Below, one piece after another: positions 1 through 64,000 of a DNA stretch of 64,000 nucleotides (the stretch's first letter is position 1; each line of letters starts with the position of its first letter). The stretch is taken from positions 24,300 to 88,299 of the forward strand of contig QCFN01000001.1 of the NCBI GenBank assembly GCA_003280245.1, given 5' to 3'. The DNA comes from Prochlorococcus sp. AG-363-J23. Lineage in GTDB: Bacteria > Cyanobacteriota > Cyanobacteriia > PCC-6307 > Cyanobiaceae. Below the pieces are notes generated by a model. That model ran no database searches. It worked only from the letters and a program-made list of their open reading frames with translations, and was not told the origin of the DNA. The translations under genes and the position numbers were made by a program.

Positions 1-1292
1 TGACTCAAGTTTTTTAATAATTTTGAAGGAGGTTTTTGCTCTGCAAATAAGACTTTCACATTTTCTTCTTTTAGCTCCCCTAATACTGTGGCAATAGTCT
101 GAGGCCTAAGGCTCCCTAAATAACCCATAAAATCTAATAAGCTAATAGTTTTCAAACCAAATGCATCTCCGTAGTATTCCATAGCTTTGTGCTTAGAAAC
201 GATCGTCCTTTGATTAGAAGGGATTGTGGATACTTGTCTTTGAGTCCATTGATCTAAATCTTCTAAAAGAGAATTAATAGATTTAGATCTTTCACTTACA
301 ATTTTCCTATTTTCTCTATCAAAAAATGAAATGTTCTTCTTGATGCTTCTAGAAATAATATTTCCCATCTTGATAATGTTATGAGGATCATGCCAGATAT
401 GAGGATCGGCTCCTCCATGGTTATGGTGATGATGATCACCGCCATCGTCTGGAATTTGGGCTATCGGTTCGACATCATTGCCTGAAACATCTTTAAAGAA
501 ATGCTCATCGGCTTCAAACTCAAAGGGCATATGCTCAGTAAAGAATACATATTTACCAGCTTTTTTAATTTCTACATTGAATGTTGTGCTTTCTTTCCTC
601 TCATTAAATGTGAGAACATATGCTTTTTCCTGTGCAACAAGTTGATCATTATTACGTTTAAATTCTGAATTGTTAGATTCTAATAATTCTTCAGCAAGTT
701 CTTCTGATGCTTCAATATCACCAGACTTGAGAATGACCATTTTCATAGCAGGGTCGGCATAGTCTCCATCGACTTTTGCAAAAGACCATGTGTAGGTTCC
801 TGGTGAAAGTTCAAAGACACCAGCCCATTCAAAAGCTTCTTCTCCATGACCTTTGCCGTGGTCATCATGATCGTCATGCTTCGCAGATGAGAGTTCATCA
901 TGGTCGTCATGGTCATCAATCTCTATTGCACTTACACCGACAACAGTAGTTATGGGTTTATCTTGCCAATTTTTTATTGAAGGAGTCATCTCTTGACCAA
1001 GGGTGAAAACTTGACTTGCATTATTTAGAGCTTGAGCCTGTCTAGGAGAAAATTTGACATCATGAACGTCTACTTTTCTGCCAATCAAACACTTAACTTG
1101 CTTTGAAGGTGGAGCAATTGCCTTGACCAAGTCACAGACCAGCGGCTCTATTGCAACTATTGGTTTCTCCTTGGCTTGTACTCCTTGAGCCGTTCCAGAT
1201 AAAAAAACCGCTCCTGCTAAAAGATAAGTTTTTAAAATTGATCTATTGATCGAAAGCCTTCTCTGGCTTGATTGCCCTAAGTGATCTGGCAT
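1..1292 (-). CDS. znuA: Zn/Mn-family (TroA/cluster-9) ABC transporter periplasmic substrate-binding protein, ZnuA-like. The C-terminus runs off the window. It carries a His/Asp-rich loop plus an inserted domain of about 125 aa.
   Basis: Own translation of the minus strand from the ATG at 1292 gives MPDHLGQSSQRRLSINRSILKTYLLAGAVFLSGTAQG (signal peptide) ... DDHDDHDELSSAKHDDHDDHGKGHG ... DDGGDHHHHNHGGADPHIWHDPHN. The frame stays open to position 1, so it is absent from the ORF track (no stop in the window). It is divergent from znuC/znuB. Confidence 0.8.
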   Translation of the reverse strand, partial: MPDHLGQSSQRRLSINRSILKTYLLAGAVFLSGTAQGVQAKEKPIVAIEPLVCDLVKAIAPPSKQVKCLIGRKVDVHDVKFSPRQAQALNNASQVFTLGQEMTPSIKNWQDKPITTVVGVSAIEIDDHDDHDELSSAKHDDHDDHGKGHGEEAFEWAGVFELSPGTYTWSFAKVDGDYADPAMKMVILKSGDIEASEELAEELLESNNSEFKRNNDQLVAQEKAYVLTFNERKESTTFNVEIKKAGKYVFFTEHMPFEFEADEHFFKDVSGNDVEPIAQIPDDGGDHHHHNHGGADPHIWHDPHNIIKMGNIISRSIKKNISFFDRENRKIVSERSKSINSLLEDLDQWTQRQVSTIPSNQRTIVSKHKAMEYYGDAFGLKTISLLDFMGYLGSLRPQTIATVLGELKEENVKVLFAEQKPPSKLLKNLS

Positions 1293-1318
1293 GCGAAGCG
1301 AACGAGTGTTGATACAAA

Positions 1319-1333
1319 CGATAATGGTTATCA
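1319..1333. promoter_or_regulatory. Candidate Zur box in the znuA/znuC divergent promoter
   Basis: The sequence is cGATAAtggTTATCA, a 6-3-6 palindrome. It lies in the 90-bp gap between the znuA start (1292) and the likely znuC ATG (1383). It matches the cyanobacterial Zur consensus TGATAATNATTATCA and shares 14 of 15 positions with the site at 5503-5517. Confidence 0.6.
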
Positions 1334-1382
1334 TTTCTAATCGGCAAGCATATTGTTGTTTCATCTGGAAATACTCTTATCC

Positions 1383-2087
1383 ATGGCCAGTTTGATTGCT
1401 GAAAATTTGACATATTCCTATTCAAGGCAAAGTCATCTTGTTTTGGATGAGGTCTCAGTTGAGCTCAAACCTGGAACTATGACTGCACTTGTTGGTCCAA
1501 ATGGTGCTGGTAAGTCAACATTGTTAGGTCTACTCCAAGGCCGCAGTAAGCCTAATAAAGGTGAAATCACCATTGATGGTCATCCGTTGTTTGATAGTCG
1601 ATCCCAAGTTGCTCTAATGCCTCAAAGAGGAAGGTTGAACTGGAATTTTCCAATTACTGTTGAAGGCTTGGTCTCTTTAGGGCGAGTGAATCATTCAAGA
1701 TCAACATGTTGTGAACTAGAAGCTGCACTACAAAGAGTGGGAATATCTGATTTAGCAAATAGGAGACTCGATTCCTTGTCTGGCGGGCAACAACAAAGAG
1801 CATTACTTGCAAAAACTTTAATGACTCCATCAAAAATAATTCTTCTTGATGAACCTTGTTCTGCATTAGATCCACCTGCAAGAGAAGATTTTCTATTAAT
1901 CATTCGCCAGCTGGCTGATGCTGGGCTATCACTTTTTATTAGTAGTCACGATTGGGGGATATCTCTAAACGCGTATGACAAGGTCGTTGCTTTGGATAAG
2001 CATGTTTTGGCTTCTGGTACTCCTGAAGTAGTGAAAGAAAAACTTGATTCATTTAGCTGTATGCATAGTAGTTATTGCCGTGCTTAA
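1383..2087 (+). CDS. znuC: Zinc ABC transporter ATP-binding protein
   Basis: Walker A GPNGAGKST, signature LSGGQQQR and Walker B ILLDEP are present. The track ORF starts at a TTG (1353). The ATG at 1383 (MASLIAENLTYSY) is the more likely start. Confidence 0.85.
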   Translation: MASLIAENLTYSYSRQSHLVLDEVSVELKPGTMTALVGPNGAGKSTLLGLLQGRSKPNKGEITIDGHPLFDSRSQVALMPQRGRLNWNFPITVEGLVSLGRVNHSRSTCCELEAALQRVGISDLANRRLDSLSGGQQQRALLAKTLMTPSKIILLDEPCSALDPPAREDFLLIIRQLADAGLSLFISSHDWGISLNAYDKVVALDKHVLASGTPEVVKEKLDSFSCMHSSYCRA

Positions 2088-2880
2088 TGTTTACTCAACC
2101 CTTGAAACTTGGTGGTTAATTCCTTTTTGCGTAATTCTATTGACAGGAATACTTTGCCCGGCCATGGGGACTATATTAATTACCCATAAGCGACTTCTGC
2201 AAGTTAATTTAATCTCTCATTGTGTCCTGCCAGGATTGGTTTTGGCAGTAGCACTTGGCGTTAGTCCTTCCATAGGTGGTGTTTTTAGTGGGTTGTTTGG
2301 ATCTCTTGCAGCAGAAGCATTGACCAACAAAAAAAATGAAAATTATGAAGCAATAATGAATACAATTCTTGCTAGTTCTCTTGGTCTTGGTGTTCTTCTT
2401 ATACCTCTTCTTGGAATTAGGATCGATTTAGAATCTGTTCTATTTGGTGATTTATTAACTGCAAATTTAGGCGACTTATCAAGAACTATTATTTCTTTCT
2501 TAGTATTTATTTCTTTGATACTTTTTGGTTACGAAAAGCTTGTACATATTGGATTAGACCAGGAAGGGGCTTCTGACAGTGGCATAAAAGTATCTTATTT
2601 AAATTTACTGCTTGGTCTTACGAGTGCGCTTGTTATTGTTAGTTCAATGTCTGCAATTGGAGTCATTCTTGTAATTGCTTTGCTTTCCGCTCCTGCCTTA
2701 TTAGGTCTGCAACAAGCCCCATCTTTACGGGTTGCTATGGTTAGATCTGCAATCTTTGGATCTTTAATATCAGTTTTAGGTTTTTTGCTTGCGATTGCTT
2801 TCAATATGTCTCCAGGTCCCCTTGTTGCTGTTTTATGCATTCTCTTAATAGGATTGTTACCTAGAAAAAGAAATAATTGA
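2044..2880 (+). CDS. znuB: Zinc ABC transporter permease (ABC-3 family)
   Basis: Polytopic hydrophobic protein immediately after, and overlapping, znuC. The start is uncertain: TTG at 2044 or a GTG near 2079 that overlaps the znuC stop. Confidence 0.8.
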   Translation: MIHLAVCIVVIAVLNVYSTLETWWLIPFCVILLTGILCPAMGTILITHKRLLQVNLISHCVLPGLVLAVALGVSPSIGGVFSGLFGSLAAEALTNKKNENYEAIMNTILASSLGLGVLLIPLLGIRIDLESVLFGDLLTANLGDLSRTIISFLVFISLILFGYEKLVHIGLDQEGASDSGIKVSYLNLLLGLTSALVIVSSMSAIGVILVIALLSAPALLGLQQAPSLRVAMVRSAIFGSLISVLGFLLAIAFNMSPGPLVAVLCILLIGLLPRKRNN

Positions 2881-3020
2881 TCTATTTTCTGTAATTAGAC
2901 CTACGGAGTTATTGGCTTGCTTTTAAACTAAAAGGCAGAGCTTTGTGCATGAAAAACCTCTGACTAAGCAGGGTTGTAACAAGGTTGGAGTAGAAGGAGG
3001 ATTTAGCGGTTGTATTCGAT

Positions 3021-4100
3021 TTATGAAAATCCTTTAGGAGATGTTTTTATGCGATTTTTAAAATCCCAAACATTAATTCCTCCGTTTGCATTAACGGCTG
3101 CTAGAGCACAGTCATCAGGTCGCCAGGCAATTGCTTCGACACGGCCTCCTACGAATGCACCGCCAAGTGGCTCACCATGACCATTCTTCTGGAGAAGCCA
3201 TACAAAAACCGAACCATCCCTTGATCCAGAGGCTAATAGTGACCCTCGATTGGAGAAAGCGAGGCTGGAAATCGCTCCAATGTGAAGGTCTAACTCTCCT
3301 GGTACCGTTCCTTCAGGACCATTACCTTGAAAACTCCAAACTGTTATTCGTTCACCTCCTCCAGTGGCAAGAACCATGCCGGTTTGATCAAATGCTAGTT
3401 GACTTGGCTTGCCTGGATACCCAGTCATCTCAGCATCTTGCGCAGTTGAACGTCTCCAGAAATGAACAGAATTGTCTTGACTACCGCAAGCCACAATGTC
3501 GCCATCAGGGCTAAGCACCATCGACACGAGTGAGCCTTGCCATTCCAGCTTCTGATTGACCTGGTCACGAATTACATCGTAAAAAGTGACTCGGCCGTAG
3601 CATGCAGTTGCTAATTCATTCGACTTTGACCAAGCAACCGCACTGACAGTACTCAGATGTTTATCTGAGCGCCAATGTTCTTTTCCATCAGCACCAAAAA
3701 CATAGACGTAATGCGAAAAGACTACGGCTAAGAATTGTCCATCTGGTGACCATTGGAGATGTTCGACCCATCCTTTACCGATTTCCAATGCCTTATTTGA
3801 CTCACCTTCTTTACTCTTCCAAATCAGAACACGTCCATCCTGACCTGCAGTAGCAAAGATATGTCCATCTGGATGAATGGACATTGCAAGTATGCCACCT
3901 TCATGGACTTCCTTTCGATGCCAAAGGGTGGTTCCAGACTTGCCTTCAAAGGCATAAAGGCCTCCTGCAGCATCACCCACCAAAAAAGCATTACCTTCTA
4001 GTGCCCATCCGCAAACAATGACATAATCGGCGACTTCAGTACTCCACCCCTCGTGAAGCATACCCCGACCCTGAGGGCCGAGTTCTCTTATGTCAGGCAT
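3021..4100 (-). CDS. WD40-repeat beta-propeller protein
   Basis: The protein contains reiterated units of the form DG.(I/L)A(T/S)(A/G)(G/S)(Q/R)DG.V..W, for example ATAGQDGRVLIWK, ACGSQDNSVHFWR and ASGSRDGSVFVWL. Its ATG (4098-4100) lies inside the last codons of the upstream COG0523 reading frame. Confidence 0.85.
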   Translation of the reverse strand: MPDIRELGPQGRGMLHEGWSTEVADYVIVCGWALEGNAFLVGDAAGGLYAFEGKSGTTLWHRKEVHEGGILAMSIHPDGHIFATAGQDGRVLIWKSKEGESNKALEIGKGWVEHLQWSPDGQFLAVVFSHYVYVFGADGKEHWRSDKHLSTVSAVAWSKSNELATACYGRVTFYDVIRDQVNQKLEWQGSLVSMVLSPDGDIVACGSQDNSVHFWRRSTAQDAEMTGYPGKPSQLAFDQTGMVLATGGGERITVWSFQGNGPEGTVPGELDLHIGAISSLAFSNRGSLLASGSRDGSVFVWLLQKNGHGEPLGGAFVGGRVEAIAWRPDDCALAAVNANGGINVWDFKNRIKTSPKGFS

Positions 4101-4290
4101 TTGTCGAACCCACTTTGCAAGGCCTCTTCATCAAGGTTCCGACCGATGAACACGAGTTGATTTCGGCGAGGTTCATTACCCCACTCCCTATCAGGCTGTG
4201 AGGTAAAGAGCATATGTACACCTTGAAAAACTATTCTCCGCGGCTCGCCTGCATAACTAATAAACCCCTTTGTCCTAAAATATCTACACC
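4088..4290 (-). pseudogene. Displaced C-terminal remainder of the COG0523 CobW_C domain (other frame)
   Basis: The 76-aa ORF 4088..4318 reads ...RTKGFISYAGEPRRIVFQGVHMLFTSQPDREWGNEPRRNQLVFIGRNLDEEALQSGFDKC. This is the canonical end of CobW_C. It joins frame A right after ...EKGVDI if one extra base is assumed in the homopolymer at 4277-4280. Confidence 0.6.
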
Positions 4291-5469
4291 TTTTTCTGAG
4301 AGGAGACGCCCTAACCACTTATTGAGTTTTTCTGGATCGACATCGCCTAATCGCTCGATAGCAATTGAGCCCACTTCATCATCGTGTTCGTGTTGTGCTA
4401 CCCAAGTTCGCTCTGCTATAGGAGGAATTAAAAGATCATTCTGTTGATTACTTCCTGACTCAGAAACTGAAGTATCCATTCTTCTCACTTTGATATCGAA
4501 TTCCTCGGCCGTGTGCTGAGTGAATAAACCAAGATGTCCAGATTTTTCAACTTCAAGCGAAAACGACTTGCGCCCCTCGGACTGCAGCTGAAGGTTCACA
4601 TGCTTGTTCAGTGGGATTTTGTCACCTGGATGTAGGAGTTCAGCAGATTCAGCGTAAAGTCGCACACATGATTCTGCACCTTCATTGAGAGATTCTTCGT
4701 CTGTGCCTTGGTCAGCTACAACGACGAGAGACATCATCGGGTCAGGCCCCTCTTCGAGACTAACTTCGTAACGACCAGGCTCAAGTTGAAAAACACCCGT
4801 CCACTCAAATGGATACTCTGGTTCTAGGAAGCTGGGGCGGCGTTCCAAAACCTGGTCAAGGTCAAAAGCACCGAGGTTTAGAACAGTTTCAACAGAGACA
4901 TCCGCTTGCTTACTACGTACGACACGCGCCATACGGTTCATGTCACGTAGTCGTGCTTCAAGAGTATCGAGCGACTCATCAGAAACGAGATCAGTTTTGT
5001 TCAGAACCAGTACGTCGGCAAATGCAACCTGCTCGGAACTCTCATCACTGCGTCCCAATTGCTGATCAATATGAGCTGCATCAACAAGCGTAACGATCCC
5101 ATCGAGTGAAAATTCTGAACGAATTTCATCGTCCATGAAGAATGTTTGAGCAACAGGACCGGGGTCGGCAAGCCCCGTGGTCTCAACCAATACATAATCG
5201 AACTTATCGCGTCTCTTCATGAGGTTCCCAAGTACGCGAATTAGATCGCCTCGAACGGTGCAGCAAATGCATCCGTTGGACATCTCAAAAACCTCTTCGT
5301 CAGCATTGATCACCAGTCCCTGATCAATTCCAACTTCACCATATTCATTCTCAATAACAGCAATTCGTTTACCGTGTTCTTCGCTAAGAATCTTGTTAAG
5401 AAGAGTCGTCTTTCCAGAACCAAGAAATCCAGTAAGGATTGTTACGGGTACTTTTTGAGTACCTTTCAT
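4231..5469 (-). CDS. COG0523 (CobW/YjiA/ZigA-like) metallochaperone GTPase, as far as the first frame stays open
   Basis: P-loop GFLGSGKTT, metal motif GCICCT and Walker B/G4 LVLNKTD are present, followed by the start of a CobW_C domain (HEHDDEVGSIAIE...KLNKWLGRLL). The frame ends prematurely inside that domain. Confidence 0.8.
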   Translation of the reverse strand: MKGTQKVPVTILTGFLGSGKTTLLNKILSEEHGKRIAVIENEYGEVGIDQGLVINADEEVFEMSNGCICCTVRGDLIRVLGNLMKRRDKFDYVLVETTGLADPGPVAQTFFMDDEIRSEFSLDGIVTLVDAAHIDQQLGRSDESSEQVAFADVLVLNKTDLVSDESLDTLEARLRDMNRMARVVRSKQADVSVETVLNLGAFDLDQVLERRPSFLEPEYPFEWTGVFQLEPGRYEVSLEEGPDPMMSLVVVADQGTDEESLNEGAESCVRLYAESAELLHPGDKIPLNKHVNLQLQSEGRKSFSLEVEKSGHLGLFTQHTAEEFDIKVRRMDTSVSESGSNQQNDLLIPPIAERTWVAQHEHDDEVGSIAIERLGDVDPEKLNKWLGRLLSEKGVDILGQRGLLVMQASRGE

Positions 5470-5502
5470 AGCCTTAAAAGCAGAAAAACAGCTCGATTAT
5501 AT

Positions 5503-5517
5503 TGATAATGGTTATCA
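5503..5517. promoter_or_regulatory. Candidate Zur box upstream of the COG0523-WD40 operon
   Basis: The sequence is TGATAAtggTTATCA, with perfect 6-bp arms. It lies 34-48 bp upstream of the COG0523 ATG (5469). Confidence 0.6.
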
Positions 5518-5689
5518 TAATCATGCTTATTTCCTTTTCAAGACGTGCTTCACCCAAGCTTTCTTGGGTAGCAAATATGTATAAAATCTAGATTTTGCGT
5601 TTTTTATCTCATAGGTTAATGCCAACTTTGAGCTGCTCGGCAAGCTCTAAAACTCAGATCGTCATTTCGCTACTGGATATTGATCGAAT

Positions 5690-5727
5690 GATTCAGCCAA
5701 ATCTCTCGTCTGAAATCTGCCTGATAT
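5690..5727 (+). repeat. Candidate left att-like direct repeat
   Basis: GATTCAGCCAAATCTCT...GCCTGATAT here is colinear with GGTTTGCCAGAATCTCT...GCCTGATAT at 10261-10292. Confidence 0.3.
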
Positions 5728-5735
5728 GTAGAGAC

Positions 5736-8081
5736 TTAGAAGCACTCCAACCTTTTTAAGGTGCTCTCTATTTCCGTTTTCGCTATATCTTTCCCCATTG
5801 CTTTGATCCATCTTTGGATTTCTGGCACTGTACTTTTTCCATTCTCTAAGGCAGCTTCAACCATATCTTTTATATAGCAAAGCCCTCCTTTCTGCATGGT
5901 GTGCATAGTGTGCAGGGTTTTTTCTGAGACTTCTTTTATATCTTCTTTTTTAAATTCTTTCTCTTTAGAAGAAAAGTTAGAGAGATGACCCTGCATACCC
6001 TGCATAGGTAAATGAGATGCACTTCCCCGCCTTGGTTCTGGTGGTGAAGGGTTGGAATGCAGGGTCGGGCTGGGTGCAGGGTCTAACCCTGCATCTGCAA
6101 CTTTGAGTCCGAAGAAAGAGGCCAGGTCAAAGTCTTTCAATGGACTGATTTTGTAGATGATCCCTGCACTACTTCTCTGACTCTGCACTTTTGGAATCTT
6201 TTTAATTTGGAGCCCAAAGTTTTTCTGACTGGGCTTTTTTATGCCTTGCTCAACAGTCCATTCGACAAATTCGTTATATAGCTTTTGGGCTTGTCTTTCT
6301 CCACCTTCCTCACATTTTTCAAGAATGAATCGAAGGTATGGATTCTGATCGAGGGCGTTTTCTATAGAAGCTTCTCTAACTGCTTTAACTTCTCCTCTTT
6401 TCTTGAGAGTGTTTTGCATCTCGGGTTCGAGCATGCTCCAGCACCATTGAAAGATTCCCTCAATTTCATCTCGTAATTTTTGTTTTAAGGACGGATCTGG
6501 TGAAGCTGCTGATCTTTCAATTCTGAAAGTAACCATCCTTCTAGTAAGACCTTCTTGCCCACCTCCACTTATGGAAGGTTGGTCATTAAATGCTCTCCAA
6601 ATAACTACTCCTAGCCTTGCATCGAAAGGATCAACGTATAGGCGTTTTACAGGTACAAGCTCATTACTAACTATTGAATTGAACATTCCTGGATCTTTAT
6701 AATGTCCGCTTGCATCGGCGTCTATACCGATCTTTTTTCCTATTAATTTAAATCGTTCAGTGTCCGAGGAAAAGGTAGCCGCTCTTGCTGTTCCAACAGC
6801 TTCTTTTCCGACTACATGTTGGAGGACTTCCAGCAAAGTTCCTTTTCCGCATCCTTTAGGCCCGTATAGATCAAAGAAGACTTCTAAGAGAAAAGGTTCA
6901 TCAATTTTCTTTGCACTAACTGACCAACGAAATGCGCTCCTAAGTAATTGAATAACTTCCTCATCTCCTTTAAAAGTTTCTGCTAGGAACTTCAACCAGC
7001 GTGGACATTTAGCTTTTGGGTCATAGTTGAATTTGAAGCTATGAGTCAGATAATCATCTCTTCTATGGAGTGGCTCAAATTTCTGGGCATTTAGGTCATA
7101 TGTCCCATTTTTAAAGCTCATTAAGTGGGACTGATTCCATGTTTGGTGCTTTAGGCGAGCTAGTAGTTCATCCTTCACTCCATTTAAAAGATTGCGGCTT
7201 CTTTTATCCCAAAGCATTAAATCCATCCATTCATGAAGAGGTAAATCCAGAGCAGTTTTTGGATTCTCTTCTAAATACTCCCAATGAGTTCCCGCCCATT
7301 TGTATAACCCGATAAGAGGGTTAAAGGCATAGTCTTTTTTAAAAATTGGAGTCGCTGTAACTGCCTTGTAATGTGTTTCTGATGTCCCATTAGGCTCAGG
7401 TTTCCAGGTCTTAAAGGGTTGAGCTACATCAACCAATTTCTGAAAAGCTTCTCTTCCGTGGCGACAAATAAAGTCATCGCCTCCATTCTTTGAGCCATCT
7501 ATTTCGCAAGGCAAAAGCACTATTCGCACAATTGCCCCTTTCTCTTTCAATGCATTGCAGAGACCATCCAGAGCATTTCGAACGGTGGTTTTAGTAGTTA
7601 CGTCACTATCAAAAACTATAAAAACTTCTCTCTTATCCCAATGAAGTTTCTCTAGTTCAGGCAGAAATCCTGAGCGATTATCCCTCCAGCAATCAACTCC
7701 ACTCAGTCCAATGGTTGGGAATCCGTTATGAGTTAATGAATCCGCTTTCTTCTCACCTTCACCAATAAAACTCCTCTTATGAGGTTTAAGAGAATTCTTT
7801 GGAAGTAGCGGAGAAAAATATGGTCTACATCCTCCATTTTTTGGAGATAGATATTTTGCATCTTCTGTCTGTCCAGGGTCAGGTTTGAGTCGATAGAAGG
7901 GTTTTCCATTGTGCAAATAAGGTTTTCCTTCTGGATCTTTGAAAAGAACAATCCATCCTGAATATCCATAACCAGTGAGATTCTTAGCCTCACTTTTCGT
8001 GACGCTGCGATAGTCCAAGAGATGATGAACCGACTCTGGGATTCCAGACTCAACTAGTTCTTGTATATGTTTTTTCAGCAT
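5736..8081 (-). CDS. Replicative primase-helicase: Toprim/DUF3854-like N-terminus plus P4/D5-family NTPase C-terminus
   Basis: Toprim-like motifs GEGEKKADSL and VFIVFDSD are followed by Walker A GPKGCGKGTLLEVL. The 781-aa size and architecture are typical of phage, plasmid and satellite primases. Confidence 0.7.
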   Translation of the reverse strand: MLKKHIQELVESGIPESVHHLLDYRSVTKSEAKNLTGYGYSGWIVLFKDPEGKPYLHNGKPFYRLKPDPGQTEDAKYLSPKNGGCRPYFSPLLPKNSLKPHKRSFIGEGEKKADSLTHNGFPTIGLSGVDCWRDNRSGFLPELEKLHWDKREVFIVFDSDVTTKTTVRNALDGLCNALKEKGAIVRIVLLPCEIDGSKNGGDDFICRHGREAFQKLVDVAQPFKTWKPEPNGTSETHYKAVTATPIFKKDYAFNPLIGLYKWAGTHWEYLEENPKTALDLPLHEWMDLMLWDKRSRNLLNGVKDELLARLKHQTWNQSHLMSFKNGTYDLNAQKFEPLHRRDDYLTHSFKFNYDPKAKCPRWLKFLAETFKGDEEVIQLLRSAFRWSVSAKKIDEPFLLEVFFDLYGPKGCGKGTLLEVLQHVVGKEAVGTARAATFSSDTERFKLIGKKIGIDADASGHYKDPGMFNSIVSNELVPVKRLYVDPFDARLGVVIWRAFNDQPSISGGGQEGLTRRMVTFRIERSAASPDPSLKQKLRDEIEGIFQWCWSMLEPEMQNTLKKRGEVKAVREASIENALDQNPYLRFILEKCEEGGERQAQKLYNEFVEWTVEQGIKKPSQKNFGLQIKKIPKVQSQRSSAGIIYKISPLKDFDLASFFGLKVADAGLDPAPSPTLHSNPSPPEPRRGSASHLPMQGMQGHLSNFSSKEKEFKKEDIKEVSEKTLHTMHTMQKGGLCYIKDMVEAALENGKSTVPEIQRWIKAMGKDIAKTEIESTLKRLECF

Positions 8082-8257
8082 GGGAAAAACCCCAGTCCCG
8101 CCCTCTGTTCCGCCATGCGGGATATTCCTTTTGGATAAATTCCTTTTATGGGAATCGATTTAAGAGACTTAGATTTCTGCGTATTACGCAGAGAATCAAT
8201 TATTATGGGATCTAAGACGTTACCTTGACCCTCAGCTATTCGGTTGGGGGTCATTTT

Positions 8258-8497
8258 TTATTCCCCCGAAAGGATCGCAATTCCCTTTTTGCTAATCCTT
8301 CCTCGAAGGTGAAATTGTTTTTTTACACTTTCGATGTCCCAACGAATCGGGGAGTTTTCGTGTTGCCCGTAGATGTAATCAATCCCGCCAGCTAAAAAGC
8401 CACCTCGGTCATCTCGAGCACGCATAAGAGTTTGCGCAGAGATATTTAGCCGCCTTGCAGCTTCAGGGGTTTTAACCCATTCAATTTGTTCAGACAT
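8258..8497 (-). CDS. Small HTH DNA-binding protein (excisionase/MerR-like)
   Basis: The 79-aa protein contains WVKTPEAARRLNISAQTLMRARDD, an HTH pattern typical of Xis/AlpA-type proteins. It lies between the integrase and the primase. Confidence 0.5.
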   Translation of the reverse strand: MSEQIEWVKTPEAARRLNISAQTLMRARDDRGGFLAGGIDYIYGQHENSPIRWDIESVKKQFHLRGRISKKGIAILSGE

Positions 8498-8503
8498 TTA
8501 CGA

Positions 8504-8698
8504 CTAAAAAGTAATGCCCTCTTGCTCCAAGGCTGCTCTTAATGACCTAGGAAAAGTGGAATACTTTTGCTTCCATCTTTCAATTACGCCTGTTTCACCA
8601 TTAGTAATTCGATCCTTGACGAACTGAATAGTCGCAGGAATGGAATCAGGGTTTTTGCCCTTTTTTGCTTTTAGTGGTTTACGAGCGACGGCCATCAA
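8504..8698 (-). CDS. Hypothetical small basic protein of the element
   Basis: A 64-aa ORF, co-oriented with and 6 bp upstream of the HTH gene. No recognisable motif. Confidence 0.35.
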   Translation of the reverse strand: MMAVARKPLKAKKGKNPDSIPATIQFVKDRITNGETGVIERWKQKYSTFPRSLRAALEQEGITF

Positions 8699-8878
8699 TC
8701 AACCTCCCAAGAGGAGTGGATATTTAGCCGTCACTTGGTTGCCCTTATGACCTTCAGAGATTGTGCAGTCGGTTACTTGTCCGAAGCCCCTCTCAGCTTT
8801 GCGAACAAGCTAGCGAACGCTATATGTGGTGTCAACTGAATTGCACCATGATAATGCGAAACCATATGCGAAATCTGT

Positions 8879-10177
8879 TCATGCTTTTACCTGTCCAGCT
8901 CTAAAACGTTCGCCTGCTGCTATTAACTCTTGATCCTCCATCCATCCGCCGTAATGCTTGCAGTGAGTTTTTAGATCGTGGCGCATTAGTGCTGCTGTAG
9001 CTCTTAATGAATATGGATTCTTCGACTCAATATGTGATCTCCAGGCATAGGAGTGACGCAAGCTATAAACCTTTAGCCCGTTTTGTTTGGCAAGCAGTTT
9101 CCAATAGGGATCTCTTTTTAGGAGCTGTCTTAGTGCCTGTCCAACCTGTTTAAATTCTCCAGTCTCTTTGGCTTTTTTAATAGCGTTTCGTACAGCTAAA
9201 GGAAGTTGTACTTTCCCACTTTCATATAGAGCCACTAGTCTTGCGCCTTCTCCAGGTAGGGAAGCTAAATCAATTGCTTGAACCTTTTGGGGAGGCTTAC
9301 TAATTCCAATCGAGTTCTCGTTATTTTTCACATGCCCAACAAATAAGTTTGAGTCTCTTACCTCTAAGACTGCTAGTTCAGAAGGTCTCAATCCATAAAG
9401 CGCAACTAGTCCTACTGCTAAATAAAGACTGTGTTTATTGTTCTTCTTAAGTGATTCCAAGAGACCTTCAAGTTGATCTCCCTTTAGAGGGACTGTTAAA
9501 GATTTCTGCTGAGACTTACCAATCAAGAGCCTCTTTAGCTCTTTCATTTTTCTGCTGTCACTACTTGGAGGCAGGAACCTATCGGGAGCCCCTTTTTCTT
9601 CAACAGCAAATCTGAGAAAAGCTATTACATCAACAAGTTGTCTCTTTCTTCCTTCTCCTCCCTCAGGACATTTTGCAAAATGATCTTTTGAATATTGGGT
9701 TAGTAGTTCTTTCCAATTACGAGGTTTAGGGCTTCTTCCTATTGTTTCCAAAGCCCTTCTTAAGCGAGTTCTTAAATCGGTAAGGGTTGATTCCTTTCTG
9801 TTCCCTCTGCTTTTAACAAATTCATCAGCAATAAATTTCCAGCCTTTATGGTTCTCACTGTTATCAGTCTTGCTCTCTACATCTGAACCTATCCGTAAAT
9901 CCTCTGCCTCTCTAAGACTAGTTACGTTGCCTTCGGTCAGAAGTCTTTTGAGTTCTGCAACGGCAGTGATAATCTTGCTTTGGTTACGGCTTGACCAGTC
10001 GTAAGGGATGAAGACGGAACTACGAGGGTTCTTCTTACCAAGACCATCTTGGAATTGATAAGTAACCTGCGTTTTTTCGACTCCTCCAATTTCTCGGCCT
10101 CTTAATTGCCATCCTGGCCCATTTTCGGTTCTGATGGTATGGCGTAACAAAGTTGCCCAATTTTGCCGAGAAGCCAT
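8879..10177 (-). CDS. int: Tyrosine recombinase / phage-type integrase
   Basis: The C-terminal catalytic region reads LYGLRPSEL ... SLRHSYAWRS ... LMRHDLKTHCKHYGGW (R, H-x-x-R-like, H and Y). The gene lies 136 bp from a tRNA gene. Confidence 0.8.
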   Translation of the reverse strand: MASRQNWATLLRHTIRTENGPGWQLRGREIGGVEKTQVTYQFQDGLGKKNPRSSVFIPYDWSSRNQSKIITAVAELKRLLTEGNVTSLREAEDLRIGSDVESKTDNSENHKGWKFIADEFVKSRGNRKESTLTDLRTRLRRALETIGRSPKPRNWKELLTQYSKDHFAKCPEGGEGRKRQLVDVIAFLRFAVEEKGAPDRFLPPSSDSRKMKELKRLLIGKSQQKSLTVPLKGDQLEGLLESLKKNNKHSLYLAVGLVALYGLRPSELAVLEVRDSNLFVGHVKNNENSIGISKPPQKVQAIDLASLPGEGARLVALYESGKVQLPLAVRNAIKKAKETGEFKQVGQALRQLLKRDPYWKLLAKQNGLKVYSLRHSYAWRSHIESKNPYSLRATAALMRHDLKTHCKHYGGWMEDQELIAAGERFRAGQVKA

Positions 10178-10260
10178 GTCTTGATTGAATTAGTTTGGCG
10201 GGATCCGTGGCGGGATTTAGCCATATTAAAGACAATCAAGCGGTATCAAGCAAGATACGG

Positions 10261-10292
10261 GGTTTGCCAGAATCTCTAAGACCGCCTGATAT
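10261..10292 (+). repeat. Candidate right att-like direct repeat
   Basis: See 5690-5727. This copy ends 20 bp upstream of tRNA-Ala. Confidence 0.3.
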
Positions 10293-10312
10293 CACTGCCA
10301 AAATCCACATAC

Positions 10313-10385
10313 GGGGCCATAGCTCAGCTGGTAGAGCACCTGCATGGCATGCAGGGGGTCAGCGGTTCGAGTCCGCTTGGCTCCA
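10313..10385 (+). tRNA. tRNA-Ala (anticodon GGC), no encoded CCA
   Basis: Folded by hand: GGGGCCA-TA-GCTC-AGCTGGTA-GAGC-A-CCTGC-ATGGCAT-GCAGG-GGGTC-AGCGG-TTCGAGT-CCGCT-TGGCTCC-A. The G3:U70 alanine identity pair is present and all four stems are perfect. Confidence 0.9.
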
Positions 10386-10845
10386 CTAAGATGTTTGTTT
10401 ATCAATCAAACTTTTATTCTATTTATTATTTTAATCTACTAATAGAGTCAATTATTAACTAATTAATTCTATTTACCAGAATAAAATCTAACAAATACAA
10501 AAGGGACCACCGAGCTATTCGCCTATAGCTGTTCAATCTATCCTCTAATTCCAAGTTTTTACTTAAAGAAATTAGATAATCAACGGAATCAGAAATATTA
10601 TCGATGTATTATTAATAATGTATTAATATCTAGTCAATAACTCTAAAATGTTTCCATTTTATGATTGTAGGTATTGCTATATCATATAACTTATAATTTT
10701 TAATTATTCGAAGCTATCCGATTTCTGATTACTCGTTTCAATTATTTTGGAAATTGTTAAGATATCGAATCGTTTGTAAGTTAATAATTTTGACTTGCAA
10801 TGATCCCAAGAAGATGTAGGTTTAATAAAATTACAATTTTTTCCT

Positions 10846-11058
10846 ATGAATCCTAGAGAAATGATTAGGGCTCATGCCTATCCCACTTTGGCTTTGGTAA
10901 GTACTATTAGCCTTACTGTTATTGCAACTTCCCTTGTACCTGTGGCTAAATGGATGAATATTCAGAATCAGTGTGTTGAGAGAATATTAAAGATTGATGC
11001 CAATAATATGCCAGCTCTCTCATCTCAGGTATGGAGCTGTAATGGAAAGGGCAGTTGA
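10846..11058 (+). CDS. Hypothetical small membrane protein
   Basis: A 70-aa ORF with one hydrophobic helix (PTLALVSTISLTVIATSLVPV) in the AT-rich tRNA-proximal segment. Confidence 0.3.
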   Translation: MNPREMIRAHAYPTLALVSTISLTVIATSLVPVAKWMNIQNQCVERILKIDANNMPALSSQVWSCNGKGS

Positions 11059-11315
11059 GCTTCAAGTTTTTAATTTATTCTCTAATTCTAATTTCCTTAA
11101 TACATCCATCACAAACTTTATGTAAGATATCACTATTCTACTATTACTAACGTACATACAAAGCGATTATTTTCTTTGCCAATAACTTTATTAGTCATGT
11201 CTCCAGAGAACCCATTAAACTTACTTTTTATGTTTCTATATTATAATTTTATGTGTTTATTATGATTATTTCATGTTAAAGACCTAGTCTTAAATGAGTC
11301 CCCTCGAATAAGTAG

Positions 11316-12224
11316 ATGCTATTACAAGAAGAAATTTCATGGCTAATTCCATTACTACCATTTTGTGTAGCAAGTTTTATTGCCTTATGTCTTATTAGCT
11401 TTAATCGTACAATGAATCGATTAAGCAAGCCTGTATTTTTCTTATCTGCTTCCTCTTTATTAATACCAGCAGTTATTAGTTTATTGTTAACCCGAGAATT
11501 TTATGGCGGTGAGATAGTTAACGAAACACTTTTCATGAATGAATTACATATTTCTGGATATTCTCTATTAACTGGCTTTTTTATCGACAGGCTAAGCACA
11601 AGCACCCTCTCTATATTAACTTTTACCTTGCTAGCCTTAGTTTTAACATCTAATTCCTTTTTATTTAGAAAGGATGGTTACGTAAGATTTTTTATATTTC
11701 TGGGCTTGTTTTCTAGTTCTTGTTTAGGCTTAGCAGTAAGCGTTAGTTTATTAGAACTATTTTCCTTTTGGGTTCTACTAGGTCTCTTTTCATATTATCT
11801 TAAGGATAATTGGAGAAAGTTTTACATAGGAACTAATAGTAATTCTAACTTATTCTTTACTATAGATTTACTCTCTAATTTACTATTTCTTATTGCCGTG
11901 TACATATTATATGGAATAACTGGATCTTTTGATTTCGAGAATATTAAAGATGTAATTCACTCAAGAATACTTTCTGATACCCTATCTTTGTCAAATTCAA
12001 TACTTTTAACTACTCTATTTTTTGGTGCAATATTTGCAAGAATATTAGAGACTCCATGTTACATTTTAGATAAATTCTCCCCAGGTCTTCCAAGAGATAA
12101 ATCTATATTTATTTACTTTTTTATAGTTTTCATAGTATGTACTTTTGTCTTTATAAGGATTGAACCTATTCTTAATGAAATATCATTGGCATATTATCCA
12201 GAAGGCATTTTTAGTATTTTTTGA
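11316..12224 (+). CDS. Divergent, truncated NuoL/NdhF-like (proton-antiporter family) membrane protein
   Basis: The alignable N-terminal signature is SWLIPLLPF...FFIDRLSTSTLSIL...KDGYVRFFIFLGLFSSS...LLELFSFWVLLGLFSYYL...ILYGITGSFDF. Compare NuoL: LDGLSL...EGYSRFFAY.NLF...LGWEGVGLCSYLLIG...ILY...GTLNF. The conserved WE and Lys positions are replaced. Confidence 0.55.
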   Translation: MLLQEEISWLIPLLPFCVASFIALCLISFNRTMNRLSKPVFFLSASSLLIPAVISLLLTREFYGGEIVNETLFMNELHISGYSLLTGFFIDRLSTSTLSILTFTLLALVLTSNSFLFRKDGYVRFFIFLGLFSSSCLGLAVSVSLLELFSFWVLLGLFSYYLKDNWRKFYIGTNSNSNLFFTIDLLSNLLFLIAVYILYGITGSFDFENIKDVIHSRILSDTLSLSNSILLTTLFFGAIFARILETPCYILDKFSPGLPRDKSIFIYFFIVFIVCTFVFIRIEPILNEISLAYYPEGIFSIF

Positions 12225-12399
12225 GTATTTATTAAATATAATTGTGCCATTTAAAATTATTTCTCCTAAGTAAATAAATATCGGAATGTATTAACCTAAA
12301 ATTCATTCAGATGTCTATAACTAATTCAGAATTTGTATATTAGGATCAATTTAACTTATCTCTCAACTTCTCTTTAGATATAATCACTTCATATACCTC

Positions 12400-12699
12400 C
12401 TAGTTAATCCCGAAGAGTTTTCTAGTTACTGGCTCTCCTTTGTATAGTAGTTCAGATAAAATCAAAAGCAGAAAACTTATCATTGCTAATCTTCCATTTA
12501 CCAGCTCAACATTAGCGTTAAATCCAAAAACATTTTTGACCTCTTTATTGTCATTATCTATCCATTCCCAGGAGTTCTCCTTCTTTGAGATTTCTCTGGT
12601 CGCTTTTTGATTATTTTCTTTCATAGATTCTTGGACCTCATCTCCTTCAGTAAGCATCGGAGAAGATTGATCATTTGATTCTTCTTGGTTATAAGTCAT
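12400..12699 (-). CDS. hli: High-light-inducible protein (HLIP, CAB/ELIP/HLIP family) with an acidic N-terminal extension
   Basis: The C-terminal helix FGFNANVELVNGRLAMISFLLLILSEL carries the E..NGR.AM.(G/S)F chlorophyll-binding motif. Confidence 0.8.
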   Translation of the reverse strand: MTYNQEESNDQSSPMLTEGDEVQESMKENNQKATREISKKENSWEWIDNDNKEVKNVFGFNANVELVNGRLAMISFLLLILSELLYKGEPVTRKLFGIN

Positions 12700-12817
12700 T
12701 TTTAGGAAATATTATATTTAATTATAATAGTCCTATTAGATACTAAAAATAATCCAAAATCATAACTCACCTTAATGCTTTGTGATTATTTTTTAATTGT
12801 TTTGAATTGTCTACCTT

Positions 12818-12955
12818 TTACTTTCGCTTGACTTTTATTCTTTTAATAAGCTTTTTGGCTTTTTTTTTAGCATAATTAACCTCAACTATGTTTAAACGGA
12901 ATGTTAGTATTGATAATAAGAAAACCAAGATAAACAATAGAAAATAAATTTCCAT
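12818..12955 (-). CDS. Possible 45-aa single-pass membrane peptide with a Lys/Arg-rich tail
   Basis: Own translation: MEIYFLLFILVFLLSILTFRLNIVEVNYAKKKAKKLIKRIKVKRK. It is below the ORF-track size cut-off and has no homology support. Confidence 0.25.
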   Translation of the reverse strand: MEIYFLLFILVFLLSILTFRLNIVEVNYAKKKAKKLIKRIKVKRK

Positions 12956-13080
12956 ATGAGTAGAATTAATAACTGATTTTAGTTTGTATTATAATCAATT
13001 AAGTATGGTTTGGTTTGCTTTGAGATGATTCTATAGATTGGTCAAGAGTTCTTATAATGTGAATTAAACATAATTTATTT

Positions 13081-13932
13081 TTAATTATTTATATTGTAGG
13101 GTCCTAGATATGTCGAGCATAGTGCTCCAGAATGAGCTCCTAGGCTAATTGCTTGTTCAGCAGTCCATCCAGCAGCTAAACCTATAGTTACTCCAGCAGC
13201 AAAGCTATCTCCACATCCATATGTATCAAGTAATGGAGAATTAATAGAGGCAGCTTTATATCTACCAAATGGCCATGCAATGCCTCCCTTCTCTCCTTCG
13301 GTAGCAATTATAAGTTTAGGCTTAGGTTTAAGAATATTTCTATTCACTCTTTCCCCAGGATCAAGTCCACTTCCAATTAATGCATCAATCCTAATATTTG
13401 ATTCTTGTAATGTTTTTATTCCTACTCTTGGAGTGACAGTTAAGACTTTGCTTTGTCTTGCATGACTTAACGCATCTTTATCACCTGCTGAAATAAAGAT
13501 GCCATCACATTTAATTAGTTTTTCCCATTGCAATTGTTCTCTTCCTCTTGGCTCAAGTCTTTTTCCTATTACAGTTATTGCTCGATCACCCTTTTCATCA
13601 ATAAGGCTTATACCACTTCTTGTCTCTTGGTTGCGCCAGCTGATTTGTAGCTTTAAACCCATTCCTTCTAGGATTCTCTTAGATTCTTTGCCTTTATCAT
13701 CATTTCCTAGTGAAGTAAAAAATGTAACTTCTTGCTTAAGTATGCTTGCCATTTTTATTGCAGATACAGCTCCTCCTCCAGCGGGACCTTCGAAATATTT
13801 AGTGGCATGTGAAATTTTTCCTGGTTCAGGTAGAGAATCAACCTTTAGAAAGGTAATCCATTCAATATGTCCTACTACTGCCATTCTTAATTTGGGAATA
13901 CTAGGTAATTTATTCTCAGGCCAAATACGCAT
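13081..13932 (-). CDS. PfkB-family carbohydrate/nucleoside kinase
   Basis: Ribokinase-like motifs are present: N-terminal GGGAVSA and C-terminal DTYGCGDSFAAG. Confidence 0.75.
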   Translation of the reverse strand: MRIWPENKLPSIPKLRMAVVGHIEWITFLKVDSLPEPGKISHATKYFEGPAGGGAVSAIKMASILKQEVTFFTSLGNDDKGKESKRILEGMGLKLQISWRNQETRSGISLIDEKGDRAITVIGKRLEPRGREQLQWEKLIKCDGIFISAGDKDALSHARQSKVLTVTPRVGIKTLQESNIRIDALIGSGLDPGERVNRNILKPKPKLIIATEGEKGGIAWPFGRYKAASINSPLLDTYGCGDSFAAGVTIGLAAGWTAEQAISLGAHSGALCSTYLGPYNINN

Positions 13933-14097
13933 TTGCTTTAGGGATATTTACTAAGAGTAAATGTTTATTAGTTTTTTGCAAGAAATAGAATTTCTGACAT
14001 CTTATTTCTCTATTTACTAGTTTGTATTAGTCTTTTCTGAATTTAAACTGTAGTTTATGATAATTTTGATTATAATATAAAAATATGCATTTTTGAT

Positions 14098-14553
14098 ATG
14101 GTCGATTGTTCTATATGTTTTCTTCATTCAGATCTTTATTCTCAGTCTAAATATCAAATTAAAAGAACCTCTATTTGGACTCTTAGGCATCATCCTGATC
14201 CAGCACCTTTGCCAGGTTGGTTGATTCTGGATTCAAATAGACATTTGTCAGGTCCAATTGAATTCTCGACTTCAGAATCATCTTCTTGGGGTAATGCAGT
14301 ATCTATGGCGAGCAAAATTGTTCAGAATGTTACTCAATGTGATAGGGTATATTTTATTGCTTTTGGAGAAGGTGCTAGGCATTTGCATTTGCATTTGATT
14401 CCACATATGAATGGAAACACGTGCACAAAGTCTTGGAATATAGCTGATTATTATCGTGATGTGCTTAATAATCCTAAAAAGGCTGTTGATCCTAAATTGG
14501 TCAAAAAGATAGTTTCCCAATCTCGAGAAAATGCAAGTTCGATTAATTTTTAG
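14098..14553 (+). CDS. HIT (histidine triad) family hydrolase
   Basis: Triad ARHLHLHLIPH is present, with an N-terminal CSIC. Confidence 0.65.
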   Translation: MVDCSICFLHSDLYSQSKYQIKRTSIWTLRHHPDPAPLPGWLILDSNRHLSGPIEFSTSESSSWGNAVSMASKIVQNVTQCDRVYFIAFGEGARHLHLHLIPHMNGNTCTKSWNIADYYRDVLNNPKKAVDPKLVKKIVSQSRENASSINF

Positions 14554-15772
14554 AACTTCTTTCTGATAGTGACCTTCCTTTCCATGTCCAGCCTTTACCC
14601 AAAATCGTTATATATGTGGAATTAATTCCAATTAAACTAACAATTATTCCACCGACCCACATTAACCACCAGTATTTCATTGATAGGTTGAAATTTCTAT
14701 ATACCCAAAGCCGGAGGTAAAATTGGAGGTAGATTGGCATAACTGCTATTAATATCATAGTTATCTTTAGCGCGTAACTTATGGGATTTATTAGAGAATA
14801 ATAGATAATGAATGGTTCTATTATTATGCTGAGTGAAAATATGTTGAATACTATAATTGATGCTCCTATTGATTTTAAAGGATTTCTATCTAATCCTAAA
14901 AACCAGTTTTTACTCCATCCTTCCCAAAGCGAAGGGAGATCATCATACATCCTTAATTTTATAGAATCTATTCCTAATAGGAAATTTAGTTTAAGTCCAT
15001 TATCTTTGATATTTTTTGCTAGAGCCAAATCCTCAACTACTTCACCTGCTAATCTTCTATGCCCTCCTATTTTATTATATGATTCACGTTTAAAAAGCAT
15101 AAATGGACCAGCAGCAAATGCTTTATTGCTGGAATCTTTATTTATTTCTTTTATTGGAAATCCGATGCTTAAAAGACAGCTTATCACAGGTTGAACTAGC
15201 CATTCAGATAAACAACTACATTCTATTTTTGGAGCAAGACTAAGTAGGTCTAAATCTTTTTCAATAGCATATGAAATGGCCCTTGATAAGGTATCATTTC
15301 TTAATTCTGTATCAGCATCTACAAATAATATCCATTCACTATTTGATGCTTCAGATGCAATAGTGCAAGCCCAGTTTTTTCCTACCCACCATTCATCTCT
15401 TGGCCTATCACCAGCCGAAATTATTTTGTACCTACTTTCTGAAAGTTTATATCTATTAGCAAGCTTTTTAGCTATTTCGACCGTTTCATCAGTGCTACAG
15501 TCGTCTACAAGAATTACTTGCCAATTTGAGCAAGGATTTTTATTTTCCATAAGACTTGATATACATGTTTCAATTTTTTTAGCCTCATTATATGCTGGAA
15601 CTATTATTGTTAAGGAAGTGGTTCTTTCTTTTATTTCTTCTTTCAGATTGGTTTTGAGCTTTGGAGCATCTTTGAATTGATAAATTAAATTTACTATTAA
15701 AAATGATAATCCTGAACATAATATAAGTTCTAGGGCTATTAGATATATAATTACATGATTTGATTCGATCAT
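14543..15772 (-). CDS. Membrane-bound family-2 glycosyltransferase
   Basis: The GT-A motifs IIVPAYNE, ILVDDCSTDET and VDADT are flanked by transmembrane segments. Confidence 0.75.
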   Translation of the reverse strand: MIESNHVIIYLIALELILCSGLSFLIVNLIYQFKDAPKLKTNLKEEIKERTTSLTIIVPAYNEAKKIETCISSLMENKNPCSNWQVILVDDCSTDETVEIAKKLANRYKLSESRYKIISAGDRPRDEWWVGKNWACTIASEASNSEWILFVDADTELRNDTLSRAISYAIEKDLDLLSLAPKIECSCLSEWLVQPVISCLLSIGFPIKEINKDSSNKAFAAGPFMLFKRESYNKIGGHRRLAGEVVEDLALAKNIKDNGLKLNFLLGIDSIKLRMYDDLPSLWEGWSKNWFLGLDRNPLKSIGASIIVFNIFSLSIIIEPFIIYYSLINPISYALKITMILIAVMPIYLQFYLRLWVYRNFNLSMKYWWLMWVGGIIVSLIGINSTYITILGKGWTWKGRSLSERSSKN

Positions 15773-15780
15773 TTTAGTAG

Positions 15781-16032
15781 TTACCAGTTTTCATCTAATA
15801 GGAGACTTACCTCTACTTTGTTATTTTCATTAGCTTGCACATAACTAATGCATGCTCTAATAACTTCTCCATTTACTTCGATTTCGCATGATCCGCAGCT
15901 TCCTCTTAGGCAGCCTGTAGGAATATTGATTTTTGCTTCTTTTGCCGTTGAAATCCAATCTTTACCATTAGGAGCATATGTTGAATTCCCATTTGGCCAG
16001 TAGATTTTTACAAGTTTTTCTTTCATATTCAT
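15781..16032 (-). CDS. Small [2Fe-2S] ferredoxin-like protein
   Basis: Contains [21 protein letters not shown] (C-x4-C-x2-C ... C). Its ATG overlaps the cobQ stop (ATGA). Confidence 0.65.
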
Positions 16033-17549
16033 ATAATTTTATCTATGTTAATATTTTTCTCGAAACTATCTGCGAGTCTTTCAAGTAGTGTTTCTCGATT
16101 TTTGAAAAAGGTAGTGCTTTTCTCTTTCTTTAGTTTGCATAAGGATTTAGACAATCTTATTTGATTAATCCAGTTTCTTCTCCATTCATCATTTTCGAAA
16201 ATACCATGTAGGTAGCATCCGGCAATATTTCCATTGTTGTTATTTTTTTTGACCCATCCCAGGCTTTTGTCCTTTGTAATTTGATACAATTGTTTTTGCC
16301 CAGACTTTATTGGTTTTGTTTCTCCATAATGTAGTTCGTAACCTACTAATTTTGTCGAGTTAGGCCAGCAGGATATAGTTTCTCTTTGCCTTTTTATTTT
16401 TCTATTATTGAAGATCGTATGAATAGGCAGAAGATTTAGCCCTGTAGTTATTTTTGAGTCGTTCTCAAAATTATTATCTTCAATGTTGTATGGATCTTCG
16501 AGAGTATTTCCTAGCATCTGAAAACCTCCACATATACCGAATATTATGCCGCCATTTCTGGCATACTCTATTATTTGATCAGCTAGTCTACTTTCTTTTA
16601 ATTTTTTTAGGTCAGAAATTGTTTGTTTACTTCCTGGGATGATCATTGCATCAGGACTGCCTAACTTATCTCCGGGTTTTATCCAATATAGATTAACTGA
16701 AGGCTCTATTTCAAGAGGATCCATGTCTGAGAAGTTGCTTATCGAATCAAGTTTGATTACGGCAATTTTTGTTTCCGATTCTTCTTGGAGAGTATATCTT
16801 TCAATTAGGTCAAGAGAATCTTCTGGTGGATAAATATCTTTTAACCAGGGCATCACTCCTAAAACTGGAATTCCTGTTTTTTCTTCAATCCATTTTCTTC
16901 CTTCATGAAATAGTTCCTGATCTCCCCTAAACCTATTAATAATTATTCCTTTTATAAGACCGCGCTCATGCGCCTTAAGTAATTCGAGTGTCCCAATTAT
17001 TTGAGCAAATACCCCTCCTCTTTCTATATCAGCTACAAGTATACAATTTGCTTTCAAAAACATAGCTAGACGTAGGTTTGTAAGGTCTCTATGTTGAAGA
17101 TTCATTTCTACTGGACTTCCTGCTCCTTCAAGAACTAGCCGACCATTAGGGAATGATTCTCTTAGTTTCTTTAGGGCAGTTTGTATTGCTTCCCAGCCTG
17201 GTAAGAACCATTGCTGGTAATAATCTTTTGCTTTAGTTTCCCCAACGCTTTTTCCTAGATGAATTACTTCACTCGAATTGTTCCCTTTTGGCTTTAGAAG
17301 TATTGGGTTCATCGAACAAGTTGGTTCAAGACCAGCAGCCCAAGCTTGCATCGCTTGGGAGTAGGCCATTTCTCCACCAGTTGAGTCAATCCAGGCATTG
17401 TTGCTCATGTTTTGACCTTTGAAGGGCACAGATGTTTCACCTCTTCTCTTTAAGGCTCTGCATAATGCTGCAGTCATTAATGATTTGCCAGCACCGCTAC
17501 AGGTACCAAGAATCATTAGTGAAGTTGGTGGTAAAAAAGAATCTTTCAT
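16029..17549 (-). CDS. cobQ: Cobyric acid synthase
   Basis: N-terminal GTCSGAGKS is followed by a C-terminal GATase domain ([10 protein letters not shown]). The track start at 17576 overlaps the upstream gene. The ATG at 17549 (MKDSFLPP...) sits in a TAATG overlap with that gene's stop and is the more likely start. Confidence 0.85.
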
Positions 17550-17920
17550 TATCTTGGCCAATTTTTTTTTAACCAAAATTGAATTTGTTCAAGAATTCCC
17601 GGACGATGTGATGTTGTTTCTGGATTTTCTAAAAGTACTTCTCTGCCTAATGGTGTTAAACGAATTTTCGAGGTAAGTCCCTGACCATCAACTTCTCGGC
17701 GAAGTGCTCCTATTTTAATTAGCCAAATAAAGGTTGATTCAAGTTGAGCCTCACTCTTAAACCATTTCATTCCGTTTACAAGATATGAGTAAGGTTTTTG
17801 ATAGACAGCATTTGCTCCTAGTCCTATTACCTGTATGTCTTCATAGAATCTAGAGTTTAGAGGTAGGCATCGGAAAGTTTGAATAACTCTTTTTTTGCTC
17901 CGATGATTTGTTGGGTTCAT
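17549..17920 (-). CDS. Conserved hypothetical protein
   Basis: The ORF is co-oriented with and coupled to cobQ. The ATG at 17920 ([10 protein letters not shown]...) is preferred because the longer version would overlap maf. Confidence 0.45.
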
Positions 17921-18000
17921 TGTGTTTTCTTCCTCACAAGTTGCATTGTCATTAATAGATGTCAGCCTAGGGATTCTTTTTGAATTTCCTTTTTGTTGTG

Positions 18001-18612
18001 TTAATGCTTGCTTCCGCCTCAAAGGCACGCAGTCGACTTTTGAGCCAGGCTTGCATTCCCCATTTGAATATGGCTAGTGGTGTTGATGAAGACAATTTTA
18101 ATCAATCTGATCCTCTGCAGCTGGTCAAATCTCTTTCCAAGGCTAAAACAAGAGAAGTAGTAAGGAAAATTTGGATAGAAGAACCTAGTGGGATTGGTGA
18201 GCAAGTTTCTGAAGTTCTTGGATGCGATTCTGTTTTTGAATTCGGGGGCAATATTTTTGGAAAGCCACGAGACAAAAAAGAAGCTATTGATCGATGGGTC
18301 TTGATGGAGGGTAAAACAGGATATTTGCATACTGGACATACATTGCATAAGAGAAGTAAATTTATTCAGCGAGGAGGAATAGAATCTTTTGACGAAAATA
18401 TTAATTGCAGTGTCGTTACAACTAAAGTTTATTTTGTTGAAATGAGAGTTAAAGAAATAAATGATTATGTTGCTACAGGTGAGCCATTGCAATGCTCTGG
18501 TGGATTTGCCTTGGAAGGTATTGGAGCCCAGTATATAAAACGAATTGAGGGTTGTTATAGTAATGTTATTGGCCTAAGTTTGCCTTGGCTAAGATATGCA
18601 ATGACTTTATAG
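18001..18612 (+). CDS. maf: Maf-like nucleoside-triphosphate pyrophosphatase / septum formation protein
   Basis: Contains LASASKARSRLL ... VLGCDSVFEFGGNIFGKP ... ATGEPLQCSGGFALEG ... YSNVIGLSLP. The start is trimmed to Met8 of the track ORF. Confidence 0.8.
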   Translation, partial: LMLASASKARSRLLSQACIPHLNMASGVDEDNFNQSDPLQLVKSLSKAKTREVVRKIWIEEPSGIGEQVSEVLGCDSVFEFGGNIFGKPRDKKEAIDRWVLMEGKTGYLHTGHTLHKRSKFIQRGGIESFDENINCSVVTTKVYFVEMRVKEINDYVATGEPLQCSGGFALEGIGAQYIKRIEGCYSNVIGLSLPWLRYAMTL

Positions 18613-18670
18613 ATAACTCTTGGTTTCTGCTTGTTAATAACATAACGCATAACTAAAATTTGCAAAAAAA

Positions 18671-18693
18671 AACCCTCGCCTTTGGCGAGGGTT
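18671..18693. terminator. Bidirectional rho-independent terminator between maf and psbC
   Basis: The stem is CCCTCGCC-ttt-GGCGAGGG, flanked by an A-run upstream and a short run of Ts then As (TTTAAAAA) downstream. Confidence 0.7.
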
Positions 18694-18735
18694 TAAAAAC
18701 AAAGTATTTAGAAAAAATATTCTAATTGATTTGAT

Positions 18736-20118
18736 TTAGTCAAGGTCTGGCATCTCGAGAACTGGCTCGGTCTTACGATCGATCCCTTTCTCAAATCCAG
18801 CTGCTGCTGCTCTTGCTCTTCCAGCATGCCATAGGTGACCAATAAAGGTGAACCAGCCAAGGAAGAAGTGTGCAGAAGCCAACCACTGGCGAAGGTTGAC
18901 GAAATTGACCGCATTAGGCTCGGTAATGATTCCACCAACTGAGTTAATGGAGGCGTTAGGAGCATGAGTCATATATTCAGCTGCTCGGCGAACTTGCCAA
19001 GGCTGAATATCATTTTCAAGCTTGTCTAAGCTAAGACCATTAGGTCCTCTTAGAGGCTCAAGCCAAGGTCCTCTGAAGTCCCAGAAACGCATTGTTTCTC
19101 CTCCGAAGATAATTTCTCCAGTTGGAGAGCGCATTAGATACTTACCTAGACCAGTTGGGCCCATGGTTGTACCAATGTTTGCACCTAATCTTTGGTCACG
19201 GACTAGGAAAGTGAAACTTTGTGCTTGAGAAGCTTCTGCGTTGGTTGGACCATAGAACTCGGAGGGGTAAGCAGTGTTGTTGAACCAAACGAAGGTTGAA
19301 GCAACAAAGCTTGCTACGCAAAGACCACCGAGGGCATAACTTAGGTAAGCCTCACCATTCCAGATGAAAGCTCTGCGAGCCCAACCAAATGGTTTGGTTT
19401 GCATGTGCCAGTGCCCACCAAGTAGCTGAGCAATTCCTAAGTAGATGTGGCCACCAACAATAACTTCCATGGAATTAACACCGACTATCCAACCTCCTCC
19501 TCCCCAAGGGGTACTGGCTAGCCAGGAGTGAATAGCTATTGGATTAAGTTCTGGAGTGATAAGGCGAACTTCACCACCGCCAGGTGCCCAGGTGTCGTAT
19601 GCACCACCAAGGAACATCCAATTGACTGCAAATGCAAGGGAACCCAAACCTAGGATGCACAAGTGACGTCCAAGGATTGTGGTCATCTGATCTTTGTCAC
19701 GCCAATCTGTTGAGAAGAAAGGCGATATATCTTCTAGCTTTTCTGGGCCAGCAAGAGAGTGAAAAACACCTCCTAGACCAAGAACAGCAGATGCAACCAG
19801 GTGAACAACACCAGCTTGGAAGAAAGGAGTGATGTCAGTAATTTCACCACCTGTTCCTATCCCATAGCCAAAAGTTGCTACGTGTGGCATGAGAATCAAG
19901 CCTTGCTCCCACATTGGTTTGTCAAATGTGAAATGACTTACCTCATAGAGCAACATTGCACCTGCCCAGAACACCATGATTCCGGCATGAGCTATGTGAG
20001 CTCCTAAAAGGCGGCCTGAAAGATTAATTAGGCGGGCGTTACCTACATACCAGGCGTACCCGGTTTCTTCTAAGCTTTGGCCCTTGCCTGCAAGAAGATT
20101 ATTAAAGGGCGTTTCCAC
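18736..20118 (-). CDS. psbC: Photosystem II CP43 chlorophyll apoprotein
   Basis: Unmistakable CP43 sequence ([29 protein letters not shown]...). The likely GTG start at 20118 ([14 protein letters not shown]) gives 460 aa and the canonical overlap with psbD. The track ORF extends further into psbD. Confidence 0.95.
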
Positions 20119-21157
20119 GTGGCAGTACCTCTTCGGGGAATACAAAGTTTTCGTGCGGTTGATCCGCAGCAGCCATCCAGGCGCGCATGCCTTCATTCAA
20201 AAGAACATTCTTTGTATAGAAAGTTTCGAATTCAGGATCTTCAGCGGCACGGATTTCCTGACTGACGAAGTCGTAAGCCCGCAAATTTACTGCTAGGCCG
20301 ACAATGCCAATGGAAGGAGCCCACATGCCCATAACAGGCACGAAAAGCATGAAGAAGTGAAGCCAACGCTTGTTTGAGAAGGCGATCCCGAAGATCTGAC
20401 TCCAGAAACGGTTAGCTGTAACCATTGAGTAGGTTTCTTCTTCTTGAGTTGGATCAAATGCACGGAAAGTGGTGCTTTGATTTCCATCCTCATAAAGGGT
20501 GTTCTGAACAGTTGCACCATGGATTGCACACAAAAGTGCTCCTCCAAGGATTCCAGCAACTCCCATCATGTGGAAGGGGTTAAGAGTCCAGTTATGGAAA
20601 CCCTGAATGAACAGAATGAAACGGAAAATTGCAGCTACTCCAAAGGAGGGTGCAAAAAACCAGCTGTGCTGTCCAAGAGGATATATAAGGAAGCAAGCCA
20701 GGAAAACAGCAATAGGACCTGAGAAGGCCAATGCGTTGTAAGGGCGAATTCCTATCAACCTTGCAATTTCAAATTGACGGAGCATGAAACCAATAAGGCC
20801 AAATACTCCATGTAGGGCAACGAAATTCCAAAGGCCACCGAGCTGACACCAGCGAACAAAATCGCCTTGTGCTTCAGGTCCCCATAGGAGCAAAAGGCTA
20901 TGACCCATTGCATCACCAGGAGTACTAACTGCAGCAGTTAGGAAGTTGCATCCTTCGAGGTAGGAGCTGGCAACACCATGGGTGTACCAAGAAGTAACGA
21001 AAGTGGTTCCGACAAACCATCCACCAAGTGCCAAATAAGCAGTGGGGAATAGGAGTAGGCCGGACCATCCGACAAAAACGAAGCGGTCGCGCCTGAGCCA
21101 GTCATCGAGGAGGTCAAACCATCCCCGTTGAGGTGCGCTTCCTACAGCGATTGTCAT
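20102..21157 (-). CDS. psbD: Photosystem II D2 protein
   Basis: Reads [33 protein letters not shown]... and ends ...[11 protein letters not shown]. Length 351 aa. Confidence 0.97.
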
Positions 21158-21343
21158 GGGAGAAATTTATGCGGTGATTCCGCAAGCTGTGGGATACCGC
21201 ACGACATTAACAATTCTGGATGCTTCTTTGGGGGAAATGATTACTAGCTGAAACCCCTTGTATTGCTTATTGGCATTTTTCTTAGGTGTTTTTGCCAAAA
21301 AAAACCTTTATGGGTAGAGAATAGGGGTCTTGATAATGCTTCT

Positions 21344-21907
21344 ATGCCTGCTGACATTCAGGACAGTCTCCGATCCAAAACCCTTCTAGAACAAACGATT
21401 TTGGGCTCTCGACGTCCATCAAATTACGTCGCAGGAGGAGTGGTTAGTGTTGGGGGGATTGGTTTTTCGCTCGCTTCCTTGTCAAGTTTTTTTGGTAGGG
21501 ATTTTCTGCCTATAGGTCATCCGTCAGAAATGATTTTTGTCCCACAGGGATTGATTTTGGGTATTTATGGTGCGATAGCCGTATTTATTGCTTTATACCT
21601 TTGGTTGATGATTTCCAGAGATTTTGGGTCAGGAGTGAATCGTTTTGATAAGGCGCGAGGTTTGGTTGAGATTTTGCGTGTAGGTCTTTTGAAAGAGATA
21701 AACGTTACTTTTCCAATTAAAGATGTTAAAGCTGTAAAACTTGAAGTTAAAGATGGAATAAATCCTAAAAGTAGAATCCTCCTTAGGGTCCAAGGAAGGT
21801 CTGATTTGCCTTTGACCAGTGTTGGTGCACCATCTCCTCTGGTGGAATTGGAAAAGCAAGGAGCAGAGCTTGCCAGATTCTTGGGGGTAAGCCTTGAAGG
21901 AGTTTGA
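21344..21907 (+). CDS. ycf4: Photosystem I assembly protein Ycf4
   Basis: Contains ILGSRRPSNY...GFSLASLSSF...MIFVPQGL. The start is trimmed to MPADIQ, giving 187 aa. The track start is an upstream alternative codon. Confidence 0.8.
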   Translation: MPADIQDSLRSKTLLEQTILGSRRPSNYVAGGVVSVGGIGFSLASLSSFFGRDFLPIGHPSEMIFVPQGLILGIYGAIAVFIALYLWLMISRDFGSGVNRFDKARGLVEILRVGLLKEINVTFPIKDVKAVKLEVKDGINPKSRILLRVQGRSDLPLTSVGAPSPLVELEKQGAELARFLGVSLEGV

Positions 21908-21910
21908 ACA

Positions 21911-22606
21911 ATGTCAAGGACCTTCAGTGAAAATAGATTTTTGCCTATATTAATAATTTTTTTAATTAATCAGTTGCTATTTGGCTGTAATAATAAAAAG
22001 ATTGAATCTTCTTATAAAGCTTGTCCTGACTTTGGTGTGCCTTGTCTTATAGGTAAGGCAGTTGTAGAGCTAACGACTAATCAAGGGGTAATTAAACTTG
22101 AATTGGATGGCAATCTTGCTCCTGTTACTTCTGGGAATTTTATTGATTTAGTGGAAAAAGGTGTTTTTGATGGGACTATTTTTCATAGGGTTGTAAAACA
22201 ACCTGTACCTTTTGTTGTCCAGGGAGGTGATCCAAAAACCAAAGACCCTAATACTGCTAAGAGTAAGTATGGTATTGGAAATTATATTGATGAATTTTCG
22301 GGTCAACCTCGTTTTATTCCTTTAGAATTAAAATTAGTAAAGGAAGATTTTCCTAGATATGGTCAAATTATAAATGATCCAGGAGAGATATCTAGATTGG
22401 AGTTGACACATCACAAAGGTTCAGTTGCAATGGCACGTTCTGAACCTTTGAATAGTGCTAGTTCACAATTTTATATTTCTCTAAGAAGGTTGCCTGAGTT
22501 GGATGGGAGATATTCAATCTTTGGAAAAGTTATTGATGGAATTGATATTGTTGATAAACTTAATCAAGATGATAAGTTGATTAGTGCGAGAGTAATTAAA
22601 CCATGA
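21911..22606 (+). CDS. Cyclophilin-type peptidyl-prolyl cis-trans isomerase, probable lipoprotein
   Basis: A lipobox LLFGC is followed by LELDGNLAPVTSGNFIDLVEKGVFDGTIFHRV...QGGDP. Confidence 0.85.
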   Translation: MSRTFSENRFLPILIIFLINQLLFGCNNKKIESSYKACPDFGVPCLIGKAVVELTTNQGVIKLELDGNLAPVTSGNFIDLVEKGVFDGTIFHRVVKQPVPFVVQGGDPKTKDPNTAKSKYGIGNYIDEFSGQPRFIPLELKLVKEDFPRYGQIINDPGEISRLELTHHKGSVAMARSEPLNSASSQFYISLRRLPELDGRYSIFGKVIDGIDIVDKLNQDDKLISARVIKP

Positions 22607-22628
22607 TTGAAAAAAAACTTTGTGTTTT

Positions 22629-23159
22629 TTAGGATGGGAAAATACTTTCTATTGGGGATGACTTTAATAACTCAGTGTTTACTCCAGAGGCCCTTTTAAG
22701 GGTGATTTTCCCTGTTCTTGCTATTTCTAATATTCCATAAGGATTAAGTAGTTTTTCTAAAGCTACAAGCTTGCCAGGGTCACCTACGACTTCAAGAGTA
22801 AGAGCTTCATCAGCTACATCTACGATTTTTGCCCTAAAGACGTTAACTAAGTCAAGGATTTCTCTTCTTTGGGGTGCAGGCGCTGAAACCTTTAGGAGCA
22901 TTAGTTCTCTTTCGACTGCGGGTAACGTTGTTAAATCAAGTACTTGCAAAACATTTAGAAGTTTGTCTAGTTGTTTGGTCATTTGTTGTAGCGTCTCATC
23001 GTCTCCTTGGACGACCATAGTTATTCGGGATTGACCTTGTGTTTCAGCTGGTCCAACTGCAAGGCTGTCGATATTGAAGCCTCTTCTTGCAAAGAGTCCT
23101 GAGATCCTGCTTAGTGCGCCGGATTCGTCTTCTACTAAAACAGAAAGAGTGTGCTTCAT
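22629..23159 (-). CDS. ilvH: Acetolactate synthase small (regulatory) subunit
   Basis: Begins [39 protein letters not shown] (ACT domain). Length 176 aa. Confidence 0.9.
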
Positions 23160-24142
23160 GCTTTGGAAGGGGTTCCTAAATTAATTTCAAGCCAGCTAAG
23201 AACATTCTTATTGAATTGTTCAGGACACTCATCATGGGGGCAGTGTCCTGAATTTTCAATAATCGAAAAATCAAGGCTTGGATAATCTTTTATCAGATTA
23301 TGACCCACTATCAATGGAACTAACCTATCGTTTTTACCCCATATCAAAAGTATTGGAGAACGTTTTGACCTGGATATGTATTTTTTTAGTAAAGCATCTG
23401 CAGTTGATGCTGGTGGACGTAGTGACATTCCTTTGCACATTGCTTTAAGGGCTTTAGCTGCATTTGCTTTTCTTGAGGGTTGGATCACTATCCTTTGAAG
23501 TTCATGGTCAGAATAGATTGATTTGCTATAGGCACTTTGTAAGGCGATTTTTATAAGAAATGTTTTTGTAATTAAAGGCATTATTAATTCAAGAGGAAAT
23601 ATGTCCCAAAAGAAATTTATTAGAAATTTTTTGATTTTTCTTAGGAAATTTGGTTCAATCCATTTATTTGATTGCATTAAGGTTGGATCTGGTAATGGTG
23701 CTGCAACAACAGCTCTTATTTGTTCAGGTTTTAATACAAGAGATGTAAGTGCAGTTAGTCCTCCTAATGAGTTCCCAACTAGTACAGCTTTCCCTTGAGA
23801 ATTGGTGTCTACAATTTGTTCCAGAAAAGCAGAAACTTGCTTTGCCCAAAAATTGTTATCAAGTAAGGGATACTTTCTTAATAGTCTTTGATCTGAATTC
23901 CCAAACCCAATTAGATCTAATGCATATACTCTGAAGCCTGCTGAGGCAAATTCGAAAGCATTGTTTCTCCAATGTGAGCTGCTGGCACCAAATCCATGAA
24001 GAAGTAAAAGGGGGTTAGTATTATCTTTACCTAAAATTCTCCAATGGCAGCGAAATCCTTTCCAGTACCAATAATTTGATTCGCCCCAATTAGAACCAAA
24101 TTCACATTCTGAACTATTAGAGAGCGTTGAAGGAATGTCCAT
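23156..24142 (-). CDS. Alpha/beta-fold hydrolase
   Basis: Contains [14 protein letters not shown], the nucleophile elbow GNSLGG and a C-terminal SGHCPHDE. Confidence 0.75.
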
Positions 24143-25355
24143 CCAAAGTCAATTAAAGGATGAGTCTTCCAACTACTTGGAAGGTTTTGCTGAATTAGAT
24201 CTTGGTAGTGGATTTTTTCATAAGGGTGCCCGCACTGCAAGAGATTTTTCGGTTTTGTTAGCGCGTCAGCAATTTGTAGCAAAAAAATATTCGAGAAAAA
24301 CGCTCAGATGGTTGGATCTTATGTCTGGATGTGGCATTAGAGCCTTAAGGTGGGGTCTTGAATCAACAGGGTTAGGGTTAAATGAGAGATTAACTAAAAG
24401 GCATATTGAAATTTGGGTTAATGATGCAGATCCTCAAAGGTCAATTCTTATTGAAAAGAATATGAAGCCTATAACTCTAAAAAGAGATAATATTTCTTTA
24501 AATTTAAATACTGATTGTGCTTTAAGGGTTTTAGGAAAGGCTTTTTTAGATAATCATTTTTTTGATTTCATAGATATTGATTGTTTTGGCTGCCCAAATG
24601 ATTTGCTTTATCTTGCTTTTAAAATTCTTGAGCCAGAAGGGACTCTTCTTTTAACCAGTACTGATGCTCGTTCCCTAACAGGACATGATCGCTTTAGAGC
24701 AATTCGCAGACTTTCTGCTTCGTCAAGAACCAATCCATCGAGTTGGGAAATAGCTTTGCGTTTGCAAATAGGAGCTATGGCACGTCAAGCTTGGCTACTA
24801 GGTAGAGGATTTGAGCCTATAGCTTCATTTTGTAATGGAAAGACTTTTCGCATCGCAGTGAGGCTTAAAAAACGTATTCAAATTTGCGAAGAACTTAACC
24901 TTGGCTTTTGGGCGCGTTGTGAATATTGCGGAAGTCAGGCTTGTCAATCACTTCTTCGCTTAAAGGGATGGGCTGCTTGTGATTGTGAAACATCTAAAGG
25001 TCGCTGGGATACAACAGGTCCTCTTTGGATGGGGGCATTACAGAAGCATTCTGAACTCAAAAACTTGTTGGGATTAACAGATTCTCTTTGTTCATCTATA
25101 GATCCATCGACAAAGAAGTTGCTGCTTAGGCTTTTGGATGATGAAGGAAAACCTTTTTTTTGTTGGTCGACACATGAATTGGCGAGTCGACTTAATTTAA
25201 AAGGACCTCCAAGACTTTCTAAATTGATTGAGAGTCTCCTAGATGCTGGTTTTGAAGCAAAACGTAGTGCTCTTATGGATGGACAGGTAAGGACAGATGC
25301 ACCATTGAAAGATCTTTTGAAAATTTGTGGAGAAATTGGACCAGGAGGGACTTAA
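24135..25355 (+). CDS. TRM1-like tRNA (guanine-N2)-dimethyltransferase homologue
   Basis: Contains RDFSVLLA, LDLMSGCGIRALRWG, VNDADP, IDIDCFGCP and a Cys cluster CEYCGSQAC...CDC. Confidence 0.65.
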   Translation: MSIQSQLKDESSNYLEGFAELDLGSGFFHKGARTARDFSVLLARQQFVAKKYSRKTLRWLDLMSGCGIRALRWGLESTGLGLNERLTKRHIEIWVNDADPQRSILIEKNMKPITLKRDNISLNLNTDCALRVLGKAFLDNHFFDFIDIDCFGCPNDLLYLAFKILEPEGTLLLTSTDARSLTGHDRFRAIRRLSASSRTNPSSWEIALRLQIGAMARQAWLLGRGFEPIASFCNGKTFRIAVRLKKRIQICEELNLGFWARCEYCGSQACQSLLRLKGWAACDCETSKGRWDTTGPLWMGALQKHSELKNLLGLTDSLCSSIDPSTKKLLLRLLDDEGKPFFCWSTHELASRLNLKGPPRLSKLIESLLDAGFEAKRSALMDGQVRTDAPLKDLLKICGEIGPGGT

Positions 25356-25382
25356 ATGGTCTAGTACCTAAAAAAAGAAAAA

Positions 25383-25481
25383 CATGGCATCTGAGATTTT
25401 CGGCATAGCAGCTACTTTCTGGGTATTAATACCTTTAGGTCTTATAGGAGGCGCTCTTTTGTTGAAATTCCAAGGAGATTA
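25383..25481 (+). CDS. petM: Cytochrome b6f complex subunit PetM (32 aa)
   Basis: Own translation: [32 protein letters not shown], a single TM helix ending in (K)(L/F)QG(D/E), as in PetM. It is below the ORF-track size cut-off. Confidence 0.7.
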
Positions 25482-25523
25482 AAGTTCGCATTCTGTCTTT
25501 GGTCCAATTAGGCTCTCATTGAG

Positions 25524-26498
25524 ATGACTTTTCCGATGAACCTACTGGTGGTTGGTGGTACGGGCACCCTTGGCAGGCAGATTGCTAAAAAAGCAATTGA
25601 TGCTGGCCATAAGGTTCGCTGCATGGTCCGTAATCCTCGTAAAGCAGCCTTTCTTCAGGAGTGGGGCTGTGAGATAACTCGTGGTGATTTATTGGATATG
25701 GAAGGAATTGAATATGCTATTGATGGAATAGAAGCAGTTATAGATGCAGCAACCTGTAGGCCAGATGATTCTCACAGTGTTTATGAAATTGATTGGGATG
25801 GGAAGCTCAACTTATTTCGGGCCTGTGATCAATTTGGAGTCAAGAGATTGGTTTTTCTTTCTCTTTTAGAAGCAGCCAGTCATAGGGATGTACCTTTGAT
25901 GGACGTCAAATTTTGTACTGAGCGATTTTTAGAAGAGTCTTCTTTTGACTACACAATTTTGCAGGGAGCAGCCTTTATGCAAGGCCTTATAGGACAGTTT
26001 GCTATTCCAGTACTTGATAGTCAAACTGTTTGGGTTAGTGGAACTCCTACCAAGATTGCTTATATGAATACACAGGATATGGCTCGCTTTGCTGTTGCCT
26101 CTTTAGAACGTCCTGAAACCATAAGGAAAAGTTTCCCTGTAGTTGGACCTAAGGCATTGGATGCAGATGATTTGATCAAGTTGTGCGAAAAATATAGCGG
26201 TAAATCTGCCAAAGTTATTCGAGTATCTCCTTTTCTTATTTCTGTCACTCAGGCTGTGGTTTCTTTCTTTGAGGCGACTTTGAATGTGGCCGATAGGCTA
26301 GCTTTTGCAGAAGTTACAGGACGGGGAATTGCCCTTAATGCTCCTATGGAGGAAACATATTCTTTGTTTGGATTGGATAAATCTGAAACAACGTCTATGG
26401 AAAGCTATATAAGCGAGTATTACCAGATGATCTTAAAGCGATTAAAGGAGATGGAGGCTGACTTGGATAAGGATGCAAAGAAAAAATTACCCTTTTAG
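25524..26498 (+). CDS. ycf39: Ycf39-like NAD(P)-binding (NmrA/SDR) protein
   Basis: Contains LLVVGGTGTLGRQIAKKAIDAGHKVRCMVRNP and a Lys-rich C-terminal tail. Confidence 0.75.
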   Translation: MTFPMNLLVVGGTGTLGRQIAKKAIDAGHKVRCMVRNPRKAAFLQEWGCEITRGDLLDMEGIEYAIDGIEAVIDAATCRPDDSHSVYEIDWDGKLNLFRACDQFGVKRLVFLSLLEAASHRDVPLMDVKFCTERFLEESSFDYTILQGAAFMQGLIGQFAIPVLDSQTVWVSGTPTKIAYMNTQDMARFAVASLERPETIRKSFPVVGPKALDADDLIKLCEKYSGKSAKVIRVSPFLISVTQAVVSFFEATLNVADRLAFAEVTGRGIALNAPMEETYSLFGLDKSETTSMESYISEYYQMILKRLKEMEADLDKDAKKKLPF

Positions 26499-26555
26499 CC
26501 CTCTGGCACTTTCGTAGTTCTTTTGTACTATGAGCAAGTGTTCTTTGCTTTCCTT

Positions 26556-26771
26556 ATGTCTGTTGTTCAGATAAAAAATCTTCAAAGGCGTCTAGGGAAC
26601 TTATCTGATGAAGCTACGAGTGAGTTGGATCGAGTTTGTGGAAATGAGTTATGGCGAAGCCTAGGATTCGATGCCTTTGACAATCTTGAAGATTCTGATC
26701 GAAGAGCAATGGCTAATTACTATTACGGACAGTGGCAGGTAGTTAGAGAGCTTCAAGAAGCCCTTGGTTGA
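26556..26771 (+). CDS. Conserved hypothetical protein
   Basis: The track ORF starts at a TTG. The ATG at 26556 (MSVVQIKNLQRRLG...) is more plausible. A terminator follows. Confidence 0.45.
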   Translation: MSVVQIKNLQRRLGNLSDEATSELDRVCGNELWRSLGFDAFDNLEDSDRRAMANYYYGQWQVVRELQEALG

Positions 26772-26781
26772 TTATTGCTTA

Positions 26782-26825
26782 AAATTTCGCAGTAAAGATT
26801 GCGAGAAATTTATTTTTGTTTTTAG
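26782..26825 (+). terminator. Rho-independent terminator
   Basis: The stem is AATTTCGCA-gtaaagat-TGCGAgAAATT, followed by TATTTTTGTTTTT. Confidence 0.6.
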
Positions 26826-26992
26826 TTTTTAAGAGGATTTTTCTATCGGCAAGATTTGAATCAAAAGCCTTTAAAGAAATTAAATTGCCAATTATTGATC
26901 TTATATTGGCATTCTCAAACTATAAATTGTACTATTTACAAAGTTTTCATTTAAAGTAAACCTATAGGATAGTTTTAAATGGTTTTTTCAAC

Positions 26993-27262
26993 ATGATTGA
27001 AACTTCGGGGGTTATTGAAAAGGAACAAGGCAATGGTTTTTATTTGGTCACTCTGGAGCAGCCAGCCGGACATCAGTGTTTATGTCGAGCAGCAGGAAAA
27101 CTAACAAAGTTTCGAATCAAGCTTCTCGCTGGAGATAAGGTGCTGGTTGAAATAAGCCCATATGATTTGACAAGAGGAAGGATTACTTATAGGGAAAGAA
27201 ATGCTGGAGGATCTTCAGGTAGACCAGGTGGCAATCGCCCAGGAGGACCTAGAAGGCGGTAA
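26993..27262 (+). CDS. IF-1-like S1/OB-fold protein with an Arg/Gly-rich C-terminal tail
   Basis: The core GVIEKEQGNGFYLVTLE...CRAAGKLTKFRIKLLAGDKVLVEISPYDLTRGRITYR resembles InfA. The tail NAGGSSGRPGGNRPGGPRRR is not found in canonical IF-1. Confidence 0.65.
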   Translation: MIETSGVIEKEQGNGFYLVTLEQPAGHQCLCRAAGKLTKFRIKLLAGDKVLVEISPYDLTRGRITYRERNAGGSSGRPGGNRPGGPRRR

Positions 27263-27263
27263 T

Positions 27264-28634
27264 TTATGCAATAAGCTTATTAAGAGCGTTAAGGAAAACA
27301 CTTCTTTGCTTAACACCCATCCACTCTTCTTTTAGAGACTTGTTTAGGAAGAGCTGAACAGTTGGAGTACCTTTTATACCAGCTTGCTTTGCAATCTCGA
27401 AATCTTTTTCTATATCTATTTCTATGCCATGAGCTTTTCCTTCAAGTTCCTCTAGAACTCTTTTAATTTGAGGCTTTAGTACATGACATGGACCACAGGT
27501 TTTGGAGGTGAAAATTACTAATAAAGGACTATTGCTTTCATGGTAAAGCTTTCGTAAGGCATAATTACCCTTTTGCCATATTGCTTTTGGGTTGTAATTC
27601 TCTTTATTGCTAGTTGGTATTTTTTCTTCTGTTTTTGATCTCTTAGGCGTTTCAGAGCTTCTAGTAATCAACCTAGATAGATTGTTCATTGTAAGCCATC
27701 TTTCTGCAGATAGTGCGGCTTTGCATCCACTACCAGCAGCAGTTACACCTTGTCGCCACTCGGAATCGGCAACATCTCCAGCAGCAAATACTCCTTCTAT
27801 TGAAGTAGAAGGTTTTCCAGGATTGGTGATGATATATCCATTGCTATCTAGGTTTAGTTGATTTTTCAAGAGTTCTGTATTTGGAGTGTGACCTATTGCA
27901 TAAAATAATCCTTTTATCTTAAGTTTTTTATGCAATTGCTCGCCTTTTGTTTTAATTAAGATCGAACTTAACCAATCTTTTCCGTCAATTCCGACAACTT
28001 CTGTCTCCCAATGAATTGAAATATTTGTATTTTTATTTAGTCTATCAGCTAGAGCTGCACTTGCTTTTAGCCTGTTTGACCTAACTAGAAGATGAACATG
28101 GCTGCCATATTTAGTAAGGTATATAGCTTCTTCGCAGGCTGAATCTCCGCCGCCTACTACAGCTAATTCTTCTTTAAGAAATTGTGGAGTTGCTCCATCA
28201 CAAATCGCACAGGCACTTATTCCGTTGCTCCAAAATATTTCTTCGTTAGGTAGCTTTAGACGATTGGCTCTAGCACCTGTAGCGATGATCGTTGAGTGAG
28301 AGAATATTTTTTTGCCTTCAACAGTTACTTGAAATGGTCGTTGTGTTATATCAATCTCATCTGCGTCAGCTTCAATTAACTCTGTTCCCCACCTCACTGC
28401 CTGAGCTTTGAGGAGGTCCATAAGTTCTGGTCCCTTAACTCCATTTGGAAATCCTGGGAAATTCTCTACGAAAGTTGTTGTCATAAGTTGTCCTCCAGGT
28501 ATCCCACCTCTTTGAAAACCTGTTATTAGCAGTGGTTTTAGGTTCGCACGAGCAGCGTATATACCAGCGGTATAGCCTGCGGGACCTGATCCGATGATTA
28601 CAAGATTTTCTATTTTTGCTGATAGTGCACTCAT
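27264..28634 (-). CDS. ntrC: NADPH-dependent thioredoxin reductase C (TrxR-Trx fusion)
   Basis: Contains the FAD motif GSGPAGYTA, the redox [16 protein letters not shown], and a C-terminal thioredoxin domain with CGPC. Confidence 0.85.
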
Positions 28635-28772
28635 CTTTTCACTGAGAATCTGGAAGTTATTTCAAGGAAAAATACGACCTAAAGCGTGAAATCAAAAAAA
28701 AAGTGTTGGTTACCAAAGAAATAGAACCTAAAGAAAATATTTTAATAAATGAATTTTAGCTTAATATTTATT

Positions 28773-29039
28773 TTAAATTTCTACCACTTCATCTGTGTCG
28801 TTGGTTTCTTTAGTTTGTGGCAGCTTGCATGCGATAGGAGCTTGGAGTACGGAATCTTTTAGTTGTTCAGGATGTTCTCCTAGGCATGTAATCCATTCGC
28901 AAAATTCCTGGGTGATTGCAAAACTATCCTCATATCGTTCAAGACTGTCAAGAACTGAGATTCGAGAAGAAGCCCAAAAACTTGTAATGCTTATACGTCG
29001 TTTAAGAGATTGATCCATGAATTTGTCCCCAATGGCCAC
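28773..29039 (-). CDS. Hypothetical protein
   Basis: An 88-aa ORF with no recognisable motif. Confidence 0.35.
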   Translation of the reverse strand: MAIGDKFMDQSLKRRISITSFWASSRISVLDSLERYEDSFAITQEFCEWITCLGEHPEQLKDSVLQAPIACKLPQTKETNDTDEVVEI

Positions 29040-29110
29040 TAGATTGACACGTTGATGGCTCGATATCGTGTAATTTTTGGCACAAAAGCATATTTTTAGT
29101 ACAAAAATAT

Positions 29111-30535
29111 TTATCTCTGTAAGAAATTAGGTAATTCCACTGTGTTCATTTTTATTAAACGGTCTGCTTTGTCATTTATTGCTTCTAGGGGAAGATTTGG
29201 CCCCCCAGGATTAAAAGAAGCATCTGATCCAGTTAAGGATTCCTCAATTCCGCGAATTAGGTAAGGGGTTGTTTCTGACCAGCTGCTTGCATGCTCCATT
29301 AGTAAGGGGTCTGCAGGCGCATATATGTATGACGGGTGACGAGGTATAGGCTCTATAGAGGCCCTAGAAGCGGAAACCCGAACTGCTCTGGTAATACTTT
29401 GAAGAAATCTAGCTTTTGTGACAACTGTTGAGAGATACGCGATGACTCTAAGCCTGGGGGCATTGAATCCCTCAGCGCACATATCGATGCTTACTAGCCA
29501 AGAGGCATTACCATTTTGGAATTCCTTTAAAAGTTCAATTGAATCTTTGTTTTGTGAGTGCACAAGTTCCACTTGGTTACCATCTTCCTTAAGGAACTGA
29601 GCAATTGATTTGGCATGCTCGATGTCCCGTGCGATTACAAGCCCTGCGGCGTTTGGATGAATAGAACGAATTCTGTCAAGCCTTTTTCTGGCTTTTATTA
29701 GTAATTGCAAGGCAACGCTGCTTTTATCAGAGAGGCGTATTGAGCGCCTTAAGTTCCTAGCTCGCCAGCTTTCTCTTTGCTCTGTAGAGATTGCGGATAA
29801 TTTTGGATTTGTTTCTCCATTTCTACAGTGTTCAACCCAACCATCCTGAAAACGGAACTCAAGAGGACGTACGTCTCCCTCTTCAATCAGCTCGCGTGAT
29901 TCAATGCTTAGATCAGGATTTATTTGTTCAATTTGTTCATTTTCAGTATTTATTTTGATTTTGCGAGCAGCACAAAATGCTAAGTTGTCTGCTCTAAAGG
30001 GAGTACCTGTAAGACCAAGACGTAATTTGCTTTTATTTGAAAGTTTTAGAAAAGTTTCTCCCCAAATTGGTCCTTGAGGTTCTTCGGGGTTTAGCCCTAG
30101 ATGATGAGCCTCATCAGCAATAGTTAGAATTTTCTTATCTTTCCAGCTATTGATTTCAGTTAATAGATGCTCAGACTTTCTGCTTGCACTTTGGTAAGTA
30201 ATTGCTAATCCATCAACTTTGTCAATACTGTTTTCTTGTTCTATTAGTGAATCGTAGTTTTCGACTTTTAATCCCAGTAATTTTGAGGAATCTAACCATT
30301 GTTGGACTATTGAATTGCGGTGACAGAAGACTAAAAATTTTGATAACTTTCCTTCATTTTTCATTGCAATGAAGCTTAATAAGGCACCTAATGTTTTTCC
30401 TGCACCAGGACCTGCATGGATAAGGATATCGAAATTTCCTTGTAGATTATTGGATAATCTACGACGTAAAAGTTGAATTAGTTTTCTTTGCCAAGTCCTA
30501 GGTTGGATTGATGCTTCGAAAGAGTTTCTAGGCAA
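29111..30535 (-). CDS. Superfamily-2 DEAH-box helicase (ResIII-like)
   Basis: Motif I is GPGAGKT, motif II is DEAHH and motif III-like is LTGTP. A C-terminal helicase domain follows. Confidence 0.7.
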   Translation of the reverse strand: MPRNSFEASIQPRTWQRKLIQLLRRRLSNNLQGNFDILIHAGPGAGKTLGALLSFIAMKNEGKLSKFLVFCHRNSIVQQWLDSSKLLGLKVENYDSLIEQENSIDKVDGLAITYQSASRKSEHLLTEINSWKDKKILTIADEAHHLGLNPEEPQGPIWGETFLKLSNKSKLRLGLTGTPFRADNLAFCAARKIKINTENEQIEQINPDLSIESRELIEEGDVRPLEFRFQDGWVEHCRNGETNPKLSAISTEQRESWRARNLRRSIRLSDKSSVALQLLIKARKRLDRIRSIHPNAAGLVIARDIEHAKSIAQFLKEDGNQVELVHSQNKDSIELLKEFQNGNASWLVSIDMCAEGFNAPRLRVIAYLSTVVTKARFLQSITRAVRVSASRASIEPIPRHPSYIYAPADPLLMEHASSWSETTPYLIRGIEESLTGSDASFNPGGPNLPLEAINDKADRLIKMNTVELPNFLQR

Positions 30536-30732
30536 CTGAAAGGAGTAAGTTGAGATGATAAAATGAAATTAATTATTTATTTATAGCTATATAAACAGTT
30601 TTGGCAAATAAAAATAATAATCACCTTGAGAATCTGAAACAATCTCAATATTTATATGCTATTGCATCTAGAAAAGATTAGCTTGTAATGAAGTATTTCC
30701 TTGTATGGTAAAGAATTTATTTTATGTTTTTG

Positions 30733-31323
30733 CTAACTAATAGCCTCTGTGTGATTTAGGAGAAGTCTTTCTACTTCTTCAAGGCCTTCTTTGGCGGCTT
30801 CATGGGCTAGATCAGAGTTTCCTTTTGCATCATTGACTAGTTGACTTGTTAGTCGGTCAATTAGCTCTTCTTTTTGCTTTTCAATCAGTGCAATTAACTC
30901 ATTCTCAATAATTTTGCGTACAGCAATGCTTCTAAGGGGATTTTCACTGGCTTCAGCAAAGGTTCCCTGAACCAACTCTTGAATAAAAAGTTTGTGTACT
31001 TCGCTACTTCTTAGAAAGCTTTCTGTCGCATTAATAATGCCTTCAACAAGGGTTTCGTCTGGTTCAGATTCATTTTCCCTAAGCTTGAACTCCCAATCTA
31101 AATGTCGTCTTTGCCAGCCAGAAGAGTGAAGACTAGGCATTACGGTTTGTGAGTATGTATCTACTGACATTTCGTAAATTCTTTCTGCAAGGCGCTCACA
31201 CCACTCGCGTCCATGGACTTGAAGGTTCTTGTGCATTGCTGAACGGTCTACTGAATGGCCGCCATGATGGCTGTGGCAAACGCCATCTGGGCATTCGATT
31301 GCTTTAAGGCCCATTAAATTCAA
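30733..31323 (-). CDS. Hypothetical protein with an N-terminal Cys/His cluster
   Basis: A 196-aa protein with ECPDGVCHSHHGGH near the N-terminus. The remainder looks helical. Confidence 0.4.
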   Translation of the reverse strand: MNLMGLKAIECPDGVCHSHHGGHSVDRSAMHKNLQVHGREWCERLAERIYEMSVDTYSQTVMPSLHSSGWQRRHLDWEFKLRENESEPDETLVEGIINATESFLRSSEVHKLFIQELVQGTFAEASENPLRSIAVRKIIENELIALIEKQKEELIDRLTSQLVNDAKGNSDLAHEAAKEGLEEVERLLLNHTEAIS

Positions 31324-31442
31324 GAGAAAATATCTAGCTTCTTTCTAGCCACATAAATCCTTTTGGTACATCATTTTTTAGAAAACACTTTTATTCCTGG
31401 ACAATTACCCTTTAGTCTTCTAAAGGTTCAAGGACAGAAGCC

Positions 31443-32585
31443 TTGGTTAGAGTTTTAGTTCCAGTTGAAACTGTTTCAGGAGAAACTCGTGTTGCAGCAA
31501 CGCCAGATACCGTTAAGAGGTATCTGGCTATTGGATGCAAGGTTGCTGTTGAATCAGGCGCAGGACAAGCCGCAGGCTTTTTGGATTCGCAATATTCCTC
31601 TTCAGGTGCCCAAATAGTCCCTATTGGCGACTCGGAAGCATGGAGTACTGCTGATGTATTGCTTTGTGTTCAGTCTCCTAATCAAAATGCTCTTGGAAAA
31701 CTAAAGAAAGGGTCAGTTTTGTTTGGTTTGCTGTCTCCTTATGCAAATTCAACTCTGGCTAGAGCTTTAGAAAAAAGTTCTCTTTCGGCTATTGCCCTTG
31801 AATTGCTTCCGAGGATTAGTCGAGCTCAATCAGCAGATGCACTTTCTTCACAGGCAAATATCGCTGGATATAAGTCTGTTCTTATTGCAGCTGCAGCCCT
31901 TGATCGGTACTTCCCTATGTTAATGACTGCTGCGGGGACGGTTCAGCCTGCAAGAGTTCTTGTATTGGGTGCAGGGGTGGCAGGTTTACAAGCAGTTGCT
32001 ACGGCTAGACGTTTAGGAGCGATTGTTTATGTAAGTGATATTCGTTCGGCAGTCAAAGAGCAAGTTGAATCCTTAGGAGCCAAATTTATTGATCCCCCTT
32101 CAATTGAAGAAAAACCTTCTGAGGTTGGAGGTTATGCAAAACAAGCTTCTGAAGCATTTATGGTTGCACAAAGAAAACAACTCTCTGATCAATTAAGTGA
32201 ATCTGATGTCGCAATATGTACTGCTCAAGTCCCAGGAAAGAAAGCTCCTAGATTGATAAATCATGAAATGCTTAATCGAATGCGATCAGGTTCTGTAGTA
32301 GTTGACATTGCTGTTGCACAAGGAGGGAATTGTGCGGAGACTCTCCCTGGTCAAACAACAGTCAGAAATGGAGTAAAGCTTATAGGAGCCTCAGATTTGC
32401 CATGTTCTGTGCCTAATCATGCAAGTTCGCTTTATGCAAGGAACCTCTTGGCACTTCTTCAGCCTTTAATTGCAGATGGCGTTTTAAGGCTCAACCTTGA
32501 GGATGAGATGATTTCTTCTTCATTGATAAGTCATGAAGGTTCTATTCGTTTCCCTGACTTGCTCAACAACGGAGGCTCTAACTGA
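31443..32585 (+). CDS. pntAA: NAD(P) transhydrogenase alpha subunit, part 1
   Basis: Contains ETRVAATPDTVKRY and the Rossmann motif VLGAGVAGLQA. An apparent TTG start. Confidence 0.85.
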   Translation: MVRVLVPVETVSGETRVAATPDTVKRYLAIGCKVAVESGAGQAAGFLDSQYSSSGAQIVPIGDSEAWSTADVLLCVQSPNQNALGKLKKGSVLFGLLSPYANSTLARALEKSSLSAIALELLPRISRAQSADALSSQANIAGYKSVLIAAAALDRYFPMLMTAAGTVQPARVLVLGAGVAGLQAVATARRLGAIVYVSDIRSAVKEQVESLGAKFIDPPSIEEKPSEVGGYAKQASEAFMVAQRKQLSDQLSESDVAICTAQVPGKKAPRLINHEMLNRMRSGSVVVDIAVAQGGNCAETLPGQTTVRNGVKLIGASDLPCSVPNHASSLYARNLLALLQPLIADGVLRLNLEDEMISSSLISHEGSIRFPDLLNNGGSN

Positions 32586-32890
32586 TGGGATTTTTTAGTG
32601 AAGCCTTATGGGTATTGTTATTAGGAAGCTTGCTGGGCCTTGAATTAATTGGGAAGGTTCCACCTACTTTGCATACTCCTCTAATGAGTGGAGCAAATGC
32701 AATTTCTGGGATAACAATGCTTGCTGGTTTGACCTTGATCATTAAGGCTGCGGGAAATCTTCCCTTAATGATTATGGGTTCAGTTGCATTAGGGTTTGCA
32801 TTGTTTAATGTAATTGGTGGTTTTGTTGTCACTGACAGAATGCTTGCAATGTTCAGCCGTAAGTCAAATAGAAGGAAGGACAATTCCTAA
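32585..32890 (+). CDS. pntAB: NAD(P) transhydrogenase alpha subunit, part 2 (membrane)
   Basis: A 101-aa hydrophobic protein containing HTPLMSGANAISG. Start and stop codons overlap on both sides. Confidence 0.85.
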   Translation: MGFFSEALWVLLLGSLLGLELIGKVPPTLHTPLMSGANAISGITMLAGLTLIIKAAGNLPLMIMGSVALGFALFNVIGGFVVTDRMLAMFSRKSNRRKDNS

Positions 32891-34329
32891 TGGATGCTTC
32901 TCAAATTCTGAAGTTTGCAATCGACTTGATTGCAGTTCTTCTTTTAGCTCTAGGGATAAAGGGACTTTCAAAAATCCGTTCAGCTCGTGAAGCTAATCGA
33001 CTGGCTGCTTTAGCTATGAGCCTTGCAGTTGCAGGTGTTTTATTCCAATCATTTAATGATATTGGTATATCTCTAGCTTCTTGGCTTTGGATTGTTTTGG
33101 GTGTACTTGTTGGTGGTTTTCTTGGCTGGATTACCGCTAAAAGAGTTCCAATGACTTCCATGCCGGAAACAGTTGCTTTGTTTAACGGTTGTGGCGGAAT
33201 TTCTTCATTGTTAGTTGCATTAGGTGTTGCTTTATATCCTTTGGCGATAGGTGATTCTGAGCTTGGCATAGGGCTTATTGAGAAAATTTCTATTGTTGTT
33301 TCTATTTTTGTTGGAGCAATTACTTTTAGTGGCTCAATGGTTGCTATGGCCAAATTGCAGGGATGGTTGAACACTCCTGCATTTATGCAAAGTAAATTTC
33401 GTCATGCACTAAATATTTCCCTTTCAGTACTTTCATTCATAGCTTCTGTTCACATTATTTCTGGTGGTGATAGTGGAATTTGGCCGTTAGTTATTGGATC
33501 AACTTTATTAGGTATTGGTGTAACACTCCCGATTGGTGGTGCAGATATGCCTGTGGTGATTTCTCTATTAAATAGCTATTCAGGGGTTGCAGCGGCTGCA
33601 GCAGGATTTGTAGTTGGAAGCCAATTGTTAATTGTTGCTGGTGCAATGGTTGGCGCAGCAGGTTTAATCCTTACCCAGGTTATGTGTGATGGGATGAATC
33701 GATCTCTCTTATCTGTTTTATTTGGTGGTGCTATAGCAGCAAATTCAGTTTCATCAATTGAAAAAGGAGGCGAGTATACCAATATAACTAGCTGTAGTGT
33801 TGAAGAATGTGCATTAACTCTTGAAGTCGCCGAGAGGGTTGTAATTGTTCCTGGTTATGGCTTGGCAGTTGCTCAAGCTCAGCACACTCTTAGAGAAGTT
33901 ACTCGTGTTCTAGAGGCTGGAGGAATAGAAGTTTCTTATGCAATTCATCCAGTTGCCGGTCGCATGCCTGGGCATATGAATGTTCTTTTGGCTGAAGCCG
34001 ATGTTCCCTATCAGCAGCTTAAAGAAATGGATCAAGTGAATCCTGATTTTCCTGCTACAGATGTTGTTTTAGTTCTTGGTGCAAATGATGTTGTGAATCC
34101 ACAAGCAAAGAACGACCCTAGCTCGCCTTTATATGGAATGCCTGTGCTAGATGTTCAGGAATCCCGTACGGTTTTTGTTGTTAAGAGAGGAATGAGTGCA
34201 GGATATTCAGGAATAAAAAATGATTTATTTGAATTGTCCAATACCTCAATGGTTTTTGGCGATGCTAAGAAGGTTCTTGGTGACCTTTTGGTTGAACTTA
34301 AAGAATTAGGTGTTGGAAGAAGAACTTGA
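32890..34329 (+). CDS. pntB: NAD(P) transhydrogenase beta subunit
   Basis: A membrane N-terminus is followed by the dIII domain (IVPGYGLAVAQAQH, HPVAGRMPGHMNVLLAEA, GANDVVNP). Confidence 0.9.
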   Translation: MDASQILKFAIDLIAVLLLALGIKGLSKIRSAREANRLAALAMSLAVAGVLFQSFNDIGISLASWLWIVLGVLVGGFLGWITAKRVPMTSMPETVALFNGCGGISSLLVALGVALYPLAIGDSELGIGLIEKISIVVSIFVGAITFSGSMVAMAKLQGWLNTPAFMQSKFRHALNISLSVLSFIASVHIISGGDSGIWPLVIGSTLLGIGVTLPIGGADMPVVISLLNSYSGVAAAAAGFVVGSQLLIVAGAMVGAAGLILTQVMCDGMNRSLLSVLFGGAIAANSVSSIEKGGEYTNITSCSVEECALTLEVAERVVIVPGYGLAVAQAQHTLREVTRVLEAGGIEVSYAIHPVAGRMPGHMNVLLAEADVPYQQLKEMDQVNPDFPATDVVLVLGANDVVNPQAKNDPSSPLYGMPVLDVQESRTVFVVKRGMSAGYSGIKNDLFELSNTSMVFGDAKKVLGDLLVELKELGVGRRT

Positions 34330-35416
34330 TATCAATTCCAGTCTTTTTAAAGAGCTTGGATTAAATAAATTTAAAGAGCGTTTACCCTGGATTGGAGGAG
34401 ACTTGCAGACTCTTAGGGATACGTTTATAGAGGAAACTCTTCCCGCTGAAAGATCAGAAGAAGTTCAAATACCTATTCCTTCTTATTTATCAGAATCTCT
34501 TGGGGCTGGCTATTTACTTGCCTTTTTAGATCGTCCACATCGTAGTTACTCTTGTTATAAAGGCTTGGTCTTGTTACTGCATGGCCTTGGTGGATCTAGT
34601 AGACGTTTAGGGATACGGAGAATGGCTATATCTCTTTTGGATGAGGGATTTGCTGTTATGAGATTGAATTTAAGAGGTGCTGATCCTGGCAGGCATCTTG
34701 CAGGTGGAACTTATGCAGCAAAGTGTAATAACGACATTATCCCGGCTTTAAAAATAGCTAGATATTTTTCTGAGAACTTGAAGAGCGAAAGTAAAAACAA
34801 AACATTGCCATTGTTTGGAGTAGGCCTTTCTCTAGGAGGAACTATCTTATTAAATGCTTGTTTGTCTGAGGAGGTTAATAATAAAATGAATAGATGTTTG
34901 GATGGTTTGGTTTGTGTTAGCAGCCCATTAGATTTAGAAGCTTGTAGTAATTCAATAGAAAGACCAAGGAATACTCTCTATCAGAGATGGCTCTTACATA
35001 GACTTGTTAAGCAAACTTTTGCTGATCCCTTTCCCATTTCAATCGCTGAAACACGGAAACTTGGTAAAGTGCTTAAAGGGTATGAGAAAATAAAAAACCT
35101 CCGAGAATTTGATTCATTAATTACAGCACCAAGATGGGGATTCCTTGATGTGGATGAATATTATCGAAAAGCTTCACCTGTTAATTCTTTTGAAGACAGA
35201 AGTTCTTTTTTGCCTCCTACATTGTTTCTGCAATCTGAAGATGATCCATGGGTTCCGGCTCAAGCTGCTAGAAATTTGTTGATGAATAAATCATTTCTTC
35301 GTTCACCTGATTTAAATATGATATTGACTGCTAGAGGTGGGCATAACGGCTTTCATGGTGTTGATGGCTGCTGGGGAGATACTGTTGTTACTAAATGGCT
35401 AAATAATTTAAGTTGA
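34310..35416 (+). CDS. YheT-type alpha/beta hydrolase
   Basis: Contains LLLHGLGGSS, GVGLSLGG and a C-terminal GGHNGF. Confidence 0.65.
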   Translation: MLEEELDINSSLFKELGLNKFKERLPWIGGDLQTLRDTFIEETLPAERSEEVQIPIPSYLSESLGAGYLLAFLDRPHRSYSCYKGLVLLLHGLGGSSRRLGIRRMAISLLDEGFAVMRLNLRGADPGRHLAGGTYAAKCNNDIIPALKIARYFSENLKSESKNKTLPLFGVGLSLGGTILLNACLSEEVNNKMNRCLDGLVCVSSPLDLEACSNSIERPRNTLYQRWLLHRLVKQTFADPFPISIAETRKLGKVLKGYEKIKNLREFDSLITAPRWGFLDVDEYYRKASPVNSFEDRSSFLPPTLFLQSEDDPWVPAQAARNLLMNKSFLRSPDLNMILTARGGHNGFHGVDGCWGDTVVTKWLNNLS

Positions 35417-35764
35417 ATATTTTTTTGATATAGAGAATGGAGTTCTTTTAAGAATCCATTCTTCTAAAGGATTCCCATTGATTATATGTTCGTCGATAAT
35501 TTTGTCGATCTTTTCAGATGTAACTTTTTTATACCAAATACCATCAGGCCATATAAGAAGAATGGGACCTTCCTTGCAAATTCGAAGGCAATCAACTTTG
35601 CTTCTTAGGATTATCCCTGATTTATTTCTCTGACTCTCAAGACCTAGCTCACTTATAATTTTTTTTAAGCGAAGCCAACTTTCTTTTCCTATTGAAGGGT
35701 CACAACACCTTGAGGATGAAGGAGTTACACAAAGAAGTAGATGATGAGTTATTAATGAGTTCAT
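35408..35764 (-). CDS. Thioredoxin-like [2Fe-2S] ferredoxin-domain protein
   Basis: Cys pattern LLLCV...RCC...VDCLRICKEGP. It converges on and overlaps the hydrolase gene by 9 bp. Confidence 0.5.
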   Translation of the reverse strand: MNSLITHHLLLCVTPSSSRCCDPSIGKESWLRLKKIISELGLESQRNKSGIILRSKVDCLRICKEGPILLIWPDGIWYKKVTSEKIDKIIDEHIINGNPLEEWILKRTPFSISKKYST

Positions 35765-35766
35765 TT

Positions 35767-37008
35767 TTATTCTTGAGAAAAATTTATTTTTTTTCTATCT
35801 GCTTCTTGCCTAATTATTTTCCTTGCCCATTGATCAACGTTAAGAACGTCATCAAGGCTAGGAAATTCTTTGAAATCCTTCTTATGTTTTTCGCAAGTAA
35901 ACTCTATTAATTTCGGAATATCTAAAAAGTGAATTTTTTCATCTAGAAATAGTGCTACTGCTTCTTCATTTGCTGCATTGAGAACTGCTGGCATGCTCCC
36001 TCCTTCTTTGCCAGCTGAATAGGCAAGCTCCATACATGGATATTTTTTAGTATTTGGCTCCCTAAATGTTAACTCTCCGACCTCGCTGAGGTTTAAACTT
36101 TTCCATGGAGTCTTTAGACGTTTGGGCCAGCTAAGACAGTATAGAATTGGTAATTTCATGTCAGGCCATCCAAGTTGAGCGAGTACAGAAGAGTCTGAAA
36201 GCTCAATCATTGAGTGAATAATGCTTTGAGGGTGTATTACTATCCCTATTTGTTTATAATCAAGGCCAAAAAGGTAATGTGCCTCTATTACTTCTAGGCC
36301 TTTATTCATTAATGTTGCAGAATCTACGGTTATTTTTTTACCCATACTCCAATTTGGATGACTTGTTGCATCTTTAATAGTTGCTTTTTGGAGCTCTTCG
36401 ATTGACCAGTCCCTGAAAGCTCCTCCTGAGGCGGTTAGTTGTATTCCTTGGAGCCCTGGTGTTGGTATCCCTGTGGAAAGTCGAGCATTCTCTTCCCATG
36501 GTGTTCCTTGTAAGCATTGAAAAATAGCCGAATGCTCTGAATCAGCAGGCAGCAATTGACTCCCACTGATTTTTAATTCAGGCAGAACTACAGGTCCTGC
36601 TGCTATCAAGGTTTCTTTATTTGCTAACGCGATATCTTTGCCTGCCTTGATAGCTGAGAGTGTGGGAAGAAGCCCTGCACATCCAACAATTCCTGTTACA
36701 ACTATATCTGCGCTATTCCATGAAGCCACAGTATTTAGGCCATCTTTCCCTCCAATTATTTGAGGACACTTAAATGAATTGCCTTTGTTGGAGGTTGTTT
36801 TTAGAAGGTCCTTAAGCTTAGGAATTAAGTCCTCTTCGGATATTGCAACGATCTCGGGTTGGTGTTTTTTGATTTGTTCAGCCAGTAGAGGAAGATTTCT
36901 TCCTGCTGTCATTGCTACAACCTTGAATTGACTTGGGAATTCTTCAGCTATTTGAAGGGTTTGGGTCCCAATAGAACCTGTTGACCCCAAGATGCTAATG
37001 GCTTTCAA
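35767..37008 (-). CDS. dxr: 1-deoxy-D-xylulose-5-phosphate reductoisomerase
   Basis: Contains [18 protein letters not shown] and [10 protein letters not shown]. Confidence 0.95.
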
Positions 37009-37062
37009 AATATTGTTGCTGTTAAAACTAGTTTCCCATTAGGTGCACTCCAAGTTCCAATC

Positions 37063-38424
37063 TTGGATGATGTTGTAAGTAGATTTCTTTTTATGGGTAG
37101 GGAAAAATGGCGCTCTGGCCTTGGCTTTGTACTTGCTGCGGCTGGAAGTGCAGTGGGGCTTGGGAATCTTTGGGGATTTGCTTATCGAACATCTCAAGGA
37201 GGGGGGGCTGCTTTCCTTTTTCTATACGTGTTGATTGTTTTGGTTGTTTGTCTTCCAGTACTTGTAGCGGAAATGGTTTTAGGACGTAGTACAGGAAACA
37301 GTCCTTTATTAGCACCATTAAAGGCCGCTGGAAGTCGATGGCGACCTATGGGATGGCTTTTTGTTGTTGCTGCTAGTGGAATCCTCTCTTTTTATGCGGT
37401 CCTAATGGGTTGGACTGCTCACACACTGTTCCACTCACTTTTTTATGGCCTTCCCTCTGATATGGCAGAAGCAGAATTATTTTTTAATTCTGTAAGTACT
37501 GGAGGGAGTGTTTTCATGGGACAAATTTTTAGCCTTTTCCTTACAGGTTTGGTTGTGATGGCTGGAATTAGAGGTGGCATTGAGAAACTTTCTAGATTAT
37601 TTGTACCGTTGTTATTTATTTTGCTCTTGATTTTGGCTCTCTGGGCTGGAACTCTTGAAGGAGCAATGGATGGATATAGAACTTTTTTATTTAGGCTAGA
37701 TATGCAAGAATTATTGAATCCAACAACAGTTAGGAATGCTTTTACACAGGCATTCTTCTCTATCGGTACAGGTATAGGTTGCATCCTTGCTTATGCTGCA
37801 TATCTTGATAGAAGTAACAATTTGCCCAAGGAAGCTCTCGCAGTTGTGAGTTTAGATACTGCAGTGGGATTAATTGCAGGATTGATTACTTTCCCTGTGG
37901 TAATGAGTTTTGGCTTGCAGGATGTGGTTAGTGAATCAACTGTAGGGACTCTTTTTATTGCACTCCCAACGGGATTCGCCTCATTGGGCTTTGTTGGGAG
38001 AGTGGTAGCAGTTTTATTTTTTTCTTTGGCCTATATTGCAGCAATTACCTCATCAGTTTCTTTGCTTGAAGTTCCTGTTTCTTCCTTGATTGACCGTTTG
38101 GGGTGGACTAGGAAGAAAGCAGTTTTAGTATCAACATTTAGCATTTTTATTATTGGAATTCCTACGGCTTTTAGCTTGAATATGTTAGGAATTTTTGATG
38201 CTATTTTTGGAGGAATTCTACTTATTTTTGGAGGATTTTTGTTGGCAATACTTATTGGCTGGGTAGTTCCTAGAAGGTTTGATGAAGACCTATCTTTCTG
38301 TGGCTCTTCTATTACTTTGAGAAGGACTTTGCGTTTTATGTTGCGTTGGATTTCACCTCCATTTATAGCATTTGGATTAACGGTGAGTATTTTTGACCTT
38401 ATTCATAATTGGTTCATTTCCTAA
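37063..38424 (+). CDS. Sodium-dependent transporter, SNF (neurotransmitter:sodium symporter) family
   Basis: Contains GSAVGLGNLWGFAY and about 11-12 TM segments. The true start may be the internal MGREKW. Confidence 0.8.
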   Translation: MDDVVSRFLFMGREKWRSGLGFVLAAAGSAVGLGNLWGFAYRTSQGGGAAFLFLYVLIVLVVCLPVLVAEMVLGRSTGNSPLLAPLKAAGSRWRPMGWLFVVAASGILSFYAVLMGWTAHTLFHSLFYGLPSDMAEAELFFNSVSTGGSVFMGQIFSLFLTGLVVMAGIRGGIEKLSRLFVPLLFILLLILALWAGTLEGAMDGYRTFLFRLDMQELLNPTTVRNAFTQAFFSIGTGIGCILAYAAYLDRSNNLPKEALAVVSLDTAVGLIAGLITFPVVMSFGLQDVVSESTVGTLFIALPTGFASLGFVGRVVAVLFFSLAYIAAITSSVSLLEVPVSSLIDRLGWTRKKAVLVSTFSIFIIGIPTAFSLNMLGIFDAIFGGILLIFGGFLLAILIGWVVPRRFDEDLSFCGSSITLRRTLRFMLRWISPPFIAFGLTVSIFDLIHNWFIS

Positions 38425-38435
38425 AACTGTAATTG

Positions 38436-39935
38436 CTATTTTCTAATCCATTCTGTTATTCCATTAGGTTTATCAATTAATTCAATACCTTTGCTTTTTA
38501 ATTCATCCCTAATTTGATCTGCCTTCGCAAAATCTTTTTCTCCTTTTGCTTTCATTCTTAAATCTATTAATTCTCTAATATTTGAATCTTCTATTTCTGA
38601 TTTAGATATTAATAAAGGATTTGACTGCTCAGTTTCTAGCCCTAAGGTCTTTGAAAGTTCAACAATTAATTTCCATTGATTAAGTAAGATTTTGCTTTCT
38701 TCCTTCTCAAGGACTATGCTTTCACCATGTTCAATTCTATTTGAAATTGACTTAAGAGGACGTGCTATTTCAAAAAGAACTCCCAATGCTCCTGAAGTAT
38801 TTAAGTCATCATCCATGTAATTAATAAATCTTTCCCTAAGTAAACCTAATTGTGGTCCAAATGTATTCTCTGAATCTAATGAACTTTCATTTGTTGTTGA
38901 GAAGGTAGTCGAATTCCAACCAAGTTGCTTGGAATAAATTTTCCCTAGTTCTAATGCAGAATTTAAACCCATCCATCCTTTTGCAGCAGCATCTAGCGAA
39001 TCTTTTGTGAAGTCAAGGGGCTTACGATAATGTGCTTGAAGAACAAATAGCCGAAGGGTCATTGGGGAAACTCCTTGTTGAAGAAGTGCTCTTATTGTTG
39101 TGAAGTTACCAAGAGATTTACTCATTTTTTGACCGGCTACGTTGACCATTCCATTGTGAAGCCAGTATTTTGCAAGATCTTTTCCTGAGGCAGCCTCAGA
39201 CTGAGCTATTTCATTCTCATGATGAGGGAAAATTAAATCCGCACCTCCAAGGTGGATGTCTATGGTTATGCCTAATTCTTCTTTAACCATTGCTGAACAT
39301 TCAATGTGCCATCCAGGTCTACCTTTGCCCCAAGGAGATGGAAAGCTTGGCTCATTAGGCTTTGCCTTTTTCCAGAGTGCGAAGTCAAAAGGATGATTCT
39401 TTCGATATTCTTCTTCTTGTGTAATTCTTCCGGCTATATTTTTTTCTTGGCTTGTAATATCTCGACCACTTAGCTTGCCATATTCTGAGAACTTTTCTAT
39501 AGAGAAGTAGACATCTCCATTTACACAGTAGGCAGAACCATTTGCAATTAGTTGACTAATTAAATCGCAGATACCTTCTAAGCATCTTGTGGCACGAGGC
39601 ATTCGATCAGGCCTAAGAATTCCAAGAGCATCCATATCTTCGTGGAATTTATTGATATTGCGTTCTGTTATTTCATTAATTGAGGTATTTTCTTGTAAAG
39701 CTCGGTTAATAATTTTGTCATCGATATCAGTAAAATTTTGAACAAAAGTTACCTTAAGACCTTTCCAAATTAGATATCGTCTTAGAACATCCCAAACAAT
39801 GTAACTTCGCGCATGCCCTAAATGACATAAGTCATATACGGTAACTCCACAACAATATATGTTTACTTGTCCTTCAACTATAGGGATAAAATCCTCTAAT
39901 TTTCGAGTGATTGTGTTGGTCAGCTTTAGAGACAC
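38436..39935 (-). CDS. cysS: Cysteinyl-tRNA synthetase
   Basis: Contains HLGHARSY (HIGH) and KMSKS, plus CGVTVYD. GTG start. Confidence 0.95.
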
Positions 39936-39989
39936 GTCTTTAGGAATTTAGAGTTTTTTTAAGGTTAAAATAAATAGTTATGAGGTTTT

Positions 39990-42935
39990 TCATTTGGCTT
40001 CCATCCAGTTTTCCCCAATACCAGTATCAACTACTAGAGGTACTTTTAATTTAACTGCGTGCTCCATTGTATCTCTCACAATCTTGGTTATAATCTCTCT
40101 TTCAGATCGCTTGACTTCTAGAACCAGTTCATCATGAACCTGCAGCAACAGTCTTGCAGAAGAAGCGTAGCTATTAAGTTTTCTTTGAAGTTTGATCATG
40201 GCAATTTTTATAATATCTGCACTTGATCCTTGAATGGGGGCATTGGCGGCAGCTCTTAATTGCTGTGATTCTAAGCCAGCACGTCGAGTCATTGCCAGGT
40301 CTATTTCTTTAGTATTTTTTCCTAGGAACCTTCCTAGTCCGTTCGGGTTGAAGTGAAAATACCTTCGCCTTCCCATTAGTGTCTCGACATATCCTTTGGT
40401 TAGGGCTAGCTTTTCTTGAAGCTCTAGAAATTCAAATATCTTTTTATATCTTAGTCGATATTTTTGTAAGAATTCTTTTGCTTCAGATTGTCCTAAACCT
40501 GTTGAACGTGCAAATCTATTTGCGCCCATACCATAAATCACTCCAAAATTTATTGTTTTGCCAAGTCTTCTTTCTTCGGGCTTAATCTCATCTTTGTCAA
40601 GCAATAATTTTGCGGTAAGTTTGTGTACGTCTTCGCCATTCATGTAAGCTTCTATTAAGAGATCCTCTCCAGAAAGATGTGCAAGTATTCTAAGTTCTAT
40701 CTGCGAATAATCAGCACTTAGCAATTGCCAATCTTTATTAGGAATAAAGGCTTTTCTTATTCTCCTGCTGAAGTCAGTTCGTATAGGAATGTTCTGTAAG
40801 TTTGGATTGCTGCTGCTTAATCGACCAGTAGCAGTAATTGCTTGGTTAAAGTCAGTGTGAACTCTGCCAGTTTCTGGCTCTACTAGTTGAGGTAGTGCAT
40901 CTATATATGTTGACTGCAGTTTGCTTAGTATTCTATGTTCAATTATTAGGGGAATAAGAGGGTGATCATTTTCTAGTTTTTCAAGAACAACTGCATCGGT
41001 ACTCCAGCCGGTTTTGGTCCTACGGGATTTTTTTTTGTCTAATCTTAGGTTTTCAAAGAGTATTTCTCCTAACTGTTTTGGAGAAGCAAGATTAAATTTA
41101 ATATTTGTTAGTTCAAAAGTTTTTTCTTCTAGTGATCTTAGTGTTTCATTAATTTCTTCCGAAAGTTCTCTTAAATATACTGTATTAACTCGTATTCCAG
41201 TTGACTCCATAAGAGCAAGAATAGGCTCTAAAGGTTGTTCTATTTCATCAAGTAATTTAATTAATTTTGGATTTGATTCGAAAAGTTTTTTTCTTAAAGT
41301 AATTGCCAATTTTCTTGTTAGGTAAACATCCATTCCGCAGTATAGACTTGCAGATTTAATATCAACTGATGCAAATGTTTTTCCTTTTTCAACCAGATCA
41401 TTGAATTTTTTTGGCCTAAATCTAAATTCACGTTCAGTTATTGCATCTAATCCATGCTTTTGAGTAGAATCAAGTAAATAATCAGCCAACATTGTATCTA
41501 TACAAACGCCTTGAAGGGATAGGCCGTGTCTCAAAAGGATTAACCGATCATACTTAGCATTCTGAAGCGTTTTAGGGTGATCTTTGCTACTTATCCAAGG
41601 AGATAATGTTCCTATAATCATATCAAGAGGAAGTTGTGGAAGAGGCGTATTCGTTTCAATTAGGCTGTGTTTATCCTGGTGGCCAATAGGAATATAGGCA
41701 ATGTCTTCAATGCTTTCTCCCCAGCATATTCCGATGCCTACAAGTTCAGCCTTGAATGGATTAATGCTTGTTGTTTCTGTATCTAGGGAGACTGGATTTC
41801 TGGTCTCTTTGCAAGTCATCAATAAGTCCATCAAAGAGTTTAGTTCAGTTTTATTTGTTATTATTTGAGGTCTAATCTCTGGCAAAGAATCTATAGATTC
41901 CTTTTTGGACTTAATTTTCTCATTTTCGTCCTTAATTGACAGTTCTTTACTATTATTTTTATTGAAACCACCTTGTGAAAAGGTAGCACTGAAACTTGAA
42001 ATCTGTCTTGCTAAACTGTTTAGTTCCAATTCCTCAAGACGGATCTTAAGCCCCTCATTGTCTACTTCTTTCAGTTTAAAATCGGATTCAATTTGTAATG
42101 GAATATTGGTAAGTATTTCTGCAAGTTTACGAGATAAGAATGCGTTCTCCCGGTCTCTTTTTAGTTTGATCTTTACAGCACCTTTTAAAGCACCTTTAAA
42201 TGAATTTAAACCTTGAGATTCTATAACTTCTAAGGAATTATAGATCCCTTCAAGGTCACCATTCTCTTGTAGAAGGTTTATAGCTGTCTTAGGCCCAACA
42301 CCTTTAACTCCTGGGATGTTATCTGAGCTGTCTCCTGTTAATGCTTTTAACTCAATAACCTTATTAGGTAAAACGCCAAGTTTTTTCTTTACACCGGCCT
42401 CATCAATCAATAATGGACCGCTACTTTTTGAATATGGCCCGCCACCCATATAAAGAACAGCTATATCTGACTTGTCATCAACTAGTTGAAATAGGTCACG
42501 ATCGCCAGAGAGTATTCTTACTTTCCAACCTTGTGATGAAGTTGTTTTTGCAAGAGTTCCTAGAATGTCATCCGCTTCGAAGCCTGGAGCTATGCATAAA
42601 GGAAGGTTGAGGTTTTCTTTTAAAATACTTTGTAATTGTTCAAGATCCTGAAAAAAAATGTCTGGAGCAACATCTCTATTTGCCTTGTAATTTGGGTCGG
42701 CTTTATGTCTAAATGTTGGCTCTGCGGTGTCAAATGCTACGACAACTCCTTCAGGGCTTAGAACTTTGCAGTTGTCTAATAGTGATTTAAGAAAGCCGAA
42801 GGTAACACTTGTGGGGATACCATCCTTAGTTTTAAGGCCTCCTTCACCACTTTTGCTGAAGGCATAAAAACTGCGAAAGGCAAGTGAATGTCCATCAATT
42901 AAAAGTATTGTTGGTTTTTCTTTTTTTCTAGACAT
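39990..42935 (-). CDS. polA: DNA polymerase I
   Basis: A 5'-nuclease N-terminus (LLIDGHSLAFRSFYA) is followed by the polymerase motifs DYSQIELRILAH and QVHDELV. Confidence 0.97.
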   Translation of the reverse strand: MSRKKEKPTILLIDGHSLAFRSFYAFSKSGEGGLKTKDGIPTSVTFGFLKSLLDNCKVLSPEGVVVAFDTAEPTFRHKADPNYKANRDVAPDIFFQDLEQLQSILKENLNLPLCIAPGFEADDILGTLAKTTSSQGWKVRILSGDRDLFQLVDDKSDIAVLYMGGGPYSKSSGPLLIDEAGVKKKLGVLPNKVIELKALTGDSSDNIPGVKGVGPKTAINLLQENGDLEGIYNSLEVIESQGLNSFKGALKGAVKIKLKRDRENAFLSRKLAEILTNIPLQIESDFKLKEVDNEGLKIRLEELELNSLARQISSFSATFSQGGFNKNNSKELSIKDENEKIKSKKESIDSLPEIRPQIITNKTELNSLMDLLMTCKETRNPVSLDTETTSINPFKAELVGIGICWGESIEDIAYIPIGHQDKHSLIETNTPLPQLPLDMIIGTLSPWISSKDHPKTLQNAKYDRLILLRHGLSLQGVCIDTMLADYLLDSTQKHGLDAITEREFRFRPKKFNDLVEKGKTFASVDIKSASLYCGMDVYLTRKLAITLRKKLFESNPKLIKLLDEIEQPLEPILALMESTGIRVNTVYLRELSEEINETLRSLEEKTFELTNIKFNLASPKQLGEILFENLRLDKKKSRRTKTGWSTDAVVLEKLENDHPLIPLIIEHRILSKLQSTYIDALPQLVEPETGRVHTDFNQAITATGRLSSSNPNLQNIPIRTDFSRRIRKAFIPNKDWQLLSADYSQIELRILAHLSGEDLLIEAYMNGEDVHKLTAKLLLDKDEIKPEERRLGKTINFGVIYGMGANRFARSTGLGQSEAKEFLQKYRLRYKKIFEFLELQEKLALTKGYVETLMGRRRYFHFNPNGLGRFLGKNTKEIDLAMTRRAGLESQQLRAAANAPIQGSSADIIKIAMIKLQRKLNSYASSARLLLQVHDELVLEVKRSEREIITKIVRDTMEHAVKLKVPLVVDTGIGENWMEAK

Positions 42936-42957
42936 AGATTAATAATGATAAGGGTTT

Positions 42958-44028
42958 CTAGCTACGTTTTCTTTTGGACCATGGAGGTAAGTCAATAAAA
43001 ATAAGACTACCAGGGTTTACACCTTTCAATATCGCAGTTTTACTGCCATTACTCGTTCCAAGCTCTACTTCCTGGAATATTGGGGATTTATTTTGATCTA
43101 CAAGCAGTACACCGGGCGTACCATTTTCAGTAACTATTGCAACTGTCGGTACTAATGTCCTTAAGGCTGTCTCCCCTGTCTGAAACTCAACATCTGCAGT
43201 CATTCCTATTCTCATGAACTCCGGTGGGGTTATCAACTCTAGTTTGACTTCAAATGAAATTACGTTATTTGTTTTTGCTGCTCTAGGGGCTATTTCTTTT
43301 ACAGTTGCTTGAAATCGATTCTCAGGGAAAGCATCTACTCGAATAGTTGCCTTTTGCCCAACTTTTATTCGATTGATATCACTTTCAGGAACTTTTGCTG
43401 AAACTTCAAGTCCTTTAGAAAGCTCCAAAATTGAAGTACTTGTTGACCCTGCAATCGAAGAAGCTCTTGTTGTGGGTGCAACAAAAGCTCCAGGTTCTGC
43501 ATAGCGGGCAGTAATTACTCCATTAAAGGGAGCTCTTATAATTAATTCTTTCCCTTCCTCTTTTCTCTGTTGAAAACGAGCCTTGCTAATTAGGTATTGA
43601 TTGCGGTATTTTTCATGTTCCTCAGCACTAATTGCTCCTTCAATGAAAAGTTCTTTACGACGCTCGTAGGAAGATTTTTGCTTTTCAAAATCCGCTCTTA
43701 GTTCATCAAGTCGAAAGGGAAAGTCACCACTATCCATTTTGGCAAGAACTTGCCCTTTTTCGACTACGTCTCCCTCTTCAACATAAAGCTCTTCTAAAAG
43801 CCCTTGTCTTTCAGGGCTTACATTCACACTTCGTTCTGCCTGAAGCTCGCCACTAGAACTAATTAACCCTGGTAGTTTTCCGCTCTCAGCGGCAATGGTG
43901 TATTTAGTGAGATCTCTAACTTTGTTTTGATCTTGGTTGATTTTCCAAAATAACCCGCCCCCACTGACTATTAGAAAAGTGGTGGCAACGCTTATCCAAC
44001 GCCATCTAAGTAATTTGAATTTGATCAT
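42958..44028 (-). CDS. HlyD-family membrane-fusion (periplasmic adaptor) protein
   Basis: An N-terminal TM anchor is followed by lipoyl-like hairpins (VEEGDVVEKGQVLAKMD) and a coiled-coil segment. Confidence 0.7.
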   Translation of the reverse strand: MIKFKLLRWRWISVATTFLIVSGGGLFWKINQDQNKVRDLTKYTIAAESGKLPGLISSSGELQAERSVNVSPERQGLLEELYVEEGDVVEKGQVLAKMDSGDFPFRLDELRADFEKQKSSYERRKELFIEGAISAEEHEKYRNQYLISKARFQQRKEEGKELIIRAPFNGVITARYAEPGAFVAPTTRASSIAGSTSTSILELSKGLEVSAKVPESDINRIKVGQKATIRVDAFPENRFQATVKEIAPRAAKTNNVISFEVKLELITPPEFMRIGMTADVEFQTGETALRTLVPTVAIVTENGTPGVLLVDQNKSPIFQEVELGTSNGSKTAILKGVNPGSLIFIDLPPWSKRKRS

Positions 44029-44189
44029 TTGAGAATAATGGTGTTAATCGTAATTTGAAATCATTAACGGATTTCTTCTCTACCAAGGTATTTTACTGTT
44101 TTAAGCCTAGATGAGAACTGATGATAATGATGACTCAGACAAGCTAACCTGGATGATTAGCCTATGCTGTGTCGCGCTAGATTCGATCC

Positions 44190-45281
44190 ATGCTTAAAGC
44201 TGGAATTGTTGGCCTACCAAACGTAGGGAAATCTACCTTGTTTAACGCTTTGGTAGCGAACGCTCAGGCTCAGGCTGCTAATTTCCCCTTTTGCACAATC
44301 GAACCTAATGTAGGTTCAGTTTCTGTGCCAGATGGTAGATTGGCAACTCTCGCTGAACTTAGTAATAGCAAACAATTAATACCAACGAGAATTGAATTTG
44401 TTGATATAGCTGGATTGGTTAAGGGAGCCAGTCAAGGAGAGGGGCTAGGAAATAAATTCCTTTCTAATATAAGAGAGGTTGATGCGATTATTCATGTTGT
44501 TCGTTGCTTCCATGATCCAGATGTTGTACATGTATCAGGATCCGTAGATCCTGTTAGAGATGTTGAAGTAATTAATCTAGAACTTGCTCTTGCAGATTTA
44601 AATCAAGTAGAGAAAAGACGCGTGCGATTAAAAAAACAAGTTCGAAACAGCAAGGATGCAGAGTCAGAAGATGAATTAATGATTAGTATTCAGTCGGAAT
44701 TGGAAAAGGGAGGCGCTGTTAGGAATCTTGAATTTACTGAAACTCAAGAAAGGATGATTAAACAGCTAGGATTGCTTACTGCTAAACCAATTATTTATGC
44801 GACTAATTTGTGTGAGGATGATTTAGCAAGTGGAAACGAATTAAGTGAAAAAGTTTCAGATTTGGCTAATATAAATGGAACTAAAATAATTAGGGTTTCT
44901 GCACAAGTAGAAGCTGAACTTGTTGAGTTGACTGATAGAGACAGGAAAGATTATCTCGATGGTTTAGGTGTTTGTGAAGGCGGCTTGGAAAGTTTAATAA
45001 GAGCTACATATCAATTGTTAGGATTGAGAACCTATTTCACGACAGGAGAGAAAGAAACACGGGCTTGGACAATAAAAGAGGGGATGACTGCACCTCAAGC
45101 AGCAGGCGTTATACATACAGATTTTGAAAAAGGTTTTATTCGTGCTCAGACTATCTCCTACGAGAAATTAATTGAGGCTACTTCAATACTGGAAGCCAAA
45201 AATCGTGGTTGGTTACGTAGTGAAGGTAAAGAATATCTTGTTCAAGAAGGAGATATTATGGAGTTCCTATTCAATGTATGA
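44190..45281 (+). CDS. ychF: Ribosome-binding ATPase YchF
   Basis: Contains GIVGLPNVGKSTLFNAL and FPFCTIEPNVG, plus a C-terminal TGS-like IHTDFEKGFIRA. Confidence 0.95.
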   Translation: MLKAGIVGLPNVGKSTLFNALVANAQAQAANFPFCTIEPNVGSVSVPDGRLATLAELSNSKQLIPTRIEFVDIAGLVKGASQGEGLGNKFLSNIREVDAIIHVVRCFHDPDVVHVSGSVDPVRDVEVINLELALADLNQVEKRRVRLKKQVRNSKDAESEDELMISIQSELEKGGAVRNLEFTETQERMIKQLGLLTAKPIIYATNLCEDDLASGNELSEKVSDLANINGTKIIRVSAQVEAELVELTDRDRKDYLDGLGVCEGGLESLIRATYQLLGLRTYFTTGEKETRAWTIKEGMTAPQAAGVIHTDFEKGFIRAQTISYEKLIEATSILEAKNRGWLRSEGKEYLVQEGDIMEFLFNV

Positions 45282-45310
45282 ACCTCTAGTTTAGTGCTGG
45301 ATTTACCAGG

Positions 45311-45340
45311 TAGACAAGGCTTGTTGTCTAACCTTTTTGT
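45311..45340 (+). terminator. Rho-independent terminator of ychF
   Basis: The stem is TAGACAA-ggcttg-TTGTCTA, followed by ACCTTTTTGTT. Confidence 0.6.
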
Positions 45341-45889
45341 TTAACTTTCTGAGTCTCAAGTACTTGCTATTCTCAATAAGAAGGACGTGCCTAATAGTTG
45401 TGGTCGAATCCTTAATTATAAGACCACAAAGAGTGATGAAATTTATAGCCTAACTAACAAGGTGCTAGAACAGTCAGAGCTGCTGTTCAAGGCTTGTCTT
45501 AACGTCAGCACGAGCAACTCCTTAGGCACTCGGGGTTGATTATTTAGACTAATGTAGCCAATGGCTATATCAGCTTTGGTTTTAGAGGGTTTCGGCGAGT
45601 TCTTAAAACCGACTAATAAATAAAAGTCTCGAAGGAAGGTATCTAGAAGGTTGGTTTGAAATAGAGTTGATTGAGAATTAAAAATATGCCTACATCTGCA
45701 ATGAATGAGATGGTATTTGTCTTAAATCTTCCTTATTTACCCAGACCGATAACGCAAGTGCTATTTAACACCAGAAATTCTAATCTTTTCGTAAAAAAGA
45801 TTTATTTTTTTTGCTCAGTATCTGAGTGGCTGAAATATGATCATTTTAAGCTAGAATGAAAAAAATTCTATTTATTTTCCATATAATCA

Positions 45890-46684
45890 ATGTCTCATTA
45901 TTCATCCGAAAAAGTATTAGATGCCTTAAATAAAGCAATGCATGAGAGTTTGATTGAAAGTGAAAATGATAGTAATTTTATTCGTCGTGTTTACAATGGA
46001 GGTGATTTGGATAAATATAGATCACGTATTTATTCAATAGGTTTTTCATCACTTAAATCTCCTGTCTTAGATGCTGGCAGTGGATATGGACAATGGTCAA
46101 TCGTTTTAAGTGAATTAAATGATTCCGTAATTGGGATCGACGCAGATATTGAACGACTTAAAATTGCAAAAAATATAGCAGCTCAACTTAAAATAGAAAA
46201 TTTAAACTTTGTCGACTCTAATATGAACATTGATAAGTTTGATGATGAATTCTTTGGTGCAATATTTTGCTATAATTCTATCATGCTTTCCGCATGGAAA
46301 GATACTTTGTCGAGCTTCTACAGAGTACTTTCAAAGGGAGGCTTGTTATACTTTAACGCATATGATATAGGTTGGATGATTCATAATATTATTCAGCCGA
46401 ACAATCCCGCTCTAGATTTTGATCCATGCAAATGGTCTATAGAAACTATTCAAAATACAATTTTATATCTTACAACTAATAATTTTAATCAGAAGACATT
46501 TAAGGATGGAATGTTTATACCAATATCAGCCCTTGAAAGGGACCTTGAGGCTATAGGTTTCGAATCCTTTTCAATAGCAGGAGAAGGCTTAACAAGAGTG
46601 AATCCTGATTCCGTAGAGTTGCCATTTTATCCGCACAAACTTTATGGACAAATTGCATCATATGAAGTCCTCGCAAGAAAGTAG
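45890..46684 (+). CDS. Class I SAM-dependent methyltransferase
   Basis: Motif I is VLDAGSGYGQWS, with the post-I acidic residue in IGIDAD. Confidence 0.7.
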   Translation: MSHYSSEKVLDALNKAMHESLIESENDSNFIRRVYNGGDLDKYRSRIYSIGFSSLKSPVLDAGSGYGQWSIVLSELNDSVIGIDADIERLKIAKNIAAQLKIENLNFVDSNMNIDKFDDEFFGAIFCYNSIMLSAWKDTLSSFYRVLSKGGLLYFNAYDIGWMIHNIIQPNNPALDFDPCKWSIETIQNTILYLTTNNFNQKTFKDGMFIPISALERDLEAIGFESFSIAGEGLTRVNPDSVELPFYPHKLYGQIASYEVLARK

Positions 46685-46905
46685 GTTTTCAATTAAAATC
46701 CTGGATAGAGCCAAATCAATAATAGTCACTACTAGAAGTAAAGTCTCTTGCTTTTATTTATTTTGGTAATTATAAGCGTCTAGACTTACATCTTTAGTCA
46801 TTATTCAATGGTTCTAGGAATATTTTGAGTAATCTTGTAGCATTTAATCAAATTTTGATGAAATCAATTAATTTATTCAATCATCAAAATAGATATAAAA
46901 TAACT

Positions 46906-48087
46906 CTAATTGAATTTTTGAGGAATACAATATTTTAGGTAAAAGCTCATAGGCACAATATCTGACTTTGCTAATATATAAAATAGAGGCCTGAGGAATT
47001 CAAAGCGCTTTTTATAGCTTTTATAATCAGTATAAAGTTTATTGGGATTTTTGATTAGTTGCCAAAACTCGTTTTGTGTAAGATCTAGCCTCTTAATTAT
47101 ATAATTTAAATCTTCATGATGATAGTTTGGACTTTGTGCATAGAGAGTAATAGCCTCATCTCTAGTAATTTTTCCTGTACGTGTAAGCGCAGATAGTAAA
47201 TTATTTCTTTGATCCATACCAAACTTAATAGGATTATAGAAACTATGATGAAATGAAGATAATCTATTTTCTAAATGATGTCCTCCATAGTCTTCCCATC
47301 CAAAATTATTCTTTAGATATACTTTAGCGTCCTTTTTGGCATATGGTATATACCAAAAAGGTCTAATTCGTTTGATTTTATTTATTAATGTCCAATAAAG
47401 AAATCTTGTAAATGTTAAATTTGGGAAAGTCTTCATTTTTAAATTCCCATATAGTTTGTGTATCGAACTTATATATTTACCATCGAAATATGAATAATTT
47501 AATGGCGCTATACCTTCCTCTAGAAATGAATGACCCTCAAAAATATATTTTATACCATATTTTGATGATCCTCTATACATAACCTCAGTCATGGCTAAAT
47601 CTGTTGGGCCGTCAACCTCAGGAACGCTAGCCTTAATAAAGGATCTTAGAATATCTTCTGATTCTTTGTTATTTACAACATAGGTATATAAATCTATATC
47701 TAAGGCTCTTGTAACCTTATAGATATTTTTAACAGCAGTAGATGTATTCCATGTATTATTGTAATGGACAGCTAGGGGCCTTAGACCATATTTCCTTGCA
47801 AGAACAAGCATATAAGATGAATCAGTTCCTCCACTAACACCTATTGCAATATCATATCGCTTACCTTTTCCACTTTTTTTTATTTGTTCTACAATAAGTT
47901 CGAAGGTTTTTATTCCTTTTTCTGTTCCTGTTCCATATTCAGCGCTGAGCAGATCTATTTGTTCACAATAATTACATTCCCCTTTTTTGTTGAAGGTTAT
48001 TCCTCTTATACTTGAATCGTATATGCATCTGCTACATATTTGAACATCTTCTTGAAGTAGATTTCTCCCCTTGAATTCTGCAGTCAT
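46906..48087 (-). CDS. N-acetyl-sugar amidotransferase (WbuX/WbpG/PseA-type PP-loop ATP pyrophosphatase)
   Basis: An N-terminal Cys ribbon CSRCIYDS...GECNYCEQ is followed by the PP-loop GVSGGTDSSY. HisF-like and HisH-like genes lie nearby, as in acetamidino-sugar loci. Confidence 0.7.
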   Translation of the reverse strand: MTAEFKGRNLLQEDVQICSRCIYDSSIRGITFNKKGECNYCEQIDLLSAEYGTGTEKGIKTFELIVEQIKKSGKGKRYDIAIGVSGGTDSSYMLVLARKYGLRPLAVHYNNTWNTSTAVKNIYKVTRALDIDLYTYVVNNKESEDILRSFIKASVPEVDGPTDLAMTEVMYRGSSKYGIKYIFEGHSFLEEGIAPLNYSYFDGKYISSIHKLYGNLKMKTFPNLTFTRFLYWTLINKIKRIRPFWYIPYAKKDAKVYLKNNFGWEDYGGHHLENRLSSFHHSFYNPIKFGMDQRNNLLSALTRTGKITRDEAITLYAQSPNYHHEDLNYIIKRLDLTQNEFWQLIKNPNKLYTDYKSYKKRFEFLRPLFYILAKSDIVPMSFYLKYCIPQKFN

Positions 48088-48334
48088 CTTTTATTTAGCT
48101 ATTTTTATAAATACTAATATTTTAACATATTAGGGCATATAAATTTTAACTAATTTGTAGATATTTCTATCTCTATACCTACTTTAAATCGATACATAAA
48201 TAGCCTATTAACTTCCAATTTATTTCTTCTACCTTCTTAAGGGATAAGATGATTTTTCATGGTATTTCCATACTATAAACATTTAAAAGTTATTCTTTCG
48301 TTCAGTAACTATATTTTGAGGTTCTTATAAACTC

Positions 48335-49102
48335 TTAAAATTTGATTTGCCAATTCATAGAATCCTCTCTTTCTGGATAATTTATTAGAACCCCCATACC
48401 TTTTTTTTGATAGAGAAACATACTTCCAACCCCAGCGGCCGAAGCATTGGAATTTTTAACTATCAATTCTATATCTTTAATAGATGAACATCCACCATTT
48501 GCAATTACTGGAATCGAAACTGCATTACATATATCTTGGGTTATACCCTCCTCAAAACCGCTCAAGGTTCCTTCTTTGTCTATTGATGTTAGTAGAATCT
48601 CACCAGCACCTCTTTTTTCTACTTCTATTGCCCACTTAACTGGATCATATTTAACTCTGTTTCTACCATTCTTTTTATAAATATTGAAATTACCCATCAA
48701 ATTCTTTTTTACATCTATTGAAATAATAACTGATTGACTTCCAAAATAATGCGCCATTTCATTGATAAAGTTAGGATCTTCTAATGCTTTAGTATTTATT
48801 GAGATCTTCTCAAAGCCTATTTCGTAAATTTTCTTGGCTTGCGTTATTGTATTTATTCCCCCTCCATATGTAAGAGGAACAAAACATTCTGACGCCATTT
48901 TACTTAGTAGATTTATGTTAGGATACCAATTTCTTTTTTTAGTATTAATATCTAATATTATTAGCTCATCTACTTTTAGATCATTAAAAATTTTTACAGC
49001 ATTTATAGGATCCCCAATGTAGTTGGAATTTTTAAAATTTACAGTTTTAACTAGCAATTCATCTTCAATCAAAAGAGTTGGAATTATTCTATGGCCTGTC
49101 AT
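48335..49102 (-). CDS. HisF-like imidazole-glycerol-phosphate-synthase cyclase-subunit paralogue (WbuZ-type)
   Basis: Contains RIIPTLLIEDELLVKTVNFKNSNYIGDPINAVKIFNDLKVDELIILDI and a C-terminal IANGGCSS. Confidence 0.75.
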   Translation of the reverse strand: MTGHRIIPTLLIEDELLVKTVNFKNSNYIGDPINAVKIFNDLKVDELIILDINTKKRNWYPNINLLSKMASECFVPLTYGGGINTITQAKKIYEIGFEKISINTKALEDPNFINEMAHYFGSQSVIISIDVKKNLMGNFNIYKKNGRNRVKYDPVKWAIEVEKRGAGEILLTSIDKEGTLSGFEEGITQDICNAVSIPVIANGGCSSIKDIELIVKNSNASAAGVGSMFLYQKKGMGVLINYPEREDSMNWQIKF

Positions 49103-49329
49103 TTTTGGAAATTTTTGTATATTTGAAAAGGTTTGACCTTTTTAACTGTACTATCATAAAGTAGATCTTGAGATGAATAAATAATTTTATTGGTTTATTT
49201 GTATATTCCAACAAATAGTGCGAAAAATTTTAATTAGTTTTATTTCAGTTAATAATTAAGTTGAATATAATTTTAAAAATTATGGTCGAGCATACTTAGA
49301 TTTGTTCTCCTATTTGTAGCTAAGTGTTT

Positions 49330-49650
49330 TTAGATATTTGAATTTATCGCATTAATCTTTTCTTGATGTGCACTAATTATTAACTTCTCAGCTTGTGTCA
49401 TTAGCTTGAAGACACCTTTATCAACAACTTGATAATAGACCAAGTTACCTATTGGCTTTCTTTGTATAAGTCCAGCGATGTTTAGAACCTTAAGGTGTTT
49501 CGAGACTAATGCTTGTGACAATCCAGTTCTCTCAACAACAGCGGTCACATTTAACTGGCCATCTTTTAAAGCTTGTAAGACAGATAGGCGATTTGATTCT
49601 GAGAGCACCTTGAAGTATTCAGCAAGTCTTTGCAAGCAAAATTCCCTCAA
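49330..49650 (-). CDS. ArsR/SmtB-family transcriptional regulator
   Basis: The winged-HTH region reads FKVLSESNRLSVLQALKDGQLNVTAVVERTGLSQALVSKHLKVLNIAGLIQRK. No obvious alpha3 or alpha5 metal ligands. Confidence 0.75.
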   Translation of the reverse strand: MREFCLQRLAEYFKVLSESNRLSVLQALKDGQLNVTAVVERTGLSQALVSKHLKVLNIAGLIQRKPIGNLVYYQVVDKGVFKLMTQAEKLIISAHQEKINAINSNI

Positions 49651-49807
49651 TCAATTTGTAAGACTATAGGTATTTATATAGCATACCATTATTATACAAC
49701 TATAGAAATGATTAGAACAGTTTTTCTTGTTTATTCCTTCCATATATAGCACAATGCTTTTGAGTACTGTGCAACCGTTTAGTCTATAGCTTTTATAAAC
49801 TCTAAGA

Positions 49808-49844
49808 ACAAGTAATAATTCCACACTAGGGAATTATTACTTGT
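49808..49844 (-). terminator. Perfect 15-bp stem hairpin downstream of the 102-aa ORF
   Basis: The structure is ACAAGTAATAATTCC-acactag-GGAATTATTACTTGT. It starts 22 nt downstream of the stop at 49866. The T-tract is weak. Confidence 0.45.
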
Positions 49845-49865
49845 ATCTATATTCTGATTTTTTGA

Positions 49866-50174
49866 CTATAGCTCTTCTGTTGTATTTCCCCCGTTAGTAT
49901 TTTCTTCGGTTATTGCTTTTTGAACCTTTTCTGCTTCATCCTTAGAAAGTTGCTTCCAACCACTTTCCCATTTCTTTGATGAAAATAGTTCAATGCAGTT
50001 AACACGAATGTATATATTCTTATTTAAAATCGCAACGAGTTCAACCCATCGCTTATCTTTTTTCCCTCCATATTGTTTGACTTCAAAGTGTTTGTATCCC
50101 TTACGGCTAGTTAAAGACGTCCATGCTTTATGGGGTGGCCATCTCATAAAGGTTAAGTATGATCTAAATATCAA
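49866..50174 (-). CDS. Hypothetical protein
   Basis: A 102-aa Lys/Trp-rich ORF (possibly starting at the internal MRWPPHKAW). No motif recognised. Confidence 0.4.
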   Translation of the reverse strand: MIFRSYLTFMRWPPHKAWTSLTSRKGYKHFEVKQYGGKKDKRWVELVAILNKNIYIRVNCIELFSSKKWESGWKQLSKDEAEKVQKAITEENTNGGNTTEEL

Positions 50175-50264
50175 TTATATATCTAAATTAGACTTATGAT
50201 GTATCTGATTATAGATGCGGCCAGAAGTTATAAATTCTAGTATATTATCAATCATAAGCAGATC

Positions 50265-50696
50265 TCACTCTAATGTATCGATAATACCTTCAGTAATATA
50301 TCTAGCCATGTTCATTACATGCTTTTCGACTTCTCTTTTTGAGATTTCCCATTTAGATGAAAGGTCCTTAGGTGTTTGATTATCTTTTGCATGTTTTATC
50401 ATTGCATTAGCAAGGTAAGGTGGTAGATCAGCTTTGTTATTATTAGCTAAATCTTGCCACTCTTCTTTTGTTATTTTTCCTATAAACTCTAGATCATTTG
50501 ATTTGGAATACTCATAAAGTTTTTCTACTCCAATACATAAGAAGATTTGTCCTAATTCATGCAAAAAGCTTTCGGCATTTGTTGCTTCTTTGTATTCTCT
50601 TAGTAATGACTCTAGTTCAGCCTTCTCGTTTTCATTGCCTTCTTTAATAGAATGAAGGATTTTGTACGCTTTGCTGAATTCAACTGATTTAGTCAC
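50265..50696 (-). CDS. Hypothetical helical protein
   Basis: A 143-aa ORF. The C-terminal stretch SKWEISKREVEKHVMNMARYI could be an HTH, but this is unverified. Confidence 0.4.
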   Translation of the reverse strand: MTKSVEFSKAYKILHSIKEGNENEKAELESLLREYKEATNAESFLHELGQIFLCIGVEKLYEYSKSNDLEFIGKITKEEWQDLANNNKADLPPYLANAMIKHAKDNQTPKDLSSKWEISKREVEKHVMNMARYITEGIIDTLE

Positions 50697-50879
50697 GATT
50701 TAATTGGTTTTGTATCTCATACTAAGTTGGTATAGGAATAATAGATGTTCTCTGGCTAAATCGAAATATTCATGTAACTGTCATTCATATTGCTGTATTA
50801 TTGGAAGTTATTCTAGAAACTTCAGAGTAGAGATTTGCAGATATAAAATTATTCTTTACTTTTAAATTACCAAATTTAA

Positions 50880-51530
50880 TTATAATGAATTAAAGTTATG
50901 TAGAATCTTTATTCCATATTGATTACTCTTCTCGGGATGAAATTGAACTCCGAAAATATTTCCGCTTCCTATTATTGAGTCAAATTCAACTCCATACTCG
51001 GTTGACATTATTGCATTCCTTCTATCTTCTACATGAATATAGTATGAGTGCATAAAATAGAAATAGTCATTTGGAATTATACCTTTGGTTAAGATTGAAT
51101 CTCTAATAACTTTTACATTGTTCCATCCAATATGAGGTACTTTTATACCACTAGAAATTTCAAATCTCTTTGTTATACCACTTATCCAATTTAAACCAGG
51201 CCTCGATCCTTCTTCACTGCCTGAAGTTAGCAATTGCATTCCAAGGCAAATCCCTAAGAAGGGAGTTTCTTCATAAAATGCCTTTTCATGTAATACTTTT
51301 AGCAAGTCAGGTACTTCTTCCAGTCTTTTCATTGCATTATCAAACGATCCAACTCCAGGCAGTATTATTTTTTTAGCTTTATTTATTTCGGTCGGTTCCG
51401 ACTCAACTCTGGCTATTGCTCCTATTTTATTAATTATATTTTTTAATGAGCCTATATTTCCTGATCCGTAATCAATTATAGTTATTTCTTTTTGAGATGA
51501 TTGATCATCTCTTTTAACATAAGTTTCCAT
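50880..51530 (-). CDS. HisH-like class-I glutamine amidotransferase (WbuY-type)
   Basis: Contains ITIIDYGSGNIGSLKN, the catalytic GICLGMQLL and a C-terminal FGVQFHPEKS. Confidence 0.8.
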   Translation of the reverse strand: METYVKRDDQSSQKEITIIDYGSGNIGSLKNIINKIGAIARVESEPTEINKAKKIILPGVGSFDNAMKRLEEVPDLLKVLHEKAFYEETPFLGICLGMQLLTSGSEEGSRPGLNWISGITKRFEISSGIKVPHIGWNNVKVIRDSILTKGIIPNDYFYFMHSYYIHVEDRRNAIMSTEYGVEFDSIIGSGNIFGVQFHPEKSNQYGIKILHNFNSL

Positions 51531-52270
51531 AAAGCTATTAAATTGAAACTTTGGAGGCAGAAATCATTGAGTTGATCCCAGCCTATTATAATGAATAATT
51601 GAATATAGGCTTAAAAATCTATTTATTGTGCTAATTTCCTTATTTTCTCATGAAATATACATTATTTTATAGACTAGTTTTTTAATTAGTCTCTTCAATG
51701 CTTTTTAAGATGAATCTTGTTCATCTTCCACGCTCCACAGTTTATATCTAGAGCTATATTCTTCTAGTTTTAGATCTACTAGTCAAATTTCTATTTCTTC
51801 TTGACGAATTTTATTTCATTCAATTGAGGAATGTCCGAATATTTCATAGACATTTTGAATAAGTAAATAGAAAGCCAATAGCGCTCCTATACTACCGGCA
51901 ATAAATAACAGTGTCGCTATCTGATAAGAATCTGCAGAATCATAAAGGATATTCACCGTAGTAGGTTGTGTGTTTTTAGCTTAGAGAACATAGTTATTGG
52001 TAAGACGGAATTATACGGCATAATTAATTTGTCAAATGATTCAATTAGAAACAGGCATAATATTAATCAAAATAATTTGACCAAAAGTCCATATTTAAAC
52101 ATAATTCCCTTTTACTCATTTTTATAGGATTGAAATTTCAATTCTTTGCTAACGATTGAAGCCTATAGTATTTATAAGTTATTATTGACTTAATAGGACG
52201 TGATTCCAGGATTGATAGAATTTTTTAATGTCGTATGTTTTCATGATCCTTAGAAAAATCATTTTTAGTC

Positions 52271-55200
52271 ATGGGTTGGCAATTCTGGATTGATCGAGGC
52301 GGAACATTTACCGATTTGGTTGCTGTTAGCCCGCAAGGTAAGTGGATTGTTCGCAAGTTCCTTTCAGAGCAATCTGATCAATCTATTGACCCGGCTATTC
52401 GAACCATTAGAGAAATTCTTAAAATAGAAGAAGGGTCTCCTATTCCATATGGACTTGTTAAGGAGGTTAGATTAGGTACAACTGTTGCAACAAATGCATT
52501 TTTAGAAGAAACAGGGGACCCTGTTCTACTGCTTACAAATATAGGTTACGCAGATGTGTTACGAATAGGTGATCAACATCGAAGTAGTTTATTTTCATTA
52601 AAGCTTGAATCGCCCCCTTTCCTTGCAAGGGAGGTTTTGGAAATCCCAGGTCGAATAGATTCTAATGGTTCTGAGATTGAGCCGTTATCGTTTGAGTTTT
52701 TAAATAAAAGTATTATTCTGAAAAATTGGCTTGATTTACAGCATCCATGTGCGATTGCAATGATGCATTCATATAAGAACCCCTCTCATGAAATTTGCTT
52801 GCATAATTGGTTGAAAAAATTTGGCTTCAAGACAGTTATTTGTTCTCATGCGGTTGCACCTCTACCTCGTTTTATTCCAAGAGGAAAAACAGCTCTCGCG
52901 GAAGCAACAATTTCACCAATTCTTTCAAAATATTTACTTAAATTTAGAAATGATCTCGGTAAATCAACAAAATTAAGTGTAATGACATCCAGTGGAGCTT
53001 TGTTTTCTCCTGAACACTTATATGCAAAGGATACAATACTTTCAGGACCTGCTGGGGGGATGGTAGGAGCTTTAGCAGCAGCTCGTTTTACAGGATATGT
53101 TGATCAACAAATTGTCGGTTTTGACATGGGAGGAACATCTACAGATGTTTTTTATGTTTCCTCTGCTCTAGGAAATAGATTGCCACGTGATTCCGAAATA
53201 GAATTAGCAGGACATCGTCTTATGGCGGAGAGATTGCCAATTCATACGGTGGCGGCCGGAGGCGGTTCAATTATCTATTTGAATAATCAAAGGTTGCATG
53301 TTGGCCCTAGATCTGCGGGAGCTAATCCTGGCCCAGCTTGCTACCAGCGTGGAGGCCCACTAACTATTACGGATGCCAATCTTTTTCTAGGGCGAATTCA
53401 GGTCAATTCATTCCCTAAAGTTTTTGGCCCTTCTTTCAATCAGCCAATTGACCCAGCAATCACAGAGAAAGAATTTGTGCAGATTGCAGAAAGGCTTAAT
53501 ACCTCTCCTGAAAAGGTTGCACAAGGAGCCTTATTAATCGCTATTGAGAGAATGTCAGATGCTATAAAGAAAGTTTCACTTTGTAGTGGTCATGATATTA
53601 AGGATGGAATACTTGTTGCTTTTGGGGGTGCTGCAGGTCAACATGCCTGTCAACTTGCAGGAGAATTAGGAGTAAAGAAAATTTTACTGCATCCATTAGG
53701 AAGTGTGCTTTCGGCTTATGGGATTGGAGTTTCTAGGCCAACTAAATTTTTTACAAAATATGTTTCAATGCCACTTGATAGTAAATCATTGTTAGCACTA
53801 AAGGATTTATTAACTGAGCAACATATTAATTCAGAGAATTACTTGAAGAAAAGTGAAGGTTATTCAAAGCTAATTGATTCTTCTAAGTCAGAATTTTACG
53901 CAAAGATTGAAATTCGTCATAAGTCACAAGACTTCGGCTTGAAGCTTATATTTGATCATTCATCCGAAATCAGTAGCCTAATGAAATCTTTTGAAGAAGA
54001 ACATTTCAGAAAATTTGGTTATATACCGGAACAAGATGATAATATGGTTATAGAGAGAATTGATGTTGAAGTATTTTTTCCTCTTTTACGCAAAGATCAA
54101 TCTATTCCTCAGAAACTTAGCAGTCAAGTTAAATCGCCTGATTTAGTTCGAGTTTTTCTTTCAGATCAAGGATGGACTATGATCCCTTGTTATAATCGTG
54201 AGAATTTAACTTCTAATCTATTTATTCAAGGTCCTGCTTTAATAGTAGAGGTTAACACAACAATTTTTTTAGAATCAGGATGGAAGGCAACTGTTGATCA
54301 ATTTGGCAGTCTCATTCTTGAATCTGATGAAACTTATAGTAAAGAAATAGGAATAGGTAGCTTAAGTATTAAAGCGATTGATCAGAATCCAAATTCAGTA
54401 AAACTAGAACTTTATAGACATCGATTTAGCGCAATAGCTGTAAAAATGGGTGAAAGACTTAGGCAAACCAGTCGTTCCGTCAATATTAGAGAAAGATTAG
54501 ATTATTCATGTGCTGTTTTTGATCAAAATGGTAATCTTGTAGCTAATGCTCCTCATATTCCTGTTCATTTAGGGTCTATGGGTGAAGCTGTTGTTGAGTT
54601 GTTAAAAGAAGTAGAAAATGGCCGAAGGCGTCCACTTAAATCGTATGAGACTGTAATTACTAATGACCCCTTTCATGGAGGCACTCATCTACCAGATATT
54701 ACAGCAATAACTCCCGTTTTTTCAGGTTTCAACAAGCCTCGTTTTTATGTTGCTTCTAGAGGTCATCATGCAGATGTGGGAGGACTAACACCTGGATCTA
54801 TGCCACCTTTTAGTAGAACGATTAATGATGAGGGCCTTTTACTTAGCAATGAAACTTTTATATTGGACGGGAAATATGATTCTTTCTTTTGGGAGCGACG
54901 TCTCAAATCTAGTTGTTATCCACCACGTAATCCATCTGAATTATTGGCCGATCTTCAGGCTCAAGTAGCTGCTAATCAATTAGGGGTATTTGAATTAGAA
55001 GATTTGGTCAGTCGTGAAGGTTATCAAGAAGTTAACAACTATATGGCTTATCTTCAGACCAATGCCGCTTTAGCTATTCGCAAGCTTATTTCTACTCTTA
55101 ATGATTCTTCTTTCTCCGTGGAGCTTGATAATGGATTAATACTTGATCTAAATATATCTATTGACAAAATTGGCAATAAAGTCAAATTAGATTTCAGTAA

Positions 55201-55939
55201 GACTTCTCTTCAAGGCTGTCATAACTTTCATGCCCCTTTAGCTGTTACAAAAGCTGTAATTCTCTTTGCATTTCGATGCTTGATAGAGGAAGAAATCCCA
55301 CTTAATGCAGGGTGTTTTGAACCAATTGAATTGATTGTACCTAAGGGTTGTTTGCTTAATCCAACCCCTCCTTCAGCTGTAGTTGCGGGGAATGTTGAGA
55401 CCTCACAGGCTTTGGCTAATTTAATATTTGGAGCTTTAGGAGTTGCTGCGGCTAATCATGGAACAATGAATAATTTTACTTTTGGAAATAAAGAAAATCA
55501 ATATTATGAGACCATTGCTGGAGGCGGAGGAGCAGGTAATGGTTTTAATGGAAGTGATTGCCTTCAGACACATATGACTAATTCTCGGATAACTGATCCT
55601 GAGATTCTTGAACAGCGCTATCCAGTTCGCTTAGAACTTTTTAGTATTAGGAAAGGAAGTGGGGGTGAAGGACTTTGGCATGGAGGTAATGGACTTTTAC
55701 GAAAGATTCGATTCCTTTCTCCAATGAAGGTTTCAATTCTTTCTGGTTCAAGAAGAATTAAACCTTTTGGTATACATGGAGGGTGCTCAGGGGATATAGG
55801 AATAAATCAACTTGAGCGAATTGATGGACGACAAGAGAATCTTGAAGGATGCGCAAGTATTGATATCAATCCTGGAGAAGCAATCTCAATAGCAACACCC
55901 GGAGGAGGAGGTTATGGAGAGGCGACTAGCGCGAGATAG
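52271..55939 (+). CDS. Fused hydantoinase A/B - 5-oxoprolinase (ATP-hydrolysing) family protein
   Basis: A 1222-aa protein. The N-terminus is WIDRGGTFTDLVA, followed by FDMGGTSTDV. The HyuB-like half contains ITNDPFHGGTHLPD. Confidence 0.85.
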   Translation: MGWQFWIDRGGTFTDLVAVSPQGKWIVRKFLSEQSDQSIDPAIRTIREILKIEEGSPIPYGLVKEVRLGTTVATNAFLEETGDPVLLLTNIGYADVLRIGDQHRSSLFSLKLESPPFLAREVLEIPGRIDSNGSEIEPLSFEFLNKSIILKNWLDLQHPCAIAMMHSYKNPSHEICLHNWLKKFGFKTVICSHAVAPLPRFIPRGKTALAEATISPILSKYLLKFRNDLGKSTKLSVMTSSGALFSPEHLYAKDTILSGPAGGMVGALAAARFTGYVDQQIVGFDMGGTSTDVFYVSSALGNRLPRDSEIELAGHRLMAERLPIHTVAAGGGSIIYLNNQRLHVGPRSAGANPGPACYQRGGPLTITDANLFLGRIQVNSFPKVFGPSFNQPIDPAITEKEFVQIAERLNTSPEKVAQGALLIAIERMSDAIKKVSLCSGHDIKDGILVAFGGAAGQHACQLAGELGVKKILLHPLGSVLSAYGIGVSRPTKFFTKYVSMPLDSKSLLALKDLLTEQHINSENYLKKSEGYSKLIDSSKSEFYAKIEIRHKSQDFGLKLIFDHSSEISSLMKSFEEEHFRKFGYIPEQDDNMVIERIDVEVFFPLLRKDQSIPQKLSSQVKSPDLVRVFLSDQGWTMIPCYNRENLTSNLFIQGPALIVEVNTTIFLESGWKATVDQFGSLILESDETYSKEIGIGSLSIKAIDQNPNSVKLELYRHRFSAIAVKMGERLRQTSRSVNIRERLDYSCAVFDQNGNLVANAPHIPVHLGSMGEAVVELLKEVENGRRRPLKSYETVITNDPFHGGTHLPDITAITPVFSGFNKPRFYVASRGHHADVGGLTPGSMPPFSRTINDEGLLLSNETFILDGKYDSFFWERRLKSSCYPPRNPSELLADLQAQVAANQLGVFELEDLVSREGYQEVNNYMAYLQTNAALAIRKLISTLNDSSFSVELDNGLILDLNISIDKIGNKVKLDFSKTSLQGCHNFHAPLAVTKAVILFAFRCLIEEEIPLNAGCFEPIELIVPKGCLLNPTPPSAVVAGNVETSQALANLIFGALGVAAANHGTMNNFTFGNKENQYYETIAGGGGAGNGFNGSDCLQTHMTNSRITDPEILEQRYPVRLELFSIRKGSGGEGLWHGGNGLLRKIRFLSPMKVSILSGSRRIKPFGIHGGCSGDIGINQLERIDGRQENLEGCASIDINPGEAISIATPGGGGYGEATSAR

Positions 55940-57380
55940 CAAAACAAGCTAGAGATGTAGGCAATTATATCTAAACTGGTTTCACTTTTGCAGGCTTGAT
56001 TCATTTCATGGAAATTTTCTCTTTATTTCGCTGGTTAAATTCCCAAAACTTCTAATGCTTTTATTCGTTCAAGAGATTTATAACCTGAGTGCTGTCAAAT
56101 TTTCTTAAGTATAAGTCGTCTTTTAGAATTGTTTGGTTATCTTGTCAGCGATAATTTTTGCTGCATTTGCCCAGAAATGCTTTCTATAGAAGCTTTCTTC
56201 GGTGCTAGTAGGTTGGAATTTCTACTTTAAGGGCTTCAGAACATTCCCCAATTGGACTAGCAGAAAACTACGATTGAAATTCTTTATGTCTAAAGGGCTT
56301 AAATAGGCTATCCCCTTATAAACTTACGACGAAGAACAGTCTTGAGTATTCCGATTTTCTCTCCGTGAAAGACAAAGAGCCTTCTAAAGAATCTTCGGGT
56401 GAAGCAGGGATTACCTGGAGAACCCTCCTGGCCTACATATATATGGGGTCTGTGCTCCTTGCCATAATCATTTGGATTCTTAGTAAATTTGAAATCATCT
56501 AGCCTTTAAACTATTTTCAGACCTACAACCGAAATTAAATTAACAGTAAAGTTTTTTATCAAAACTCTACTTATAATTTGCAAATTTCAATCATTCATAA
56601 CTCAGTTTTTGGAGATAGAGCTCGTATGGGTGTCATTCAGTGATGACAAGGCTTCGATTTTTATGTCTATATGAAGGTTGAAACCCTTGAAAATTTTCAT
56701 TGGGTTGCTTTCAACTCGTTGATGAGTCAAAGCTTTATGACTATTGATATCTACTTTGACCTTCTTGGAGAACTTGGATTGCAATCAACCTCAAGAAACG
56801 TCTGTGGAAAATTTCCTGGACCTTCTTAGGTGGTTTTGGAGAAATTTCTCAGAAGGCTTATGAATTTTCTCGGTTTGGAGTTGTGAGTTCGTCAGTGGTC
56901 TGAGGAAGAGCTGTTATTGCTGAAAAATACCAATGAGAAACGCATCTAGGTCAAGGAGGTCGGTTTATTTGATGGAGCGCTCACGCTTATTTGCAAGACG
57001 AGCTGCCGAATATTCTTCGTTGAAGTTCTTCGGTTTTTAAAGCTAATCGAATAGAAAATTTCCGCGCTTTTCTTGGCCAGCCTGAATTGTTTGACCTCGG
57101 CTTGAGTTTTCTGTGGCCAATTTCATAGGGTCAAATTCCATGGAAAATATAGATATGAGTAAGGACCAGTCCAATGTTTCTTATTCAGTGTTTGCACAGG
57201 TTTTCGCCTATTGAAAAAGCTATGGCTAACACTTTTTCTATGCAGTCAATCGAATCAGCGACTCTTTCTCCAGAGTAGTTTCAAGTTACGGAGGACTTTC
57301 TCCTGATCTTGTTCTTACTAACTGATAGTGGCCGCATCCTTATTAATATGTTAATTTGAAGTGTCTATTGATTATTTATC

Positions 57381-57737
57381 ATGCTCACTGGTAAGGATTT
57401 GTTGGCCAAAGTCAAGGACCTCGGTGATGTAAGTAAGTCGGATCTTGTGAAGGCATGTGGATATGTATCCACAAAGAAGGGTGGCGGAGAACGCCTAAAC
57501 TTCACTGCTTTTTACGAAGCTCTACTTGAAGCCAAGGGTGTAAATCTTGCTTCTGATAGTACCGGTGGAATCGGTAAAGGAGGAAGGAAGCTTAGTTATG
57601 TCGCTACTGTTCAAGGCAATGGCAATCTATTGATTGGTAAGGCCTACACAGCTCTTCTAGATCTCAAGCCTGGAGACAACTTTGAGATCAAGATGGGCCG
57701 CAAAGGATTCCGTCTAGTGCCAGAAGGAGAAGGATAA
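57381..57737 (+). CDS. Cyanobacterial AbrB-like (cyAbrB) transcriptional regulator
   Basis: An N-terminal domain (MLTGKDLLAKVKDLGDVSKSDLVKACGY) is followed by a C-terminal SpoVT/AbrB swapped-hairpin (GNGNLLIGKAYTALLDLKPGDNFEIKMGRKGFRLVP). Confidence 0.75.
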   Translation: MLTGKDLLAKVKDLGDVSKSDLVKACGYVSTKKGGGERLNFTAFYEALLEAKGVNLASDSTGGIGKGGRKLSYVATVQGNGNLLIGKAYTALLDLKPGDNFEIKMGRKGFRLVPEGEG

Positions 57738-58030
57738 GCACTTTATCTTTCTTCCTCCACTATTAAGGAATAGGTACTGGTTTTACTAATAAATCTTCTG
57801 GCTAGATAGCTTTTTTTGCTCTCTGGCCATTTTTAATGTCGAATATTCGGAAAATTCTTTCTTAATAATGATGATCCTCCCTCTGTAGAGGGTTAAACCC
57901 TGTGAATGAGTTCTTATGGTTATTTCTGAAAAGAGAGAACCAATAAATTCGATCAACTTTATTGGTTGATCGAATTTAATACATGTGTTTGTGGAAACTA
58001 ATTTTGATTCCTCCGCCCAGGTGTAAATAC

Positions 58031-58738
58031 TTATACATTTAGGAAATTCTCAATTACTGACTTGCTTAAATCTTTAGTTGGTCCACTAGCTACTATTCCT
58101 CCTCGTTGCATAGCATAGTATTTATCTGCTTGTCGTACAAAATGTAAGTGTTGTTCTACCAACAACACCCCTATCCCTCTTTCATTAATTATTCTTCTAA
58201 CAGCCGACTCAATATCTTTTACAATGTTTGGTTGGATCCCTTCTGTCGGTTCATCAAGTAGAAGAAGCTTTGGCTGACCTAACAGTGCCCTTCCAATTGC
58301 AAGCTGTTGTTGTTGCCCCCCGCTTAGATCTCCTCCTTTCCGATTTAGAAATGTTTTTAGTATTGGGAACAGTTCATAGATAAAGGTGTCTATCTTTTTA
58401 TTTTTAACCAATCCTCCTTGTAGTGCCTCCATCCCTAATTTGAGATTTTCCTCAACAGTTAGGTAAGGGATTATTTCTCTACCTTGAGGTACATAAGCAA
58501 TCCCAGATTTGGCTCGATTATGAGGTGCAGTTCTGTTTATTGAATTGCCATCAAATAATATTTCTCCAGATTTCGGCTTTAATAAGCCAATAAGCGTTTT
58601 CAAAAGAGTAGTCTTACCAACCCCATTACGTCCAATGAGGCAAACCATCTCACCAGATTTAACTGACATATCAACATCTCTGATGATATGACTTTCTCCG
58701 TAATAGGTGTTCATTCCTTTAATCTCAAGCAGAGTCAT
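58031..58738 (-). CDS. urtE: Urea ABC transporter ATP-binding protein UrtE
   Basis: Contains GRNGVGKTT, LSGGQQQQL and LLLDEP. It is the last gene of a five-gene urt array next to the urease accessory genes. Confidence 0.85.
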   Translation of the reverse strand: MTLLEIKGMNTYYGESHIIRDVDMSVKSGEMVCLIGRNGVGKTTLLKTLIGLLKPKSGEILFDGNSINRTAPHNRAKSGIAYVPQGREIIPYLTVEENLKLGMEALQGGLVKNKKIDTFIYELFPILKTFLNRKGGDLSGGQQQQLAIGRALLGQPKLLLLDEPTEGIQPNIVKDIESAVRRIINERGIGVLLVEQHLHFVRQADKYYAMQRGGIVASGPTKDLSKSVIENFLNV

Positions 58739-58741
58739 TTT

Positions 58742-59494
58742 TTATCCCTCCTCCTCTTCTGGTTGACCTAAATAAACTTCTATTACCTGAGGGTTTTTTT
58801 GTATATCTTCCATGGATCCTTCACATAAAACATGGCCTTGGTGCAATACGGTTACTTGACTATTTAGTCTGCGAATGAATTCCATATCATGATCAATAAC
58901 TAAAATTGTGTGATTGCCTGATAAGGATTTAAGAAGATCTGCTGTTAGATCTGTTTCTTCATCTGTTAGTCCTGCAACTGGCTCATCAACAAGAAGTAGG
59001 TCAGGGTCTTGACCTACTAGCATTGCAATCTCAAGCCATTGTTTTTGTCCATGTGAAAGTGATCCTGCTAATGAATTCTTTTGTGATTGGAGACTAATAA
59101 TATTCATTAGATGATCTGCCTGATCTTTCTGTTTTTTACTCAGTCGATCTAGAAGTAATGACCATGGTGTTTTTGGCTTGCTTATAGCAAGAACAAGATT
59201 CTCATAAACCGTTAGGTTTTCAAAGATTCGAGGGCTTTGGAATTTACGGCCAATACCAAGCCTTGCAATTCGATGTTCTCGTTTCCCTCTAATGGACTGC
59301 CCTTTAAAGATTACATCACCTGTCGAAGGGGCGACTTTTCCCGAAATTACATCTAGAAATGTTGTTTTTCCTGCACCATTAGGCCCTATAACTGCTCTTA
59401 GTTCACCTGCTTGCAGGCTTAGGTTTAGATCATTAAGCGCAAGGAAACCTTCAAAACTTACTGATATCTGACTTAATTTTAGTAATTCTTTCAT
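58742..59494 (-). CDS. urtD: Urea ABC transporter ATP-binding protein UrtD
   Basis: Contains GPNGAGKTT, LSHGQKQWLE and LLVDEP. It overlaps urtC by 4 bp. Confidence 0.85.
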   Translation of the reverse strand: MKELLKLSQISVSFEGFLALNDLNLSLQAGELRAVIGPNGAGKTTFLDVISGKVAPSTGDVIFKGQSIRGKREHRIARLGIGRKFQSPRIFENLTVYENLVLAISKPKTPWSLLLDRLSKKQKDQADHLMNIISLQSQKNSLAGSLSHGQKQWLEIAMLVGQDPDLLLVDEPVAGLTDEETDLTADLLKSLSGNHTILVIDHDMEFIRRLNSQVTVLHQGHVLCEGSMEDIQKNPQVIEVYLGQPEEEEG

Positions 59495-60621
59495 TGTGAA
59501 TTTACCCCTTTGCTTTCTCTTGCTTCTAGATCTGGATAGGTTGGTAATGTGCGAGATATTCCAAGGCGAGAAAGTAAATTCCTAGGACCACTACCTTGCA
59601 GCCAGCCTAAAACACCTTCTGGTAATGCCGTTACAACCAAAATAAACATACCTCCTTGAATAAACATCCAGCTTGCTGGTAGTGCTTCGCTTACAAGACT
59701 TTTTGCATAATTAATGGTTACTGCGCCGAGAATGGCACCCAATAAAGTTCCTCTCCCTCCGACTGCTACCCATATAACCATTTCAATTGAAAATGGCACT
59801 GTCATGAATTGAGGAGAAACTATTCCTGACTGAACTGTGTAAAGAGCTCCTGAAATACCAGCCAATCCTCCTGCGATAGAAAAAACAATTGTTTTAAAAA
59901 GAGTAGGGTTATATCCGGTAAAACGGACTCTTGCTTCATCATCACGGATTCCAATCAAAATATCTCCAAAGCGATCTCTTACTAACCAGCGGGTGAATAA
60001 CCAAGAAAGTATTACCAATATTGCAGTTATCCAAAAAAAATAACGTTGCATTGAGTCAGATCCAACAATTTGGCCAAAAAGTTGAGTTACATCGGTTTTT
60101 AATCCATTTGTTCCATTTATTAATTTCTGTTGACCATTAAAGAAGTTAAAGAAAACCAAGAGAGCTGCCTGAGTAAGAATAGAAAAATAGACTCCTTTAA
60201 TACGGTTCCTGAAGACTAAAAATCCGAGAAACCCTGCTACTAGAGAAGGAATTATAAAAATAGAGAAAATTGTAAATAGAGGAGATTTAAAAGGTTCCCA
60301 GAAAAAGGGTAAAGACTGAATACCATATAGGGAAAAAAATTCAGGAATTCTATTAGGCAGATCTGAAGAAGTATTCAGTTGAAGAAACATTGCAATGCAA
60401 TAGCCGCCCAATGAAAAGAAGATTCCTTGACCAAGACTTAGTAATCCAGTAAAACCCCAAATAAGATCAACGCCTAGGGCCGCAATTGCAAGAGATAGGT
60501 ATCTACCGAGCAAGTTGAGTCTAAATACAGGAAGGAAACTAGGTGCTGCAATTATTAGTGCAATTATTCCAACCCAAACTAGCCATGAAACCCAACCTGT
60601 GATTTTAAAAGTTTTTTTCAT
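59491..60621 (-). CDS. urtC: Urea ABC transporter permease UrtC
   Basis: A LivM-type permease, 376 aa. Confidence 0.85.
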   Translation of the reverse strand: MKKTFKITGWVSWLVWVGIIALIIAAPSFLPVFRLNLLGRYLSLAIAALGVDLIWGFTGLLSLGQGIFFSLGGYCIAMFLQLNTSSDLPNRIPEFFSLYGIQSLPFFWEPFKSPLFTIFSIFIIPSLVAGFLGFLVFRNRIKGVYFSILTQAALLVFFNFFNGQQKLINGTNGLKTDVTQLFGQIVGSDSMQRYFFWITAILVILSWLFTRWLVRDRFGDILIGIRDDEARVRFTGYNPTLFKTIVFSIAGGLAGISGALYTVQSGIVSPQFMTVPFSIEMVIWVAVGGRGTLLGAILGAVTINYAKSLVSEALPASWMFIQGGMFILVVTALPEGVLGWLQGSGPRNLLSRLGISRTLPTYPDLEARESKGVNSQ

Positions 60622-60624
60622 TTA

Positions 60625-61779
60625 TTAGCCCTCAACCATCCTTCCTTTTTGAGGAAATAGTCCTGCAGGTTTGAACTGAAGGAATACAACTATTAATGCA
60701 AAAACCAATACTCTAGCCATGCTTGTGGTAGCAAAGAAATTAACTGTTGATGCTATAGATGAGGGCATTTCAGGCCAGATTTCTAATAATCGACCAGCAC
60801 CTATTAGATCGGTCATGATTCCAATTCCAAAGGAAGCAATGATTGTTCCAAGTAAATTTCCCACTCCTCCTAGAACAACTACCATAAAGCATCCAACTAT
60901 ATAATTTGCGCCAACATTAGGACCAACAGATCCGAGGAGAGAGACAGCAACTCCGGCAACTCCGGCTAGGCCTGATCCAATGGCAAATGTCAAAATGTCA
61001 ACTTTTTTAGTTGATATTCCTAGACATTCACTCATTGATCTGTTTTGAGTTACTGCTCTAATTCTCATACCCCAAATACTTCTATTAAGGAACCAAGAAA
61101 CAGCTATAACGGAAATAATAGTTATAACTATTATTACTAATCTTGTTACTGGGAAAGTAATGTCCCAGAACTCAATACCTCCTCTCATCCAGGATGGAGC
61201 AGTTACATCTACATTCCTAGAGCTGGATCTGCCTAGTTTGCTTATTGCAGATGACAATCCATTGGCTGTTAGCAGACCAAAGACAACAGATATAGACCAA
61301 ATTCCAAGTCTAAAAAATTTACTTTGATGAGATACAAAAAGATTTTTAGGAAGAATTATGGGAAGTCCTAAACCTATGATTAGAGAAATTATTAAACCAG
61401 TTCCATAAGCCAAAGGGACACTTCTAACAAATTGCTGAAGGATAAGACTTACTCCCCATGTTGCAAGTAAAGTTTCAAGAGGGTTTCCGTATAAACGCTT
61501 AATTATTAAACTTTCTAAAACTATTCCCACCACTGCACTAACTAAAAATGCTACTCCCAGAGAAACAATTATATAAGAGTTATAAAACTGTTGAAAGGCA
61601 GGAAGTTTGAAGATTAATTGAGTTACATATGTTGAGTATGCTCCAATCATCATCAACTCACCATGGGCGAGATTGATAACACCCATTAATCCAAATACAA
61701 TTGCCAACCCAAGAGCAGCTACAAGTAATACTGAACCAATGGCGATACCGTTGAACAGGCTTTCGACAATTAGTTGCAC
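60625..61779 (-). CDS. urtB: Urea ABC transporter permease UrtB
   Basis: A LivH-type permease with a long internal loop, 384 aa. Confidence 0.85.
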   Translation of the reverse strand: MQLIVESLFNGIAIGSVLLVAALGLAIVFGLMGVINLAHGELMMIGAYSTYVTQLIFKLPAFQQFYNSYIIVSLGVAFLVSAVVGIVLESLIIKRLYGNPLETLLATWGVSLILQQFVRSVPLAYGTGLIISLIIGLGLPIILPKNLFVSHQSKFFRLGIWSISVVFGLLTANGLSSAISKLGRSSSRNVDVTAPSWMRGGIEFWDITFPVTRLVIIVITIISVIAVSWFLNRSIWGMRIRAVTQNRSMSECLGISTKKVDILTFAIGSGLAGVAGVAVSLLGSVGPNVGANYIVGCFMVVVLGGVGNLLGTIIASFGIGIMTDLIGAGRLLEIWPEMPSSIASTVNFFATTSMARVLVFALIVVFLQFKPAGLFPQKGRMVEG

Positions 61780-61861
61780 AGATCTGTAAAGAAGAAAGTA
61801 AATTATAAAAAGAGGAAGAGCTTTTAGCTCATCCTCTTTATGAAGAGATTAGTAATTGAGT

Positions 61862-63154
61862 TTAAAGACGAAATCTTTCTCCTTTACGAGGATTAGTCCA
61901 GTCACAGGCATATCCTTTAGAGCTTGGTTCAAATTGGTTCCACGCTTGAGGTAGTACTGGTCCATCAGTAGATTCTAGAATTTTAAATTGACCACCTGAT
62001 GTGATTTGTCCAATTCGAACTGTCTGAGAAAGGTGGTGATTTGGCATGACCTCAACCGGGCCTTGTGGAGCATCAAATTTGACACCTACGAGGGCCTTCC
62101 TAACTGCATTATCTTCAAATGTTCCTGCCTTCTCAACAGCAGCCTTCCACAAGTAAACCATGTTATAAGCAGATTCTTGAGGATCTGCAACTACTCTGTC
62201 GCTTCCCCATCTTTTTTTGAAGTTGTTAGCGAACTTCTTTGATGCAGGAGTATTAATTGACATCATATAGTTCCAAGCTCCGTAGTGGCCTTCTAGAAAT
62301 TCAGCACCTATGGTGCTTATTTCCTCTTCAGCTATGGAATAGCTCATAACGTAATAACCGTTTCGAGGTGTTATTCCTACATCTTGAATTTGCTTGAAGA
62401 AAGCAACGTTCTGATCACCATTTAAGGTGTTGATTATTACGCCTCCGTTAGGAAGAGCTTTTTTGATTTTGGCAATTATTGGGGCAACCTCTGTATTCCC
62501 TAAAGGTAGGTAGTCTTCACCTGCTAACTTGCCACCCAATGATTTGAGTTGTTCTTTGGTAATTGTGTTTGATGTACGAGGGAAAACATAATCAGAACCA
62601 ACTAGATAAAATGGCTTACCTGAAGCAGGTGAGCGCTTAAACATGAATTCAGTTGCGGGTTCAGATTGTTGGTTTGGAGTTGCGCCAGTGTAGAAAATAT
62701 TGTTAGAACATTCTTGAGCTTCGTATTGGATAGGGTAATAAAGGAAGGCATCTTTTGATTCATATACAGGAAGCATTGCTTTACGGCTAGCTGATGTCCA
62801 ACCACCAAAAACAACAGGAACCTTGTCTTGCGAAATTAGTTTTTTGGATTTTTCAGCAAAGGTTGGCCAGTCAGATGCTCCATCTTCGACGATATATTTG
62901 ATTTCATATTGCTTTCCACCTACTGAAATTCCTCCAGAGGCATTGATCTCTTCGATGGCCATTTTTTCTGTATCAACCAAGGTTGATTCAGAAATAGCCA
63001 TAGTTCCCGATAGAGAATGAAGTATCCCCACTGTTACCGAATCAGTGCAATCAATGCACCCTTTGGTTTGATTGCTTCCTGCACCACAAGCTGAAAGTGC
63101 AGCACCCACAGCAATTGTACTTAATCCTGAAAAGAGGCGTTTAGTAATAGACAT
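61862..63154 (-). CDS. urtA: Urea ABC transporter substrate-binding lipoprotein UrtA
   Basis: A lipobox LSACG is followed by a LivK/AmiC-type binding fold (VGILHSLSGTMA...). Confidence 0.9.
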   Translation of the reverse strand: MSITKRLFSGLSTIAVGAALSACGAGSNQTKGCIDCTDSVTVGILHSLSGTMAISESTLVDTEKMAIEEINASGGISVGGKQYEIKYIVEDGASDWPTFAEKSKKLISQDKVPVVFGGWTSASRKAMLPVYESKDAFLYYPIQYEAQECSNNIFYTGATPNQQSEPATEFMFKRSPASGKPFYLVGSDYVFPRTSNTITKEQLKSLGGKLAGEDYLPLGNTEVAPIIAKIKKALPNGGVIINTLNGDQNVAFFKQIQDVGITPRNGYYVMSYSIAEEEISTIGAEFLEGHYGAWNYMMSINTPASKKFANNFKKRWGSDRVVADPQESAYNMVYLWKAAVEKAGTFEDNAVRKALVGVKFDAPQGPVEVMPNHHLSQTVRIGQITSGGQFKILESTDGPVLPQAWNQFEPSSKGYACDWTNPRKGERFRL

Positions 63155-63196
63155 TAGTTAAATTAAGGGGGATCCTCTTAATTGGTTCGGTAAGGG

Positions 63197-63239
63197 AACC
63201 TAGAGGTCAACTCCTAATTGTTTTTGTATCAATGGGAAC
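63197..63239 (-). promoter_or_regulatory. Candidate NtcA-activated promoter of urtA
   Basis: Read on the minus strand: GTT-N8-TAC (63239..63226), then 23 nt, then TAGGTT (a TAN3T -10 box, 63202..63197). This is one mismatch from the GTA-N8-TAC consensus. It lies 72-85 nt upstream of the urtA ATG. Confidence 0.4.
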
Positions 63240-63266
63240 TTTTTCAAGAGTTAAAAATATAATTTT

Positions 63267-63869
63267 TCAGTTTGGTAGTTGTTGCAACAAAAAACTAGTA
63301 ACTGTTTCCACTCCCTTTTTTGTGCGGAGATTGGTGAAACACCATGGACGATTGCCTCTCATTAAAGATGTATCTCTTTCCATTACCTCTAGGTTTGCTC
63401 CAACCATTTCGGCAAGATCAGTTTTATTAATTATGAGTAAGTCTGAGCGAGTAATTCCAGGGCCTCCTTTCCTAGGAATTTTGTCTCCAGCCGCTACATC
63501 TATTACATAAATGCATATATCGACGAGTTCAGGACTGAAACTTGCCGCAAGGTTGTCCCCACCACTTTCCACAAATATGAGATCGAGATTTGGGAAGAGT
63601 TCTTCTAATTCTTCAACAGCTGCTCTATTAATTGAACAATCCTCACGAATAGCTGTATGAGGGCATCCACCTGTTTCTACTCCTCGAATGCGTTCTGGTT
63701 CTAAGGCTCCAGCAGTAGTTAAAAATTTTGCATCTTCTTGGGTATAGATGTCATTGGTTACGACTGCTAATTGGAGTCGATTCCTTAATTTTTTACAAAG
63801 GACTTCTACAAGTGCAGTTTTGCCGGAACCAACTGGACCTGCTACACCAACTCTTAACTTGCTTGTCAT
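63267..63869 (-). CDS. ureG: Urease accessory GTPase UreG
   Basis: Contains [12 protein letters not shown] and a CPH motif ([11 protein letters not shown]). The ATG at 63869 ([11 protein letters not shown]) overlaps the ureF stop (TAATG). The track start is an upstream TTG inside ureF. Confidence 0.92.
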
Positions 63870-64000
63870 TAGCTTCGGAATAGTTTTGAGTACAATTGGG
63901 AGTGAGATTGCTGGGCCATAGTTGCGCCAATGTCTCCAGACCAAATCTCATGAGGATCTTTCATTTGCAACAGTTTGGCTTGAGAGCTGATTATGGGCAG
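63869..64000 (-). CDS. ureF: Urease accessory protein UreF (C-terminal fragment; the N-terminus is off the window)
   Basis: Own translation of the minus strand: ...[43 protein letters not shown]. This matches the characteristic UreF ending (..H..LY.RLFRS). Confidence 0.7.

What the first reader, a model, noticed from the sequence alone, without database searches (positions are those of the whole stretch)
459..4821. The same inserted domain of about 110-125 aa occurs in periplasmic ZnuA and in the cytoplasmic COG0523 GTPase
Direct comparison of the two translations shows a shared module. ZnuA aa 151-278 (nt 459-842) reads EEAFEWAGVFELSPGTYTWSF...DPAMKMVIL...FNVEIKKAGKYVFFTEHMPFEFE. COG0523 aa 217-330 (nt 4480-4821) reads EYPFEWTGVFQLEPGRYEVSL...DPMMSLVVV...FSLEVEKSGHLGLFTQHTAEEFD. 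The colinear conserved blocks are FEW.GVF.L.PG.Y, DP.M..V, F.(V/L)E(I/V).K(A/S)G, FT(E/Q)H and EF(E/D). In ZnuA the module sits inside the His/Asp-rich loop. In the GTPase it sits between the G-domain and CobW_C, where His-rich linkers usually lie. One fold has therefore been placed at the metal-handling hot-spot of two unrelated zinc-homeostasis proteins in different compartments, both behind Zur-type boxes. I do not recognise the module as a named family. Conserved E/H/D positions make a metal-binding or metal-sensing role plausible, but that is inference.
Basis: partly seen in the sequence, partly recalled or inferred. Interest (0 to 1): 0.72.

Follow-up and report, generated by a model that had tools for sequence, protein, structure and literature searches.

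The report
Unnamed domain shared by metal-transport proteins
The zinc-uptake protein ZnuA and the zinc-chaperone GTPase of this Prochlorococcus genome carry the same ~135-residue, very acidic beta-sandwich domain, which has no Pfam or NCBIfam name and no solved structure and also turns up in at least six other families of metal transporters in bacteria, archaea and probably algae.

Summary
The ZnuA insert (nt 447-848) and the COG0523 insert (nt 4402-4827) are homologous: BLASTP gives 31% identity and E 8e-12, and a profile-profile comparison gives 99.4% probability and E 5.7e-22. Both fold with high confidence (pLDDT 93, pTM 0.87) into the same strand/helix order. Pfam, NCBIfam, PDB sequences, and Foldseek against PDB and BFVD all return nothing significant.

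An exhaustive profile search finds 797 protein clusters. Besides ZnuA and COG0523, the module sits on ZIP transporters (one or two N-terminal copies), a CDF exporter, CzcB efflux adaptors, CbiM, CbtA, and small secreted or anchored proteins. One of these lies directly after the urease accessory genes.

The near-invariant residues are E-W-x-G, D-P-x-M and H-x3-E-F. Mean net charge is about -14. Modules cluster by host family, so the two copies here are ancient lineages and not a recent duplication. In 79 of 80 Prochlorococcus loci both genes carry it.

My best reading is a mobile accessory domain that binds divalent metal for capture or hand-off. The homology is shown. The metal binding is inferred. 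Only the COG0523 insert had been noted before (Barnett 2012), as unassignable.

The parts
1..1292 (-). znuA, a cluster A-I metal-binding protein. It is partial: the C-terminus runs off the left edge of the window.
   Evidence: Translation. Pfam ZnuA PF01297 E 4.2e-42, split in two by the insert.
447..848 (-). Module copy 1, in ZnuA aa 149-282. Conserved residues are E155, W156, D180, M183, H254, E258, F259 and the extra H264.
   Evidence: AF2 model pLDDT 93.5, pTM 0.87.
849..917 (-). Upstream His/Asp-rich arm of the ZnuA loop (DDHDDHDELSSAKHDDHDDHGKG).
411..446 (-). Downstream His-rich arm of the ZnuA loop (DGGDHHHHNHGG), directly before DPHIWHDP.
1320..1332 (.). Zur-type box core GATAATGGTTATC in the divergent znuA/znuC promoter region.
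   Evidence: A Zur box at this position in Prochlorococcus is described in PMC3323870.
1383..2087 (+). znuC, the ABC ATPase.
   Evidence: Pfam ABC_tran E 1.6e-31.
2044..2880 (+). znuB, the ABC-3 permease. These are ORF limits; the true start is uncertain.
   Evidence: Pfam ABC-3 E 9.3e-41.
3021..4100 (-). WD40 beta-propeller gene. Its start overlaps the end of COG0523 by 13 nt.
   Evidence: An orthologue follows a module-bearing COG0523 in Paraburkholderia.
4088..5469 (-). COG0523 G3E GTPase (GSGKTT, GCICCT, cobW, CobW_C), interrupted by a 1-nt deletion near nt 4280.
4402..4827 (-). Module copy 2, in COG0523 aa 215-356. Conserved residues are E222, W223, D243, M246, H319, E323, F324.
   Evidence: AF2 model pLDDT 92.9, pTM 0.87.
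5504..5516 (.). Second exact copy of the Zur-type box core, 35 nt upstream of the COG0523 start codon.
   Evidence: The homologous site in L002 and L004 has a degenerate second half-site.

Best explanation
The two inserts are copies of one autonomous domain of about 135 residues. It is a strongly acidic beta-sandwich of about nine strands and one helix, with the signature F-E-W-x-G ... D-P-x-M ... H-x3-E-F.

This domain is an unnamed, mobile accessory module of transition-metal transport and trafficking proteins. It has been fused or inserted independently into ZnuA-type binding proteins, COG0523 GTPases, ZIP importers, a CDF exporter, CzcB efflux adaptors, CbiM and CbtA. It also occurs as small secreted or membrane-anchored proteins. 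In each host it sits where His-rich loops or metal-receiving tails normally lie.

I propose that it binds a divalent metal (zinc in this Zur-controlled locus) through the invariant Glu, Asp, His and Glu, plus a further His in the ZnuA/ZIP subtype. Its anionic surface would help attract the cation. It would then act as a structured capture and hand-off station feeding the host protein's primary site.

- In ZnuA it would pre-concentrate zinc at the mouth of the binding cleft.
- In COG0523 it would take the place of the usual His-rich linker between the GTPase and the client-binding domain.

Shown: the homology, the confidently predicted common secondary-structure order, the mobility across families, the metal-related gene contexts and the conservation pattern. 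Inferred: metal binding, which residues are ligands, and the hand-off role.
For: Homology:
- BLASTP E 8e-12 and hhalign 99.4%, E 5.7e-22.

Fold:
- Both inserts are predicted at pLDDT about 93 and pTM 0.87, with the same order of strands and helix.

Distribution:
- 797 cluster representatives at E<=1e-3 and 383 at E<=1e-10.

Architectures found:
- ZnuA, COG0523 and ZIP (PF02535).
- CDF (PF01545 plus ZT_dimer). This protein is from Paenibacillus solisilvae, WP_379192094.1.
- CusB/CzcB-type adaptors.
- CbiM (PF01891) and CbtA (PF09490).

Gene contexts:
- The CzcB fusion lies in a czcCBA operon beside P-type ATPases.
- The CbtA fusion follows CbtB.
- A standalone lipoprotein-like copy lies directly after ureG/D/E/F in Natrinema.
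- An Alicyclobacillus copy lies between a metal-sensing regulator and CDF genes.
- Haloarchaeal ZnuA-type proteins carry it flanked by long His/Glu runs.

Conservation across 153 non-redundant instances:
- E 95%, W 95%, G 95%, D 85%, M 84%, H 98%, E 95%, F 96%.
- The only invariant polar residues are carboxylates and an imidazole.

Other properties:
- Nine of 172 instances lack two or more of the four polar residues, against about 2.3 expected if losses were independent.
- Mean net charge is -14, and 98% of instances are negative.
- His-rich flanks occur in 16 of 16 ZnuA cases and about half of the unclassified cases.
- Both genes here have Zur-type boxes.
- In 79 of 80 Prochlorococcus loci both ZnuA and COG0523 carry the module.
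Against: - No metal-binding measurement exists.
- I had no model coordinates, so I could not check that the conserved E, D, H and E cluster in space.
- The Asp is only 85% conserved, and Q, A or V replace it in some copies.
- Conserved Trp, Met, Phe and Gly could simply be core residues of a structural scaffold.
- His-rich flanks are uncommon in the COG0523 hosts (4 of 28) and the ZIP hosts (10 of 33).
- The COG0523 copy in this particular window sits in a frameshifted gene.
- The module occurs on importers, exporters and chaperones, so one simple directional role cannot hold for all hosts.
Confidence: 0.6

Rival explanations
1. The module is a structural or protein-protein interaction domain that does not itself bind metal. 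It would act as a rigid spacer or docking platform that presents the flanking His-rich arms, mediates oligomerisation, or recruits a partner.
For: It is a beta-sandwich, a fold class often used for binding other molecules, with weak jelly-roll or PA14-like structural echoes only. Many conserved positions are hydrophobic. In ZnuA it is always flanked by His-rich arms that could be the real metal binders. COG0523 is paired with a WD40 propeller in Prochlorococcus and Paraburkholderia.
Against: No common partner can exist across periplasm, cytoplasm, the archaeal surface and eukaryotic cell surfaces. The only invariant polar residues are E, D, H and E, with an HxxxE motif. Standalone copies sit in urease and metal-resistance clusters. 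According to PMC3323870, the WD40 pairing also holds for a branch 1b COG0523 with only a short loop (Acaryochloris AM1_3031), so the pairing does not depend on the module.
Confidence: 0.22
2. The module is a metal-sensing regulatory domain. It would bind metal when supply is adequate and then inhibit or gate its host (closing ZnuA, silencing COG0523, tuning ZIP or CDF), and would not pass metal on.
For: It occurs on both importers and exporters, which suits a sensor better than a one-way relay. A regulatory role has been proposed for the ZnuA His-rich loop itself (Wei et al. 2007, as cited in PMC8786288). In the CDF fusion it follows the cytoplasmic ZT_dimer domain; that this C-terminal domain senses metal in CDF transporters is from my own knowledge.
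Against: Tandem duplication in ZnuA and ZIP and the standalone secreted copies fit capacity or capture better than allosteric control. Nothing here discriminates directly between the two.
Confidence: 0.15
3. The resemblance comes from a recent duplication or gene conversion between the two neighbouring Prochlorococcus genes, or from compositional bias in acidic sequence. On this view it is not an ancient shared domain.
For: The genes lie 3 kb apart and both inserts are acidic.
Against: The two copies share only 31% identity. Each is 55-73% identical to copies in the same host family from other organisms. In a nearest-neighbour analysis the ZnuA-type and COG0523-type never pair with each other. 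BLASTP used compositional adjustment, and the match is colinear over 119 profile columns.
Confidence: 0.01

Closest known systems
The roughly 150-aa insert of cyanobacterial COG0523 'branch 1a' (Barnett et al. 2012, PMC3323870)
   Same: It is the same feature in the same gene family. The paper describes long inserts poor in His, predicted to hold 4-6 strands and 1-2 helices, 'conceivably an additional domain', with no InterPro match. It also notes the linkage to znuABC/zur and to a WD-40 gene.
   Different: The paper does not connect the insert to ZnuA or to any other protein. Here the insert is shown to be homologous to the ZnuA insert and to modules in ZIP, CDF, CzcB, CbiM, CbtA and standalone proteins.
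His-rich loop of ZnuA-type zinc-binding proteins (Synechocystis ZnuA 1PQ4; Wei et al. 2007, as cited in PMC8786288)
   Same: Same position in the protein and the same presumed job, which is to raise the local zinc concentration near the cleft or to regulate it.
   Different: The known loop is short and is described as flexible (from my own knowledge). Here the loop contains a folded 134-residue domain, and two in some strains.
Accessory periplasmic zinc binders: ZinT (also fused to AdcA), ZrgA, PA4063 and AztD
   Same: They are auxiliary zinc-binding proteins or domains that serve ZnuABC-type importers, are often Zur-regulated, and often carry His-rich segments (PMC8561739 and PMC9820375, listed).
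   Different: There is no sequence or fold relationship. ZrgA scores only E 0.6 on the His-rich stretch. Foldseek finds no PDB match at E<=0.001. None of these is known on the cytoplasmic side or on exporters.
Modular metal-binding domains of exporters: HMA domains of P-type ATPases, and the CusF-like domain or metal-binding N-terminal tail of CusB/SilB adaptors (recalled from memory)
   Same: The concept of a small mobile metal-binding domain attached to transporters in variable copy number. The CzcB fusions place the module at the N-terminus; that CusB receives metal at its N-terminus is from my own knowledge.
   Different: No HMA, CusF or other known-fold match was found for the module by HMM or Foldseek. 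The ligand chemistry is different (no Cys pair or Met cluster). The host range is much wider, including binding proteins, GTPase chaperones and importers.

Membership tests
Cluster A-I metal-binding protein (Pfam ZnuA, PF01297) | Match to the family profile above the curated cut-off | tested here: met
   144.9 bits against a cut-off of 29, in two stretches split by the insert.
Cluster A-I metal-binding protein (Pfam ZnuA, PF01297) | Conserved His ligand motifs and a His/Asp-rich loop typical of zinc-specific members | tested here: inconclusive
   VDVHD, DPHIWHDP and SKHKAMEYY are present, and the loop is His/Asp-rich. I mapped them to ligand positions from memory, not from a structural alignment. 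The C-terminus lies outside the window.
Cluster A-I metal-binding protein (Pfam ZnuA, PF01297) | Adjacent ABC ATPase and ABC-3 permease genes, and Zur-type control | tested here: met
   znuC and znuB. Zur-type box in the divergent promoter.
Named ZnuA or AztC equivalogs (NCBIfam NF007091, NF040870) | Score above the equivalog cut-off | tested here: not met
   52 against 268 for ZnuA, and 96.5 against 350 for AztC. The protein is partial and interrupted by the insert.
COG0523 G3E GTPase | cobW G-domain with Walker A and the GCxCC motif, plus a CobW_C domain | tested here: met
   PF02492 E 1.3e-61. PF07683 E 1.2e-26 after repairing the frame. GSGKTT at aa 17-22 (within GFLGSGKTT, aa 14-22) and GCICCT at aa 66-71.
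COG0523 G3E GTPase | Intact reading frame | tested here: not met
   A 1-nt deletion near nt 4280 relative to L002 and L004 separates CobW_C from the rest of the protein. This may be a true pseudogene or an assembly error.
Named COG0523 equivalogs (ZigA NF038288, YjiA-type PRK11537, CobW TIGR02475) | Score above the equivalog cut-off | tested here: not met
   197.9 against 600, 257.1 against 361, and 216.2 against 332.1.
Known accessory metal-binding domains (ZinT, ZrgA, HMA, CusF and others) | Profile or fold match of the module | tested here: not met
   No Pfam or NCBIfam hit at E<=0.1 for either insert or for the standalone proteins. No PDB sequence hit below E 1.4. No Foldseek hit at E<=0.001 in PDB or BFVD, with best TM about 0.3-0.4.
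The unnamed module itself (FEWxG - DPxM - HxxxEF domain) | Colinear signature motifs, about 135 residues, acidic, with the common predicted strand/helix order | tested here: met
   Both window copies have every motif. Net charge is -17 and -16. The two models have matching secondary-structure order.
The unnamed module itself (FEWxG - DPxM - HxxxEF domain) | Binds a divalent metal through the conserved E/D/H/E | not testable with these tools
Any curated entry outside Pfam and NCBIfam (InterPro, CDD, AlphaFold DB clusters) | An existing name for the domain | not testable with these tools
   These resources are not on hand. In RefSeq and GenBank records the standalone copies are annotated only as 'hypothetical protein'.

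The most novel reading that the evidence does not exclude
The module is a new fold of divalent-metal-binding domain that works on both sides of the membrane and in all three domains of life. It would be a universal relay station attached to importers, exporters, binding proteins and GTPase chaperones. Its copy number would be tuned by metal scarcity, as in the tandem copies in some Prochlorococcus ZnuA and in the ZIP proteins that probably come from planktonic eukaryotes. Its presence would then mark unannotated proteins as metal-trafficking components and could serve as a zinc-stress marker in ocean metaproteomes.
Probability: 0.4. Interest if true: 0.88.

Novelty: new variant of a known kind. 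Interest (0 to 1): 0.78.

Why it matters
Marine picocyanobacteria grow at very low zinc concentrations, and how ZnuA and COG0523 proteins acquire and pass on zinc there is an open question.

A folded, conserved domain sitting at the metal hot-spot of both proteins gives a concrete object to test. The same domain also occurs on ZIP, CDF, CzcB, CbiM and CbtA transporters.

It offers three things:
- a candidate explanation for the unexplained 'branch 1a' COG0523 insert noted in 2012;
- a new family, with no solved structure, for domain databases and structural work;
- a sequence signature that flags hundreds of 'hypothetical' proteins as likely metal-handling components, including cell-surface proteins that are probably from planktonic eukaryotes.

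Tried and rejected
Searches that returned nothing useful:
- Pfam and NCBIfam on the inserts and on standalone proteins.
- A profile search of PDB sequences. The best hit was E 1.4, interleukin-12 beta, which is noise.
- Foldseek of both models against PDB, and of one against BFVD. Only weak hits at TM 0.25-0.43 appeared, to hemagglutinin, capsid and PA14 adhesin proteins.
- A scan of viral contigs, which found no relatives.
- Full-text searches for the motif strings and for any report of an inserted domain in ZnuA.
- The supplements of Mikhaylina et al., which do not annotate synw0972 or synw0973. I therefore could not tie the module-bearing genes to the experimentally Zur-repressed genes of WH8102.

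Results that were uninformative:
- The first homologue search returned only fragments under 250 aa, so it said little about architectures.
- The tool's chance test for the Zur core allows 2 mismatches and was uninformative (2 found, 2.0 expected). Both hits are in fact exact.
- The Zur core is not conserved at one mismatch or fewer upstream of COG0523 in the other loci. The closest relatives have a degenerate half-site there.
- The gene context of standalone P0144 and of the two-module P0125 told nothing.

Hypotheses rejected:
- A recent duplication between the two genes.
- Compositional artefact.
- Strict co-occurrence of the module in ZnuA and COG0523 outside picocyanobacteria. The Haloarcula locus has the module in ZnuA but not in the two neighbouring COG0523 genes. 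In the 14-kb Paraburkholderia region shown, the module is in COG0523 and no ZnuA gene is annotated.

Full report
**The locus**

The window is from Prochlorococcus. psbC and psbD lie at 18.7-21.1 kb. The ZnuA insert is 100% identical to Prochlorococcus sp. AG-409-J19 and 96-98% identical to three other single-cell genomes.

Gene order is as follows.
- znuA is on the minus strand, starts at nt 1292 and runs off the left edge.
- znuC (1383-2087) and znuB (2044-2880) are on the plus strand.
- A WD40 gene lies at 3021-4100 on the minus strand.
- A COG0523 GTPase lies at 4088-5469 on the minus strand.

An exact 13-mer, GATAATGGTTATC, is the core of a 7-1-7 Fur-family palindrome. It lies between znuA and znuC (1320-1332) and 35 nt upstream of COG0523 (5504-5516). 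A Zur box between znuA and znuC in Prochlorococcus was described by Barnett et al. 2012 (PMC3323870).

**Checking the observation**

- BLASTP of the two inserts gives 31% identity over 114 residues, E 8e-12, with compositional adjustment.
- I collected relatives of each insert separately: 8 ZnuA-type (A2) and 19 COG0523-type (A3). Compared as profiles, they give probability 99.4%, E 5.7e-22 over 119 columns.
- With the terminal strand included, the module spans ZnuA aa 149-282 (nt 447-848) and COG0523 aa 215-356 (nt 4402-4827).

**Placement in the two hosts**

In ZnuA the module splits the Pfam ZnuA match. It lies between two His/Asp-rich arms: DDHDDHDELSSAKHDDHDDHGKG before it, and DGGDHHHHNHGG after it, immediately ahead of DPHIWHDP. 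It is therefore nested inside the His-rich loop.

In COG0523 it lies between the cobW G-domain (aa 8-184) and CobW_C (aa 367-459 of the frame-repaired protein).

**Fold**

AlphaFold2 on a 26-sequence alignment gives pLDDT 93.5 and pTM 0.87 for the ZnuA module. For the COG0523 module it gives 92.9 and 0.87. Both show the same order of elements: three strands, one helix, five strands, a short helical turn carrying HxxxEF, and a terminal strand.

Foldseek finds no PDB or BFVD match at E<=0.001. The best TM-scores are 0.25-0.43, to jelly-roll or PA14-like proteins. A profile search of all PDB sequences finds nothing below E 1.4. Pfam and NCBIfam have no model for it.

**How widespread it is**

An exhaustive HMMER search of 1.84 billion cluster representatives finds 797 proteins at E<=1e-3 and 383 at E<=1e-10. 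I classified the best 150.

| Host or form | Evidence |
|---|---|
| COG0523 | 34 proteins |
| ZnuA-type binding proteins | At least 18, with one or two copies |
| ZIP transporters (PF02535) | At least 25, with one or two N-terminal copies after a signal peptide |
| CDF exporter | Module after the ZT_dimer domain; Paenibacillus solisilvae WP_379192094.1 |
| CusB/CzcB-type adaptors | Module at the N-terminus; one lies in a czcCBA operon beside P-type ATPases |
| CbiM | Module inserted between transmembrane helices |
| CbtA | Gene follows CbtB |
| TPR protein | One case |
| Small or repeat-only proteins | Signal peptide or anchor plus module, often with a His-rich tail; also proteins made of tandem modules alone |

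A search of plasmids adds further cases.
- Haloarchaeal ZnuA-type proteins whose module is flanked by long His/Glu runs.
- A lipoprotein-like standalone copy directly after ureG/D/E/F in Natrinema.
- An Alicyclobacillus copy between a metal-sensing regulator and CDF genes.
- COG0523 copies in Paraburkholderia and Pantoea.

Several ZIP fusions come from single-gene contigs of about 2 kb, one with a cluster member labelled from run ERR1719446. I read these as transcripts of planktonic eukaryotes, but that is an inference. No relatives were found in viral contigs.

**Conservation and properties**

Across 153 instances that are non-redundant at 70% identity, the near-invariant positions are as follows.
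- E (95%), W (95%) and G (95%) in FEWxG.
- D (85%), P (68%) and M (84%) in DPxM.
- H (98%), E (95%) and F (96%) in HxxxEF.

The only invariant polar residues are two Glu, one Asp and one His.

Two subtypes appear.
- A 'YADPxM' subtype with an extra His (EFExxxH[FY]) dominates in ZnuA, ZIP, the one CbiM fusion and many of the unclassified proteins.
- A 'GPDPxM' subtype without the extra His dominates in COG0523 and is also seen in the CDF, CzcB, CbtA and TPR fusions.

Other properties:
- The module is very acidic. Mean net charge is -14, 98% of instances are negative, and the window copies are -17 and -16.
- Nine of 172 instances lack two or more of the four polar residues, against about 2.3 expected if losses were independent.
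- His-rich flanks within 30 residues occur in 16/16 ZnuA, 35/67 unclassified, 10/33 ZIP and 4/28 COG0523 cases.

**Evolution**

By nearest neighbour, modules cluster with their host family: COG0523 to COG0523 in 39 of 45 cases, ZnuA to ZnuA in 18 of 24. The ZnuA type and the COG0523 type never pair with each other. The two copies here are therefore old, separate lineages and not a local duplication.

Among 80 Prochlorococcus loci from species-representative genomes, 79 carry the module in both ZnuA and COG0523. The exception is a 2-kb contig. Ten loci, including the HNLC2 assembly, have two tandem modules in ZnuA.

The pairing does not hold everywhere. A Haloarcula plasmid has the module in ZnuA but not in the two adjacent COG0523 genes. 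In the 14-kb Paraburkholderia region shown, the module is in COG0523 and no ZnuA gene is annotated.

**What is already known**

Barnett et al. 2012 noted that COG0523 'branch 1a' (Prochlorococcus and Synechococcus WH8102) has inserts of about 150 aa. They described them as poor in His, predicted to hold 4-6 strands and 1-2 helices, possibly a domain in their own right, with no InterPro match, and linked to a WD-40 gene.

They did not mention ZnuA in this connection. I found no paper in the searchable library that reports the shared module. In WH8102 the whole cluster synw0968-0973 around znuABC is Zur-repressed (PMC9337993). Whether synw0972 and synw0973 are the module-bearing COG0523 and the WD40 gene I could not confirm.

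**Mechanism**

Shown:
- One autonomous domain occurs at the positions where His-rich loops or metal-receiving tails normally sit, in at least seven metal-transport families plus COG0523 chaperones.
- It occurs on both sides of the membrane.
- Its gene contexts involve zinc, cobalt, nickel and heavy-metal efflux.

Inferred:
- The domain binds a divalent cation through Glu/Asp/His/Glu, plus His in the ZnuA/ZIP subtype, helped by its anionic surface.
- It serves as a capture and hand-off station for the host's primary site.

I give the domain-family claim about 0.95 and the metal-binding relay claim about 0.6. The rivals are a scaffold or docking domain that does not bind metal (0.22) and a metal-sensing regulatory domain (0.15). 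Chance similarity or recent duplication is excluded.

**Verdict**

It is a new, unnamed domain family of a known general kind, namely accessory domains of metal-handling proteins. It has an unusual host range and no solved structure.

Noticed in passing
window ~4280 (gene 4088-5469, minus strand): The COG0523 gene has a 1-nt deletion in a T-run relative to its closest relatives L002 and L004. This puts CobW_C in another frame. A locally divergent patch surrounds the deletion, while the flanks are nearly identical. It is either a pseudogene or an assembly error.
   Followed up: partly
window 5736-10386: An integrated element lies next to the COG0523 promoter: a DNA primase-like protein (D5_N, DUF3854, DUF5906; 5736-8081), an integrase (8879-10177; PHROG integrase, E 4.5e-9) and tRNA-Ala (10313-10386). 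Homology to L002 and L004 breaks about 185 nt upstream of the COG0523 start. From memory, it resembles the tRNA-targeting integrative elements described in Prochlorococcus.
   Followed up: partly
window 3021-4100; L081 7705-8736: The WD40 gene overlaps the end of COG0523 by 13 nt. An orthologous WD40 gene (30% identity, E 5e-55) follows a module-bearing COG0523 on a Paraburkholderia sprentiae plasmid, its annotated start overlapping the GTPase gene's end by 4 nt. The GTPase-WD40 pair is therefore conserved across phyla.
   Followed up: partly
window 1-5469 compared with L002-L080: In 77 of 79 Prochlorococcus loci COG0523 lies directly downstream of znuA on the same strand. In the window, L002 and L004, the COG0523-WD40 pair lies on the far side of znuCB. 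In the window it has its own Zur-type box, which is degenerate in L002 and L004.
   Followed up: partly
L024-L033; P0119, P0001, P0002: Some Prochlorococcus ZnuA proteins, including that of the HNLC2 assembly, carry two tandem copies of the module separated by a short His-containing linker.
   Followed up: partly
window 1230-1292 (ZnuA N-terminus): The ZnuA signal region reads SQRRLSINRS followed by a hydrophobic stretch, which looks like a twin-arginine (Tat) signal. A related ZnuA-type protein (P0040) starts MTTRRTLLQS. Export in the folded state would matter for a metal-binding insert.
   Followed up: no
L082 6896-7447 (Natrinema versiforme pNVE414): A 183-aa lipoprotein-like protein consists of the module plus His-rich ends. 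Its gene lies directly after ureG, ureD, ureE and ureF, which hints at a nickel-related role for a standalone copy.
   Followed up: partly
P0252, P0128, P0194 (metagenome or metatranscriptome proteins): Eukaryote-like secreted proteins carry one or two modules. In P0252 the module is followed by a His run, a Cys-rich region and a C-terminal hydrophobic anchor. These may be cell-surface metal-binding proteins of phytoplankton.
   Followed up: no

Follow-up and report, generated by a model that had tools for sequence, protein, structure and literature searches.

What a WD40 protein does beside a COG0523 GTPase is the question raised by a two-gene locus in the DNA analyzed here, a stretch of 64,000 nucleotides from Prochlorococcus sp. 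AG-363-J23 (referred to below as the window). COG0523 zinc chaperones are widespread and few of their clients are known; a propeller that is strictly co-inherited and translationally overlapped with one COG0523 subfamily would be a good handle on how that subfamily finds its targets. Moreover, zinc economy matters for Prochlorococcus in zinc-poor oceans. We consider it likely that the locus represents a known and widely conserved zinc-limitation module in an arrangement specific to its lineage: a two-gene Zur-controlled operon in which a ZNG1-like (subfamily 5) COG0523 zinc-metallochaperone GTPase is encoded together with a cytoplasmic WD40 protein of eight blades.

Both genes lie on the minus strand. 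The upstream one (4088..5469, ATG at 5469–5467) would encode a COG0523 G3E GTPase of 460 aa if intact and is split here into fragments at 4231..5469 (412 aa, cobW domain and insert) and 4088..4318 (CobW_C), both on the same strand. Its product scored 208 bits against PF02492 (cobW; cut-off, 20.7) and carries Walker A (GSGKTT), CxCC (GCICC), ETTG, and NKxD (NKTD) motifs, which are invariant in 12 orthologues. In the window, the CobW_C domain (74 bits) falls in a different frame from the cobW domain, whereas all 11 relatives have it in frame (99.6 bits in locus L008); 11 loci carry an intact orthologue of 460 aa. Scores stayed below the curated NCBIfam cut-offs for ZigA (198 vs 600), PRK11537 (257 vs 361), and CobW (216 vs 332), and YjiA was the only solved relative found by sequence (E 2e-62). 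Between the GTPase domain and CobW_C lies an insert of about 110–150 aa (residues ~205–350; 4495..4818, minus strand), which is not His-rich, gave no matches in a Pfam search, and forms a beta-sandwich in a model with a pLDDT of 83. With this insert, the downstream WD40 gene, and the znuABC neighborhood, the protein appears to belong to subfamily 5, cyanobacterial branch 1a, as judged against the description in Barnett et al. (PMC3323870). The downstream gene (3021..4100, minus strand) encodes a 359-aa protein scoring 107 bits against PF00400 (cut-off, 27). In the window the pair runs convergent to znuB (2044..2880, plus strand; Pfam ABC-3), which follows znuC (1353..2087, plus strand; Pfam ABC_tran) and the divergent znuA (3..1364, minus strand; Pfam ZnuA), the last running past the window edge. 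The pair thus stands apart from znuA-X, with a promoter and a Zur-like box to itself; in loci L006 and L007, it is likewise no longer downstream of znuA-X. The 108-aa ORF 'X' gave no matches in a Pfam search, and a 107-aa ORF at the same position in a Gemmatimonadetes MAG showed no similarity to the Prochlorococcus 'X' by BLASTP.

The two genes are joined without any intergenic gap. As the sequence-only reading had claimed, with coordinates and strings that proved correct, the COG0523 stop codon (TAA, 4090–4088) and the WD40 start codon (ATG, 4100–4098) form a 13-nt overlap (4088..4100, minus strand) within AAATGCCTGACATAA. The start is placed 10 nt upstream of the stop, inside the last four COG0523 sense codons, and the WD40 start codon shares its TG with the conserved Cys codon at the C-terminus of COG0523. 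This geometry was kept in all loci compared, with ATG or GTG as the start and TAA, TAG, or TGA as the stop, and the overlap was present at every locus across 38% to 99% identity. None of the 18 related loci examined, among them cyanobacterial ones, one from a Gemmatimonadetes MAG, and one from a Myxococcota-labelled MAG, lacked the pair or its overlap; both were present in 11/11 loci from genome contigs, in 3/3 distant contexts, and in 5/5 further cyanobacterial genomes (four complete ones of the Prochlorococcus family and one draft of another family), where the WD40 identity fell to 38%. The flanks occurred in at least four different arrangements (znuA-X upstream, znuBC downstream, a second ABC cluster, or a TonB receptor), and the neighborhood check that had been proposed for the pair found it strictly syntenic in every relative examined. 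Since the WD40 start sits in the overlap and no obvious Shine-Dalgarno sequence was seen for it, WD40 synthesis is probably coupled to translation termination on COG0523, so that the two proteins would be made in matched amounts; the conserved start-in-stop arrangement has, as far as can be read from the DNA, the form that defines a translationally coupled gene pair. The conserved overlap also supports the earlier claim of one transcription unit, as do RNA-library contigs from two studies that span the COG0523/WD40 junction, contigs by themselves being unable to prove one transcript and RNA libraries being open to contamination by DNA. A terminator was looked for 3' of the WD40 gene, and none was found.

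The reading frame of COG0523 is broken in the window by the loss of a single base. A run of four A at 4277–4280 (T4 on the coding minus strand) stands where relatives and three covering sequencing runs have A5, so that the intact coding-strand form, GAT ATT TTT AGG (T5), is here without one T. Each of the 11 related loci that the genome-contig search yielded has the intact form, and contigs of X1, X5, and X15 (one DNA single-cell run, one DNA metagenome, and one RNA library) carry the extra base at 4276/4277. Because none of the covering runs has the form of the window, the frameshift is specific to this cell or assembly; parts of the stretch that no run contig covers carry no weight in either direction. 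Programmed frameshifting was considered for the T-run and rejected, since the intact frame is encoded directly in every relative and every covering run. The deletion is either an error of the single-cell assembly or an inactivating mutation of very recent origin; a real mutation would also uncouple WD40 translation. If it is real, the module may be a decaying pseudogene here, with COG0523 truncated before CobW_C and the locus being lost after relocation beside an integrative element. The run of A4 in place of A5, its private occurrence, the separation of the pair from znuA-X, and its position beside a D5-primase element that relatives do not have are consistent with such decay. However, no further lesion was seen: outside the frameshift, COG0523 shares 98% identity with intact orthologues, the WD40 reading frame is open throughout, and the perfect operator described below speaks for recent selection. 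Single-base homopolymer errors, moreover, do occur in amplified single-cell assemblies. We regard decay at this locus as possible but rather doubtful.

The gap upstream of COG0523, which had been singled out as the only promoter-like one, indeed carries a perfect-armed palindrome of the string and at the position claimed. This box, TGATAATGGTTATCA (5503..5517), has the form TGATAA-N3-TTATCA with both 6-nt arms perfect and lies 33 nt upstream of the COG0523 ATG; against the 7-1-7 consensus TGATAAT-N-ATTATCA, it matches all 14 specified positions but one (G for A at position 9). Its designation as a Zur-type operator is supported by its identity to the box CGATAATGGTTATCA in the znuA/znuC divergent promoter (1319..1333). 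The 14-mer GATAATGGTTATCA occurs in exactly two copies in the 1.31 Mb assembly, both at this locus (5504–5517 and 1320–1333), and the box is far beyond chance occurrence; at two mismatches, the pattern (9 found vs 7.9 expected) is no longer distinguishable from chance. A third near-copy (G000:C10:23462) lies inside a 546-aa ORF and probably arose by chance. The arms also match the published cyanobacterial Zur sites of the COG0523-5-WD40 operons of MED4, SS120, and Nostoc.

TTGAAA-16-TATGAT (5514..5541, minus strand) is the sole promoter-like match on the coding strand; it is a consensus match only, such matches in the region numbering 2 against 4.0 expected, and its -10 shares four bases with the operator. 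A Zur site likewise overlaps the -10 at znuA/znuC in Synechococcus WH8102 (PMC9337993). Transcription would start from this sigma-70-like promoter, and because the operator overlaps the -10 and equals that of znuA/znuC, zinc-loaded Zur is predicted to repress the pair and zinc starvation to induce it. Against this prediction, only one FUR-family gene, at best a candidate Zur, was found in the assembly (69%-complete genome). Among the genomes compared, the COG0523 operator is perfect in this window only: in five sister genomes with the same promoter DNA (L002, L005, L006, L007, and L010), it is degenerate by 2–4 changes next to invariant adjacent bases, which suggests that the detached pair may be under weak or recent Zur control of its own. 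The second operator, in the znuA/znuC gap, is conserved in L006–L009. An inverted repeat just upstream of the -35, ACCCAAG-N4-CTTGGGT (5552..5569), is invariant in six genomes, while the operator varies among those six. A D5-primase integrative element adjoins the COG0523 promoter, and the relatives are without it.

The sequence-only reading had implied that the pairing was new, which does not hold. Haas et al. in 2009 (PMC2770081, text and Additional file 5) listed "znuC<>znuA-(X)-COG0523-5-WD40" operons behind predicted Zur sites, covering Prochlorococcus MED4 (PMM1031-) and SS120 (Pro1504-), Nostoc all1751, and several alpha-proteobacteria, and placed the WD40-linked prokaryotic COG0523 proteins, like ZNG1, in subfamily 5. 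Barnett et al. in 2012 (PMC3323870) discussed the same co-localization of COG0523 and WD-40 and called the role of the WD-40 protein unclear; Nostoc all1751 also belongs to the listed Anabaena Zur regulon (PMC6103462). The pairing behind a Zur site is already known, and the window holds a Prochlorococcus copy of it. As in the MED4, SS120, and Nostoc operons, the COG0523 subfamily has a non-His insert of ~110–150 aa and a WD40 gene immediately downstream, with TGATAA/TTATCA arms in the Zur box and a znuABC neighborhood. The complete relatives examined have exactly the layouts of these published operons, whereas in the window the pair is off znuA-X under a promoter and box of its own, the COG0523 gene has the frameshift, and the integrative element lies at the promoter. 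What the window adds is thus the rearranged layout, the private frameshift, and a confirmation of the rigidity of the 13-nt overlap across phyla. The opportunity that the pair offers has been visible in the literature since 2009–2012, in cultured strains with intact genes.

Eukaryotic ZNG1 (CBWD) has the same architecture of GTPase, CxCC, and CobW_C, whereas the bacterial COG0523 has the extra beta-sandwich insert. ZNG1 transfers zinc to METAP1, recognizing this client through its own N-terminal motif. To our knowledge, no WD40 partner of ZNG1 has been described, and a literature search for ZNG1 together with WD40 found no paper. YciC/ZagA, ZigA, YeiR, and YjiA are likewise G3E GTPases with CxCC and Zur control (the latter predicted here), and the present COG0523 differs from them in having no His-rich stretch and in having a dedicated WD40 neighbor.

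The WD40 protein is predicted to be an eight-bladed cytoplasmic propeller. Its AlphaFold2 model (pLDDT 88, pTM 0.86) has 32 strands forming eight blades, and the best structure matches (TM-score 0.83–0.84) were the eight-bladed propellers NLE1/Rsa4, TBL1XR1, and ODA16. The N-terminus, MPDIRELGPQGRGMLHEGW, has by eye no hydrophobic signal segment, and the model shows disorder over its first 12 residues. A literature search found no paper characterizing this propeller. Judging from its fold and conservation, it would most likely be a protein-protein scaffold for the chaperone, possibly an adaptor that links the GTPase with clients or with the cytoplasmic side of ZnuBC; a role as an enzyme or a zinc client appears less likely.

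That the propeller itself handles zinc, either as a cytoplasmic buffer or chaperone analogous to AztD or as a zinc-requiring client metalated by COG0523, seems to us improbable. AztD, of the AztABCD system, does provide a precedent for a beta-propeller zinc chaperone: it is an eight-bladed propeller, as is the model here, encoded in a zinc-uptake cluster and often near CobW-family genes (PMC6689063). Several His and Cys residues of the WD40 protein are moreover invariant (H66, C167, C205, H213, and H273). These are, however, mostly at canonical WD-repeat positions (GH; S-x-D-x-S-V-x-F-W type), and no His- or Cys-rich cluster was seen in the protein. AztD is a periplasmic protein that lacks WD40 sequence repeats and passes its zinc on to AztC, a solute-binding protein, whereas the present protein has classic WD40 repeats and no sign of a signal peptide or periplasmic location, and the closest structures are scaffolding WD40s. 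Highly improbable, in our estimation, is that the genes are mere neighbors held by their overlapping stop and start, with the WD40 protein in an unrelated role. In favor of this, WD40 proteins are generic scaffolds, and contact between the two proteins is hypothetical. Prediction of the COG0523-WD40 complex gave an ipSAE of 0.00 in both runs, which speaks neither for nor against binding. No credible COG0523-WD40 fusion was found either. Among the best 150 of 29,054 COG0523 relatives there were no WD40 fusions, the long ones being cobW and CobW_C with extra tails; a 709-aa cobW, CobW_C, and WD40 protein from the WD40-side search, whose COG0523 part begins at residue 84, has at least two out-of-frame stretches and thus represents a frameshift-ridden contig. 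Nevertheless, the pair outlasts at least four flank rearrangements and transfer across phyla, with a WD40 identity of 58–64%, and alpha-proteobacteria carry the same pairing (Haas 2009, PMC2770081). In the sampled cyanobacteria, each strong WD40 orthologue adjoins a COG0523 of this subfamily.

Within the reading of the locus as a zinc-limitation module, we tentatively propose, as a speculation that is on balance unlikely, that the WD40 protein is the dedicated specificity adaptor of a bacterial ZNG1-type (subfamily 5) COG0523, docking the GTPase on its client(s) or on ZnuBC, and that a beta-sandwich insert common to periplasmic ZnuA and cytoplasmic COG0523 serves as the domain for zinc hand-over on either side of the membrane. 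If true, a zinc metallochaperone would for the first time have a defined adaptor. The fold of the insert resembles no specific PDB entry; Foldseek gave a best E of 0.02, and VIA-align gave Z scores of at most 5.4 to GOLD, CBM, and jelly-roll sandwiches. Judged by sequence similarity, the COG0523 insert is homologous to the ZnuA insert (~483–875): the two are 27% identical (E 3e-9, BLASTP), and tblastn repeated the match in three other genomes.

The first part of the window (positions 1–5760) holds five genes, namely znuA (3..1364, on the minus strand and truncated by the window edge), znuC (1353..2087, plus), znuB (2044..2880, plus), a WD40 propeller gene (3021..4100, minus; 359 residues), and a COG0523 GTPase gene on the minus strand, which is split into two frames: 4231..5469 (412 residues, the cobW GTPase domain plus an insert) and 4088..4318 (CobW_C). 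As the sequence-only reading had stated, the second frame and the WD40 gene overlap by 13 nt in AAATGCCTGACATAA, with the stop at 4090–4088 and the WD40 ATG at 4100–4098. For its start codon the WD40 gene combines the final base of one COG0523 codon with the TG of the next, which encodes a conserved C-terminal Cys (C-L-x-stop); across the loci compared the start may be ATG or GTG and the stop TAA, TAG, or TGA, and the spacing stays at 13 nt throughout. Residues 1–12 of the WD40 protein, encoded across the overlap, are disordered in its model.

In all loci inspected for synteny, the two genes stand next to each other and overlap identically. These loci comprise 11 from species-representative genomes (WD40 identity, 58–99%), one each from a Gemmatimonadetes MAG, a 5.4 Mb genome, and a 3.1 Mb genome, four from complete genomes of the Prochlorococcus family, and one from a distant cyanobacterium (38% identity). 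Among 301 sampled cyanobacterial genomes, 7 of the 13 belonging to the same family yielded strong orthologues, against 1 of the other 287. In two studies, metatranscriptome contigs span the boundary between COG0523 and WD40 (run X15, 4016–4333, with no mismatches; run X16, 3982–4270), a pattern consistent with, but no proof of, co-transcription. By inference, the two proteins may be physical partners. The sole apparent COG0523–WD40 fusion proved to be an assembly artefact.

A Zur-type box, TGATAATGGTTATCA (5503–5517), precedes the COG0523 ATG by 33 nt. Just one other copy of its 14-mer GATAATGGTTATCA exists anywhere in the assembly (1.31 Mb, 55 contigs, 69% complete, with Prochlorococcus single-cell genomes as nearest relatives); it lies at 1320–1333, in the promoter from which znuA and znuC diverge and which is the canonical Zur target. 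On the coding strand a single sequence resembles a promoter, TTGAAA-16-TATGAT (5541–5514), and its -10 element overlaps the candidate box; the same geometry is reported where Zur represses znuA/znuC in Synechococcus WH8102 (PMC9337993). The box arms also agree with the Zur sites published for MED4, SS120, and Nostoc all1751. In five sister genomes, which have about 135–190 nt of the COG0523 promoter in common with the window, the box is degenerate (TGGTAACCATTGTCA, TGATAACCATTTTTT, and TGGTAATTATATTCA) and the bases flanking it are invariant; unlike this box, that of znuA/znuC is conserved in four related loci (L006–L009). Directly upstream of the -35 element, an inverted repeat, ACCCAAG-N4-CTTGGGT (5552–5569), is invariant in six genomes, the adjacent box being variable, and could be the site of another regulator or a transcript-end hairpin. 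Collectively, the comparative evidence supports well the earlier proposal of a translationally coupled, Zur-controlled operon, and the observation as a whole was accurate.

The pairing itself, which the sequence-only reading had implied to be new, is a module already described. Haas et al. (2009) reported clustering of the prokaryotic genes of COG0523 subfamily 5 with znuABC and with genes for WD40 proteins, several of them behind Zur sites, and their Additional file 5 lists, each with its site, 'znuC<>znuA-COG0523-5-WD40' in MED4, 'znuC<>znuA-X-COG0523-5-WD40' in SS120, 'all1751 COG0523-5-WD40' in Nostoc, and several alpha-proteobacterial 'znuCBA-COG0523-5-WD40(-sapB)' operons (PMC2770081). 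Barnett et al. (2012) described the same co-localisation in Prochlorococcus and WH8102, together with a non-His insert of about 150 residues, and termed the role of the WD-40 protein unclear (PMC3323870). The Anabaena Zur regulon includes all1751 (PMC6103462). Our literature search found no paper characterising the WD40 propeller.

At the break in the COG0523 gene, the window's coding strand reads GATATTTTAGG, and the four closest relatives read GATATTTTTAGG, encoding D-I-F-R. An intact 460-residue COG0523 protein is encoded in all 11 related loci, and alignment of four public runs to the region showed an extra base at 4276/4277 in a single-cell relative (X1), a seawater metagenome (X5), and the metatranscriptome X15, the window's frameshifted form appearing in none of the four. 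The lesion is therefore private to the window's assembly and reflects either an error in a homopolymer or a recent mutation; programmed frameshifting is unnecessary, because all other copies are in frame. The 3' part of the gene (4200–4360) is mosaic: loci L006–L010 are only about 78–80% identical to the window over the 161-nt segment compared. The mismatches fall in the initial ~115 nt, ending at GAGCCGCGG, beyond which the sequences are almost the same, a pattern suggestive of a recombination tract that ends or begins within COG0523.

The COG0523 protein carries the full set of G3E motifs and scores under the curated cut-offs for ZigA, YjiA-type, and CobW proteins, YjiA being its only solved relative by sequence. 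Its GTPase domain shows extraordinary conservation, residues 6–113 being nearly invariant between Prochlorococcus and the non-cyanobacterial MAGs (overall identity, 74–85%). The insert of about 110 residues (~218–325; window 4495–4818) is homologous to that of the neighbouring ZnuA (window 483–875) at 27% identity (E 3e-9), a match that repeats in three other genomes, and the invariant residues common to both include FEW-GV, DP-M, and H-x3-EF. The insert occurs on both periplasmic ZnuA and cytoplasmic COG0523. Its model shows a beta-sandwich plus a single helix (pLDDT 83), for which no specific PDB counterpart was found. The confident WD40 model (pLDDT 88, pTM 0.86) has 32 strands forming eight blades and best matches eight-bladed scaffolding propellers. 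No signal peptide was detected, the invariant His and Cys residues lie largely at standard WD-repeat positions, and no feature suggests catalysis or a dedicated metal site.

The flanks of the pair vary. The layout in complete genomes is znuBC<>znuA-X-COG0523-WD40, with or without the small ORF X; in the window, L006, and L007 the pair is convergent to znuB, in L002–L004 it adjoins a second ABC cluster, and in the Gemmatimonadetes MAG it follows a TonB receptor gene and an additional cobW gene. In the window's genome, X (108 residues, without a family assignment) has stayed behind znuA, shortly beyond the window edge (G000:C1:23747-24070); the pair has therefore become detached from znuA-X in this lineage. 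In most relatives X is a conserved ORF of 105–108 residues between znuA and COG0523 (L008:4303-4629; L003:4308-4625), with two Cys and one His near the C-terminus and no Pfam or NCBIfam match. In some relatives the WD40 gene is followed downstream by a second, paralogous znuC-like/znuA-like pair enclosing a different palindrome, TGAAAAYGRTTTTCA (L002:9267, L003:9284, L004:9284), possibly an operator for some other regulator of the Fur family; identity in this second set is 59–64% to the window's znuB and znuC and ~35% for the znuA-like gene. Two more cobW-family paralogues occur in the genome, one close to the window end (~63342–63851; G000:C1:87641-88150) and one at G000:C7:11524-12117.

Directly upstream of the COG0523 promoter, a DUF3854/D5_N/DUF5906 primase-helicase gene (5736–8081; 781 residues) has a counterpart in none of the related loci, and homology to relatives stops at ~5617–5665; the region from this gene to tRNA-Ala (10313–10386) fits an integrative element at tRNA-Ala(GGC). 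In two non-cyanobacterial MAGs labelled Myxococcota and Gemmatimonadetes (L012 and L013), COG0523 is 76–79% and WD40 58–64% identical to the Prochlorococcus proteins, values unusually high for cross-phylum orthologues; possible causes are strong constraint, gene transfer, and mis-binning.

Follow-up and report, generated by a model that had tools for sequence, protein, structure and literature searches.

A probable 22.7 kb tycheposon with phosphate and zinc cargo on the 5' side of tRNA-Ala(GGC) in Prochlorococcus AG-363-J23

Genes adjoining tRNA-Ala(GGC)

The locus was analysed within a window of 64,000 nucleotides, i.e., the whole stretch of DNA under study (contig QCFN01000001.1, positions 24,300 to 88,299), from the Prochlorococcus LLVII SAG AG-363-J23 (assembly of 1.31 Mb, labelled G000). 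tRNA-Ala(GGC) is the sole tRNA of the window, and an Rfam search of positions 1–16000 returned only this tRNA plus a sub-threshold antisense match overlapping it. A module of five minus-strand ORFs is located on its 5' side (Table 1). Four of these, described as co-oriented in a preliminary description of the sequence, were all found on the minus strand, and a fifth, encoding 59 aa, had been missed. That description was correct in reporting no capsid, cargo or defence genes within 5690–10385, and in recognising a tycheposon-type core of integrase, HTH protein and primase-helicase at this tRNA. The base composition of the module (0.41–0.43) is host-like (genome 0.391 ± 0.039), as expected for elements circulating within the genus.

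Table 1. Positions of the genes and sites at the tRNA-Ala(GGC) locus, in window coordinates.
Feature	Position	Strand	Basis or remark
attL, exact copy of tRNA nt 1–39	G000:C1:11874–11912 (window -12425 to -12387)		39/39 match, blastn-short
znuA	runs off window start	-	Pfam ZnuA
znuC	1353..2087	+	Pfam ABC_tran
znuB	2044..2880	+	Pfam ABC-3
WD40 protein, cargo	3021..4100	-	Pfam
COG0523/CobW GTPase, cargo	4231..5469	-	Pfam, 2e-62
~100-nt repeat at the seam of COG0523 cassette and primase module	5620..5719		no Rfam family match
Primase-helicase, 781 aa	5736..8081	-	Toprim-like DUF3854, D5_N, DUF5906, P4-type SF3 helicase
59-aa ORF	8075..8254	-	56% identical to N-terminal region of 318-aa ORF, G020:C31
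79-aa HTH protein, candidate excisionase or regulator	8258..8497	-	sub-threshold HTH_17, HTH_29 and MerR matches
64-aa ORF	8504..8698	-	no family match; kept beside int in G020, 64% identity
Tyrosine integrase, 432 aa	8879..10177	-	faces inward from tRNA end; PHROG_1, profile, catalytic residues
Spacer between int and tRNA (P arm, presumed tRNA upstream/promoter region), element-borne	10178..10312	+	GGCGGGA at 10197 and 10209; CTGATATCAC at 10286
tRNA-Ala(GGC)	10313..10386	+	ARAGORN; Rfam 65.5 bits; nt 1–39 (10313–10351) are the attR core

The integrase is divergent. Its match to Pfam Phage_integrase (E = 0.01) fell under the cut-off, and a PDB sequence search with the integrase alone gave no match. 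The assignment rests on the match to the PHROG_1 integrase (4.5e-9), the match of the integrase family profile to the XerC-like structure 4a8e (8.6e-5) over the RHxxA...HxxxxxxxY region, and the invariance of R264, K284, R374, H400/H405 and Y409 in a 15-sequence alignment. The 432-aa protein carries the catalytic set of tyrosine recombinases (R...K...HxxR...H/W...Y), the first His of HxxR being Tyr371 throughout the family in the same alignment. Full-length homologues of 32–87% identity occur widely across the family, with a patchy distribution, and adjoin tRNA-Ala(ggc), tRNA-Arg(tct) and tRNA-Val.

The 79-aa HTH ORF (Ka/Ks 0.23) is kept after int in 5'-side and 3'-side elements alike, and its protein profile gave only noise against the PDB. 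The coding status of the 64-aa ORF is uncertain in view of its Ka/Ks of 0.59. For the largest gene, the Toprim and P4/D5 primase-helicase architecture proposed earlier was confirmed by the domains listed in Table 1 together with matches to TIGR01613 (P4-family primase C-terminus, 3.6e-39) and to a PHROG DNA primase (about 1e-47), and its motifs are conserved over seven homologues. In relatives, VapE or AAA_25 helicases are carried in its place. The gene is 90.4% identical at the nucleotide level to a copy in G048, which is located beside tRNA-Pro(tgg) and adjoins a pstS-chrA-MFS-gap cluster, with a different integrase. The Ka/Ks of 0.69 relative to this copy hints at relaxed constraint.

Attachment sites and extent of the element

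An exact direct repeat of tRNA nt 1–39 was detected 12.4 kb before the window start, the two copies being 22,738 bp apart, and this upstream copy is the only tRNA fragment in C1:1–36000. The two sites also share their arm motifs. The pair GGCGGGA-N5-GGCGGGA occurs at exactly two sites of the 1.31 Mb assembly, C1:34496 (about 104 nt ahead of the tRNA) and C1:11978 (66 nt past the attL core), and CTGATATCAC is likewise common to attL and the tRNA-side site. The same arm pairs were identified in G020 (AG-409-N21) and G319. The spacer upstream of the tRNA is conserved at the 5'-side loci of G020, G022, G319 and G260, and differs from the sequence preceding the tRNA at the integrase-free sites of G001 and G002. 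A promoter scan, which was uninformative, gave no sigma-70-like site upstream of the tRNA.

Starting from attL, the order is two small ORFs, a phosphate-stress cluster, a zinc cluster, the replication/integration module and the tRNA. The locus is probably an integrated tycheposon of the tRNA-Ala (YR_A) kind, about 22.7 kb long, with window 5714–10351 as its mobility core. The preliminary description had seen a cargo-less element of about 4.6 kb with the COG0523 gene as host flank. Its extent had to be revised, as the left edge bears no att repeat and the sole att partner is 22.7 kb off; the COG0523 gene falls inside the att-bounded unit, and this unit holds phosphate and zinc uptake clusters.

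A smaller unit would be obtained if the ~4.6 kb between COG0523 and the tRNA were a self-contained, cargo-less element whose own distal att site has been lost or is too short to be seen, and if the distant partial tRNA had been left by an earlier, related element. Homology indeed breaks sharply at the left seam, where that to G020:C15 ends at 5666 and that to G048 begins at 5714; the WD40-COG0523 cassette is also found away from the module, and near-identical copies of the 4.6 kb module were found in metagenomes from four studies. Moreover, the contig of the closest int-HTH module (G020:C31, 5 kb) carries other replication genes, which shows that the core swaps modules. We regard this smaller unit as quite improbable, as a search down to word size 7 gave no tRNA fragment from C1:11913 up to the tRNA, each documented distal end in the 5'-side clade bears tRNA nt 1–39/44, and the arm-motif pair has its single genomic partner 22.7 kb off. 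A bracketing repeat for the smaller unit stayed at chance level: the 9-nt match GCCTGATAT (5719 and 10284) was rejected on this ground, and so was a longer imperfect repeat, whose score of 11 also came up in 14% of shuffles and in 16% of other windows. No partial tRNA copy was detected in the window with either the first 25 nt or the last 30 nt of the tRNA (≤3 mismatches), nor any direct repeat involving the tRNA within 5000–20000.

The left seam itself falls in a repeat that is multi-copy, with a second copy on contig C29, and the AG-363-J23 single-cell assembly is so far the only source of the COG0523-primase junction. An exact-match scan of metagenome contigs with the junction 30-mer (a weak negative) gave 0 matches, and none of the listed metagenome contigs matching the module bridges the seam. 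A chimera of the single-cell assembly, from which the extent of the element would be unreadable, could account for a junction lying within such a repeat and for the absence of the 30-mer. It is, however, extremely unlikely, as the repeat extends over only about 100 nt, its two flanks otherwise fit one element, and two genomes support the arrangement independently: AG-409-J19 backs the order lexA, attL, phosphate cluster, znu, and G048 ties the primase to the phosphate cluster.

In the metagenome contigs, no coverage was obtained for the 3' flank (10681 onward), and the module had a lower summed depth than the flank; neither was counted as evidence. Two odd joints, 7909>15146 and 15960>9980, were also noticed in these contigs.

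Cargo and its sharing between genomes

The phosphate-stress cluster of the 22.7 kb element comprises genes for an OprB/SLH porin, Crp-type and OmpR-type (PhoB-like) regulators, PstS, ChrA, an MFS protein, GAPDH and ArsR, and the zinc cluster encodes ZnuABC, the WD40 protein and COG0523. The identity of the COG0523/CobW gene next to the module was upheld. Its role as a conserved host neighbour of tRNA-Ala was rejected: no tRNA-Ala was found near cobW in seven relatives, and the distance between the two is 144 kb and 787 kb in complete genomes. The WD40-COG0523 cassette is 98.5–98.8% identical at the nucleotide level in G020, G021 and G022, where the module is not adjacent, with core genes at 72–75%.

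In the distantly related SAG AG-409-J19, the same site contains an int remnant, a partial tRNA and then matching cargo. Identity amounts to 99.2% over 1578 nt (C1:11874-13450), 97.7% over 3387 nt (C1:20691-24077) and 100% over 2144 nt, the last between its contig C38 and window 1–2144. The sharing covers the distal ~12 kb only, the AG-409-J19 assembly being without the int end, and over this distance identity is 97.7–100% save for an 87% pstS stretch and two indels, whereas the ftsH-argF-lexA flank is only 72% identical. Such cargo identity beside a 72% core flank requires recent transfer. Much of the cargo (C1:18282-29756) is present at other chromosomal places in G018, G012 and G004, with core-like divergence (72–78%) and permuted block order, so the 22.7 kb could be a stepwise-built mosaic.

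A related possibility is a fixed accretion island, in which the DNA between lexA and the tRNA would stem from several integrations, recombinations and rearrangements, the intact att pair would no longer move the block and the module genes would be decaying. The varying similarity to relatives (99%, 87%, gaps, 97.7%), the block order permuted relative to G018 and G002, the int pseudogenes or remnants common at the site (G022, G260, AG-409-J19 and AG-409-N21) and the elevated Ka/Ks of the primase and the 64-aa ORF given above would fit such an island. So would the failure to find a free form in viral and metagenome contig collections: exact-match scans (weak negatives) gave 0 matches for attP-like and P'-arm patterns in viral contigs and for the exact attP junction in metagenome contigs, and searches with the integrase and its family gave 0 confirmed matches in viral contigs. 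A fixed island is nonetheless unlikely. Every module ORF is open, the integrase retains all family-invariant residues with a Ka/Ks of 0.12 relative to the 87%-identical G020 copy, the primase motifs are conserved, the 39-nt repeat is free of mismatches, the arm motifs are intact, and the recent transfer required by the AG-409-J19 comparison also speaks against it. The preliminary description had envisaged a relic fixed by synteny in all relatives or an integrase with disabling substitutions. The first does not agree with the 5' sides of G001 and G002, which are without integrase, or with the occurrence of the primase in 12 of 401 family genomes; the second does not agree with the kept catalytic residues and the low Ka/Ks. 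Judging from its sequence, the 22.7 kb element may still be able to excise.

Integration on the 5' side of the tRNA

The placement of the element 5' of tRNA-Ala, pointed out in the preliminary description, proved to be real and uncommon. In the integrase tree, four 5'-side integrases form one clade (support 100/100). Six integrase relatives are located on the 3' side of a tRNA, and partial tRNA copies of nt 27/28–73/74 were identified at G022, G019 and G167. In G001 and G002 the tRNA lies about 60 bp after lexA, and this distance is 30 kb in AG-363-J23. In G260, an independent case, lexA is followed by an int pseudogene, a partial tRNA (nt 1–44), a 12.2 kb element (cargo, VapE, HTH gene and int) and the full tRNA. 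Islands occupy both sides of tRNA-Ala in G022 and G260.

The overlap of the 5'-side repeats (nt 1–39/44) with the 3'-side ones (nt 27/28–74) in the symmetric anticodon stem-loop suggests this region as the crossover site, where the integrase would exchange strands. [quoted passage not shown] The element would therefore land on the upstream side of the tRNA, with the rebuilt tRNA being transcribed from element DNA. Each new arrival would shift older material toward lexA. We tentatively propose, at somewhat less than even confidence, that one clade in a mostly 3'-side tycheposon integrase family switched to the 5' half of tRNA-Ala(GGC) with the anticodon stem-loop crossover kept, that the element replaces the tRNA promoter, and that in LL-clade Prochlorococcus a second island grows on the 5' side, in the interval from lexA to the tRNA.

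Comparison with known elements

Tycheposons were described by Hackl et al. (bioRxiv 10.1101/2020.12.28.424599; later in Cell 2023), and AG-363-J23 is listed in their data set (supplementary file 3). In this preprint, Ala-ggc is among seven island tRNAs, YR_A comprises 50 elements with a partial tRNA duplication of ~40 bp, and phosphate and zinc cargo is named in Fig. 2. Its supplement gives the replication classes hel_IRVE-D5, VirE and DnaB, with the D5-type helicase/primase as a hallmark class. The AG-363-J23 element agrees with this description in its host clade, its island tRNA and the length of the duplication (here an exact 39 nt), as well as in the small replication module alongside an inward-facing, terminal tyrosine integrase and in the swapping of modules between elements. 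With its start 135 nt away from the tRNA, the int gene points into the element, and the HTH gene and primase come straight after, which fits the tycheposon definition. The hallmark replication and mobility genes correspond as well, as compared by Pfam domain names and not by the tycheposon HMMs. Local-adaptation cargo is present in the 22.7 kb unit and would be missing from a unit of 4.6 kb. The kind of element is already known, and what is unusual is its insertion on the 5' side of the tRNA: here the duplicated piece is the tRNA 5' half and the element lies upstream. No statement on 5'-half duplication or upstream placement was found in the main text of the preprint, although its Fig. 6b treats 5' and 3' tRNA segments.

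Use of the tRNA 5' half as attB is shared with the pTN3-like integrases of Thermococcales, a feature that a review (PMC8371274) describes as unique among archaea and "seldomly encountered in bacteria". With such an attB the rebuilt tRNA is expressed from element DNA there, as it would be here. The Thermococcales hosts belong to another domain of life, and the likeness concerns the attB half. In contrast to the "suicidal" integrases of the pTN3/SSV type, with att inside int and int split on integration, int is here one open frame and the att core lies upstream of it.

The tRNA-site tyrosine integrase, the HTH/Xis-like protein and the P4-family primase-helicase also resemble those of satellite phage P4 and PICI-type satellites, from which the element differs by its metabolic cargo. 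No satellite genes (capsid-size, terS, MCP, sid/psu-like or interference) were detected in the five module ORFs with Pfam, PHROGs and NCBIfam or in the cargo ORFs with Pfam. Classical tRNA islands with a crossover in the anticodon loop (Williams 2002 sublocation classes; Islander, PMC4383910) likewise have their far end marked by a displaced tRNA fragment; they usually restore the 3' part of the tRNA and keep the host promoter, whereas here the 5' part and the upstream region would come from the element.

Biological implications

The apparent "empty vehicle" was an artefact of the window edge, and the four genes described beside the tRNA are the driver's end of a loaded element. In this deep-water Prochlorococcus lineage, clusters for phosphate stress and zinc uptake lie between intact attachment sites, and parts of them recur almost unchanged in a cell with a 72% core flank. 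For clade LLVII, this lends support to the published view of tycheposons as movers of nutrient-acquisition traits. Such 5'-side placement is uncommon among bacteria; with it, the element would supply the tRNA 5' half and its upstream region, and tRNA-Ala islands are able to grow on both sides. If the proposed switch is true and undescribed, it would be a natural case of att-site "side switching", in which a mobile element takes over the expression of a host tRNA. Related 5'-side and 3'-side integrases acting on one tRNA form a clean pair for studying what sets the direction of integration.

Genes of the integration and replication module

The preliminary description had listed open reading frames of 781, 79 and 64 aa, a tyrosine integrase and a tRNA-Ala(ggc), and all of these were found as stated, with one further small ORF.

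Module genes and the adjacent tRNA (window coordinates)
Feature	Position	Strand	Length	Remark
Primase-helicase	5736..8081	minus	781 aa	
59-aa ORF	8075..8254	minus	59 aa	additional to the preliminary description
79-aa ORF	8258..8497	minus	79 aa	
64-aa ORF	8504..8698	minus	64 aa	
Tyrosine integrase	8879..10177	minus	432 aa	
tRNA-Ala(ggc)	10313..10386	plus		

Profile searches revealed three domains in the 781-aa protein, DUF3854 (Toprim-like), D5_N and a P4-family helicase, and the primase-helicase motifs were kept in an alignment across seven homologues. The integrase is divergent and matched Pfam only at E = 0.01; its assignment was backed by PHROG_1 integrase (4.5e-9) and by a profile of its 15-sequence family, which matched an XerC-like structure (8.6e-5). 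In the alignment of these 15 sequences, R264, K284, R374, H400/H405 and Y409 were invariant and the first His of the HxxR motif was Tyr throughout. The 79-aa protein gave HTH matches below threshold only, and its gene holds the position after the integrase gene in 5'-side and 3'-side relatives alike.

Proposed attachment sites and extent of the element

A search of the window for copies of either tRNA-Ala end revealed none. A repeat bracketing the module (5690-5730 and 10255-10292) was rejected as the element edges, its score being reached by 14% of shuffles.

In relatives, ftsH, argF and lexA are the 5' neighbours of tRNA-Ala, with about 60 bp between lexA and the tRNA at sites without an integrase (genomes G001 and G002). 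In AG-363-J23, these genes were located at 1055-4620 of contig C1 (QCFN01000001.1), of which the window covers 24300-88299, and the tRNA at C1:34612, so that about 30 kb lies on the 5' side of the tRNA. Nucleotides 1-39 of the tRNA recur without mismatch at C1:11874-11912, with a GGCGGGA-N5-GGCGGGA pair 66 nt past this copy, followed by CTGATATCAC. The spacer between the integrase gene and the tRNA, which forms the P arm (window 10178-10312), contains a matching GGCGGGA pair and the decamer CTGATATCAC at window 10197, 10209 and 10286, and the paired motif occurs at these two sites only in the whole 1.31 Mb assembly. From these sequence matches, the C1:11874 site and the tRNA-side site are read as putative attL and attR of one element of 22,738 bp, and with the att partner of the tRNA end so far away the 4.6 kb proposed in the preliminary description was not supported.

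Single GGCGGGA copies were also present inside the module (window 7290, 8096 and 8383, minus strand), and in AG-409-N21 (G020) the homologous spacer that separates the HTH gene from the replication genes holds a full pair (locus L017, 2562/2574). Such copies could serve as an internal site to which the integrase or the HTH protein binds. The interval between lexA and attL (C1:4620-11873, outside the window) is 7.2 kb long with a GC content of 0.30-0.33, carries genes for sugar modification (RgpF-like, DegT, epimerase, radical SAM), and neither an att site nor an integrase belonging to it could be recognised.

Integration on the 5' side of the tRNA

For the three closest relatives whose gene context was available, namely G319, G260 and G022 (a remnant), the integrase gene is divergent from the tRNA on its 5' side. 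G260 provided a second full example, in which an integrase pseudogene and then a partial tRNA (nt 1-44) precede a 12.2 kb element, with the full tRNA behind it. More distant integrases (41-47% identity) are located immediately 3' of tRNA-Ala, Arg or Val, co-oriented with the tRNA, and their far ends in G022, G019 and G167 are marked by partial tRNA nt 27/28-73/74. The four 5'-side integrases formed one group in the integrase tree (support 100/100). The location of the element 5' of the tRNA, an uncommon side used by one integrase clade, was borne out.

The 5'-side and 3'-side repeats overlap solely in the near-palindromic anticodon stem-loop, which would be the predicted crossover region. Loci with a 5'-side integrase share a conserved sequence upstream of the tRNA that differs from the one at integrase-free sites, which argues that the element brings the tRNA's 5' half together with its upstream region. 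A 5'-half attB is typical of pTN3-like archaeal integrases and "seldomly encountered in bacteria" (review PMC8371274); those integrases are split on integration, whereas the AG-363-J23 integrase is not split.

Both sides of tRNA-Ala are used within single genomes. G022 (locus L057, 8242-13500) carries the 5'-side integrase remnant and, at the same tRNA-Ala, a 4.6 kb 3'-side insert with a LodA-like oxidase and DAO, ending in partial tRNA nt 27-74. In G260 (L019/L067), besides the 5'-side element, a partial tRNA (nt 31-73) was found on the 3' side at a distance of 0.9 kb. In AG-363-J23, the stretch 3' of the tRNA (window 10387-17600; 302-aa NuoL-like ORF, hli, pfkB and following genes) has low GC (0.27-0.33) and is syntenic with G001, the other member of its genus, with aa identities of 37-61%; this synteny indicates an old, diverging region rather than a recent insertion.

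Cargo of the att-bounded unit

The element had been regarded as cargo-less and its COG0523 gene as a host gene. Neither view was supported, as the att-bounded unit contains phosphate and zinc gene sets and the COG0523 gene falls inside it. The cargo comprises two small ORFs, an OprB/SLH porin, Crp-type and OmpR-type regulators and PstS, then ChrA, an MFS transporter, GAPDH and ArsR, and finally ZnuA, ZnuC, ZnuB, a WD40 protein and COG0523, with the replication/integration module completing the unit. Among the cargo classes described for tycheposons are phosphate and zinc sets (bioRxiv 10.1101/2020.12.28.424599).

The WD40-COG0523 cassette (window 3020-5666) has 98.5-98.8% nucleotide identity in G020, G021 and G022 and 95% in G002, whereas core genes of these genomes show about 72-75%. 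The neighbouring znuC and znuB have just 59-64% aa identity in G021 and G022. From these identities, the cassette looks like a recent transfer or gene conversion. A palindrome, TGATAATGGTTATCA, was noticed upstream of COG0523 (window 5505-5519) with a by-eye likeness to a Zur box; such a putative box would be in keeping with control of the cassette by zinc.

One mobile unit or a mosaic

Evidence for a single unit came from relatives. A search with the pattern of the P' arm (C1:11913-12020) identified AG-409-J19 and AG-409-N21. In AG-409-J19, ftsH-argF-lexA (72% nucleotide identity to AG-363-J23) is followed by an integrase remnant, a partial tRNA and then DNA closely matching AG-363-J23: 99.2% over 1578 nt, 87% in the pstS part and 97.7% over 3387 nt to the contig end. 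A second AG-409-J19 contig equals window 1-2144 at 100%. This near-identity at the same site argues that the distal ~12 kb moved recently between lineages.

In genome G048, the primase gene (90.4% nucleotide identity, starting at window 5714) neighbours tRNA-Pro(tgg) and is accompanied by a different integrase; with it are a 108-aa ORF, a 212-aa ORF in the position of the regulator, pstS, chrA, an MFS gene and a gap gene. Primase and cargo therefore travel together, with interchangeable integration modules. The reverse combination was found in G020:C31, where the integrase (87% identical) and HTH (85%) genes are the same and the replication genes differ.

Against a simple single unit stand the mosaic similarity to relatives and the P and Zn blocks located elsewhere in G018, G012 and G004, reordered and with core-like divergence. 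The same holds for the WD40-COG0523 cassette, present at 98.8% in G020, G021 and G022 without the module alongside, and for the COG0523-primase seam, which lies in a multi-copy ~100-nt repeat and has so far been seen in this assembly alone.

Short multi-copy sequences occupy window 5536-5719, exactly at this seam. Copies of 5620-5719 were found at C29:4575-4673 of AG-363-J23 (94%), at G022:C45:1781-1880 (96%), directly after a 412-aa integrase-like ORF, and on G020:C5; 5548-5671 recurs at G020:C17 and 5536-5617 at G048:C16:19077-19158. The seam sequences matched no Rfam family and may act as linkers for module recombination. A second repeat of about 200 nt is located in the distal part of the element (C1:13310-13512, outside the window), on C29 in two mutually inverted copies (9304-9500 and 11012-11200) and in the primase 3' flank of G048 (L087 8211-8380).

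Signs of activity

Every ORF of the module is open. Ka/Ks relative to G020 was 0.12 for the integrase gene and 0.23 for the HTH gene; the 64-aa ORF had 0.59. The primase compared with that of G048 (L087 8529-10874) gave 0.69 (pN 0.083, pS 0.117) with all family motifs intact, a possible sign of relaxed or diversifying selection. The module recurred almost unchanged (0-6 differences over up to 3.3 kb) in marine metagenomes from four studies, and exact-match scans of viral and metagenome contigs for an attP junction or a packaged copy revealed none. Taken together, these data make present mobility of the element plausible. Contigs of metagenome run X2 join window 7909 to 15146 and 15960 to 9980 via 19-32 unrelated letters; these joints are possibly chimeric.

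Relationship to tycheposons

AG-363-J23, AG-409-J19 and AG-409-N21 all belong to clade LLVII and to the 623-genome set from which tycheposons were defined; tRNA-Ala(ggc) is one of the seven island tRNAs, and the tRNA-Ala group YR_A comprises 50 elements in which about 40 bp of the tRNA are duplicated (bioRxiv 10.1101/2020.12.28.424599). A tycheposon is defined there by a lineage-specific integrase, replication genes of the hallmark kind, inward orientation of the integrase next to a replication module, and cargo (bioRxiv 10.1101/2020.12.28.424599). Hallmark replication genes, the inward-facing integrase with its adjacent replication module and cargo were all found here, in support of the proposed kinship. 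The findings support the assignment of the element to this already known kind, with one less ordinary feature: one clade of these integrases makes use of the tRNA's 5' half.
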